64,000 nucleotides of DNA from Microbotryum violaceum (GCA_001244265.2 CDLV01000017.1:186001-250000); one strand, 5' to 3'. Shown: positions 1 through 64,000, numbered from the stretch's first letter. Numbers and translations are program-made. Notes: generated from the letters alone by a model not told the origin.

Positions 1-298
1 TTGCGGTGATAGGTCGATTCGGACAGCTTTCATATCAGGCTTGCTCGGGGGAATCGTATTTATGAATAGCACTCGCTGTACAGCGGCTCCGGATCCATTC
101 GGCTTCCCGTCAGTCAGTCACCGAAACCAGTCCTAGTCGCTCGCGGCGAGGTGATCATGAATTAAGAAAACTTGGATTAATGCAAGATGCGATAGAAGGT
201 GTCATGAAAAGAAGTACGAAACTAACGAAGCGGAAGAGAACGAAGTCAAGCTAATGTACTGCTAAGCGTAAGAAAGAAAGACGTCATGTACCCGCCCA

Positions 299-3200
299 TC
301 AAAGAACAGCCAAAACCCTCGGCCTCATCTCCCACAACGCTTCGACCTTCCTCGACAAGGCCTTAGAGCGATCCTTCTCCGCCCTCAATTGACTCGAAGG
401 GAGACGCGCGGAAGGTGTCCACCCTTTCTTGCCGCCTGGGCGAACACCGCTCAAGTCGACCAACCTCGGTGTGGCCGAGAGCAAGCGAGCCTCGTGCAGG
501 AGCTGCTTCGACTGGACAGCGAAGGAGGTGGGTTCCAGTGGAGCCACAATCGTCGATGTTGCCGAAGCAACTGGTGTACGACGTGGAGAAACAGGCAGAC
601 CACTGGTTTCCTTTGGTAGCATGATCGGAGTGATCGCGGGAAGGACGTAGGTCGGTAAGGCGTCGAGTTCGGTGAGCAGGTCTTGCGACTTGAGGTACGA
701 GTTCTCGGAGCGCAGGAAGCGGACGGCGTTGCGCAACGATTCGAGCTGTTCGATGAGATACGAGGTCTCCATGTTGCCTTCGTACACGACCGCCTCGCCT
801 TCGCCCGGTCCAGCTGGGGCACCTAAAACACCCAGGCAGTCCTTTGTCAGTGAGCGTCCAGCAAGACCATAGCACCTTCCACTTACCCGACTTGTCATTC
901 GAAACAACGTTTTGCTTCATCTTGGTGAGCTCCTGCTCCATCGCGTCCAAATCGGAATGCAGTGCCTCGATTGCCTCCTCGTATACCCGCTCCTGCTTCT
1001 TGGACTTGACCAACTCGGCCTCGAGCTCCGTGATCGCATCGGCCTGTTTCTTAACCGCTTCCATGCGCTTCTCCATGACTTCAATCTTGACGATGCTTTC
1101 TTGGTACGCCATGTCCTGGGCCACGAATGTCCCCACCCCAGGTCAGCTATCACCATTGTCCACTCTGGTCGAGTATTCGGACTTACCTTGGTTCTCATCT
1201 CGCGAACGAGGTCGCGCAGTTCCTCATTCAGCTTGTGAACCTTGCGTTCGGCCTCCACGTTGATCGCGGCGTGCGACTGCAGCTCCGTGACTCGAGCGAT
1301 CCAGGGTGGCTCATAGTCGACTGTAGGAATCAATGCATCATACAATCAGATCATGAAAAGATGCGATTTGGTGAACTATTGCGAGGGCATGACTCACGTC
1401 GAACGATCTGATCCGGATCCATCGCCGTCGACAATGTTGTCCCAACATCTTGGGCCAGTTGACCAAGAAGCGCTCCAATCTCTTCAAGAGGTCGAGGTGT
1501 CTGCTTGCCAAGCTCATTGGCAGCGACGTCTTTGGCAATGGCGAGGAAGTGGCTGAGCTCAAAGGGTCGTTTCGAAGTTCGGACTTCGGTGCAGTAGGCC
1601 AAGATACTCGAAGCGAGCTGCGAAATGAGGAACTCGAGATCAGCAGCGAGCTAGTGCTCATATCGAACAACGCGCGACCCACTTTGGCAGCGGCAGCCGC
1701 AATTGCAGAACTGTTGTACGACAGAGTATCGACACCCTCGGCGTGATCCATGCTAAGCGCCGAGGAAGAGCCCACCAGCTCCTCTAGTCTTCGCAACAGC
1801 TTCTTGGTCACGACCTTGGCGTTCCGCGCTTGGTTGAACAGGTTCTGCAGTGGCTTGAAAACGATGTCGTCGATGTTGGCGTCGCCGAGTTCGAGAGCGA
1901 CATCTGGAAGTATTCGGATCTGCCATAAGCAAAGAAGCTTGGATCGCTTGAACCACCCAACGAGTACTCACCCGGGTCCTTGCTCAGCGTTGCAATCGTC
2001 TGCTTGGCGAAACCGACCGCGGCTGCGATGGTGTCAAAGTGAAGGTCGAGTGCGGTGACGCAAGCAAGCTCACGTTCAGCCAAATCGAGGACGCTATTCG
2101 TGAGGTGGGTCTCGGCGAGATGCTCTGCTTGCGCGATGAGACTACAAGCCGACCCGGGGTTCAATACCATTAGCCCGCGTTATTGTCGTATCAAGATCCC
2201 ACTCTTCTCGACTCACCCATCCACCTCCTTGCCACACTCGACCTCTCTCAGTTCCTCCCTCCTCAGCGCATCAATGAACGCGTCGACCCTCTTTTCCGTC
2301 GGCGAAACCTCGTGATAGATCCTTCCCATCTTTAGGAAGGTCTCGGGATCACACCTCTTGAGATTGGCGGAAAACTTTTTGTTGAGCGTTGCGAACTGGG
2401 CCAACTTGGCCCGCGTCTCACAGACCGCGATCAGCGCCTCGGGGACGACGGAGTTGAGTGCCTCGGTTACCCCGTGCGTTTGCTCGATCAACATCCCAAC
2501 AAGATCGGCTTTGTAAGCGATACGCTCGAAGAAGAGTAGAGCATCAACGGCGTCGCTGTCGTTGTCGAAGAAAGCGGGGAGGAGATAAGGTCGGACGATG
2601 GCGAGGTGTTCGCTCGCTTGTTGGGCGTCGAGCTTGCGCAGTTCCAGGTCAATTGTCTTGACTTGGCCCTTGAGCATCGACGACTGCAACTTGAGGTTAA
2701 GGTTGAGCATTGCCTGCGACTGCGACGTGAGCGAGGCCGACTCGGATTGCTGGCTCGCTTGGTGATGTCGCAATTGTTCAAGATCGCTGTGGAGTGAAGA
2801 AAGAAGGTCGGCATCAGCCAACCGCTCATGTTCTACACGAGACCAGCATATTCTCCCCTACCTTTGCAGGTTAGCGACCAGCTCTCGGAACTGCGAGATC
2901 GTGCGCTCATAGTCCAAGATCCCATCCTCCAACACATCCGTCCGCTGCCTCAGTTCCTGCAGTTGCAGATCCTTGAGGTCGAGCTCCTCCTGCATCTGCT
3001 TCTCCGTTTCGACGTGGCTTTCCTCCAATTCGTCATTGAGCTCCTTGAGCGACTCGAGGTCCTCGACGATGGTAGTGAGCTCGTCGATTTTCTGAAGTCA
3101 ATATGTTAGTCTGCGTACTTGCGCCCAGGGCTAAGCTCGCGAAGTCACCCACCTCTGTCAACAGCAGATTCTTGTCCGTCAACTGTTCGAGCATGTCCTC

Positions 3201-5492
3201 GGCCCCGAGGGTGTCGTCCAACTGGATCTTGAGTTCCTCGACCTGAGCTTCGGCACGTTCGAGTTCAATGAGATTGTTCTCCAATTCGGCTGTCGCAATG
3301 AAGATGTGGTTCAGGGTTCAGCGTCGATATAGGGTCAAGACCTACCCACCCGACGGGCTTACCTTGGAGATCCGAAGTGAGGTCAAGCTCAGCTTCGAGG
3401 TCGGCAACCTTGCGCTTTTGCTCGGCCTCGGTCTCTGATGTCAAGTCACGCAGGCTGTAAAGCGGGAGGGAGTACAGGTGAGTTATCTATGTCCCCACCC
3501 TGAGACTGAGAGTACCCACCGAAGCAAAGCGTCCTTGAGTCGAAGGTTCTGCTTCTCGAGCTGAATGTAGGCCAATGAAGTCTTGGTCGCGTCACCCCCT
3601 TCAACTTGTCGAACGGCTTCCGCACCTTCGCCTTCGAGTTTGCCTAGATAGAGAAGCTTTTTCAGTCCAAAGGTAAAAACTCCACACCTCGGATCACGGT
3701 CAATACTCACTATTCTCCTCTCTCAACACCGCAACCTCGACCTCCAACTCCGCTGCCCTCTCCTTAACCACCTCCAACTGCGCATTCACCGCATCGAACC
3801 TCTCCTCCGCGACCTCCTTATCCAACAACGAAATCTCAACCTGGTCATTCAAGTCCTCAAACTTGCTCTCAAACGCATCGCGATCGGCTCTCAACTCCTT
3901 GTTCGCCTTCTTCAATTCCTTGACCTCGTTCGCCAACTCGACCAACTTGGTCCGAGTCTTTTCCTTGATCTTGTCCCATTCTTCGGCTTCTTCCTTGAGA
4001 CGTTCGACGTCCCTCAGTTTTTCGCGATCTTCGGCCCGTCGGGCTTCGAGAATGCGTAATTTGGCCAAGAGTTCGTCGTGTTCACGTTTGGGCACCACGG
4101 ATTCGAGCATCGTCCGACGAGCATCGGGCTGTTGTAATGAGAACGGGTCGCGCGCTTCAATTGAGGGACCCACACCACTCGTCCTCCTTTCTCCAGGATG
4201 TGAAGTTGCGCCCGGCCCTCGTGGGTTCGTCGCCTCCTCCTCTTCGAGAAGTAGACTCTCCCCTTCCCCGTCCCAATCCATCCCCGCATCGACCGGACTC
4301 GTCCCACTCAAATGCCTCGCCATCTCCGACGATGCTGTCGCGTTGCCGCCCAACATCAGCGCCGAAGTATTAAATCTTGACGCCGATGGGGAGACGACCA
4401 TACTTGCCCTCCGAGCATGCGGCAGAGCGGAAGATGACGATGCGATCGACGAAGAGGATGACGATCTCGACATGCCTCGCGCACTCGGAGCCGTACCTAC
4501 TGTTGGTCGAGTCAAGGTTCTGGGAGTGCCTATGGATGAGGGGGCAAAGTTTTGCACGGGAGAGGTCATCGCTGTTCGAGACGCAGCGGCAGCGCTTTGG
4601 GGTGGTCGAGCAAGAGCAGCGCGCTGAGCCGGTGTGGGAGGGGGTCCCATCAACGTCGGCGTCGTCCCCGTCGACGACATCGAAGGTTGCCGTCTCGTTG
4701 CCCCCGGAACACCAGGTCGATTTGTCGTCGTCGTCGTGGCGGCGGCGGATCCAGAGCTCGAAGCCGACGTCGCCGAGACGGATCTTGATCCCGTCGCCGA
4801 GGTCGTTGTCGGTGCTAAGCGTACCCCACCACCCGGTCGAGCGAGTTTGCTCGGTGAGGCTGTGACCCTGTCCGATGCATTGCTAGCTACGGAGGTTCGA
4901 CCCGAGACTGCTACTGATGAGACACCTGCTCTCGCGGTCGCGGTCGATATAGAAAGTGACGGTGCGCGTTGGCCTGGCAAAGGTCTTTTCTCTGTCGAGC
5001 TCCCTGGTCGAGTCGGTCGAGAGGGAGGTCGCGAGGAGGAAGCCGATCCTGCTGCAGCATTACCCGACGTGCGAGCCGAGGCGCTTGATCCTGTTCTGGT
5101 CCCTCTTTGAATCGGAGTAGGCGACTGTAGCACCCAGCATCTTGTGTTTGTGAGCGCCTAGTCCGAATTTGCAACTCGCAACCCCCCCACCCCTAGTACA
5201 CCAAACTCACCTCCGCCTTCGCCTCCGAACCGCGCTCGTCATCCCCACCCACCAGCAACCTCACCTGACTATGTCTCACAAACACTCCTTTGCCCAACCG
5301 ACACGTGAAATAGCTCTGGCCGTTGACCGAGCCATCATTCTTGCCGGTCGCGTCGTCGAGTTCGATACCGCACCATTTGCCCGCCGCGAAATTGGTCGGA
5401 CCGACGAACCGAAGGGTGCCTATACCGGCTGAGACGACGACGCGCGTTCCGAGACTTAGGATCGGGGGTGGAGTGGCAGTAGAGGTGGCCAT
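299..5492 (-). CDS. DCTN1: Dynactin subunit 1 (p150Glued/Nip100), multi-exon
   Basis: N-terminal CAP-Gly domain (GTLRFVGPTNFAAGKWCGIELDDATGKNDGSVNGQSYF), Ser/Thr-rich linker, long coiled coils, dynactin domain (LNLNLKLQSS..KTIDLELRKLDAQQA); GT-AG introns between ORF pieces. Confidence 0.93.
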
Positions 5493-5971
5493 GGGGTGAT
5501 GAGTGCGATGCGGTTACGGTTGCTCCGAGCGGAATTCCAGGCAAGGACGTGTTGGGACGCGCGATCACGTCTCAACGGACTTGATCGGGGTTGTATGTAT
5601 CCGCTTGGCAGGCGTGGGAGATGAGAATCGAAGAACGAGTTACAGCATCTTGTGGATCGATTGGGGCTAGAGAGGATGGAGAGGGAAGCTATGCGAGCTG
5701 ATCGACTCGAGAGCTCGGTTGGACGAAACCCAGTTCGACGCGCTCGGGCCCTCCTGACTTTGACGCGCGTCATGGGCTTGGGCAGCTTCAGGAACTCAGG
5801 CGGTGAACAAGAGCGGTGCGACAAACTCGTTTTACTTTGGCAGTACTCAGCGGTGACCTGACCACATTCAATCCATCCCAACCGTCCCACAGAACAACTA
5901 ATACACATATTTTTTCATGCTCAGAAGGAGAAAGAACCAATTAAGATCCACTCCATACCTCATATCCTCGT

Positions 5972-8195
5972 TTAAATCCCCCCACCATTGGCGCCCCCAC
6001 TAACATTCTGTCTCGGTCCACCCCGATTGTACCCCCCACGATGATAAGCCCCGCCCCAGCCCCTACCCCTCCCACCCCTACCCCTCCCACGGCCACCGAA
6101 TCCCATCCCAGCCCCCGACTCGCCAAACGCCTCCATGTTCTTACTCCTCTCCTTATCCCGATCGAACCTGCCTCCCGAAGTAAAACCACTATTGACCATA
6201 CCTCCCTCGGCCCTCGTCTTGACGTCCGATGAGATCGAGTCGAAAAAGGACGATTTCTTATCGTAGAACGAATCGTTGGCTTTGGGGATCACGACTTCTT
6301 CGTCTTCTTCCCCTTCGGCGAGGACTTTATCTTTGGAGAAGCCGGCGTTGGAGGATTCGAAATCAAAGTCCGTCGAAGGGACGTCGACGTGCGCCGTTGG
6401 TCGTCCGAAAGGTTGTAGAGCACGGCCGGCACCGAGGCCAGTACCAGGTCCATTCGCGGATCCACGTCGATTACCTTGGTTCGGATTTTGATGGTTGGAG
6501 GCGTTGTTGGAAAAGACGGAACCGCCGACGGAATCGGTGCCCGCGACGCGTCCACCTCGTCCAGCAGGGCCTCGTCCACCTCGATTCGCACCCTGTTGCT
6601 GCTGTTGTTGCTGAGGAGCACCGCCGTTTTGAGCACCACCGGATTGAGCCTGTTTCGTCGTTCCTCCTCCGAGGTTCGATCGCGACATGTCGTCCGTCAA
6701 CTTGGCTACACTTTCGTCAGCGGTCTGCTTTTCTCCATCACTAGCCGGAGTAGGGACCGCTCCACCAGGATTCGCGTACGAGCGAGGTTTCGAAGCCGCA
6801 GCATCAACGGCGGGAGCAGCAGGGGTAGGAGCGGTCTTGCTTGCCTCGGCAGCTTGAGGAACTTGGGCGGCCTGGGCCGTTTCGGCGGCTTTGCTGGGGG
6901 CAGCTTTCGAATCGACCGCGGGCTGGGGTACGACAGCGTTCTGAACGGCAGGCGAGGAAGTAGCGGCGGGATCATCGGTCAAAGATTTGGCAGGTTGCTG
7001 CTGTTGTTGTTGTTGCTGGTGCGGCGGCGGCGGCAATTGTTGTTGGTGCTGAGGAAGGGGAGGGCCAAACTGATTGGGGTAACCCATGGGCGGGCCAAAG
7101 CCACCCGGACCAGGGGGACCAAAGCCACCGGGGCCACCAAAGTGGCGTGGAGGAGGACCATAGCCGTAAAAGCCTTGTCCGGGAGGACCAGGGGGAGGGC
7201 CATAGCCTCCAAGGGGACCGTAGGGCGGGTAAGGAGGGAACTGGCCTTGCTGGCCGCCGGGAGGACCGAAGCCTTGCTGTTGCTGCGGTGGCGGTTGGTC
7301 GAGGCCGCCTTGCTGGGCGGAGACGGCTGGTGGGGGCTGATTCGAGCTCTGTTGAGGTGAATGCTGCGGTTGGGACGTTTGGGGTGCCGAGGCAGCAGAA
7401 GCGGGAGGGGCCGCATTCGTCTAAAGGGTTCGGGGAGATGGCGCGGTGCGTCAGCAGGTGCACTGTGATTCTTCCTCGGGATCTTCGCCCCAAATCCAAC
7501 TCACAGCTACAACGGCAGGATCACTGATGGGAGCTTGGCTTGGTGTTGTGGCGGGGGGTGCCTCAATCTGCAAGTCCTTGACATCGGCCGCACGGAACAC
7601 AACAAAGCTGCGTGGGGGCAATCGATACGTCGTCAGGACACTGCATCTTTCAAAGAATCCTTCAAGCCTCCTCAACTGACTCGTATACATTGTCATTGGG
7701 CGGAATTTCCTCTGCGGGGTTGCTCTTGCGACCTTGTGTTCCGAGCGAGCGGACTGTGTGGGGAGGAAAACGAGCGTCGGTCCCAGCCAGGGCGGTGTCA
7801 GCTATGCACAATTGGGATTGTAGTATGTTTCCCGTGTTGCTCGGATGGGCCATGTACGTTACGGACACAGACCGTGCGCCTCGTGGGGCATGGAATCGGT
7901 GCCGGGTAGTCCACACCCTGACAGCCTCAGCCGATTACTGTGGCCAGAGGCTCACTGAAGAACAGTAGCAATAGACTGACCTTTTTCCAAAGACACGGTT
8001 GCTTCGGCAGGATCAATCGAGTGCAAGACACCGAGGTACTTGCTGCAGAGGGAGAGGGGAAAGGGGAAAGGGGGCGCGGTCGCGGGTGGTGATCATCAGC
8101 CTCCGTTCGTCCATCACGCGGGACGCTTTAGGTACAGCGACTTACATGTCACTCTTGCTAATGAGCGAGATGTGACTCCCAATAAAGTCGGCCAT
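5972..8195 (-). CDS. SCD6: Scd6/Lsm14 mRNA decapping / P-body protein, multi-exon
   Basis: Lsm14 N-terminus MADFIGSHISLISKSDI/RYLGVLHSIDPAEATVSLE, VVFRAADVKDL; FDF motif (DFDFESSNA), FFD box (FYDKKSSFFDSISS), TFG-like EAFG, C-terminal RGG repeats. Confidence 0.92.
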
Positions 8196-8434
8196 CGTTG
8201 GACCGTCCGCGCAGGTGCGAGCTCGATCCGGATCTGGTTAGGGTGAGGAAGAGAGAAAGAGAGAAAGAGGGGGAAGAGCTGCCCAAATTGAGGCAGATCG
8301 AGGCGCCTCTTTGCTTTCTCAACCCCGCATCATCAATCGGCAAGAAGCCCCTTTCCTTTGCAAATTTTGAGCCCCCGCTAGTACACTTTAGATTTTGCTA
8401 GTCCTCAAAAGAGAACGCGGTCACCGCACAACAC

Positions 8435-9510
8435 ATGGCCAATCCGTACGAGCTACCGATCGAGCTGTGGACCCGTATCATCGACCAAGTCGAGGCGGCG
8501 TATCCACTGTCAGTGAAAGGCTGGAAACGACTGGGCGAAACGTCACCCCGCGAGAGGGGCCAGTGCACAAGCGCACTATGCGATCTGAGTCTCGTGTGTA
8601 AGACGTTCAAGAAAGCTTCCCAGGCGGCATTGCATCGTCGGATCGTCTTGAGCACAGGGCGCCAATTGAACCGCTTCGTCCGCAGTCCGAGGGACCGAGG
8701 ACCGAGGACCGAGGACCGGCCAATTCCCTGTCGACTCTTTGGCCATAGTACAGAGCTTCTCCGTACGCGAGCTCGGCCTCGGCCTCGACCGGTTGGTCCT
8801 CGAACATCCCACTGCTTTTGCACGGGGCATAAGGGAGCTTGAAATTGGGAAGATTAAAGAAGTGCACCTGTGGACTATGTCACCCCACTCTGCGAGGTAT
8901 GTTCGCCGAATCATCGAGGTGGTGTAATTTGCCGTCATCGCCGTACCATCTACTGATACCCCTGGTGAGCCCCCTGTGTACTCGTATAGATCTGGAGGAC
9001 CTTCGATATCCCTCGGACGGAGTGCTCGGTGGAATAGCGCCTCAGTTCATTCCATTTCGCCTTTCAAAGTCTACATCTTCGAGTCGAGTCGACTCGACGC
9101 TGCATCGATCGAGCGTTCATTAACGCCAGCAAAGACACTCTCAAACACGTTTTCCTTTGAGCCTAAAAGTCGATACTATCTAGACCGACATGCGGCCGGT
9201 ATGGACGTCGCGATTTTGACCGATTGTAGCGAAGCGACCTGGACCGCTTTGGATCCTGTCGCCTCGCGCCTGACGAGTCTGAGCTTTCACTCTTTCCACA
9301 AGCCCTCCGAGCCGTGCAAACGAACAGTGCTCTTCCCATAAAGAGTTGAGGCTCAACAACGCCAAAGCGGTCCCTTTCGTTCTCGACGCCCTCTCCCTCG
9401 AAGCCGACTCGAGGAGGTTCAAAACCTGGTATTTCATAGTCCTCCGACTCATAGCAGGCCGAGAGGATGATGGAAGCAGTAAAGGAAGTAGAGCCAATTT
9501 ACGATCTCGG
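8435..9510 (+). pseudogene. F-box-like/LRR-type gene with apparent frameshifts, paralogue of 15421-16733
   Basis: Starts ELPIELWTRIID; shares SQxALHRR and PCKR blocks with the 15421 gene, but keeping the homology needs frame changes near 8880 and 9320; 3' end uncertain. Confidence 0.55.
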
Positions 9511-10534
9511 TAGCACGAGAGCAGAAACGGCAAGGCATCCCACCGAGATGCGCAGCAACGAAGAAACAACCTGAGAGCTAGCGAAACTGTCGGATCTTGA
9601 AGAGAGGCGGATCCTGCTGGCAGCGAGGGAAATACGATGATCCTTCTAGTGTTGGTCGAGTGGCCAGGAGGTGGTTGCGCGATAATGTTACGCATCCAGA
9701 TGTCATATACAAGAGAAAGCCAGCATCGCCTTAGGAGCGAAAAGGCTAATAGTCAGGGAGTGGGTGAGAAATGACTACGAGTGCAGTGAGTGCACGACAC
9801 CGAGACCTGCAATAACAGAGCGAATGCTTATCAGTCTCGCACCACGTCTGTCTTTGTGAGAGCAGCATGAATAAAAACTCCGCCTCTGCGCCGGCACCCC
9901 GTGCCGACTACGCGCACTGCATGCACAATGAGCGGTAGACAATGCTCAGGATGCCCAGCAGTGATCAGCTTGGTTGTGAACATTCATAAGTCTGGTGATG
10001 AAGGATCCACTCGTCGATATTGCCAGCCTTCGGAGCCTGACTGAGCTCAGGGGTCGTACAGGGGCGACTCCGGAGCTGCCAGGCGGGGTGCGACCATGCC
10101 ACCGGCGGTCCTTCAAGTTCTGCCACGATCTTCAATACTCCCATGAACCTCCCGAATGTTTCCCATCCAGGTTTGGCTTTGGAAGCAAATATAGGCGGTA
10201 TCTTTGCATTTAGTGCTTAACTTCACTAAATGACTGTAAAGACTACGCAGGGAAACACCACTGCAGAGTCAGCGGTGAAATGACAATAGTGCGTCGCACG
10301 GACCACCCTCGCGTTCACGTGATCGCAACAGGCCAGAACAGGCTTGCGCTTTTCCCCTCCGATGTCTCGATCGGATGCCAATGGGGTTCTCGAGCGCGGG
10401 AAGGGAATTGCGACCTTCCTTGTGTATCTTTCAGTGTGTTTGGTTGTGTTGGGATGAGGAAGATGATTAATCTTCCTGGACGAGACCCTGGGAGCATGCG
10501 TACACCCCAATTCCCGAACCCCCGGTTCGGACAG

Positions 10535-10612
10535 GCGCCCTGGCGCCGGACGCGTACCGTCGGTCACGCCCCCCGCCCTGGCGCCGGACGCGTACCATAG
10601 GTCACGCCCCCC
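10535..10612. repeat. Two tandem ~38-bp GC-rich units (cgccctggcgccggacgcgtacc..ggtcacgcccccc)
   Basis: Direct reading; lies just 3' of the YR stop. Confidence 0.85.
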
Positions 10613-10662
10613 ACACCTACAACCAACAAAACGCAGCGAAAGATGCCTACGTTACAACGCAG

Positions 10663-12004
10663 TCAGGCTCTACCCGGATCGAGTGCAAGCTTGCCAGCCT
10701 TGCTCAGCACTTGGATCGCAATCTCCTTGTGCTACCGCCAATACCCGTCGAAGGTATTCGATGACCAACGGCCAAGGTTTCGGATGTGATCCGTGTGTAG
10801 ACCTTCTCGAAGGTAAAACGTGGCTCCACCGGACCTAAAGGAGTGGTTGTTCAAGACCGCCCTCCCGCTCGCCTCGAGAATGTGTTTGATTCGTCGCGAG
10901 AACGCCGAGGAGGTCAGTTGTCGATGACCTCCTTCGCGCGCCCGATATGAGAACAACCGCCCTGGTGGAAAGTCGTTTAGGCGGAAATGGTTATCGATCC
11001 CTCCGACCGGGCAGAAGGGCTCGCCGTCTCGCGCCGAGACTACCAGCGTGCGGCCGACGCGCTGAGGCACCTTGTCAAACGGGAGGTCCAACTCGAATCG
11101 GAGAGGAGCTTCGCTCGTCGCATCGATCCGACGTGCACTGGCCACCGCTAGATGCCGTTCGGCTATGAACTCTTCGTCCTTGTCCAAAGTCGCCGCCACT
11201 CGCTCTGGTTTGGGGGCTGGAGTTGTGGCCGCAGCCGCAGTCAGTTGCATCGTCCACATCTTCGGATCGTAGTTCATACGCAGCCCATGTGTCCTGTGCT
11301 AAAATTCTAGGGCGGTACGGAATCGGCCAAAGTGGCTGACGCTATAGGCTCCGACGCCATTTCCCGACAATGCGATTCGAGTGAGAAATCGCCTGACGAC
11401 GTCAGGATGTGCGGGGAATCGATCCCTCCCGGTCGACCAACTCGTCGTCACATTACTTGAGGTATCGTAGAATGCACATCGCGTACATCTCGTTCGACTC
11501 CGCCGTTCGCCCTGCCGCAACCATCACCGCGTGCTCTGTCGCAGCCAATGCGCACGCATGGAGCGGACGTTGGACCGGAGTCGTCGGTGTGAGAACGAGG
11601 ATTCGGTTGATACCTCGATACGTCTTGGCGAACGCGGCGCACAGCCGCTCTTCCGGCGTGCAATTCGTGGACGAAGCCATCAGGGCCATCTCGTTCCCGT
11701 CTGCCTCAGGTAGGTAAACGACGATGTCCCCCGAATGGGAACTGCACAACATTGGCAATCTTGGATTTGACGTCGACATGAATCCCAAACAAGCCCCTGG
11801 GCTACGATCCAGTTTCACAGTCGGAGGTGACGCCGCAGCCGGTGCTCCATCGCGCAGCGCCGAACTCGACGCGTCGGCCCGACCAGTAAGCGCTCTTCCT
11901 GACTTGAAGGCGCGCTCCCTCACAGCCATCGTTGGCATCGTCGGGTACGGAACGGCTCGTTGACGAAGCCTCCACGCGGCTCGTGAATCCTCAAAAGACA
12001 TCTG
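10663..12004 (-). pseudogene. Tyrosine recombinase of the retroelement, disrupted and internally deleted
   Basis: SAM-like N-part (YAMCILRYLK*CD..RFPAHPDVVRRFL) and catalytic C-part HSFR...GRW...Y; in-frame stops; the middle of the catalytic domain appears to be missing. Confidence 0.8.
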
Positions 12005-13569
12005 TATTTTCGAGACGGCGTGCGACGCGGGTGGGGGAAGGCCGAACGTGCCAAGCACGCGCCCGCGATCACGCTCTCGCGGCGGAGACGGGACAGGACC
12101 GGACAACCGCAAAGTCGCAACCGAGGCACAAGAGCGCGGCTCTGAGTCATGACAGCGTGACATTGACAAAACAGGACGCAAGAGGGTTCGACCTCACCAA
12201 CAAACAAAAGGTACACGACCCCGCAGACACAGGGATACGCAACTCTGTACGAACGAAGCTCCACCTTCCACGAAGGGAGTCAAATATCTCAGCCTATCGC
12301 CCACAGGGGCTCTCCCGCCGCCCATAGCAACTCGCGCCCCGCCGGAAACTTCGACAGTGGGTGCGCGATCATGAACGGGAACGGTTCGTACTGCCGCGGG
12401 CGGTCTGGCTGCCGGGACACGACGTCCACGGGGTTCACCTTGGTGTTAACGTATTCAATCGACCACTTCACACCTCGAGTTTCCTCAAGGCTGCGCAGGT
12501 TTGAAAGCGACAAGTTCAACAAGGGATTCATCGAATGCCCTCTCCTCCATCCAAGCACAACCCCGGTGTTGTCCCATTGGAGAACGAAATGTTTATCGTC
12601 ACATTCGTAACGCTGCCTCGGCCAGCGCCTCGACCGCCCACGCCTCCGCGTTCGTGATAGACACCGAGTGTCGAGGCGGTGGCAGATCCGTCCACCCCTC
12701 GGGGAGAGCGAAGTACGCGGAGTATCCGTTGATGGCGATGCCTAGTCCGTGCATACAGGCATCCGACGCTAGCGCAAGCTTTGATGGGATCAGGAGGGCC
12801 TCGAACGACGTGGAGAACGAGCCTTCCGACGAGAGGAACCTTCTCCAGTATTCGAGTTGATCGTACGGGCGACGGTCCAGGCGACGCGCCCGCGAAACCG
12901 CCTTCCGCTCCCCGTTCGCGATACACTGTCTCAACGCCCCAATGACCGACTCGACCTCCGAGCGTCTTGGGGTAACACAGACTTTCGATCTATCTTCACT
13001 TCGGCGGCATTCCGGGCGCTACTGACGTCGGCACACAGCTGATCGGATTCGTGCGGAAAGGGCCGACTGCGGCCTTGAGCTCGTCCTTGTCGTACGGCCC
13101 CGCGATGCACCCGAAATCGAGCATGCGCTCCATCTCGCCGTCCATGACCAGTTGTTGCTCCTCGGTGAGCGGTGCGTTCTTCGCGATGTGACGCTCCGAC
13201 GGAGGGTCCTTGATGCCGAAATCAAAGCCCTTTCGGATCTGCTTCGGTATAGCGGCCAGGTACGGCGCGCCGTGCGCGACCTTTTCGAGTGCCTTAATGT
13301 TAGCTTTGAACGCGGGAGCATCGAGCAGCGGAACAATCTTGTACATCGCATCATGGAACGAGTCGACTTCGCGAGCCATGATTCGCATGCGAGCGGAAGT
13401 TTCGGGCGCTGGCGACGGGCCCGGCGCGGGCATTGAAGGCACGAACGGGACGTCTTCTTTGCTGCCGGCCGCGACAGGTTCGAGTGAAGCTCTGCCCACC
13501 CCGTGCATGGGCAGTTCGGTGATGCTCAGAGGGTCCGCCGGAGCAGCGCTTAGCGCGTCTGGAAAATTC

Positions 13570-14070
13570 AAATCCAGCACGTCAGCCCTCGGCTGCGCAG
13601 GAAGGGGGCAACGCCCAGCCGGTCCGTCGGGACCGGGCGTCTACACGTACGCGGACGTGAGGAAGCGCGAACGGTGTGAAATTCGACCCCTGAACCAGAA
13701 AACGGAGGCACTCGACGCGATGCCTGAGAGTTAACGACCTCAGAAAGGGCCACAGAGCCCGTAGGGACCGGGCATTTACACGTACGCGGACGTGAGGAAG
13801 CGCGAACGGTGGGGAATTCGACCCGGGAGCGAGAATCGAAGATTTGAATCCAGCACGTCAGCCCTCGGCTGCGGAGGACGGGGCAGCGCCCAGCAGGTCC
13901 GTCGGGACCGGGCATCTACACGTACGCGGACGTGAGAAAGCGCGAGCGGTGGGGGATCCGACCCCTGAACCAGAGAACGGAGGCACTCGACGCGATGCCT
14001 GAGAGGTAACGACCTCAGAAAGGGCCAGAGCCCGTAGGGACCGGGCATCTACGCGTACGCGGACGTGAGG
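13570..14070. repeat. Higher-order tandem repeat: ~276-bp period, four copies of a core gggaccgggcatctacacgtacgcggacgtgag
   Basis: Units start near 13571 and 13847; cores near 13629, 13764, 13904, 14037. Confidence 0.9.
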
Positions 14071-15420
14071 CGGAAGTGACGGCACGACACGAGAGTGGGG
14101 AAAGGTTGGTGATACAGACGCGCCAACTGTTATAGTTGTTGCAGGCTGCCGCCCGCGGCACAGCGCTGAGCGGAACCACCGAAGTTACGACTACCACTGC
14201 AGGCTGCAGGCGCAACCGCTACAGGTTTGAGGAGAGGAAGAATCGGCTTCCAATCCTCGCCCCCCAGCGTTGCCTCCTCCATGGCTTGAATGCGGCCACG
14301 CGCCTCGATGAGATCGTCCACCGGGCGCTCCATCGCCCGGGTACACGACGACTGATGCTCGGCCGCGAGCTCAGCCAACTTCATGGCGACGTTGAGGGCA
14401 GCCGAGACCTGAGCCATGATCGACTGGTCGAAGGGTCCGAAACCTTCATCTTGAACCCCGACCACAACCACCACAAAGAACGAACCGTCGAGTCGTATTT
14501 CCTCATGATGGACCAATTCGAGTCACAGGTCCGCATCGCAACGGACTCGAAGTGCCGGTCAAACATCTCCGAAGGCGACTGTGCGCCTCCGACGATGATC
14601 GAGGCCGTCACCGGGTCGACCGCTTCCTTTATGAGAGGAGCACGTAAGGATAGCGCGCGTCCTGCCTTTGCGTGCGCGGCAAGCAGCCCGCCTCCATCCG
14701 CGCCTTGAAACCCACACCATAATGCAGACTCACTTGACTTGTTGGTGTCGTGACGGACACGACATCGGAGGATCCTTGCGATCCTTCGCCCACTTGATTG
14801 TTTCGGCAGAGATGCCGAACAAGACACCCTCATAAGTGGTACCCGCCGTCGTGTCTGGGGCGCCGGAATGCCCGGAAAGTTGCATCGGGGGCAATAGCGG
14901 GGCCACGTGCACGCCCGCGGCGCCACCGATAGTTGCCGCCGGCGACTCTGTAGACGAGAGCGTGGCGTGGTCGTTGGTTGAGGTCGAAGCAGTCGTCAAT
15001 GCCGGTAACAATAGGGTCAAAAAGTTTCGCGAGTGTAGAGGCAATAAGCACTGCCGTTCGAGCAAAACGAATAAGGTGCGGAAGCGAACAGGCATTTCTC
15101 TCGCCTACTCCACTCTAAGCGCATGCGCGCCACCGGGGGCGGCCCACCCATCGCGTCGCGGCGCGTCGATCTGCGAAATCGCCAACCTGCCCCTGTCTGC
15201 CGTTGCCTCAGCTTCTCGACGGGCAACCCACCTTGCCATCAAGGAAGGAGCTTGCAACAATTGGCATTTACAACAGCGGTACTGTATTCCGTCATCGCTT
15301 GGAAACCACTGCCACGGCTGCCTATAGCCTTCGGCCTCCCATTTCACCACGTCAGCCTATTCGACCTCCGATCGGTAGAGAAGTCCTCCCACGTCACAAA
15401 CGCCAATCACCTTCGTTACA

Positions 15421-16733
15421 ATGGTTGGTTTCACCGACCTGCCATCCGAATTGGTGCTGCACATCATCGATCTCGCCGAGGCGTCCTTCGTCGACAACGA
15501 GACATTCCCTATCTCGGACGGTCGCAAGGCGACGTTGCTCAGGTTCAGCCGTGTCTCGAGGGCATGGAGGGCTCCCTCGCAAATGGCGCTACATCGCCGA
15601 GTGTTCTTACAAAATGACGCAGATGTGAACTGCTTCCTAGCATGTCCGATCGCGGGCCGGTACCCAACTCGCTACTTGCAGCTCACCCACGTCTCGCCGA
15701 CAAGGATCAATCTCGTACTCGACCAGCTCGTCGTCCGTGACACGAATCGCATAGCTTTGCACGGACTCACGTTGATTGAGGTGTCGGAGTTTCATACTTG
15801 GAGTCTATGCCATCCTGCACTTCGAGGTGAGCTCGCACGATGTAGTTCTGGGGTAAATAGTCGTTGTGGCGTGCAAGTGACCCCGATCACTTGATCCTCA
15901 TCCACACGATCATTGAACTGGCGGCCGGGGACGAGGGGCTGAGGCGTAATCCGTCTTGAGGTGGAAATTGACGGCATACTTATACAACTACCCTAAACTT
16001 CTTCCTTTCTCAAATACTTCCCACTGTAGACCTCAAGAGCTTGCAGATTGATGGTCATGGCAGAGGCCTCATGGGTCGCTTGCCGAGGGACCTCCTCAAT
16101 CTGCCGCATCTGCACTCGCTCGGCTTCGTCACGAGTATCCCGCGCGATCAACCCGGAGTCATGGAAACGATTATCTCTGCGTGCCAAAAAACACTCAGAC
16201 ACATCAGAGTGGACTGCGGCTTACAATCAGAAGAACTATCGCCGGTTTACCCCGGCCCTGGCACGCCGTCGCTGTGGGCCGAGTTGGACCTTGTTGCACC
16301 GCGCTTGCTGAGTGTGTCCTTCCAAGGCTTGAGCGATGCACTTACGAAACCGTGTAAACGGTTCCTGGCTAAGTGCTCGAACTTGGTCGAATTGGAGCTG
16401 GACGGTACTGCCTTGATTGTGCCCACGCTTTGCGCCCTTTCACCCGATGCACGACTACGAAGACTCGCTGTCGGTCAACACAATCACGACACCCAAAAGG
16501 ATCTCGACCCCGGTCAAGCCCCCAAGACTGTTCTCCGCTTAAAGGGAACCTTGCCTCAGCTGTCCCAGTTGCGGGAGCTCGACTTGTTCGAACACACTCG
16601 AATGACCGTTCGTCGAATGCAACGCTCGGGAGATATGGAATGGCTCAACGATCTTCGACGGGAGCAGGTAGACGTTCAAATTCCGGAACCCATCAACGAA
16701 CGCACTGCCGCACGTTCTGGCGTCAAAAAGTAG
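15421..16733 (+). CDS. F-box-like / LRR-type protein
   Basis: N-terminal DLPSELVLHIIDL, RVSRAWR; intron donor gtgagc near 15827; Leu-rich repeats in second exon. Confidence 0.7.
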
Positions 16734-18134
16734 ATTCGATGCTTTGTGGCTCTTGTAGATTAGCCAGTATCGCGGATGTAGGAATGCCAGCCTCCGGACA
16801 GCGGAGAGAACGAGAAAAAAAAGCCTGGCCGTCTCTTCAAGACAGAAGGCCAGAGCTCCGAAGTGAATAACACGCCAAGAAATGGTCTGTTGCTGCAATC
16901 AAAAATGAAAATAAAACAGCTCTTGTCAAGAAATTCGCAGCCTTGTGATGCGCAACGAAAGAAAGGCCGGGCCCAGACGTCCAGACAAGTAACGCGACTC
17001 AGAGCGGCCATCTTTCCGTCCCATTCCGTCAGGGCCGGACTTTCGGAAGGTTCCACACGGCCCAACGCCTACTCAGATCGAGGTTTCAGAGCGATGGAAA
17101 CCGCCCAGTTGTGATTCGGCCACAGCCGTCTGATCGTTCACATTATGTGAGACTTTTTTCTGGCTGGAAGCTTTTGCCTTTACACAACGAGGTCCGCAAT
17201 CCTAGTTACATCACGCAGCTGCGGGGTGATCCACAAGGCAACTCGCCAAGGGTGCCAAAGTCTTACCAATGCCACCTTTTTTTGCTGCGTTGACATGTAG
17301 GGGATGACACCGGCGCTTGCTTGACGCGAGGAAGTGGCTGCTTGACGCGAGGAAGTACAGTGGCTGCTTTGAGCGTGGACAGAAACGACGGCCACTGGCG
17401 ATAGTCAGCAGCGGTGACATTGGCATCAACGTTGCCAAGAGTATTCTATTGTAGTATGTACAGTTTACACTTACGTAGTTGTGTAGTTATCATGGTGATG
17501 TGGCAGCTCTCTCCACTGGACTCGGAAGGTTACGAAAGTCTGCGCCTCCTGAGTCGCCGTCCTGTGGGTCTCCGTGTCACGTCACCTACCACGTCACCTG
17601 CCATATCATCTCCAGCTTTCCAAGTGCCAACTTCGCAACCTCAGAATGCCTCAACTACACAACAGCGTAGTCGGGCAGAACAGACACAGCCGACCAGGCG
17701 CGAAGAGCCGAAGCGCTTGCGAGTCCCGGACTTACAAGTCCGATCTCGATATATTCATAACTCTTCATCCCAAATGCCATATTCGGGGGGCATGAGAAAC
17801 ACTACAGAAAGCCGGTACGTTGTTCTGAGACCAAGTATTATATAACCCTTCCATCCCTGGTGACTGCTGACAAGCTGTTGGTGTATTGTCTTTGCGTCCC
17901 ATAGGGATTCCAGCAGGAAAACATCGAGCCTTCAAACTTGCAGATGATCAAAGTTGCCAAGCGTTGCTGAGAGTGTGCGGGGCGAGGCGTGGCCGGCCCG
18001 GCCTAGCGCCGGCGGTGGGTCGCGCGACGTCACCCGTGGACGTCACTCACTGTCGACCTCCTTTAGTGTGCGCACGGGGCGAGTCTCCTCGCAAGGGCCA
18101 AGCCAACGCAGACAGACGCAGACCCAAGACCGCC

Positions 18135-19944
18135 ATGCCAACCGCTCGCCCTCATACGCGTTCTCGTCGGTCGTCTTCGCTGGTCCAATATCTCGTTCGA
18201 GCCAGCACGGATCCGGAACATCACGTGGCTCACTTGGGACCAGCGCGAGGTGACCCCGACACGATGCCTGATCCTGTACCCCCCTCCGCGCCTTCCGCAC
18301 CTCTGACACCGCGTTCGGTCGCGACCAAGACCACGACTCCGCTGCAGACGTTCGGCCCCAAATGGTTGCAATGGCTCCAGAACCCGTGGCAGTCGTTCAT
18401 CCTGATCGTCGTCGCGTTGGCCGGATCACTCGCGTTTTCACTCGCGTTCCCTGATACACCCATCACCGACAACCCGTTCGCGTGGTTCTGGTACATCTCG
18501 CACCCGATTGCACCGACGCACGCGGGCGAGGACCGCATACCCAGGTTCAAGAAGGGCCCGAGGGACGCACTCTATCTTTTTGGGTGGATCGTCATCTTCT
18601 CATGCATCAGGCAGAGTCTGAGGAATCCCCTTTTCGCCTTGGGGAGGAAGCTTGGACTCAAGAAAATGAGAAAGCTAGAACGCTTTATGGAACAGGTCAG
18701 TCAAGACACTGCAGATCCGTCATTAGAAGGTCGAGTTACCCGACGGAGCCTTCCTCAGGGGCTTGCGCGCCAAGGTTCGGAAACAGGGCTAACGACCTCG
18801 ACGGTCTTTCTGTCCAGGGTTATGCATTTATTTACTTTACAGCCAGCAGTCTGTGCGGCCTAGTGAGTCACCAGGATCGCGGAGCAAGGCGTGGAACGAA
18901 GCTGAGCCTAATGTCTCGGTGTGGGTCTCACAGGTGGTCATGAGTCAGCAGGATTCGTGGTTCTACCAGACAAAGCACTTCTGGCTTAAGTATCCGCATT
19001 GGGACATGACCGGTCCTCTCAAGGTGCGCTGATCCAAGGACCGCATTCGGAAATTTGGCGCTTATCCGAGCCTCCTCCCGTGATCTCTGCTCTGTAGGCC
19101 TACTATCTGATCCAGCTCGCGTACTGGTGCCAGCAAGCACTCGTCATGATCGCTGGTGCGCGTTCATCTTAAAATATGTTCGTACCTCCCCTTGCTGATC
19201 TTACGACCGTCTTGCCATAACCCAGGTCTCGAGAAGCCCCGTGATGACTACGTCGAGCTCATCCTCCACCACTGCATCACCTTCTGGCTCGTCTTCGCGT
19301 CTTACGTCACTAACTTGACTCACATCGGTACCGCCGTCTTTGTCTCGATGGATATCCCTGATGCGGTCTTCGCACTCTCCAAGTGCATCAACTACGTAGG
19401 ACTTGAAAAGACGAGTAACATATCCTTCGTCCGTTGCCTCTCTCAATCTCATAGACCATCCACGCGCCTAGACTTACCGTCATCACTCCCACATTCTCTG
19501 CAGATTAGCTTCATGTTCACATGGGGTTACTTCCGCCACTACCAAGAGTTCCGCATCTTGAATTCGGTCTTGAACGAACTCGACCTCGCCCCTGCTTATA
19601 CGAAACGCTGGGGCCCCTTGGATGGGTGTTGGCTTCCCTCGTGGGGTCGATGGCAAATCTTGTGGCCGCTCGTGTTGCTCCAGTGTACGTCGACCGAGCG
19701 AGAGTTTTCGTTGTGTCAAAGCTGACTTGGTTTCTTGGATCCTTATGCAGTGTTGATGATCTTCTGGTCTTACCTCATCCTCCGCGTCCTTTTCCGCATG
19801 CTCAAGGGCAAACCCGCTTCCGACGTCCGTGAAGAAGGGGAGACGGAAAACGAATTGGATGGTGAAGACGTTGTCCCCGAGGTCAAGAAAGCAAGTGGCA
19901 TTCAAACTTCCAAGTCGGATGAGAAACTCAAGGAGAGGAGATAG
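18135..19944 (+). CDS. LAG1: Ceramide synthase (TLC/Lag1 domain), multi-exon
   Basis: KGPRDALYL, KLERFMEQ, Lag1 motif EKPRDDYVELILHHCIT...SMDIPD, FRHY, DVREEGE tail. Confidence 0.92.
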
Positions 19945-20227
19945 GAGGGACGTTGTGAAGGTTGGGCGAACTTCGTCGACGATGTTTCTAGGGTTTTATT
20001 TCTTTCGTTTTCTTATTCGTGTTCCGGCCTCGTTCAGTTATGTGGTTGAACTTCCACGGTCATTTCTTGACCTGGAGGTCGCCTGTGCAACCACTTTCTG
20101 TGCCGCTCTTCGAGAGTAAATCTTGGGGCTACACCCATTTGGAATGGCACGCGTCGAAGTCGCTAAAGTACAGGAAAGTAAGGCTACAAAGATCAGAGAG
20201 GATACAGTCGGGACGATGCCTCATCAA

Positions 20228-22053
20228 CTACAAGAACGAATTCATGAACAACGCAGCCAATGCGGTGACCAGAGCAAAGACCATCGGGGAGGTCACACCT
20301 GCCTCGCTCGCACTCGTCAAATTCTGCCCCTGTCCACTAGCTTGAGGGATAAGCGACGGTGTCGGTGCAGTCTTACTCGGTGTCACTACAGCTGTCGTAC
20401 TCAACCCTTCGGCGGCACTCGAATCAGCAGGTGAAGCCATCGTCGTCGCTGTCGTCGCTAACGACGACTCCGAGGACACGACCGCCGTGGCTGTTGCGGT
20501 CGGCGCAATGGACGAAGTGGTGGTAGTTATGTTTTGAGCTACCAACCCCGCATTCATACTGGGTGTGTTGTCCCCGATTGTGGACGAGTTCTTGCTCAAT
20601 ACGGAGGCGACGTTCTTCGCGAAAAGCTCGTGGACGGGCCAAGTGGGTCGCCAGAAGTCTTTCCAGATGCTGAAGGAGGAAAAGGGTGGTATCAAGAATG
20701 CTAAGTCAGTCGACTGTTCGCCAGGTTCACTCAAGATGACAGGACATAAGTGAAGCGACTCACTATTGGAACATGGGTACCCCGCATGCAGCGATGTCGG
20801 TCGCGTTCGGGTTAAAGACAATTGTCGAATACGCCGAGCACGACGTCGCGTTGTTCACAAAGCCGTATTTCTCCGGTGACGCGATCAAGACGTTGGTGAA
20901 CGACTCGGACGAGATGTAGTACGCCTGGATACCGGAGTACCGATCCGCAAGATTCGAGGCGTAAGCTTGGAGTCGGTCGTTCCAGTACGAGATGTCGTCT
21001 TGGAGGATCGCCTCGCCGTTCGTATACGCCGCCAGAGGCGAATGGTACAACGCCGGAATATCCATCAAAGCGACATTCTTGGCTCCCGCGGCGTACAATT
21101 GACCAACGAGTGTATCAAGCGCCGTCATAATGGCGGATTGGAACTGCTTAAAGTCTTGCCCGCTCGCGATGAGGTTGTAAAAGTCGTCGTTGCCGAACCA
21201 GATCGTGAAAAGTAAGGTCGAGGGGGACCAGGAGTATGGCGAGTTGGTCGAGTTGAAATACGTCTTCCATGCTACGACTTGATTGACGAAATCGACGGCT
21301 CCGTTCGAATAGACGATGGAATTGTCGACCGTTGCGCCTGCGCGTGAAGTCGAGACGACGTCAGTTGCTGCGAGTCGTGATATGGGCTCGGTGCCCTGTT
21401 CGGATTGACCCGGACTCACCGAGGGATGCAAAGTTGTAGTACGACGTAGAGGCGTTGGTGGAGTTCTCAGCAAAGTACTGGACCCAAGCTCGCCCACCCG
21501 AAATTGACTGTGTTTAAAGCCATTAAACGTGAATGGACGAAGGAGGAAGGAGAACTTAAGGTCAGCACACTGCTTTAATCGTAGTCTTGTCCAGGTCCAT
21601 AAGACCCGAGAGCTATGAGGGGTCGTTGAACGTTTGGATATGTGCTCAGCGTACCAACTTTGTGTCCAGAACGAGTGGCTGGGTGACGATATTGTACCCT
21701 GTAGTCGTGAGCGAATCTAGAATGATGATGTACACGGGTGGGGTGAACGTGAGTCAGTGTGATCGAATTCAATGCAGTCCGATTTCGACATCCAACATAC
21801 CCCCGAACGAGAAGCTTTGAGTTCCAACAAAAGAGAACGAAAGGAACAACCTCGGCCAAGTCAGCCGCCGGATCGCCGTGGGCTTCTCGGCGATTCGCGC
21901 CTCCTATTCTATCTCCTTTCCCACCTGCCACTGGGGTTACGCTTACATGGTATTGATGGTATCGAGGTTGAGATTCGATGTTGCTGCTCTAACCGTCAAA
22001 GGCAGTAGAAGTACAGCCGCAATCCTCGTGATCGCTCCGGCTCGAGAGAGCAT
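20228..22053 (-). CDS. Secreted GDSL/SGNH esterase (CE16-like) with Ser/Thr tail and probable GPI signal
   Basis: Signal peptide MLSRAGAITRIAAVLLLPLTVRA; spliced FSFGDSLTTTG; GATVDN, IWFGNDD, PEKYGFVN; hydrophobic C-terminus. Confidence 0.8.
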
Positions 22054-22653
22054 CCCCGTCCTTCGGTCGACTGGGCGTGTTCCTGACGGTAACGGGAGCG
22101 GGGAGTCAATCAAGCCCGCGAGCCGGTGAGGGGCACGCTGGGAGGCGCCGAGGGTGGGAGTTATAAACGAGTGTGGGTGAGTCGGAACGAAGGGAGGGAC
22201 GAGCTGGACGAGTATTGTGGACTATGAGATGAGAGACTGAAGTGACGAAGGTGATAAGATGAAGAGTCGACCAGATCGAGACGCCAATTCGTGCTCACTG
22301 CAGGGGCGGAGGTAATTAAATCCCGAGCCAGTCAACCTGGCGACCCAGAGACTTTGTCACCTTGTTACGCGCGCCAAAGCACAACTGGCCTGGCCACAGC
22401 TCTTTGGTGCGTCTCAACGGACGAGCGAGGACGAAAACCTTTCCAAAGCCGTATTTCGGCGGCTGGCGGGGGCCATGAGGCCTGCCTTGGAGCTTAGATC
22501 CCTCCCGCAGCCGCGCCGCCCGAGGCACGGGCGCCAGCTGGTGCAGGGAGTGGTGGCCGCGTCGCCTCCTCTGCGGTCGCTCTCCAGGCCACCTCGCCGC
22601 CACCACCTGATCGCTCGTCTCCCGCGCCGCGGCAATCTCGCTTGTCTTGCCAC

Positions 22654-23035
22654 CCTTCCCCAATGTCTTGACCTGTTTCGCACCGCAGGTCAAGAACGAA
22701 TTCGACAAGCATCCTCTCACCGCAGTGAAAAAATGGTTTACCGGAACCGAAAGGACCATTTGGCGCGACCACCTCGTCTCTTGGACTCATCTGGTGAGTT
22801 TTATGCTCACGAGGCGATATTCACCCCCAGGGCTCAGCAATGATGAGGTCGGCAGCTGTTCTCCGTCGGCAACATCGGCTCGTGGGCACAGATCTCAGCA
22901 GAAGAGTCCAAAGACGAGGTAGTCACGCCGAATGGTCCTTTCGATTCCGGTAAACCATTTTTTTACTGCGGTGAGGATTCTTGTCGAATTCGTTCTTGAC
23001 CTACGGTGCGAAATACGTCAAGAAGATGGGGAAGG
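22654..23035. repeat. Diverged inverted repeat (arms 22654-22798 and 22894-23035, ~95-bp loop)
   Basis: ggtcaagaacgaattcgacaag / cttgtcgaattcgttcttgacc and aaaaaatggtttaccggaa / ttccggtaaaccatttttt are reverse complements. Confidence 0.93.
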
Positions 23036-23449
23036 ACGTCCCTGTTTCAGTTGATGTCGCGGACGTTGACACGGATCACTTTTGTTTGCTCCAGCGCCAC
23101 TGCGAGAGAAGCAATCCAAAGGTCAGTGCCGTTGCAATGTCAAGAGCCCGAATGGTCGCATCTGCGTTGTCCCATCCGGCTCGACTCACCTTGAGCGTAT
23201 CGTAGAAGACATCACCGTGATTCGTAGTCCATCGTGGAGTAAACATCAACAACTTGGTCACGGGGCGCAAGTCCGTCTGTATGCCACCTCGCATCGCACC
23301 TGCTCAGCTCCGACCGGACCGGACCCAGCCCAGAACGATGTCAGAACACAATCATATCTGATTCTCTTCCGATCCTATTTACTTCTCATGCCGCTATTTC
23401 ACTCCTATTTTGCACTCCTTCTTTAGCCTATTCCCTCTACGCCGGATCC

Positions 23450-23996
23450 CAGCGCCTGATTGAGACTCGGTTGACACGTTGGCTTGCCAGTGGGTTGAAG
23501 TCGACTCGGAGCGCCTCGCGTTTTGTTTGCGGCGATTTGCTTCTGTAATTCCGCGATTTGTTTTGCCATCTCTTTTTTGGAGAGGTCTGAATTGATTTTC
23601 TTGGCCTTTTCGCTTTTTGAGGCCGATTCATGGCTGGTGGCTTCGTTTGGTCGCTGTGACCTCGCATTGGATCGGTTGGGGGTGGGTGTTTCGCCCTTTT
23701 CGTCCGCTTCCGTCATAATCAAGTCTTTATTGGGTTCTTCTTCCTCCTCTTCTTCTTCATCTTCCATCCGCAATCTTGTGCTCGTACTCAACCCCTTGAG
23801 TCGGGATCCAGTCCTCCATACTTCTGATATATCGAAACATCCCACAAATTCGTGCAAAAGTGATACTCAATGCCCAGACGTCGATGGCAATGGACCTAAT
23901 CGAGGGTGAACTCCTCCGGATAAAAATAGGACAAGGACTATTACCCCTCCGCCTTCATACCCTATGCACGGAATGTGGTTCTCACAGGAGCTCTTT

Positions 23997-24027
<31 letters not shown>

Positions 24028-24255
24028 TATTAGAAGTATGGAGGACTGGATCCCGACTCAAGGGGTTGAGTACGAGCACAAGATTGAGGATGGAAGATGG
24101 ATGAAGAAGGAAGAGACGAGCGCCCGCGAGGCGCGCGACTTCAACCCAAGCCAACGTGTCAACCGAGTTGCTCAAAGACGCTGTAAGAACCATATTCCGT
24201 GCATAGGGTATGAAGGCGGAGGGTTAATAGTTCTTGTCCCATTTTTGGGGGAGGA
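23450..24255. repeat. Compound inverted repeats (three stems)
   Basis: 23758-23829 vs 24028-24099; 23450-23520 vs 24125-24183; 23912-24001 vs 24169-24255. Confidence 0.9.
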
Positions 24256-27200
24256 CTTTGAACGATCGGCTTGACTGCGCCGCCACCTGAGCTTGGCTGT
24301 TCCTTCGCTCGACATACTACCCGAGCCGGCATCTTCTCCAGCCGACCTTGCGAACATGCCGGTCATGAAGGCTCCGAGGACGATGCACAATGGGTCGTCG
24401 ATCATAGCTGAGTGGCGCAAGGCCTGCCGCGGGGACAATATCAATGTCAGCGATAAAGGGCCGCAATGGAGTGCACGTGTGAGCGTGTTTGAGACGGGGC
24501 ATTGGAGGGTGGATGGCAGAGGAGAAAAAAAAAAGAGGGGGGGGGGGACAGGACTCACCGTCGAGACTAACACGAAGTTATTGGTCATCGGCAGGCCACG
24601 GACCGCAAGGTCGCCTCGAACGTCTTCTCCTTCGTTATCGTCGCGTTCGTAGCGGACACGCGGGCGCTTGGGCGCTTGAGATGAAGGTGACTCCTGTTGA
24701 ACCGCCCGGACGAGGTCAGCCCCGCGTCGTGGTCACTACGATGTTGTGCGAGGCCAGTTGCAAAGCTACGTCTCTCACGAACTCGTCATCCCGGTCCGGG
24801 CTGTTTGAGCGCGAAGAACGTTGCGAGTCGGAAGGGGGTTAAAGCGAACGCTCAGAGCGCTCATCGCGGTCGGCCGCGGGAGACTGGCTATCAATGGCGG
24901 TAAAGTCGAAAGGCGTCTGGAAGAGGCGGCGGAAGGGATGAAGACGCGAGGCGTCCCAGTATCACGCGCGATTGAGCCACCGATCCGGCCACGAGAACGT
25001 ACCCTGGGGCGCTTTTGACCACGAGACTTGCCAACGGCGCCGATTGAGGTGGACTGAGGCTGTTGCGCCTGCATGCCTTCTTTCTCCTCTTCGTCTTCTT
25101 GTTGGTGTCGTTGAGGTTGATGTTGCTCTTAAGCGTGCTCTGTCTGACGTTGCGCAGCCACGATCGCCTCCAAGGAAACGTTCATCCCGGCACCTTGAAG
25201 CAAACGAAAGATCCCCTGGGCACGGTGTTGAGATTGCTGCGACTCGGCGTCAGGTCGAGACCGACGCAGAGGTCGACGGAGTAGATTTGGCACGACCACT
25301 ACTCGTAGCTGAGCCGGAAGCGGAAGCCTTCTTCCCGGGCCCCTGTGGATAGTCGATCAGGTCAGCTGACGCCGTCGCGAGGCAGGCCGGCCAGGGTGCC
25401 GTCGCGTGGAATCTGATGGAAAGGCGGGTTGGCGATGCAGGCAGAGCGGTGGTGGTGGCGGGAGCGACCGAGGAAGACACTCGTAACAAGAGTAGAATTG
25501 GCTGACATAAATTTCAGTACTGTGGCGATGTTTTTACTCTCTGAGGTGGTTGTGGTTGTGGTGTGAGCGACGAGATGGGGTTCGGAAGCAGAAAGGACGC
25601 GACGCGCGCGCGTGCAGGAAAATTTGGAAAAGGACTCGATGCTAAAACAAATGGGGCAATGCAACTAATACTTTCAAGACAAGCTGTGCCTTCACCTAAT
25701 ACTGGTACATGGGAACATAGGGGAAGGGGAGGGGGGCACTACAAGTAACAAATCTCGACCATAACAGGGCCTCAACAAGTTGAAGCGAGCAAGGCGAAAC
25801 GGCTAATCATCACCACCTCCTCTCCTTCCGAGACCGAACTTGGGGCCAATCGATTGGTTCTCGGGTTGGACCAGGACGCTTCATCATCATCGTCGTCGTC
25901 GTCGTCATGACTAGACTCGCCAACTGAAACGCGCGCTCGCTAGATTGCTGCTGCACGTGTCCGAGAGGGTGATGGTGAGCGGTTCCGCGTAATCGATCGG
26001 GAGACTGCGAAGAGCAGACCAGAGAAGGAAGGGGTGGGTACTCACGGAGAAGAAGGGGGATTGAGTCATAGTATCCTGGTCGCCGATACCAAAGAACTCG
26101 GATAGTTTTGGTTGCTGATCAAGACATGGCAGCCAGTGTCGTCAGCGCCAGAGGAAAACCCGTCGACGACTCGTTCGCGATCTGAACGGACAGGAAAGCT
26201 TCCCAGCGATTCGTCCTCGGGAACGGCGGGCGAGGTCGTCTGCAATAAAGAAAAACGCGGTACACGTCCATCAGCTGGTGTGATATGTAAGCTTGGCCCA
26301 ATTGACATTAATACGCACCCTCGCTTTGCCGGCTCTTCCGCGCCGCAGTTGTGCTCCTTCGTTGCCGGTCGACGCCTTCCAGCAGCTGGCCTCGATCCAT
26401 CCTGGCCATGTTGTTTTGGTTGTCGTTGATGAACTCGTCGGTTTCTTGTGCTAGGATTGGTATAGGCGCGAAGAGATCGACGTTGTCGTACGATAGATGA
26501 TGAATGGTGCTGAGGAAAAAGTTCTTGTGTTGTTCGTGCCCACGCCACGCGCGAAGCGGCCGGTGTAGTGTCCATCTGCGAAGATCGGTGCAAGATTACT
26601 GCAAGATCACGCCATGCACTACCGCATGCACCTGCACTAAGCGAGCGGGATCGACTCGAGCGGGAATTGGGTTGCATTTCACGGCGCATGCATTGATGCG
26701 CCGTCGCTAGGCAAGTAGCTCTTCAGGCAAGTAGCTCTTCAACGGGACAGGTAACTACTAGTAGGTGGCTGATTGGCTGTTTCTTCACAAATCTTCCCGT
26801 ACCAATCGCCTTCACGGGGCTTACCTGAGCATACGATTGCGAATGTGCATCGCTTTATCAGTTGTCCAAACCTTGATCCGCGCGGGCACCACAGAATAGC
26901 ATCGAAGATTATGTCATACACAGGGAAAGAGGATTAGTCAGCTTCCCGGGTAGAAACACGACGAGATTGAGACAGTGACGAATCCAGGAGATAGCTGCAG
27001 CAACCTCAAGAGGTTGGATGGGGGGGTGTTCAGAATATTAAAGACTTGTCTTCATCTCGCGACATGCGCCATTATTCATGACAGAAGCGCCGCGAAGGTC
27101 CGAAATCTCGAGTAGAAATTTTATTTAAGTCCATGACATGTGTTCATCATGTGGAAGCGGCGGACGTGTGGGCGGGTGGATGGCTCGACGATCCTTCCGC

Positions 27201-29653
27201 AGCTTTGAGCGCTCGCTGGGAGATGGCGGTGTGTGCGATAGCGTATCTCGTAGTGCGGATGCAGCGAGATCGGAGTGTTGGATCAGGAGGCTCACCTTAT
27301 GTGGTCAGGTCGTTTTGTGTGGGATGGTACATCGCTGAGAAATGCGGTGCGAAGTCGAACCAGGCGTCTCACAACGCGTTGGCGGTGCAGAAGCTACCTC
27401 AGCATGTTACGAATGCTTGGCGACCACGATAACCGGCATACTGCTTAGTGTTGTCGGTTACTTGCAGCTGCTGGCGGCGGAGAAGCATCAGTTCTTGCAG
27501 GTTGAAGACGGAGACGAAAAAGATCCACGGCCAGACCCGTGATCAGTTTGGCTGCGAGCTGCTTTTGCCGGCGGCGAGTTGTGAGCTACAGCCAACGGTC
27601 GTAAGCCGCCCCCCTGTCGAGGTGGATTCCCCCACTTTCGTCAACGGAGCCAACGGAGCTAACGGAGCCCACAAGTTCCGACAAATTGATGGGAACTCGG
27701 CGGAGGTTCAAACTACACATTCAAACTAGCTAAAAATACTTGTGGGCGGCCTATAAAAAAAAGGTGGCTACCGCGTGACTGGGTCACTTGAAATTCGGAT
27801 TGGGTCCATTTCCTCGCATCTCGCTCGCATCTCGCTCGCATCTCGCATCTCGCGGGCCGTTCTTGTTGTCATCGTCGAATTGCATCTAGGAACATGAACC
27901 GGGGGCAATATAGTGGTTTCGACAACAAATCAAAAAGGTGGTCTCCCCATCTCTCTCTCCGGCTCTCTCAATAAGGCAGTGGTTTAGCACACCCCGCCGG
28001 TATTTCTCTGCGGGAACAGAGGTCGCGGATCCGAAGTGATCGGTACGATAACAACGACAGCAAAGTTTTTCTGGGGGCGAACTCGTGTGGGTCAGAAGCT
28101 CTGGGCGAGAGCCCTGCTGCCCCGAGACCGCGATGTGACCCGCTTAGCTATAGGTAGGTACCTCCCAATTTCCATCTTCACTTCACTCGACATCACTTCA
28201 TTTTGTTAGATGTGGGGTCTGAGAGCCTAACTCATTGCTATTAGTCTTGGTTATTCTTCATTCTGCGCGCGCGCCTATCTTTGTCTTGGCGTCCTTTTTC
28301 CTTCTGGGTTCCTTCTCCACGCTATTCTCATCATCTCACTCGTGTATCTCGGAGCTGAGTCGTGGAGTACCTCTAAGCCCTTGTTGTAAAACATTTGAAA
28401 AGCGCCCTACCGCAGCCTTCCAGAATCGAGTAGACAAGTCATACACAGACAAGATGTCTATGGGAGACCTCGAATCCTGTTAGAGTCAGAATTTATCTCG
28501 GTTATTAAATTAAGTCTGGGCCTGTAGCCACACAGGCCACCAAAAGGGAGCAGTAATTAAGATGTAAATTCATTACGAACTGAGCCCTTTAGCTGTTGTA
28601 GGCCCCTGACTATGATAGATCCCCACTGTCTCGCTACCTCAAACACGTTTACAGACCTTTCAGTTTTCGGGGAATACGCAAAGGATGCGCCTTCACTCGT
28701 CATACTGCTGTATTCTGTGCCCTCTCTTCAAATCGTAACATCGTGATCGCGCGACTGATCGTGTCGCCTCGGCGCTTACTAGTCGTCATTCTTCTGCGCG
28801 GCTGTTTGCTCTTGGTAGCTTCCTCATGACTCGCTTTACATGGTCGATTTGACCAATCCTCTCTCTTATCGAAAGATCAGGCACTCTACTGGTATGATCA
28901 CTCGCGCTACATTGCGGTGGCTCTAACGTCTCTCTCTCCTATCGTTTCCCTATCGTTTAGTGATCTTGGCTCCTAGGCGTCGCTACTTCTCTCCTATATC
29001 GGCAGACTACCTTTCGCGCTCGGACCGTTTCTAAGTGCCAAATCCGAATCCGAATCATAAACCTCGAACTTTGCGCCGTTTTTCGGCACTCCCGGGTGGC
29101 TAGACACGCGAGTGAGTATTATCTACTGTCACAAAAGAGAGAGGGAAGAAGGACACGAGTCGATGCGTCGGTGGTGAAAATATGACCCGGGCGACCCGGG
29201 CGACCCGGGCGATTGATGACCAGTTGATCATCCCCCGCGCGCTCGCACCTCAGCCGAGGCGGACTAAGTCGACCCACCGGCAGGGGCACGACAAGTAACG
29301 GGTCGTTCGTGCTCAGAGTAGTACGAGCAGGTTCGGGGTGGTTTGCTTGTCACCCTGCAAGACTTTGTTGGCCACATAGTCGGCAGCTATAGGCGCTCGT
29401 GCGGCTGCCGGTCAAGGCGGGCTCGGGAAACGAGGTCTCCTTTCGACAGACGGGAGCAGCAGCAGCAGAGAACCTCGGCTGCCGAGCCGCAGCGGCAAGT
29501 GGCTGGTACCTAGTGGACCCGAGCGTCGCACCACTGTTGTCCTCTCCTCCCCCTTTCATCAGTGAATCATCACCTCCCGCCCGCCACCCACGTACACCGT
29601 TGCACACCCTCGAACCAAGTCTCACCTCGACGTCATCATCCCCCCCCTTTTCC

Positions 29654-30614
29654 ATGAGCATGCCCTCCACTTCCTCGGTCGACCAGCACCGTGCCCCCCG
29701 AGCTCGCGCCGCCTTGTACGACGTTGCGATGCGTCGCAGCATCGAGCTCCCGGACGAGGCTCTCGGCAACATCCTCGACCTCGTGGAATCGACCGAGTCC
29801 TCTCCCCACCCCGGGAAGAACGACCAAGTATTTTACGTTCAGTCGTGGCGGTTGAAGATTGAGGAGCTCGCTCGCGTCGTTGGCGCCTTGGGCCTCGCCA
29901 TTTCCCCGGCTTGGTCCAAGCTCGTCGACCAAGAAGATTCTCCAAGTAAGTTTTCATTCGTTATGCGGGCATGACGCGAGGGAACAACCCCCATCTTCGA
30001 TTGTTGAAGGACAACAAGAAGAGAACAACGTCGATGCTGGGGGCATTCTTGATGGCTTTGCGCGTCGAAGTACCTGACGCCTACAACAACGCGGCGAAAG
30101 CGTTCAAGGTACGTCGTTGGGTATTCGGATCAGCGTTGGCGTCCGTTGTCCCAGGTTGACTGACGGGGGACTCACAAATCTTGGATCTTCGTGCAGGTTC
30201 GCAACGCTCGACTGGCCGAGTCGGCAACTCGCGACGAACGCGATCTCGGCGAACGTGTGCTCGTCTCTTTCTTTGGTCGGGAGCAATTGCTCCACGTCCA
30301 GTGGGGTGGACACTATGGCCAGTACGATCCCGAGTCGCAGGTATTCGAATTCAACGAGACCCACCACTCGGGTTACTTTGCTTTGTTCGAGACGCACGTT
30401 GGAGGATGTGGTGGGGCGGGTGCTTGCCCTCTGCGACCCGCTTCGCCTCGCCTGCTGCCACCATCCCGAGACAAAGTAGCTCTTTCCCTGTCCCACCACA
30501 CTGGCCCATTCTTTCCACTCGTCACAGGTCGACCTCTAGTTGCCAAACTTGAGGACGTATTCGGTATCCCGAGCTTCCAGAGGCGAAGAACCTGGCCTTG
30601 GCGGGCGGGAGAAT
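29654..30614 (+). pseudogene. F-box-like hypothetical gene cut at its 3' end by the Copia LTR (left-arm copy)
   Basis: ELPDEALGNILDLV motif; likely introns (gtaagt ~29946; gtacgt ~30109 to cag ~30196); ORF runs into LTR start TGTTGT. Confidence 0.5.
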
Positions 30615-33259
<2,645 letters not shown>

Positions 33260-33295
33260 CTCTCCACCACCTGAACCAAACCCTGCCTCCCTTAT

Positions 33296-33972
33296 CTACT
33301 TCTTCTCTTCTTCATCCTCCTCTTCTTTCTCAGATCCTCCCAGCCATTCATTCTCAAACGCCTCGTCCAATTCCGAGTCACTTGAGTCGGAACCCCACGG
33401 TTGACGGTATGCCTGGTCGCCCATGAAGTTGAGTTGATCCGGGTGGTCCCCAATTGTCCCACCTGTCGTCTTTGGGCACTCGCGAATACTATGCCCCATT
33501 TCCCGGCAGTTGAAGCAGCGACCCTCATCAATGCACTGTTGTCGGGCCTCAGCTGTCAATGGTGTGCGCCTTGCCATGTTTGATTTGAGATCCCGTGGCG
33601 AGCGAGTGATACGGGAGTTGGTGACGGACACTTGACCTTTCCACTCGAGTCCCAGCAAGGAAGCGACCGCCGTCATGTGTCCAATGAGCGAGTTCACTGT
33701 GAATGTTGAGAGTGTAAAGCCGGCAGTTGAGGTGGTACGCGCATACAGTAGGTCGTTGGCGTGATGTAGCAAGTGTTGTTTGAATTGGTCGTCATTGATG
33801 AACTTTCCCCCGTCCTTGCCAATACCCAAGGTTGCGCGCCGACTCGCTAGCTTCGCAGCGTACGTAGTGAAAGAATCCGACCCTTGTTGCGTACGGTAGA
33901 AGTCGTGCTCGGCGGTGAGCACAAAGCCCGAGTCCAGGAACCGTTCCCTCACCTCAGCCGCAAAGGCATCCC
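33296..33972 (-). CDS. Ty3/Gypsy-type gag (capsid-like part plus CCHC knuckle), 5' part lost at the fold-back junction
   Basis: WDAFAAEVRERFL..QQGSDSFTTYAAKL; RCFNCREMGHSIRECP; acidic tail; stop ~25 bp before the PPT. Confidence 0.8.
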
Positions 33973-34298
33973 AATCAAACATGGCAAGGCGCACACCATT
34001 GACAGCTGAGGCCCGACAACAGTGCATTGATGAGGGTCGCTGCTTCAACTGCCGGGAAATGGGGCATAGTATTCGCGAGTGCCCAAAGACGACAGGTGGG
34101 ACAATTGGGGACCACCCGGATCAACTCAACTTCATGGGCGACCAGGCATACCGTCAACCGTGGGGTTCCGACTCAAGTGACTCGGAATTGGACGAGGCGT
34201 TTGAGAATGAATGGCTGGGAGGATCTGAGAAAGAAGAGGAGGATGAAGAAGAGAAGAAGTAGATAAGGGAGGCAGGGTTTGGTTCAGGTGGTGGAGAG

Positions 34299-36944
<2,646 letters not shown>

Positions 36945-37909
36945 ATTCTCCCGCCCGCCAAGGCCAGGTTCTTCGCCTCTGGAAGCTCGGGGATACCGAA
37001 TACGTCCTCAAGTTTGGCAACTAGAGGTCGACCTGTGACGAGTGGAAAGAATGGGCCAGTGTGGTGGGACAGGGAAAGAGCTACTTTGTCTCGGGGATGG
37101 TGGCAGCAGGCGAGGCGAAGCGGGTCGCAGAGGGCAAGCACCCGCCCCACCACATCCTCCAACGTGCGTCTCGAACAAAGCAAAGTAACCCGAGTGGTGG
37201 GTCTCGTTGAATTCGAATACCTGCGACTCGGGATCGTACTGGCCATAGTGTCCACCCCACTGGACGTGGAGCAATTGCTCCCGACCAAAGAAAGAGACGA
37301 GCACACGTTCGCCGAGATCGCGTTCGTCGCGAGTTGCCGACTCGGCCAGTCGAGCGTTGCGAACCTGCACGAAGATCCAAGATTTGTGAGTCCCCCGTCA
37401 GTCAACCTGGGACAACGGACGCCAACGCTGATCCGAATACCCAACGACGTACCTTGAACGCTTTCGCCGCGTTGTTGTAGGCGTCAGGTACTTCGACGCG
37501 CAAAGCCATCAAGAATGCCCCCAGCATCGACGTTGTTCTCTTCTTGTTGTCCTTCAACAATCGAAGATGGGGGTTGTTCCCTCGCGTCATGCCCGCATAA
37601 CGAATGAAAACTTACTTGGAGAATCTTCTTGGTCGACGAGCTTGGACCAAGCCGGGGAAATGGCGAGGCCCAAGGCGCCAACGACGCGAGCGAGCTCCTC
37701 AATCTTCAACCGCCACGACTGAACGTAAAATACTTGGTCGTTCTTCCCGGGGTGGGGAGAGGACTCGGTCGATTCCACGAGGTCGAGGATGTTGCCGAGA
37801 GCCTCGTCCGGGAGCTCGATGCTGCGACGCATCGCAACGTCGTACAAGGCGGCGCGAGCTCGGGGTGGGCACGGTGCTGGTCGACCGAGGAAGTGGAGGG
37901 CATGCTCAT
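36945..37909 (-). pseudogene. Mirror copy of F-box-like gene, frameshifted relative to the left copy
   Basis: Same sequence with extra bases in G/C runs. Confidence 0.5.
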
Positions 37910-40002
37910 GGAAAAGGGGGGGGGATGATGACGTCGAGGTGAGACTTGGTTCGAGGGTGTGCAACGGTGTACGTGGGTGGCGGGCGGGAGGTGATGATTC
38001 ACTGATGAAAGGGGGAGGAGAGGACAACAGTGGTGCGACGCTCGGGGTCCACTAGGTACCAGCCACTTGCCGCTGCGGCTCGGCAGCCGAGGTTCTCTGC
38101 TGCTGCTGCTCCCGTCTGTCGAAAGGAGACCTCGTTTCCCGAGCCCGCCTTGACCGGCAGCCGCACGAGCGCCTATAGCTGCCGACTATGTGGCCAACAA
38201 AGTCTTGCAGGGTGACAAGCAAACCACCCCGAACCTGCTCGTACTACTCTGAGCACGAACGACCCGTTACTTGTCGTGCCCCTGCCGGTGGGTCGACTTA
38301 GTCCGCCTCGGCTGAGGTGCGAGCGCGCGGGGGGATGATCAACTGGTCATCAATCGCCCGGGTCGCCCGGGTCGCCCGGGTCATATTTTCACCACCGACG
38401 CATCGACTCGTGTCCTTCTTCCCTCTCTCTTTTGTGACAGTAGATAATACTCACTCGCGTGTCTAGCCACCCGGGAGTGCCGAAAAACGGCGCAAAGTTC
38501 GAGGTTTATGATTCGGATTCGGATTTGGCACTTAGAAACGGTCCGAGCGCGAAAGGTAGTCTGCCGATATAGGAGAGAAGTAGCGACGCCTAGGAGCCAA
38601 GATCACTAAACGATAGGGAAACGATAGGAGAGAGAGACGTTAGAGCCACCGCAATGTAGCGCGAGTGATCATACCAGTAGAGTGCCTGATCTTTCGATAA
38701 GAGAGAGGATTGGTCAAATCGACCATGTAAAGCGAGTCATGAGGAAGCTACCAAGAGCAAACAGCCGCGCAGAAGAATGACGACTAGTAAGCGCCGAGGC
38801 GACACGATCAGTCGCGCGATCACGATGTTACGATTTGAAGAGAGGGCACAGAATACAGCAGTATGACGAGTGAAGGCGCATCCTTTGCGTATTCCCCGAA
38901 AACTGAAAGGTCTGTAAACGTGTTTGAGGTAGCGAGACAGTGGGGATCTATCATAGTCAGGGGCCTACAACAGCTAAAGGGCTCAGTTCGTAATGAATTT
39001 ACATCTTAATTACTGCTCCCTTTTGGTGGCCTGTGTGGCTACAGGCCCAGACTTAATTTAATAACCGAGATAAATTCTGACTCTAACAGGATTCGAGGTC
39101 TCCCATAGACATCTTGTCTGTGTATGACTTGTCTACTCGATTCTGGAAGGCTGCGGTAGGGCGCTTTTCAAATGTTTTACAACAAGGGCTTAGAGGTACT
39201 CCACGACTCAGCTCCGAGATACACGAGTGAGATGATGAGAATAGCGTGGAGAAGGAACCCAGAAGGAAAAAGGACGCCAAGACAAAGATAGGCGCGCGCG
39301 CAGAATGAAGAATAACCAAGACTAATAGCAATGAGTTAGGCTCTCAGACCCCACATCTAACAAAATGAAGTGATGTCGAGTGAAGTGAAGATGGAAATTG
39401 GGAGGTACCTACCTATAGCTAAGCGGGTCACATCGCGGTCTCGGGGCAGCAGGGCTCTCGCCCAGAGCTTCTGACCCACACGAGTTCGCCCCCAGAAAAA
39501 CTTTGCTGTCGTTGTTATCGTACCGATCACTTCGGATCCGCGACCTCTGTTCCCGCAGAGAAATACCGGCGGGGTGTGCTAAACCACTGCCTTATTGAGA
39601 GAGCCGGAGAGAGAGATGGGGAGACCACCTTTTTGATTTGTTGTCGAAACCACTATATTGCCCCCGGTTCATGTTCCTAGATGCAATTCGACGATGACAA
39701 CAAGAACGGCCCGCGAGATGCGAGATGCGAGCGAGATGCGAGCGAGATGCGAGGAAATGGACCCAATCCGAATTTCAAGTGACCCAGTCACGCGGTAGCC
39801 ACCTTTTTTTTATAGGCCGCCCACAAGTATTTTTAGCTAGTTTGAATGTGTAGTTTGAACCTCCGCCGAGTTCCCATCAATTTGTCGGAACTTATGACTC
39901 TCAACTCGCATCAACGTCTCAGCGGCCCACGACCCTCACTCGCCTTGAAGACCGGACTCTCGGTCGTTTGCATCCCCCCCCATTGCACGTTCACACAGCC
40001 AG

Positions 40003-41736
40003 GATGACAGGGCCAAACAAGAAAGTACTTGTCCTAGGTCAGTTACACAAGCCCTCACTCAGGTGCTGTAAAAGACCAGCTCCGCTAACAGCGCCCTACC
40101 CTCTCCTCCCGCCGTAACTGTCACCTGACCTCGGCCGTTCCACTCGGGCGCTCGGGTTCGCACGTCGGTGTACGCTGCGACTCGCTCCCACTCGTTCTCA
40201 CCCGCCATCCGTTCTGGAACAAGGTTCTGGTAACTTTGGATCGTACGTGGCTTCCCTGTCTCTACTGGGTCCAACAGTTTCGCTCCCATCACCGTTCGAG
40301 GACTATCCTCGGTCGTCGTCATCGACTCGGGATACCACACCAATCCCACTTCCCAGTCTTGGTCTCGATTTGTGCATCCCACTCCGGTGATAGCAGATTG
40401 TTTTCTCGTTTCTGATTCTCACGCTCCCCTCGCAGTTGTCTCGCCGACCACCTCGGTGACATCGAGCACAAGGTCTTCATCCACTGTCGCTCACAAGCGA
40501 CGATCGACTCGCTCAACACTCATCGCAAGAACCCAAAGTACCTCACCGACCACGAGTTCTCCGCGAACCTGACCGCGATCGGGCCCGAGCCACCCACGAC
40601 CGAGTTCTTGCAGGAATGTGACGTAATCGTCTTTGCGATCCCTACACAATCCATGAGGTTCGTGCCCCTACCGTGCCGAAACGAGTCAAGCAAGAAGAAT
40701 TTTGCTCACAATGATCTTTCCTTTGATGCAGATCCGTCCTCAAACCTCTCAAGCTCGAATCGATCAAAAACCTGCCTCTCCTCGTGTTCGTCAACAAAGG
40801 CATCGAGATCGGGACCAACAAGTTGCCTCTTGAAGTGATCGAGGAAACGTGCGGGCCCGAAGTCGCTCGCGTGTCGACATTCCTGGTCAGTAATCCGTAT
40901 AATGTCGAGCGATTTTGATCATACGCAGATAGCTCGTGCTGAAGACTGATGCGTTGTCGTTCAGAGTGGCCCCTCGTTCGCAAAAGAGATTGTCAAGCGA
41001 CAACCGACCCAAGTCTCGGTTGCCGCGCTTTCGGAGGAGCATGCGACCCGGACCGCTGAGCTGTTCCATCAACCCTGGTTCCGATGCTAGTACGTCGTCA
41101 GAGACTCTCGATTCAATCCGCTACTTTCCCTGGAGCATCCTCCTACTGATCACGATTATCCCTTGCTTCCCTTTTCGCAGCGTCAACCCAGACCCAATCG
41201 GGATCGAACTCGCCGGAGCCCTAAAGAACGTCTACGCCATCGCTTCGGGCGTCGCGTCTGGCCTAGGCTACGAATCCAACACCCGAGCCGGACTCGTCAC
41301 TCGAGGTTTAGCCGAAATGACCCGGATCGGAGTAGCGTACGGTGCGGACCCTTTGACGTTCCTCTCCCTCGCCGGAGTAGGCGATCTTTTCCTCACTTGT
41401 TCGTCGACCAAATCGCGTAACTTCACCGTTGGGGAGAGGTTGGGTAAAGGTGAAAATCTTGATCATATCATCGAGACGTTGGGTTCGGTCGCCGAAGGTG
41501 TCGATACCGCCAAATCGGCTTATGCGATGGTCAAGGAGAAGGGTATCGATGCGCCGATCTTGGAACATGTTTATCGGTGCTTATGGGAGGGGGAAACGGC
41601 GGGTGAGATGGCGAAAAGGCTGATGTCGTTGCGGATGATGAGCGAGATGGAAGGTATCCACGAAACGGGTAGTGCCGCAGCTAGCCCAAAGGGATCTCCC
41701 AAGAGCTCGGCAAGTGGGCTCAAGTTGGCTCCTTGA
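40003..41736 (+). CDS. NAD(P)-dependent glycerol-3-phosphate dehydrogenase (GpsA-like type), multi-exon
   Basis: Spliced KVLVLG/SGNFGS/CLADHL; NKGIE; SGPSFA; GIELAGALKNVYAIA; LAGVGDLFLTCSSTKSRN. Confidence 0.92.
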
Positions 41737-41891
41737 GAGGGGGGATGCATCAGAAGAGGAGGAATAACTTAAGAGGGTCTTAATCTACTTCGCGCAGCTG
41801 TATAATATCATCAAGATTTTATGTAATACCAATTTCCAGCTATCGGCAAGGGATTGTTCATCTCAGTGCCAGTCTTCCGTCCGACGGGTGT

Positions 41892-43303
41892 CTAAGCAAA
41901 GATGGCCAAACGAGGGTCGATGTCTCCAGGGTTGTTGAAGCGCAGGCCGATATCAAGCTTCTCGATCGCCTTCAAGTCCTCAGCGTCCAAGTCGAACTCG
42001 ACGCTGGCCAAGTTGGCCTCGGCGCGCTTATCGTTGTTGGACTTGGGGATGATGGCCACGTTCCTTTGCGTTGCCCATCGGAACAAGACCTGACCTTCGC
42101 CCTTGCCGTGCTTGGACGCGATCTTCTTGATCACGTCGTGTTCGAGCAACGAAGGGGTCTTGACGGCGCCCGGGTGATCGAGCTCCAAGAAGGATTGGGG
42201 TCCGAGGGACGAGTACGCCGTCACGGCCATGCCCAACGTCTCTTGCGCGAGCTTGAGCAAGGCCGGCTGTTGCAGGTAGGGGTGGTGCTCGATTTGCAAG
42301 ACCGAGGGCTGAGGGAAAACCAAAGCAGTGTTGGGTTTTCAGCGCGGTACTTGATCTAGTTCAACACAGTTATTGTTGTGTGACTAACCTTGACCTTGGC
42401 TGAGCGGAACAAGTCGATCAACAAGCCACCGCAGAAGTTGCTGACACCGATGTTCTTGGCCAGACCTTGGTTGTGCACGTCCTCCATTCCTCGCCACGTG
42501 TCTGAGATGGGGTCGTTCGAAGGCGTGACCTTGCCTCCCGGCTTTCCGTCCCACCACTCGGGGGGAAAGCGGGTGTTGGGGTCGACGTATTCGAGCGAGA
42601 CGGGGAAGTGAATCAAGTAAAGGTCAAAATAGTCGAGGCCCCACAAGCTGAGCTCCTGTTGGAGGCGGGCCGAAGTGATTCTCCATCAGTGCGGTGTTCA
42701 GACTTGAAAGGGTAGGTTTGAGGAGAATCACGAACATGTTTGGCAGCCGGCACAACGTGCTCGTAAGCGTGGTTGGTGTTCCACAGCTTGGAGGTGACAA
42801 AGACCTCCTCGCGGGTGACGACACCGTCCTTGATCGCACGGGCTAATCCCTCTCCGGCCTCCTTGGAATTGCCGTAGTCAGCAGCACTGCACACAGAAAC
42901 GATGTTCAGCGGACAGTACTCGAGGAAAGCAAGAAAAGTGCAAAAGCCAGCGGTGCGCACCCATCGAGAAGACGGTAGCCAAGCTTGAGAGCGTTGTAGA
43001 CAACGTCAGCGCATTGCGGCTTGGGAACCTGTTGAAAAATATAAGCTGCATCAGTACAGAGCAGAGCCCTTCCCTTTGACGGATGTCATTCTCCGTTCTG
43101 AAGAGGAGAAGCCAGCGCCGTAGTCGGCTCGAGGGGGGAAAAGCCAGAAGGGACGAGCGAGAATAGGAAGCGACGAGCGAGGATGGGAAGCGACGAGCGA
43201 GGATGGGAAGCGACGAGCGAGAATGGGAAGCACCGACCTTCCACAAGCCAAAGCCGACGGTGGGCATGGAGCCATTGGCGATCTTGAGACTCTTGACGGG
43301 CAT
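41892..43303 (-). CDS. Aldo-keto reductase, xylose-reductase-like, multi-exon
   Basis: [59 protein letters not shown]. Confidence 0.92.
43152..43231. repeat. 20-bp tandem repeat (gacgagcgaggatgggaagc, ~4 copies) at the start of AKR intron 1
   Basis: Direct reading. Confidence 0.85.
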
Positions 43304-43801
43304 GATGATTGGTGGCTTTTTGCTTTTTGTGAGGTGGAAGCCAAGAAGCGGACGCGGAAACGGCGATCGATGACTTCGAGTGCGACGACCAGCGTGCGCT
43401 AAAACTATCCCTGACGTAACCACGCCGTAATAATGACATAATTCACCCGAGCCTCCGACGGCGCTGAACGGCCCGCCGGCCGGCCGGAGCTCGTATTTAT
43501 AGTCACGAGAAGAAATTCAAATCGATCATCGATCCCGTACACCTTGCGATTGCATGGCACTGAACTCCTGTAGAGCAAAATGCTCGGTTTTACACTAACT
43601 TATATAACTTGCTAAGAAATCGACGAGCGGATACAATTTCCAGTGATTGCCTTCGCACATCCCACAACCCTTAGGTGACTAGGGGACTACACGCCCAAAA
43701 ATATGCCAACCACGATCACTGGTATAAATAAAGAATTAATAAATGGAAAGAAACTCGACCCCAAACTTCCAAGGGTTGAAGAAGAAAATGGCCGTCGCGC
43801 C

Positions 43802-46800
43802 TCATGCGAATTGAAACGGTGGGCTCAACCAACTTTCCCAACTCGACTCGTCGGCCGGGTTGGCCGTGATCCTCACGGCTCTGTAAAGAAGGGAAATACA
43901 CAATTTGATTTTAATGAGGTTAAAATGGAAACTAATTCGTCGTTGTTAAGGAGGACTGACCGAAGAAGCAGGCGGTAAGCAGTCTGTGCCGCGGCGGTGA
44001 CGAAGCGGCCGGAGGTGGCCGAGGTCTGGTAGCGCCCCGTGAAAGTGATCTGTTGATCACCGAAGGGAAACTTGCCACCACTTGTGACAGCTGGATCCCT
44101 AGGGATGTTGATACCACCCTGGACGAAGCCGAGTGTCGAAATCGAGGCATACTTCGTGTTCTCTTTTCGCGAGAAGAGGTGCGCGCCGGTCAAACCTTCG
44201 GCATCGAGGGAATCGAGGCCAAACTCTTCATCGGACCGACGTGTGAGTACGCCAGCATTGTTGGCGGTAGAGATCGTCCCCTTGAAGGTTGTGTTGGCGG
44301 CCATGAGGTCAATGGTATACGCTTGAGTCGCCTCTGTCAGATGAAAATGAGGACAGAGAAGTTGTTAGTCATGACGCTTGGAGGCAGGGCTGCACGGAGC
44401 AAGACACTTACGCGATAGACGGAAAACAAGAGTGACACCATCCTTCATAAAGTAGGTCGCAACACTGCTCGGGCTTGTCTGGACCACGCCCTCGGAGTTG
44501 ATGAGGAAGGGGTACTTGAGCCCCGGTTGGTACTGCCCCGCGAACTTTTCCGTCTGGTCGAGGATCTGCATGTCGCGCATGTTACCCGCCAAACCAAAGT
44601 AAGGGATTTGGAAGGATTCCTTGTTGTCGGCGGTGATCATGATAAAACCGCTGTAAACGGGGAAGAGCGCGCGTTGACCGGCAGAGAACTGTGGCGGCTG
44701 GAACTTGATCTGGAACGTCGACGTCTTGCCGGCCTGGATCGTGACGCGACCGGGGCGGAACGTCACCGACGCACCCCTCGACAAGGTACCAGGGCTCAGC
44801 GAGGGGTTGTACTGTCCCTTCTTGTCGTACACCAGACGAGGTTGAGCACCCGTATCGGAGTAGCGGTACGTCATCGCTTTCGAGTTCTTGTTCGTAATCG
44901 TTACCGTCTGCGTGGCGGCGAAGTGAGCCGTGTCGTTGAGGTACAACTCGTTGGGGCTAAAGTACGACTTGGCCGTCATGGCCTTGTTGACCTGGATCAA
45001 GCCAGCACCTTGGAGGACCGTTGAGGTTAAGGGAGCCTTGGTGTTGCGACTGACGGGGATCGACTTGGCCGTCGAGGAAAGGAGCTGGCGCATCTCGACA
45101 GGGGTGAACTTGTCCTTCCTGCGAGCGGCCAAGATCAACGCAATAGAGCCCGCAGCGTAGGGCGTGGCCATTGAGGTACCACTGATGACACCGACACCGC
45201 CCATGGCAAGAGGGAAGGTCGAGAGCACATTGCCACCGGGAGCCCCAAAGCTAGGCTGACCGTACATATCGTTTGTAGGGCCAAATTGACTGAAGTCGCT
45301 GACCTGACCGCCGGAAAGCGTCTGCTGGATGCGCAGCTGCTTGCTGTTGCTCGGGAACGCGACCTTGGGTCCCTCCTTCTTCTGAGCGAGGTAGTACTTG
45401 CGCACTTTTGCGGCATCGGCACCACTCATGCCGGCGATACCGACCACAGTCGTACCTTCGGCGAGATCACTGACGGAGAAGTAGGGTCGTCGTTCTTGGC
45501 CTGGCGCTCCGTAGAGCACGATGTAGCGCGCGCCCTTGGCGCCGGCGTTGAAAACCTTGAGAGCGAGTTGGCAGGTTCCTCGCCTGATGAATACGATGCG
45601 ATTCTTGAGGTCGGGTGTTGATTTAGGCAACTTGTTGCAAGCGTCATCGGTGACCTGGAGCTCGGTAGAGGTAAAGTAGACCGCGAGGCCCTTGTCGAGT
45701 CCAAGCGGCTTAGCGCTGTAAGCGGTCAACGGCGTGTGCCCGCCCGTCTTGAAGACCATACTATATGCCGGGATGTAGGTCACATCGACCGATGCGATGC
45801 TCATGGCCGTCCGCGTGCCCGCAGGTTGAGAAGCAAAAAACATCCCCTCGATCTGTTCGTTACCCGCGGCCGCAACGACATGGATCCCTTTGGCGATGAG
45901 CTTGTTGAGCACGTACTCTTGGGCCCCCGAGTTGGACCAGCTGTTGGGTGCGCCGAGACTCATGCTGATGATATCGGGCTTATCTTGGGGAGCACGCAGC
46001 AGGGCCTCGACGATGATATCGTCGGTGGTGGAGCTCGCGCAGCCAAACACACGGTACATACCCAGCGTGGCCTTTGGTGCAACGCCCGTGAAGCCATACT
46101 TGTTGGAGTTGGCCCCGATAGTCCCCATGACTGTTGGTGTGTAGATAGATCGTCAGCATTAGCGCGTGTGATAGGGATCCAGAAGTGTTGCTCAGAAACT
46201 CGTGACCCCACCAAAACAAGCGGCCGACTTACCATGCGTGCCGTGTTCAGTGCAGTTGGTGTATGGGTTGGGCTCGTTGACCGGTGTGCCGCTATCGTCG
46301 ATGAAAGAGTAGCCAAAGCCGACTTTGCAGCCTTTGCCAAAGCAACCGCCGAGAATCGGGTTCTTGTAGTCCACCCCCGTGTCAAGGACGAGGACCCTGG
46401 CGCCGGCGCCGAGGTAGCCCTTGGCATGGAGCCTGTCGACGCCGGTCATCTGATGCGGTGGGAACTTGTCATTTTTTAAGTCATTCGCTGCGCGTGGCTC
46501 GAGGAGATCCCGTCGAACAAGCTGACTTGACGAGGTTTCGACGTTGCTCAATGAGGTATGACCGAGGCTGTGCGGGTTCGGGATACTATGAACCGGCCAG
46601 GCATGCTAGTAACAGCCAAGACTCCTTGCTATCAGCCCACAGACGTTAAAGTCTCTATCTTCGAACAAGCTGTCTTCAACTCACTGTAACACCCGGGATC
46701 GCCAGTAGGTCTTCGGCCGTTGTGTTGTCGGGCACGACAATGCTCGCTCCGGTGAGCAGGCCAGGGGAGTGGAAAACTTTTTTGGTCTTGACATTGATAC

Positions 46801-47209
46801 CATTGCCAATCTTGCTAAGGACACCGGAAACTGCCTTGTTTTATTTTAAAAGTGAGTAAGTGAAGCACTGCCAAGTCAGTGCTGCACGCTCTTTCAGCCT
46901 TGGCGAGATTGTCGTCCAACTTGACGGCTCCGTCGGAGCGCGTCGCTACGCGTCCCAACTTGGAAAGTAAAGGCCGGGTTCGCTTTTCGCCAGCTGGGGT
47001 GGAGAGGCCATGATAGCAGCTGAACTCACAACCTCAGAATCACGTTTGTTCAAAGTATTCGATCCCCCGACGGCGATGATGTAGCGACCCGGGATGACGG
47101 TCGGCGAGCGCGAATTAGGGAACTTGAGGGTCTGGGCGGTCGAGGCGCCGTGGGCCAGGGCGGAGCCGACCGATGCGAGCAAAACAAGAAGGTTCGTGTT
47201 GACGAGCAT
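43802..47209 (-). CDS. Secreted subtilisin-like S8 protease with PA and Fn3-like domains, multi-exon
   Basis: Signal peptide; triad motifs LDTGVDY, HGTH, GTSMATP; PA domain FIRRGTC; last exon AVRITANPADESSWESWLSPPFQFA*. Confidence 0.92.
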
Positions 47210-47259
47210 GGTGTGAAGTGAAGCCGAGTCGGATTATCCAGTCAAGGAAAGCTGTCGGT

Positions 47260-48125
47260 AATGTTTATGGTGTGAAAATGCGAAGAGAAAGAAGTAGACC
47301 GAGCCAGTCGTGAGCGGAGGCGTCAAAATCTTGCAACAATAACACTCCGGTGGAATGTATACCATTTATAAAGGTGAGTCGTCTAGGCCCAAGATACAGT
47401 CTCACCAAAAGAAAACCACCTGGTCATAAAGCATAATTTGGGGAGCAAAGTCGCTCGTTCAAAGGAAGTCTGGAAGCAACATGTTTCAATTGGCCAGCGC
47501 GCCTCGGTACCCCGAGCCCTCCGACATGCCTCCTCCTGAACCTCGAAGCGCTCGGAGAGTTGTCAATGACGGAGCCGGGCGTGACGCGTGATAAATTCAG
47601 TTTATGTTTTGCCGGATAAAATAATGAAACAAGAGGCGGAATTCCTATTTTATGACTCTGTTCCCTTTTTATAAAATAAAGAAGTAAAAAGATAAAAAGA
47701 CCAAAAAAAAAGTAAATCAAAAAACGTGTGCAAAAAAAACCCTTCAGTAATTTTAATGAGAGGGAGATCTTAAAAAAATGAAATGAAAGAAAATGCTTGT
47801 GGTGTGACAAGGCGATGAGAAAGAAGTAGACCGAGCCAGTCGAGAGTCGGAGGTGTCAAAATCCTGCAACAATAACACTCCGGTGGAATGTATACCATTT
47901 ACAAAGGTGAGTCGCCTAGGCCCAAGATACAGTCTCACCATAAGAAAACCACCTGGTCATAAAGCATAATTTGGGGAGCAAAGTCGCTTGCTCAAAGAAA
48001 GTCTGGAAGCAACATGTTTCAATTGGCCAGCGCACCTTGGCACCCCGAGCCCCGAGCCCTCCGACCTGCCTCCCCCTAAACCTCGGAGAGTTGTCAATGA
48101 CGCAGACGCGCGCCGCGACGCGTCA
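47260..48125. repeat. Diverged direct duplication (~330 bp: 47260-47590 and 47792-48125) with an AT-rich spacer, upstream of the S8 gene
   Basis: Shared gagaaagaagtagaccgagccagtcg...ctcggagagttgtcaatgacg. Confidence 0.93.
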
Positions 48126-49201
48126 CGCCCGGCCTCGCCTGGCGCTCCTCCGTTCCTTCTGCAACAGCATCTTTTATTAGCTAGCATAGGTTTTCTTCTT
48201 CCATCCCGCACTTTACCTAGCTTTTGATCATAGGTGTTTCGCTTTGACGTGGGGCAGAATCAGAAGCTCAACTTTGCCAACCTGTCAGTGGATTCTGATC
48301 CTTTGCCGTCGTCGTCTTGCAGTGGTCTCTCCTCGGCGACCCACACTGAGCCGGATCTGAGATTCTCCCTCCGCTCTTCGCTCTTCGCGAAGGAATTCGC
48401 CTCACTGCAATCATCACAGCAAAACTGTATCCGATACTGTTCTTGAACGAGCTTCATACCTACCCGCAACCATTAGCAAATGCTAGTGACCGCGACCGTA
48501 AGCGACGCGCTCCGAATGTGAAGCCACGCCTGAAGGCCTGAAGTGTGAGGCCCAGACGCAACTCGAAATGGCGATTACAGCTGGCAGGTCGAACTCGACG
48601 AATGACGAAGAAAGGAAGAAAGAGTTGCAGAGCACGATGCAACTACAGTCGATAGATATGATGTGTAACGAGACGAATTGGTAACTCGGCGAGGGGTTGA
48701 CTCTCTAGTCAACGATGTTCCCAGACTAAAAGGAGAAAACGAGAGCTATGCGGGTGTAAGGCCATCTTGCGCGCGGATCCGAAGTTGGAAGGTTGACGTT
48801 GAGTTCGGAGCGAGACGGCCGCCCTTCCATGAAGTAGTGAAAAGACAGGGGTGGAGCTTCTCGCAGGGCTGGTGGTCCCGATACTCGACAAGAACTGGGG
48901 CTATCAAGAGGCTGAAAATGAAAGTATCTTGATTATGAGAATTTCTATTCACTTGGCAAAAATGTGGTAGACGACTACAAGTTTTCCGTTTGGTCTCGAC
49001 GATGCTCCACATGACGCCCGGACCTTTGTTCAGTGAGATTCTCCCGCGCGCGCGGCGTCTCGTCCGAGTATGAATGACGAGGCTCTCGCTCTCACCTCGC
49101 CTCATCTTCACCCAAATCTACACGCTCCTACCGTTGAGTTCCTCCAAATCAGCCTGAACATACGACCAGGATTTTGTCCAAAGTGCATCATACCACCTAG
49201 C

Positions 49202-49999
49202 ATGTCCGCCTCCACTGCCTCCCCAACAGCTTCGCAAGGTTTCCCGGCTCCTGCGCCTTCTGCCGCAGGTTCCAAGATTGCTGACGCAGGACCCGAGATC
49301 AGCTCGTCCGCAAATGTCACAAAAAGGTATGTACGACCATCCTGATAGATGCTCGTGGGCTGAGCCCTGCGCGTGAAGGAGAATGAGCTCCCGAGCATCC
49401 CCAGAGGCTCCTCCTCGCTCGTCAAAAGTTTTCCCAAACGAGATGCTTTCCCACTTCACTAACGACTTTTTCCTTCTTTCGAGAAACAGATTGAGCTCCG
49501 AGCTCATGTCCTTGATGATGGCCTGCCCCGCTGGGATCTCCGCCTTCCCCGTCTCGGACGCGGACCTCACGCACTGGAAGGGTCGAATCGAAGGCGCCGA
49601 AGGGACCTACTACGAGAACCATGTCTATGCCATCTCGCTCCGATTCCCTCCTACCTATCCTTACGCCGCTCCAACTGTCCGTTTTGAATCGACCTGCTTC
49701 CATCCGAACGTCGATTTGCATGGCAACATTTGCTTAGACATCCTCAAGGAAAAGTGGTCGCCGATGCTTTCGGTCTCGACGATTCTAATCTCGCTCCAAT
49801 CGCTGTTGGGTGAACCAAACAACAAGTCGCCGTTGAACGTCGAGGCAGCGGACCTGTGGGAGAATACTGCAGAGGTGAAAGATGAGAATTTTTGTGTGTC
49901 ACGTAGAAAGCCAGGCTGACTCTCTGGTCTTTCGTCCCGCGCCCACAGTTCAAGAAAGAGTTGGCTAAGCATTACAAGCCCATCGTCGAAGACGAGTAA
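49202..49999 (+). CDS. Ubiquitin-conjugating enzyme E2-C (UbcH10/Ubc11-like)
   Basis: NVTKR/LSSELMSLMM..GISAFP; FHPNVDLHGNICLDILKEKWS; EPNNKSPLN; two introns. Confidence 0.9.
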
Positions 50000-50427
50000 A
50001 GAGTTGGACTGCGCATTGTACCATCTTGTTATACCCTCTTACCAAGTTTCCTCTTGAGTCTCCTTCCCGTGCCTCGTTCGTCTTCTTCGCATCCCTGTCC
50101 TTTGATCGCCTAGTTTTTCAACCCCTCTCGGAACTTCATCCTAGACCAAGCTGTCGATGATAATATGTTTGACATCCTAGTCTTTGGGGAGCGCCTAGCG
50201 TGCATCGGCATCATCAGTACATCTCTTTGACCTTGGACGCTGTTGGACGCTATGAAATCTATCTCCATACGCTCTCAGCTAAATCCAACTTGGTGTAAAC
50301 CCGCAGCGAAGCTGTCTTCCGCTCCGCGAAACACAAACAAATTATACTTGACAGCTTGTATCAACCGAAAACACATCATACTCGGAACAAACAAGGGAAT
50401 ACAAGCCCACCCATCCAAGCCCCTCCC

Positions 50428-52194
50428 TCACTTCCTCCACGAGAACCATCCCTTTCTCTCCTCTGTTTTCTCGGCTTCACTCTTGGCCTTTTCGACCTTA
50501 TCGCCATGTTCACTCATCACCTTCTCCACAAGCTCATCGACCTTCTCCGGGTGCTCACCCTTGCCATGAACGGGGACGTCCTTGCTAACCTGTTCAGCCT
50601 CTTCAAGCGTAGGAACGACTCGGGCATCCTTGACGAGCGCCTCTTCGGACTGCGTAGGGGGTACTTCTTCGACGGATACGGGCTCGACGACGATGTCGAT
50701 CGCTTGTTCGAGCACAAAGTGGTAGAAGACGAGTACTTGCTTTTCGCCTCGTTCTTCAAGTTCGGGACCACCCGTGATGCGAAGAACGGGGTTCGTCGCC
50801 GTCTTGTAGTGCTTCTTGAAGTGGAGGTGCTCAAAGGCCGCGACCAGTTGCTGAGGAGAGTAGAACGTCGCCGATCAGCCAAGCGATTCCGAAATTAAAA
50901 CCCTCATCAGGCGTACCCCCAAGCCAAGAATAACTCACCTTGTCAACCTTGGACTTGCCCGTATGGCACCTCAACACCTTTTGCAAATCCAAGCCCGTCA
51001 CATCGACTTCGGCGACCTTCTTCTTGGATTTGGCGCCTTCGACCTTCCAGTGCTCGGCTTCGGCACCTTTAAAGACTCCACCCGCGGCTGCACTCGTTGT
51101 GAGGTACTTGACGACCTTGGGGATGACGACTTCGCCTCGAGTACCTACGGTCCCCTTGGCCGCATCGACGAGCTTGCCTCTGACTTTGGACCCACCGGGT
51201 AGACTGGCAGCACGGGCAGCGAGGCCCGCAGCACTGGCCGCGGTCGACGTGACGGCCGTACCAACCGAAGTCACACCCGTCGCGACGCTCGAACCGAATC
51301 CCGTCAAGGAGGCCAGGGCAGTTCCACCGGCCGCGAGAGCGACGAAGGGAATCGCGATTAGGGACGCCGCGGCGGATACGGGACCGGCGATGGCAATGAT
51401 CGGCCATGCGACGGACCACGACGAGTATTCCGTTTCGGGCGAGGTCCAAGGTCGGATCGAGAGGGCGTACCAGACGTTCGCTGAGATGTAGTGGGCCAGG
51501 GTTAGGTTCATAGAGGATACGACCTACGAAACTTCACTGGCTGTTCTCCGACTCACGGACTCGACGCTCAAAAGTTTCGCCGGGCAAGAGGACTTGGTAC
51601 ATCAACGGTCCGACTTGGTTGAGCGATACGTTCAACACGACCTGAGTCTCGTTCGTAACACTCCAAGCATTCTTGAAGCTGAGCACCGATCGAACTGTAG
51701 TCAGCTCAGCATCCTCCTCCTCCGGGGCCTATGACCCATCACTTGACATGCACCACTCACAACTGTTCCTTGTTCATCTTCCTATCGGTCGCCAACTTCC
51801 ATTCCGAATAACGCGTCTTGCCGACCGACCACGTCTTGTCCAACGAAGCCTTGGACGTGGTCGTGATCTCTTGCAACTTGGCCTGGGTCTGATCAAGCGA
51901 TTGAGCGACCGTTCCCGAGCTCGGCAAGCGGGATGAGATGGCATTGGGTACGGCGGATTGAACGAATTTTTCATAGTGCTTCATCCACGCCGGTTGAGGT
52001 GTCGTGATACCACTTGCGGGGCTCGTGGAGGCTGCCGTGCCAGCAGTAGCCGAGGTCGCCGATGACGTCGATGAGGTGGTTGCACCAGCGCCTGCGCTGA
52101 GGGTCCCAGTCGACGTCACTCCAGATCCAGAGCCATGGACTTTCGAGTCCTTGAGTGCGGCAGTTGTCGTCTCGTGAGGTTTGACGTTGGACAT
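50428..52194 (-). CDS. Hypothetical protein, multi-exon
   Basis: Colinear protein-like ORFs separated by GT-AG introns; family not recognised. Confidence 0.65.
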
Positions 52195-52841
52195 GATCGG
52201 GTCTCAATTGTGACCAAGGAAAGAGGTGTAGCAGGGAGAGAATGGGAGGCGGAAGGGAACGCCAGGTTTCACGCTTCACTTGACCAATGCCAGCGGACTG
52301 CCAGCGGAGGCCAGCCGGAGGCCAGCAGCATGCAGCAGCACACTACTGCCAGCACCGCCACCAAGATCGCCGAAATTCGAATCTTGTCATGTGCACAACT
52401 GCGGGCGTGATCAGTCAACACAACTCGCACAAAATTACTTGTAACCAGCTGGCAGAAGAACAAATGAGCAACTCAAGTTGACTGTGCGAGTTTGCGATAA
52501 GAAATATCGAGATAGGGGCTGCTTCTTTCCGCCCGATGGACCAGGGACCAGATGAACCACATCGCAAGCCCCAGTGCAATAAAGGTCTGCAGTCGCAACG
52601 TGAATGTCCTTGCAAGCGACTACATATCAAGGTCGGTCTATGTTGCAGGGACGGAAAAGAAACTCCATGATGGAGTGTATCAAGAAATGAGAGTGGACCA
52701 GAGGTGAGGGTGAACGACAGAAACCCAAGCGCAGTGAGCGAGCTGACTGAAAACGAGAGAAAGGTCGGAGGCAGACAAGAGTAGAGAGGTGATGAGAAGA
52801 TGGTGATAGGATACTTGAAGGCCCGCGACGAGCGCAGAATC

Positions 52842-55484
52842 TTAAGCCAGGAGCCAAGCGCCCAAACCGACGATCAAACCTTGCAACGAGAGCGTCGCAA
52901 GCGTCTTCTTGGGAGCCGACGACCTGGTGTTCGTACTGGTGGTCATGCTGCCCTTGTTTTTTGACATGTCCATCCCGGGCATGGAGGATGAACCATTCGC
53001 GGGACCGACGGATTCAACGAGCGAAAGGCTGCTCCCGACTTGTCCGACCGCTCCCACGAGGGTGTGTGGGTTTGGGTTGGTTCCCGGGCGCGCGCTGGCA
53101 TTGGGACTGGGTCCCGAACCTGCACCAGAGTTAGTGAGCGTAAATTTCCCACTGCTCGCGGGGAGGACCGTGTCCTTCGCAACGGGCTGCTGGCCCAACT
53201 TTCCATTGCCGACCATCACGAGACGGCCGATGCTCGGCACTTCGTTGACGACGACAAAGAACAATGCAGGACCAGGTTGGAACAAGTTGGGGTTGGGAGG
53301 TAGCTGAGCTACATTTACCGTGACTGAGTTGTCGTCTTGAACGGTGTAGGTGCTGCGCAACTCGATGCTCCTCATTCCCATATTCATCGCGTGCGTCGAG
53401 AATCCCGTACGAATGAGCACGACTCGAATGCTATCCGGGCCCGCAGCATCGGTGAAGGTCGATGCGGCGAGACTGAATTGGAAGAGTTCACCTCCATAGG
53501 AAAAGCTGGACGGCATCACACTCGCTTCGGGTCGGAGCATGTCGTACCACGATGGGTAGAAAATCTCGCCTCGGTACTCGGTCTTGAATGGGACGGTCGG
53601 GTTGTTTTCCTCCGTCGTGACATCAGCATTGGGATTACTACCTGCGATGAAGACCGCACCGTCTGCAAGAAGTGTTGCGGACGAGTGGTACATACGAGGG
53701 ATTGTGGACAGCGGCAGCCCTTCGGTCGTGATGCGGGAACCTTTGGGGGCGAACGGGTTGTACATGACCGGTTGAAGAACAGGATCCTGGGCAAAAGATT
53801 GCCCGATCGCCCAGGGCAAGTTCCCGTATCCAGACGAGCCTCGACCCACGCCGTTGAAGAGCAGCAGCTGGCCCGTGGGCATGGTGATGAAATTGCCCAT
53901 GCCGCGGGGCTGGGGGAGGTCGTCGTCCTCAACCCACTTTGCACCATCCTTGGGAGTAATGGACACGCAAGAGTTGGATGTGGGGGTGTCGGCGATATCC
54001 CATTGTGTGACGTCCCAATCGTCTCGCTTGGGGTTCATGCCGCCGCACATCAGGATCGTCACGGTGTAGTTGTTCGCCGGCGTCATGGGCAGCACCGCCG
54101 TCGCTCCCGAAGCAGGGTACGTCCTCTGTGCGGCCGGAACGTTCTCCAAAGCCACTTCTTCGTCCGTCTCAAGGTTGAGAATCTGGGCCTTCCAATCCGC
54201 TTGCATGAACACTCGGCCATCCGGGAGGAGATATGTCAGTGGGTACAGGTTGGCGGGTCCGCTGTTGGCGAGGAAGGACGAAAACTTGAGTGAGCCACGA
54301 GAGGGCCAGAATTCGCTGCGGTCCCAGGGTCTTGGGGGTCAGCTTGACAACCGAGATTATGCGACCTTGGGGTGTAAATACTGACTATGACGAAGCGTTC
54401 TGCTTCTCCTTTTTCGCGTCAACAAAGCCACCCCATAACTCGCCTGTAGGAACATCAAACTCATCAAGTCAAGTCAGGCAGAGGCTCAAATAACAATACT
54501 CACAGTCAGAGGCAACTCACCACCAAAGATCGCCGCCGTTCCATTCCCCAAGATTTCAACAGAGGGATACCAACGATTGATAGGCATACCATATTCATCC
54601 TCGATCCATTCATCCGTTCCATCATCAGTGGGCTTGAGGAGTCTGACCGATCTCCCTCCCGCTTCTTCATGGTACGAGCCCTCTTTTGTGCCCGTCGATT
54701 TACCCTTCTTGTCAACGGCTTGTGTACCACCGACGCTGATCCAGGTCCCATCACCGAGAACACCTCCGCCGGCGCAGAAGGTGTTGGTATGGACTTTCAT
54801 GGGTCGGTAGGTGTTGTTCTCGAGGTTGTATTCGGTCGCCCACTGGTGAATTCCATCCTCAATTCAGCAATAGTGGCAGCGCCGTTCGGAAAGAGATACT
54901 TACGGCTGCACGCCCTAGAATTCGCGCCGCTATGCCCGAGATATAGGAGAGGAGGTACCCCGTCAGCGTTGACTTGTTCAGGATGGGACTCCCAAATAGC
55001 GTGCGAAGGACCGACTATTATTCTCGGTCTTGTCGATAACGTAAAGCTGCCAAGGTCAAGATTACATCAGAGTGTACTGCGAGCACGGTGACCAGTGACA
55101 TATACAACTGACTCGTCTTTCGGTCTATGATATATGCCGAGCAAGTCAGCTCTACAGTCTGGATGGACACACCCGTCTCCGCACCGATCGCGATCGCTAA
55201 CTCACCCCCAAGAACAGTTGCTGAGCGCTGACTCTGTAGGACGAATAGAACGCAACTCTTTAGTAACATCCTCAAAAACACTCTCACTAAGCCCCTCTTC
55301 AAACTGACCCCGTTTCACCAACAATCTCGAACGTATTCGCCTTCCCCGTTCCACGGCCGGACGATGCGGCGGCAACGACATGCATCGATGACGAACTGGC
55401 CTGGAAAGGGGTGAGCACGCCAACGAGCGTCACGACCGCTCCTAGGCCGATCGAGGCCTTCCATGCGACGAAGGGTTGTAGCAT
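52842..55484 (-). CDS. Copper radical oxidase / glyoxal oxidase (AA5_1-like), copy 1
   Basis: Signal peptide, TNTFCAGG, RWYP, NLYP, RMYHSSA, GSNPN, GFSTHA; hydrophobic C-terminus. Confidence 0.93.
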
Positions 55485-56184
55485 CCTACTGCGGAGGCTT
55501 TGAGGAGAGTGGTGATATCGGAAGTTGTTCGAGCCGTTGACGGCTGGTTTCGCTGATTGAGCAGGGCCCGGAAGGTGCGGCGCACTGGGTGACCGACTCG
55601 CAGGGAATGGCTGCTGAAGCGCTGAAGGGTGGATGCTTGAAACGAACGACGTTGGAGAGACCGGGTCTGGCTCCTTATGAATAGCGAATATAAGAGTCGA
55701 AATCCACGAAACGACCTCAACTAGGCTTTAACTTGGTACGACGAGAAAGTACAAGGCGAGGTGACGCGTAGGCAGGTGTGGGCGAGACGAGTCACCCAGG
55801 GCGTTATCCGTTGAGAGCACGTCCCGCTCGCTGCGCCCCTCAGGAGGCCATCTTGCACTCGCCGCACGTTTCGTAACGCACTGAGCTCTCCTGACTGTTC
55901 GGTCGGAGATTCTCGGGGAGCCGACGTCTTCCGTCTTTCTTCTTAGTGCTGTTGAATGCGTCTAGTACTTTACTAAGTGTACTCTGCAAGTCCAGGTCAG
56001 TGGAACGGGTTCACCCCCTGCGTTCAGATACTGAGCAAAGTGGGACAAAGTGTCGAAACTGCAACGCATCAATATCCAGAAAGTAAAGGCCTTTGTGATA
56101 TAGGGCAAAAGGAAATAAGCATGAGAAGCAAGAAGAGCGGGGATGGGAGAATGAATGTCCTATATCGAATCAGCGTCCAAATTT

Positions 56185-58739
56185 TCAAACAAGAAGCATG
56201 CCTCCAACACCGAACACCAGGGTGGCGAACGCCGCACACGTGAACCCTTTGCTACCGATCGTCGAAGCCGAGCTCGGCGACGAAGGCGGCGACGAAGGCG
56301 GAGGAGCAATAGGGAGATTGAACATGATCGACTTGCCCGGTGTATGCGGCGACGATCCGGGCGATCCACTCCCCGGAATACTCCCGGCGGGCAAAATCGA
56401 CACCGGCGAGACCGGTTGCACGCCCAACATGCCATTCCCCACCATCACCGGCGTGCCCACACTCGGGACCCCATCAACAGTGACGAAGAAGAGCGCCGGA
56501 CCGGGTTGGAATAACCTCGGGTTGGGTTCCATCTGAGCGACGTAGATCGTGGCTGAACCGTCTGGATGGGTGATGTAGGAGTGACGGAGTTGGATGGATC
56601 TCATCCCCATGTTCATGGAATGAGTCGAGAAGCCCGTTCGAATGACGGAGACCTTAATCTTGGCTGGTGAAACGCCGTTGAGCGAAGAAGCGGGAAGATC
56701 GAATTCGAATGGCGTTCCACCGTATGAGATCGTTGTGGGGACTTTGGAAGGGACGGGACGAGGATGGTCGTAGTAAGAAGGGTAGAAGATCTCGGCGCGG
56801 TACTCGGTCTTGTATGGGTAAGAAGCGTTGTTGAATTCGGTGATGACGTCGGCGTTGGGGTTACTTCCGGCGACGAAAATGGACCCATCGGATAAGAGGG
56901 TCGAGGAGGAATGGTACATGCGAGCGATGGTCGAACGGGGCAGACCGGCGGTCGTGAAGCGAGTTCCGGGGGGTGCGCTCGCGTTGTAGTAAGCGGGTTG
57001 GAAGACTGGATCTTGAGCAAACGATTGCCCCATCGTCCATTTGACATCGGTGGCGTATCCAGCCGAACCTTTGCCGACGCCGTTCAAGAGCAAGAGTCGT
57101 TCGTCGGGCAAGACGATAAAGTTACCCATACCTCGGTTTTGAGGCAGGTCGTCGTCGATTTGCCAAGTCGCTCCAGGCCCATCTTCGGGGTTGATGAACA
57201 CGCACGAGGACGAAGTGTCGGTGTTGATGATGGGCCACAAGTCCTTGTTCCAATCATCACGCTCGGGTTTCATCCCACCGCAGAACAAGAGCGTGATTTT
57301 ATACTCGTTCGCCACGGTCAAGGGCAACATCGCCGTTGCTCCTGAAGCGGGGTAGGTTTTTTGCGCAAAGGGGATGTCGGGGAGAGGGGTTTCTGCACCC
57401 GAGCTGTGGTTGAGGAGCTGGGTTTTCCAACTCGCTTGCATGAAAATGAGACCGTTTGAGAGGAGGAAGCTGAGAGGATACAAGTTCGCGGGCTGGGTTG
57501 TGGCCAAGAAGGTCGAGTTGACGGGCGCGCCGCGCGACGGCCAATACTCACTGTTGAGGGAGCTGTGAGTGCATATCCTGCCATACTACGGATCTGAGGA
57601 TCAAGGAGGGAGTACTGACTAGTTGTGAACGTTCTGATGTTCGCTAGCGTCATTTACGAAGCCGCCGTAAAGTTCACCTGGGAAAAATTGAGCCCCATGG
57701 CTGTCAGCGGCCACGATCAAGAACGAGCAGACTGTTCTCCAACTCACCTCCAAGAATGATTACATCTCCCGTCTCGAGGGTCTCAATATAAGGATACCAC
57801 CGATTGACCGGCATCCCATACTTGTCCTCATACCATTCCGCCCCCCCATCATCCGAAGGCGTCAAGATCCTTACCGTCCTACCCCCTGCATAATCTTTAT
57901 AAGCTCCCGTTCCATCGGATGTTTTCGTCCCTCCAGTGGTGATGGCTTGGTTCCCACCGATGTTGATCCAGGAACCGTTGCCGAGATGACTACCGCCCGC
58001 GCAGAAGGTGTTGGTGATCACGTCAAGGGGACGGTAGGTGTTCTTGACGATGTCGTATTCGACGGCCCACTGAGGAGAGCTAGGGGTCCGGCCTAAGCAG
58101 CGCACCGCAGGCTAGAAGAAGGTCGATGATCCCTACTTACAGCAGCATGTCCTGCAATCTGTGCGGCTGAGAAAAGATGAGCGAAAATGAATTAGGTCCC
58201 AAGGTCACACTACTCACGAACCAATGCAGGCTGCGACTCACTGTTGTTTTCCGTCTTGTCGACAATATAGACCTGCAGCGAGAACGTACGCGAACAGAAA
58301 GATGAATCAGCACAAAAAAGTACGACTCTTTTCCCTATCAATCTAATCCACCTTGTTCGGAGTCTGTAGCGCACCATTAAAAGGAGGTAATATAGATCAG
58401 TTGACTGAACATCACTCCCCCTTTACACCTTCGTGACCGGAACCATCGGCAGCGAGCTCGGTCCCGCTCCGGATCACCCGTAATTCACCCCCAAAAAGAG
58501 TTGTTGAGCGCTTGCTCTACGTTCCACAGCTCGGAAGAACTCATCAGCCAGAAATCTACGATACTCATCTGCTCCTCAACCTGCGGGACCCACCCTGTCT
58601 CGCCAACGATCTTGAACGTGTGCGCCTTGCCCGCTCGTCCGGCTTGAGCGAACCTTGAGGAGGAAGGGAAAGGGGCCAGCATTGATATGGTCAGGGTAAG
58701 GCTGAGCGTGGTCCGCCATAAGATGGTGTGGGCTTTCAT
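56185..58739 (-). CDS. Copper radical oxidase / glyoxal oxidase (AA5_1-like), copy 2
   Basis: Same motif set (TNTFCAGG, RWYP, NLYP, RMYHSSS, GFSTHS) and similar exon layout. Confidence 0.93.
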
Positions 58740-59278
58740 GGTGCTCCGGGTCAAAGTGAATGAGATGGAAGAGGGAAGGAGCGGAGAGGAGTGGGTCTGG
58801 TTTGACTGGACGGAGGAGCGGCTGGGTGAGCGAGTGAGCGTAGGCAGACGTGGAACTGAGATACAAGCGCTTCAAACTTTGAGGATCGCTCGATATGGGT
58901 GGAAATTAAGATGGGAGGCGCACCAAGATCAAACGAGATGTGGCACCAACCCGCAGACAAAGAGTACACCGGCCCCTTTAAGTCTCTCGGTGTCTCCTGA
59001 GTGTTCTAGAACCGCCTCCTGAGCGTCAACGAGCGGGTGTGACTGGCGCATGAGTCCACGAGACGCGGGCTGTTTCAACCATTCAAAGCGTTCAGCATGG
59101 ACTCTGGTGGTCACCGTCGGTGTCACCGTCGCATGTGCGCTCCATGTCGGGTCTAGGATGCTTATAGGAAGCTGGCAGTTGCCCCCCCTTTGGGAAGCCA
59201 TCGCTTGAACACGTGATGCAATGCTGCGACGCCTGAATTTTAGATGGGAATAAAAGTGTACAACAAGATGCCTTGTTT

Positions 59279-59919
59279 TCAAACGACCTTGGGTGCTGTT
59301 CCAATACAAACGAACCATCAAGTCAGTTGCTCATCCCCAACACGACCACAAAGTTCCGATCCAAACTGACCCAGAGAAACAATTTTTCCCCAGCCAGCCT
59401 TCCTCAACTCGGCCGCGACCACGCCACCAATCCTATTCCCAATCATCTCCTTCTTGGCATTGACCAACACGGCCGCATTGTCGTCGAAGCGAACGTACCT
59501 CCCATCCGGCCTTCGGGTAGGGTATTTGGTTCTGACGACCACTGCTCGACGGACGTCTCCACGTCGAACCTTTTGGGCGGCGGAGGAGGAGGCGGCTGAG
59601 AGAGCGGCGGAAATCGGTCGTGCTCGTTTGACGACGACGACGATTTCGTCGCCTGGTGGGTGGGTGGGGGGGGGAGTAGAGTGGGTCAGCGAGGCAGTGG
59701 GGAACAGGGCCAAAGAGCGAGTAGGCGGCGGCGGCGCACCTATCCGAGCCATGCCGTGGCCGGTCTTGGTCTTGAGCACGTTGACGCATTCGGCGACCAA
59801 TGCACCCGAGTTGTCGATGATGGCCTGTGGAATGTACATAGACTGTTCAGCATACCCGAGTGCAACTGCGGTGTGTGGGGGGGCACTGCACTGACCATGG
59901 TGGCCTTTAAGCCGAGCAT
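59279..59919 (-). CDS. MRPL38: Mitochondrial ribosomal protein uL14
   Basis: [54 protein letters not shown]. Confidence 0.9.
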
Positions 59920-60183
59920 GGCGGATTGCGAAGATGAGCGCTCTGGGGTGGGGGGCAGAGGGAGGGTAGCCGAGCAGGAGACGGTGCAAGTCTAGAGGTG
60001 TGGAGGAACGAACCGGGTGGGTGGGTAGGTGGAGTGTCGAGTGATGAGAGAGAGAGAGGGGCAAGACGACACGCGCGAAACTCCGGCAAGCTCGATCAAA
60101 CTGTCACGCCGCGCGAGACTGCCGCGAAACGAGCCCAAGTCACGCTGCTTTCACTCTCACTCTCACGTTCACTCTACACCGCG

Positions 60184-62672
60184 ATGGCCACACCCTCGGG
60201 TGATGAACCACCCGTGGTGCTACAGTCTTTGCCACTGACGAGCCATCCTGCTGCTGCTCGTTCTCGTTCGGGCTCTCCGTCGTCGTCGACCGGTGCACCC
60301 TCAGCCGCCTCAACAGCACCAACAACAGCACCAACAACAGCACCAGCAGCAACAGAAGCAACAGAAGCAACAGAAGCAACAGCAGCAACAGAAGCAACAG
60401 AAGCAACAGCAGCAACAGAAGCAACAGAAGCAACAGCAGCAACAGCAGCAACAGCAGCAACAGCAGCAACAGCAGCAACAGCAGCAACAGCAGTACACGA
60501 GGCCGTCGAGTCACCTCCCGAGGAAGGTGAAGAAGCCGAAGACGGGGAGGATACCAGTGACAAGATGGTCGTCGATCAAGACTGCACTCCTGCGAGACCT
60601 GCACGACCACCAACACCTCCTCCGAACAAGACCACGACCACGACCACCGCCGTTACTACTACTTCAACGGCGCCCTCAACCAAGCCAGAACTACCCATCA
60701 AAGCTTTCGTCTCGTCGAGGTACAAGGAGCAATTGGCCAGGAGCGCATCGCGTCCCTCCCCCTCGGCACCGTCGACCTCGACCTCGTCCTCGTCGCGCTT
60801 CGCACCCAGCCCAGCAGCTGCCCCCGCCAGTCGTTTCATGGACCGAGATCGAGAGTCAGACAGGGAACGGGAACGAGACCGAGACCGAGACCGATTCGAT
60901 GATTTCCGTAGATCAAGACCTCCCCCGTCGATCATGGACGACCACCCTCGAGATCGTTGGGCAGCCCATAGGGGACCACCCCCACTTGCCCCATCGCGTA
61001 CCACAAGTCCGAGTCCGGATCGGCTCAGGATCAGGAGTCGCAGTAGGAGTCCACTTCCGTCGCTTAGGAGAGCTCCTCCTTCTTCGTCCCGTGGTGCTGC
61101 GTATCATGAGGATGATCCAAGAGATCGGTTCGATAGGGGAGGACCACCTCCTTCCATCGGAGCAGACTATAGGAACCGTCGACCGAGATCGAGGAGCCCG
61201 CCGCCACCTGGTGAGTCGAGTGACCAGTTGCAGGCCAGTTTCACCGGATGCTCAAGTCAAATCGGAGCCACCCCACAGGCTACCGCAGAAGGTCTCGTTC
61301 CCCCGACTATGGAGGAAGGTCACCCCCACCTGCCTCAAGAAGCGCACCTCGTTCCCCCGAGTTCCGCAGAGGACCTCCACCTCGTGCCTACCCACCTGCA
61401 CCATCAGCGCGAGGTCGGTCGCCGAGTCGTAGTCCTCCACCTTCTTCGAGTTCTCGTTGGGAAAGACCCCCTCCTCGTCGATACGAGTCATCCCCGCCTC
61501 CCCCTGCCTCGTCGTCCGCACTTCGTCGGAGGCGTTCTCCTTCGCCTCCTCTACCTTACGGCGGAGGTGGCCGAAGTCGAGCTCGATCGCCTTCCCCTGC
61601 CTTCGTTCGGGGTCACCCACCAGCGCCGGTCCCACGACGCACTTCGAGATCGCCACCAAGGGGTCCACGCTCGTACCGTCGAGACTCGTTATCACCACAT
61701 CCCTCAGCAGCAGCGGGGTCCCGAAGGAGATCACGTGATTCTCCTTCGCCACCTCGGCGAAGACCCGAATCAGGACCGGGATCGTCACGACGTAGTCCTA
61801 CGCCGCCACCCCCTCGTTCAAGAAGACCGGGCTCACCGGGACGACCGAGTGTGCGAGGTGCTAGCCCGCCCTCTTCATCGACGACGAAGACCCCTGCACC
61901 CCCGACGGGACCTCGAGCTTTGGCTGGTGGAGCGATTCCTACTGGACCTCGTGCCAAGGTCGCGTTAAGCTTCAACGCCTCTTCGTCATCAAACGCGACA
62001 CTTACGACTCCTGCAGGACCCCCGACAGGACCCCGAGCTCTTTCAGGCTCCGTTCGCAGCACGTTCCATTCGACACCGCAACTCACGCCTGCGGCTGCTG
62101 CTGCGGCTGCTGCCGGTGGTGCGACGAGTGGAGCGAAGGCGACGGCGACAGCGACGCCTACGGGCCCTCGGCCGGCGACGACGATCCCTACGGGCCCTAG
62201 AGGTTGGAGGTCGGCACCCGCTCCGCCTGCGCCTGCGCCTTCTTCCTCCTCTTCGTCGGCGCTGGCGAGTTCGTCCTCCGCCGTAGCCACAGGGACCGAT
62301 TCGTCGACCGCCAGTGGAAGTAGTAGCGACCTCACCAAATCTGCTCCTCCACCTCCTCCCGCCTTTGACCCCTCCATCTCACGCTACATCGTGCATCCTT
62401 CCTCGAACCTCGTCGCCAAACTAAAAACTCTCGCCTCCGTTCCCGGTTCTCTCGAGATCGAAGCCGAGATACTCAAACTTCGTTCCGCGCGGAACAGCTT
62501 GGGTTCAGTTGAGAGTACGGAGGAAAAGTATCGGCGGGAGAGGTGGATCATGGAGGATTGTCAGGTTGAGATGAGGTGTGCGAAGGAACGGACGAGGTGG
62601 AGTGGAGGGGAGGCGATGGGTTTGGGTTTGGGAGGGGGTGGGATGGGAGGTGCGGGGTCCGGTATTTATTAG
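60184..62672 (+). CDS. Arg/Ser/Pro-rich low-complexity protein (RS-type)
   Basis: RSRSRSP and PTGPR repeats; intron ~61211-61279 joins the two long ORFs. Confidence 0.7.
60310..60492 (+). repeat. Coding 9-bp minisatellite (gcaacaga/gca) encoding APTT/ATE/ATA
   Basis: Direct reading. Confidence 0.95.
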
Positions 62673-63095
62673 GTCGGCGTTGGAATGGGGTGTTGGAAAG
62701 GGGTGTTGGAATTTGAGAGTTAAAAGTGACTTGATTTTCACTGCGCTTATTGTGAGGTGTGTTGAGACGGGTGCCTCCCTTTTCCCGCCCGACAGCTTCG
62801 GCGATCTCCCGTTGAAAAGGTCCGTGCGAGTCAAGCTGGCGATCGCCGAGCAACAGACCAGACGCATTGCCTGAGCCAAACGCTACTCACCTTCTCCCCT
62901 CATCCTACACACCTCATTCTACTCCCGACACACCTCCAACAGGTCGCAACAACAGTTGTCTCACACATCCAACGTGTTGAACAGCTCATCCACCTCGCAG
63001 TACGCATCACACCTCTCCGATCTCCACGCGCCAGACCGCCTCCTCGATCCTCGCACCCCCGCCCAAGAAGGGTCCAAGCTCCTAGCTGATTCACG

Positions 63096-64000
63096 ATGGT
63101 CGCTGCTGCTGCTGCTACGCTGTCACAAGGAAAGATCCGGTCGGTTGATGCCAAGGTGAGTTCTCTATGGGTTTGAAATCGATGGTGGGAGTATGTGGGC
63201 TGACATCAAGTGTCTGTGTCTGTATCTCCCCCCCTCGATCGTCCTTTGCCATCCTGACCATCGCGTCGAACTACACGCCGTCGCGCCATCTCAGGTCGCC
63301 TCCCAAAACCCATACGACATAGCCATCATCGGAGCCGGTATAATCGGCTCTGCTCTAGCCTACTCGCTTTCCGAATCCGGTCGTTCGATCCTCCTCCTCG
63401 AACGGGACCTCGTAGAACCCGACCGCATCGTCGGTGAACTTCTCCAACCCGGCGGATGTCTAGCCCTGCAACAACTCGGCATTTCCGATACGCTCGCCGG
63501 CATCGATGCCGTACCTTGTGAGGGATACAAGGTGTTTTGCGGGGACGAACAAGTCGCGATCCCTTATCCTCCCGAGGAGAGGGACATGGGCTGGAAGGAT
63601 GGGAGGAACGATAAGAGCTCGACGATCGTCAAGCAAGAAGGAAGGTCCTTCCACCATGGTCGATTCGTGATGAATCTGAGGAGCAAGGCCGCGAGTTCGA
63701 AAGGCGTCACCATCGTCGAAGCGACGGTCAACAACTTGAAACGACACGGCAAGAGGATCGTCGGTGTTTGTGCGACGCCCAAAGGCAGGGACGAGCAGCT
63801 CGAGTTTCGAGCAACGTTGACTATCGTTGTCGATGGGTGCATGTCCAAGTTTAGGAGACAGATCTTGCCGAGTCATATTACGCCCATCGTCCGGTCGCAT
63901 TTCGTTGGCATCGTTTTGGAGGATGCTGATCTTCCCGCTCCTCATCATGGACATGTCATCCTAGGCAAGGCCGATCGTTCCTCCCCTTCTCCAGCGGAGG
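63096..64000 (+). CDS. ERG1: Squalene epoxidase, 5' part (runs off the window)
   Basis: YDIAIIGAGIIGSALA..LLERDLVEPDRIVGELLQPGG..GRSFHHGRF..VDGCMSKFR; intron 63156-63294. Confidence 0.93.

Follow-up and report, generated by a model that had tools for sequence, protein, structure and literature searches.

The window (the whole 64-kb stretch of DNA analysed) contains, at 27673-39893, a palindrome of Microbotryum lychnidis-dioicae that is probably (we put this at about 0.6) a real and young inverted duplication, formed by fold-back or template switch; most likely it arose as a side effect of the repair of a break in intergenic DNA damaged by transposons. Two consequences are seen directly: the gene MVLG_07231 is present in two copies, and two Copia long terminal repeats (LTRs) face inward with no terminator LTR between them.

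Structure of the palindrome

A repeat search of the window returned seven collinear inverted pieces of 99-100% complementarity (27670-33585 against 33973-39896), the innermost arm ends lying 387 nt apart. A blastn comparison of arm against arm gave a single match of 5,924 columns (99.85% identity), and only two short direct repeats were found by blastn in the rest of the window. Alignment of the arms with MAFFT gave no substitutions and seven indel events (8 nt in total), comprising six single C or G residues in homopolymer runs and one CA, all absent from the left arm. The inverted arms of about 5.9 kb around a 387-bp spacer, as proposed in the first-pass annotation, are exact to the base in all three comparisons, and the absence of a target-site duplication and the difference between the flanks, also proposed there, hold at the outer joints: when 27672/27673 and 39893/39894 were compared, neither a target-site duplication nor a terminal inverted repeat was visible. 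A transposon with long terminal inverted repeats (foldback element) and two insertions of a composite element were both rejected, for want of a target-site duplication and of defined termini and with only about two copies present. A search of 21000-41000 against Rfam gave no matches. The features of the locus are summarized in Table 1.

Table 1. Features of the palindrome and of its flanks (positions in the window)
Feature	Position	Strand	Remarks
Left-flank gene, exon of SGNH/GDSL hydrolase MVLG_03384	20763..21716	-	M. intermedium ortholog BQ2448_5963
Left arm	27673..33585	+	5,913 nt as assembled, with seven small deletions that are assembly errors
LTR-like scrap, high-copy, ~0.15 kb	left ~28212-28386, right ~39180-39354	.	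Listed as the span 28212..38386, of which only the end pieces are the feature
MVLG_07231, left copy	29729..30552	+	Three exons; coordinates transferred from the right copy
Left Copia 5' LTR	30615-30989	+	375 nt, TG...CA, internal 97-nt tandem duplication
Left Copia internal part	30990..33108	+	gag, protease-like barrel, integrase; ends before reverse transcriptase
Second retroelement gag, zinc-knuckle end	33109..33585	-	Antisense to Copia; mirror at 33973-34449 (+)
Spacer	33586..33972	-	387 nt, upstream continuation of the second retroelement's gag ORF
Right arm	33973..39893	-	5,921 nt, reverse complement of the left arm
Right Copia 5' half	34450..36944	-	Internal part 34450-36568, LTR 36569-36944; mirror of the left half
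MVLG_07231, right copy	37008..37832	-	233-aa hypothetical protein
Right-flank gene, glycerol-3-phosphate dehydrogenase (GPD) MVLG_06802	40416..41736	+	M. intermedium BQ2448_5962; M. silenes-dioicae BQ5605_C035g11451

Sequence content of the arms

In both arms the outermost 2.9 kb (27673-30614 on the left) is non-transposon DNA, with about twice the flank depth in short-read contigs, and encodes the hypothetical protein MVLG_07231 in three exons, without a gag domain and together with about 2 kb of upstream DNA. The description of the arms as nested 5' halves of transposons is therefore abandoned for this part, as is the placing of a second element's LTR and gag in it; only the LTR-like scrap lies there, marked by contig breaks at 28222/28241 and 28345, a bin depth of 4,766 (against 55) in run X1 and, at 28386, a loose end whose continuation resembles the end of an LTR and then the beginning of a gag. 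The exons of the right copy of MVLG_07231 (37832-37617, ~37581-37447 and 37358-37011) give the database protein residue for residue. In the left copy, exon 3 has an assembled 1-nt deletion at 30464, where contigs of runs X1, X3, X12 and X15 insert a C, and both copies are intact once assembly errors are discounted. The protein is an orphan, with five relatives at E <= 0.001 among 1.84 billion representatives; no Pfam family was found for it or for six relatives, a structure search (Atlas) gave no usable match, its own model being poor (pLDDT 0.35), and no paper naming MVLG_07231 or MVLG_06802 was found in a literature search. The reference strain has also been assembled independently; there the contig with MVLG_07231 measures no more than 2,958 nt, i.e. 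about the size of the unit 27673-30614.

The inner part of each arm begins with a Copia element, inserted about 62 nt past the stop codon of MVLG_07231. Its left LTR was delimited by loose contig ends at 30614/30615 and 30989/30990, and the two LTRs are complete and carry TG...CA ends; they point inward, as the first-pass annotation had it. Neither element is an intact Ty1/Copia: reverse transcriptase, RNase H and the 3' LTR are missing, and the element is cut at 33108, past which its ORF (30994-33240) extends for 132 nt and after which other Copia copies diverge from the window in short-read contigs. The domains Retrotran_gag_2, Pol_BBD, gag_pre-integrs, rve and SH3_retrovirus were predicted, and RVT_2 is absent; full-length copies of the family (1,046-1,305 aa) contain PF07727. 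The family is large, with contig depths of 32-42x flank in X1, and M. silenes-dioicae has 14 proteins of 73-98% identity.

Beyond the cut, each arm ends in a 477-nt piece of a second retroelement's gag, which has no LTR and continues through the spacer; its contig depth in X1 is 416, against 55. For the ORF at 33296-34048(-) a zf-CCHC domain was predicted (E 1e-5), and a Retrotrans_gag match fell below threshold (E 0.006). Because this gag ORF is continuous between spacer and left arm, the two are collinear and only the joint 33972/33973 is new; other copies of the element agree with the window as far as 33973 and diverge from there. Of the stem proposed earlier, the Copia gag-PR-IN region and 0.48 kb of second-element gag thus remain, and the second-element LTR does not.

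Copy number and arm identity in short-read contigs

Short-read contigs were compared from runs X1, X3 and X12, which represent three studies, and from X15; X12 carries a second organism label. Depths were normalised on one flank contig per run, and contig depth is not equal to copy number. Contigs that fit both arms were placed on the left arm, so that zero cover of 34026-34300 in X1 and X3 carries no meaning. Single-contig depths were 55.4 (flank) against 111.7 (arm) in X1, 226.5 against 350-404 in X3, and 21.3 against 31.6-34.2 in X12, the ratio staying below 2 in the latter two runs. Half depth over the arms, which had been named as the mark of an artefact, was not found; the arms lie at 1.5-2.0x flank and the flank contigs run into them. 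In X1, X3 and X12 the flank contig ends at 27702, i.e. 29 nt inside the arm, which is the k-1 overlap expected at a branch, and arm contigs begin at 27673 in X3 and X12. The arm contig of X1 and X3 reaches 30643, 29 nt into the Copia LTR; hence there is no branch at 30614, and all copies of the unit in these runs have the same Copia insertion, in keeping with a duplication of the unit at a later time. In X15, a run guessed to be RNA, unit depth is 3-5 and a contig at 29811-30201 keeps both MVLG_07231 introns, so that the run behaves like DNA.

The letters missing from the left arm at 29231, 29517, 29639, 29695, 30464, 30567 and 30674 are supplied by the contigs of all covering runs, and the right arm matches the short-read contigs at 7/7 indel places; the contigs thus side with the right arm throughout, and the true arms are identical. 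For Copia and second-element gag in arm and spacer, 24 differences between the window and the family majority are listed, 18 of which are T or A in the window against C or G in the majority (17 of these 18 at CpG). Because the arms differ by no substitution, the listed differences within them are the same in both, and none arose after the duplication, which fits either a young duplication or homogenisation of the arms.

Flanking genes and synteny

The genes that flank the palindrome are direct neighbours in the outgroup M. intermedium, where BQ2448_5962 and 5963 are adjacent. On contig 035 of M. silenes-dioicae the order is g11451 (GPD), g11452 (the MVLG_07231 ortholog), then g11457 (SGNH), and a single accession is on record for the MVLG_07231 ortholog. 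The locus is apparently autosomal, the M. saponariae ortholog being tagged Chr8.

Origin of the palindrome

For its formation by repair, a break or a collapsed fork would have occurred within the second-element gag, presumably at 33972; the free 3' end would have moved over to the complementary strand at a point 387 nt back, and 5.9 kb would have been copied from there in the reverse direction. Rejoining on the right would have taken a second switch, or else annealing with an older copy of the MVLG_07231 unit on that side, and the fold-back loop would remain as the single-copy spacer. Fold-back inverted duplications with a single-copy spacer have been described as a class, with spacers of 766-70,466 bp in the account given (PMC3907307). 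As in that account, the palindrome consists of two inverted copies, the short stretch between them is collinear with one copy, and this stretch has the new joint at its far end. Unlike the duplications in that account (PMC3907307), it is interstitial and small (5.9 kb), retains both ancestral flanks, has a spacer of 387 nt, i.e. below the range above, shows microhomology of at most 1-2 nt, and needs a second joint or annealing on the right.

Fold-back chimeras are a known artefact of long reads, and the palindrome could be an assembly artefact in whole or in part, through a fold-back chimeric read or a repeat mis-join, or through real copies with a mis-assembled centre (the spacer being longer or different); we consider this rather improbable. 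In favour of an artefact, the central joint 33972/33973 has no independent support: in X1, X3 and X12, those of the contigs shown that extend to 33973 enter other sequence, i.e. the continuation in other copies of the multi-copy element; the sequence following the spacer in those copies had no match in the window at <=3 mismatches, and a 30-mer across the joint had none in metagenome contigs. Three spacer positions (33657, 33777, 33888) have letters other than the window's in the contigs shown for X1, X3 and X12; X15 likewise has the other letter at 33888 and does not cover 33657 or 33777. Since minority paths are dropped from contigs, the missing support is a lack of proof and not a disproof; the joint itself shares 1-2 nt at 33973-33974, with an offset inverted match of 8/10 beside it. 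The seven consensus errors in the 5.9-kb left arm, against none in 2.2 kb of flank or at the matching places of the right arm, suggest weak read support or an unpolished repeat. Against an artefact stand the raised arm depth in three studies, the branch exactly at the arm's outer end, the Copia junction on all copies, and the separate contig that the unit forms in another assembly; moreover, the sequence to the right is that of the ancestral neighbour, oriented as expected; a fold-back chimera would run into the inverted left flank and not into a different unique flank, and the MVLG_07231 ortholog adjoins GPD in M. silenes-dioicae. An unlikely alternative of another kind is an older, maintained, gene-bearing palindrome, i.e. 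an inverted pair that predates the split of two Microbotryum lineages and is kept by gene conversion or repeated repair of its centre, its two gene copies possibly being useful. Run X12, which has differences of its own, shares the branch at 27673 and has 1.5-1.6x depth, but has no Copia at 30614; its contig continues there for 794 nt into sequence that is absent from the window (0 matches at <=3 mismatches). The outer boundary thus seems older than the inner content, and a single simple event does not explain everything. X12 differs from the window at 17/2,279 places in the unit and at 3/2,203 in the flank, its two copies not being separable in contigs, and the intactness of both MVLG_07231 copies is likewise in keeping with maintenance. 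On the other side, the one ortholog accession in M. silenes-dioicae, arms that are indistinguishable in every run, the orphan status and poor structure model of MVLG_07231, and the apparently autosomal position speak against great age, and recency explains the arm identity equally well. Sex-chromosome palindromes, whose near-identical arms are kept by arm-to-arm gene conversion in the examples reported (PMC3723533, PMC8600007), resemble the locus in their short spacer, near-identical arms and gene in each arm, and possibly in an outer boundary common to two lineages; unlike them, it is of kilobase scale, apparently autosomal and half transposon debris. No paper on a Microbotryum palindrome was found in the literature search.

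Because its LTRs face inward with no terminator LTR between them, the palindrome has the capacity to make a long hairpin or convergent double-stranded RNA; for a 987-nt test piece around the spacer a fold of -785 kcal/mol (z = -49) was predicted. Genomic inverted repeats that become Dicer substrates when transcribed are familiar from flies and plants as endogenous hpRNA or inverted-repeat siRNA loci; those loci are defined by small-RNA data, and the present one, which is likewise a genomic inverted repeat, is known from sequence. The further proposal of a Mu killer-like silencer, in which transcripts from the LTRs or from MVLG_07231 would cross the centre and fold into a perfect hairpin of up to about 3 kb, whose siRNAs, cut by Dicer, would silence the abundant Copia in trans, seems doubtful to us. 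In its favour are the complete inward LTRs and the loss of the Copia 3' LTR through the cut, a stem that is perfect over up to 2,971 nt, the large target family (in X1 and, by its proteins, in M. silenes-dioicae), and the RNAi genes reported for the species, i.e. one Dicer, two Argonautes and one RdRP (MVLG_01202, MVLG_06823, MVLG_06899, MVLG_02137), all present and expressed according to the source (PMC4469406). However, half of each arm is non-transposon DNA, any transcribed inverted repeat would yield siRNAs in an RNAi-competent cell without a selected function, and the Copia family is abundant, with long ORFs in many copies, so that any silencing would be recent or incomplete. Targeting of several element families at once, as put forward in the first-pass annotation, is weakened: the stem would hold one Copia family and 0.48 kb of second-element gag, joined by the host-like gene if read from further out.

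The anatomy resembles that of maize Mu killer, in which, as described, the 5' part of an autonomous transposon is duplicated in inverted orientation and read-through could give a hairpin RNA of several kb (PMC3440606): here the Copia 5' LTR and gag-PR-IN lie inverted in both arms, a terminal promoter-bearing repeat is included in each case, and a read-through hairpin is possible. It differs from Mu killer as described there in that the element is an LTR retrotransposon and not MuDR, in that the element's own LTRs are the possible promoters, in its fungal host, in the host-like gene and the piece of another element within the arms, and in being recognised here from the DNA alone. In fungi, according to a 2022 re-analysis (PMC9757828), natural long hairpins still need demonstrating; neither a Microbotryum small-RNA study nor a fungal Mu killer-like locus was found in the literature search.

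Biological significance

If the less likely hairpin reading were true, the tail-to-tail truncated Copia would be a natural LTR-driven long-hairpin locus in an RNAi-competent basidiomycete, which would deliver about 3 kb of perfect double-stranded RNA to Dicer and restrain the most abundant Copia in trans. As the literature search found no natural locus that kills transposons in trans in fungi, this would be the first to be described, and a fungal counterpart of Mu killer; it would offer direct access to the way in which RNAi recognises an LTR family that is active, and the duplicated MVLG_07231 would be exposed to self-silencing.

Should the palindrome be no more than a scar of repair, it would be a clean and datable example of how, in a selfing plant pathogen, palindromes and duplicated genes arise from intergenic DNA damaged by transposons. 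A RIP-like mutation signature at CpG/TCG has been reported for the transposons of this species (PMC4469406), and an identical, linked 5.9-kb duplication limits how efficiently, or how recently, RIP-like mutation acts on duplicates.

Palindrome geometry and arm identity

A repeat search of the window returned seven collinear inverted pieces, 99-100% complementary, which cover 27670-33585 and 33973-39896 and leave 387 nt between the innermost arms. The arms match each other by blastn in a single alignment of 5,924 columns at 99.85% identity, and the MAFFT alignment of 27673-33585 with 39893-33973 contains no substitution and seven indel events (8 nt in total; six are a lone C or G in a homopolymer run and the seventh is CA), the letters of all seven being absent from the left arm. 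The flanks outside 27672 and 39894 are unrelated to each other, and the outer ends show neither a target-site duplication nor a terminal repeat; repeat search, blastn and MAFFT thereby reproduced the extent, spacer, differing flanks and lack of target-site duplication reported in the first-pass annotation. Chance is no concern for a perfect inverted repeat of 5.9 kb. Apart from the palindrome, self-comparison of the whole window gave just two short direct repeats (47260-47589/47792-48123, 88% identical; 13562-13797/13838-14070, 91% identical).

Contents of the arms

The features of the palindrome and its surroundings are collected in the table.

Table. Features of the palindrome and its surroundings, in window coordinates
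Feature	Position	Strand	Remarks
Left arm	27673-33585		
U, outer unit (left arm)	27673-30614		MVLG_07231, about 2 kb of upstream DNA, LTR-like scrap
LTR-like scrap	about 28.2-28.39 kb		short, high-copy; within U
MVLG_07231 CDS, left copy	29729-30552		within U
Copia 5' LTR, complete	30615-30989		TG...CA ends; edges coincide with loose contig ends of other copies at 30614/30615 and 30989/30990
Copia internal part	30990-33108		gag, protease-like barrel, integrase (Pfam)
Second element, zinc-knuckle end of gag	33109-33585	minus	zf-CCHC, E 1e-5; Retrotrans_gag match below threshold
Spacer	33586-33972		
Right arm	33973-39893		
Subtilase	44365-46128		PA and Fn3-like domains
Glyoxal/galactose-oxidase-like genes	52842-54206 and 56185-57441	minus	adjoining paralogs; GO-like_E_set domain in each

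The palindrome had been described as built of nested transposon 5' halves, which holds for the inner half of each arm and fails for the outer half; the latter, where the LTR and gag of a second element had been proposed, consists of U with MVLG_07231. No Pfam family was found for the MVLG_07231 protein or six relatives; among 1.84 billion representatives, only five relatives of the protein reach E <= 0.001, and no usable Atlas match was obtained for it.

The Copia LTR starts about 62 nt after the MVLG_07231 stop codon (30552-30615), and the element was probably inserted in the 3' UTR of this gene. The LTR contains a 97-nt internal tandem duplication (30766-30864); precisely these 97 nt are skipped by a contig of X15, one of four public sequencing runs compared with the window, and the Copia family therefore has LTR variants with and without the duplication. 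The element is cut at 33108, past which contigs of other copies continue differently, and its reverse transcriptase and 3' LTR are missing from the arms. As had been proposed, the two Copia LTRs face each other; both are complete and inward-pointing, with no 3' LTR in between. The spacer is the upstream continuation of the gag ORF of the second element, an LTR retroelement, so it is collinear with the left arm, and the inversion made just one joint in the centre, at 33972/33973.

Organism and flanking genes

Of 8,000 scored candidates, 22 proteins match the Copia ORF at E <= 0.001, 14 of them M. silenes-dioicae proteins (73-98% identity) and one from M. intermedium. The right-flank ORF shares 99% identity with glycerol-3-phosphate dehydrogenase (GPD) MVLG_06802 of M. 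lychnidis-dioicae p1A1 Lamole, the left-flank exon is identical to SGNH hydrolase MVLG_03384 (191/191), and the 233-aa hypothetical protein MVLG_07231 is encoded residue for residue over three exons in the right arm. Because the flank proteins and MVLG_07231 match M. lychnidis-dioicae proteins, the window is, judged by protein identity, from M. lychnidis-dioicae or a near-identical strain.

Support from independent sequencing runs

Among the public runs listed, the 9.9 kb of left flank, arm and spacer are present in 20 (seven studies), and at least half of the sampled words of this region were found in 14 of the 20. Logan contigs of X1, X3, X12 and X15, four runs each from a different study, were compared with window 25500-34300. 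Half depth over the arms had been named beforehand as a sign of artefact, and is not seen for U: single-contig depth was 55.4 for the flank vs 111.7 for U in X1 (2.0x), 226.5 vs 350-404 in X3 (1.5-1.8x) and 21.3 vs 31.6-34.2 in X12 (1.5-1.6x), ratios that are scaled on one flank contig per run, contig depth not being equal to copy number.

In X1, X3 and X12 the flank contig stops at 27702, 29 nt past the first arm base, and in X3 and X12 arm contigs start at 27673. The resulting 30-nt overlap is the expectation for a k=31 graph node with two predecessors; the outer arm end therefore adjoins two different sequences in those genomes. The U contig of X1 and X3 reaches 30643, 29 nt inside the LTR, with no branch at 30614, hence every U copy in these runs has the same Copia insertion, a pattern expected of a duplication of U that came after the insertion.

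At all seven places where the arms differ, the short-read contigs show the right-arm version, from which it follows that the true arms are identical; the left arm lacks one letter or CA at 29231, 29517, 29639, 29695, 30464, 30567 and 30674 relative to the contigs of every covering run. These indels are consensus errors of the assembly in repeat DNA, as is a G missing at 28072 and at its right-arm mirror place relative to the contigs of every covering run; the error at 30464 produces a false frameshift in the left MVLG_07231 copy. An older reference-strain assembly has MVLG_07231 on a U-sized contig, just 2,958 nt long. A short CTCGCAT-type microsatellite (27813-27850) varies in length among runs: X12 and X15 omit 11 nt, and X1 has 7 nt added.

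Synteny, history and age

The M. intermedium orthologs of the flank genes, BQ2448_5963 (SGNH) and BQ2448_5962 (GPD), are consecutively numbered on one 1.45-Mb contig; window 21.7-40.4 kb is therefore lineage-specific. M. silenes-dioicae contig 035 carries, in order, g11451 (GPD), g11452 (MVLG_07231 ortholog, 96% identical), four models and g11457 (SGNH). SGNH has a further copy on contig 039; for the U protein ortholog there is one accession only. Both SGNH proteins, P0152 from contig 039 and P0157 from contig 035, share 99% identity with the window exon, and the gene pair reflects a segmental duplication or else redundancy among contigs. A Chr8 tag on the M. saponariae GPD ortholog points to an autosomal locus.

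Against X12, a run labelled as a second organism, the window shows 3 differences in 2,203 flank places (25500-27702) and 17 in 2,279 U places (28345-30614); the duplicated U is thus about five times more different than the adjoining unique flank, possibly because duplicated DNA changes faster or because the two parts differ in history. X12 has the same branch at 27673 as X1 and X3, and its U contig goes 794 nt beyond 30614 into sequence absent from the window, so the X12 lineage has no Copia at 30614. The outer boundary of the palindrome looks older than its inner content.

Initially, U may have been present as an older inverted pair; Copia and the second element would then have landed in its inner part on the left. 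A break inside the gag of the second element would have been followed by fold-back of the broken end, with reverse copying of Copia and U, and annealing of the new strand to the old right-hand U would have kept the old right joint while the old centre was lost. This multi-step scenario fits both X12 observations, the branch at 27673 and the lack of Copia at 30614; one two-switch replication event in the window lineage would be simpler, but leaves the branch in X12 unexplained.

In Copia and the second-element gag (arm and spacer, 31705-33888), the window has T or A against C or G in the family majority at 18 of the 24 differences listed, 30 more lying outside this count; 17 of these 18 are at CpG and 12 in TCG context. 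Most of the listed differences between the window copy and the family majority are C-to-T changes at CpG, chiefly TCG. PMC4469406 reports a RIP-like signature for Microbotryum that matches these CpG/TCG changes. Family-majority differences lying in the arm are identical in both arms, since the arms have no substitution, and none has therefore arisen since the arms became identical; the event was very recent or the arms undergo ongoing homogenisation.

Interpretation of the locus

We read the palindrome as a by-product of repair with a putative side capacity for dsRNA formation (probability about 0.6). Two identical inverted copies enclose the spacer and present two inward-pointing, intact-looking copies of MVLG_07231, and structurally the locus belongs to the fold-back-type inverted duplications, with a probable origin by fold-back or template switch. 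Human inverted duplications are described in PMC3907307 as having a single-copy spacer and short inverted microhomology; the window palindrome shares their fold-back-type structure, but its microhomology is just 1-2 nt and its spacer lies below the class minimum of 766 bp given there. That the palindrome is real is very probable, and its exact centre is somewhat less sure. A fold-back chimeric read would enter the inverted left flank, and the right flank, being the expected neighbour gene, speaks against it. At the centre, the listed contigs of X1, X3 and X12 that reach 33973 run into other sequence, the continuation in other copies of the second element (contig depth 416 vs 55 for the flank in X1), and the contigs listed for these runs differ in letter from the window at 33657, 33777 and 33888; X15 also has the other letter at 33888, its cover excluding the other two places. 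Contigs lose minority paths, so the majority path at 33973 is missing proof of the central joint, not disproof, and an assembly artefact or a mis-assembled centre is an improbable explanation, if the least so of the three rivals.

Doubtful to a slightly greater degree is an older, maintained, gene-bearing palindrome, with which arm homogenisation, the two intact-looking genes and the older-looking outer boundary would agree. The Mu killer-like hairpin-RNA silencer proposed in the first-pass annotation is similarly unlikely. Anatomically, the locus resembles Mu killer (PMC3440606), an inverted duplication of a transposon 5' part that is potentially read through; the defining functional features of Mu killer are a hairpin transcript, siRNAs and trans-silencing, and we do not class the palindrome with it, the likeness being one of anatomy. 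No fungal Mu killer-like locus and no small-RNA study of Microbotryum were found in the papers searched, and natural long hairpins are still to be demonstrated according to a re-analysis, published in 2022, of small RNAs from fungal hairpins (PMC9757828).

For the repair by-product, a capacity for dsRNA formation is predicted from folding: a test piece of 987 nt has a folding energy of -785 kcal/mol (z = -49), and a read-through RNA started in an LTR could pair over up to 2,971 nt. For the species, PMC4469406 reports a single Dicer, MVLG_01202, together with two Argonautes and a single RdRP, each of them expressed. The significance of the palindrome would be modest, unless RNA data were to reveal a hairpin.
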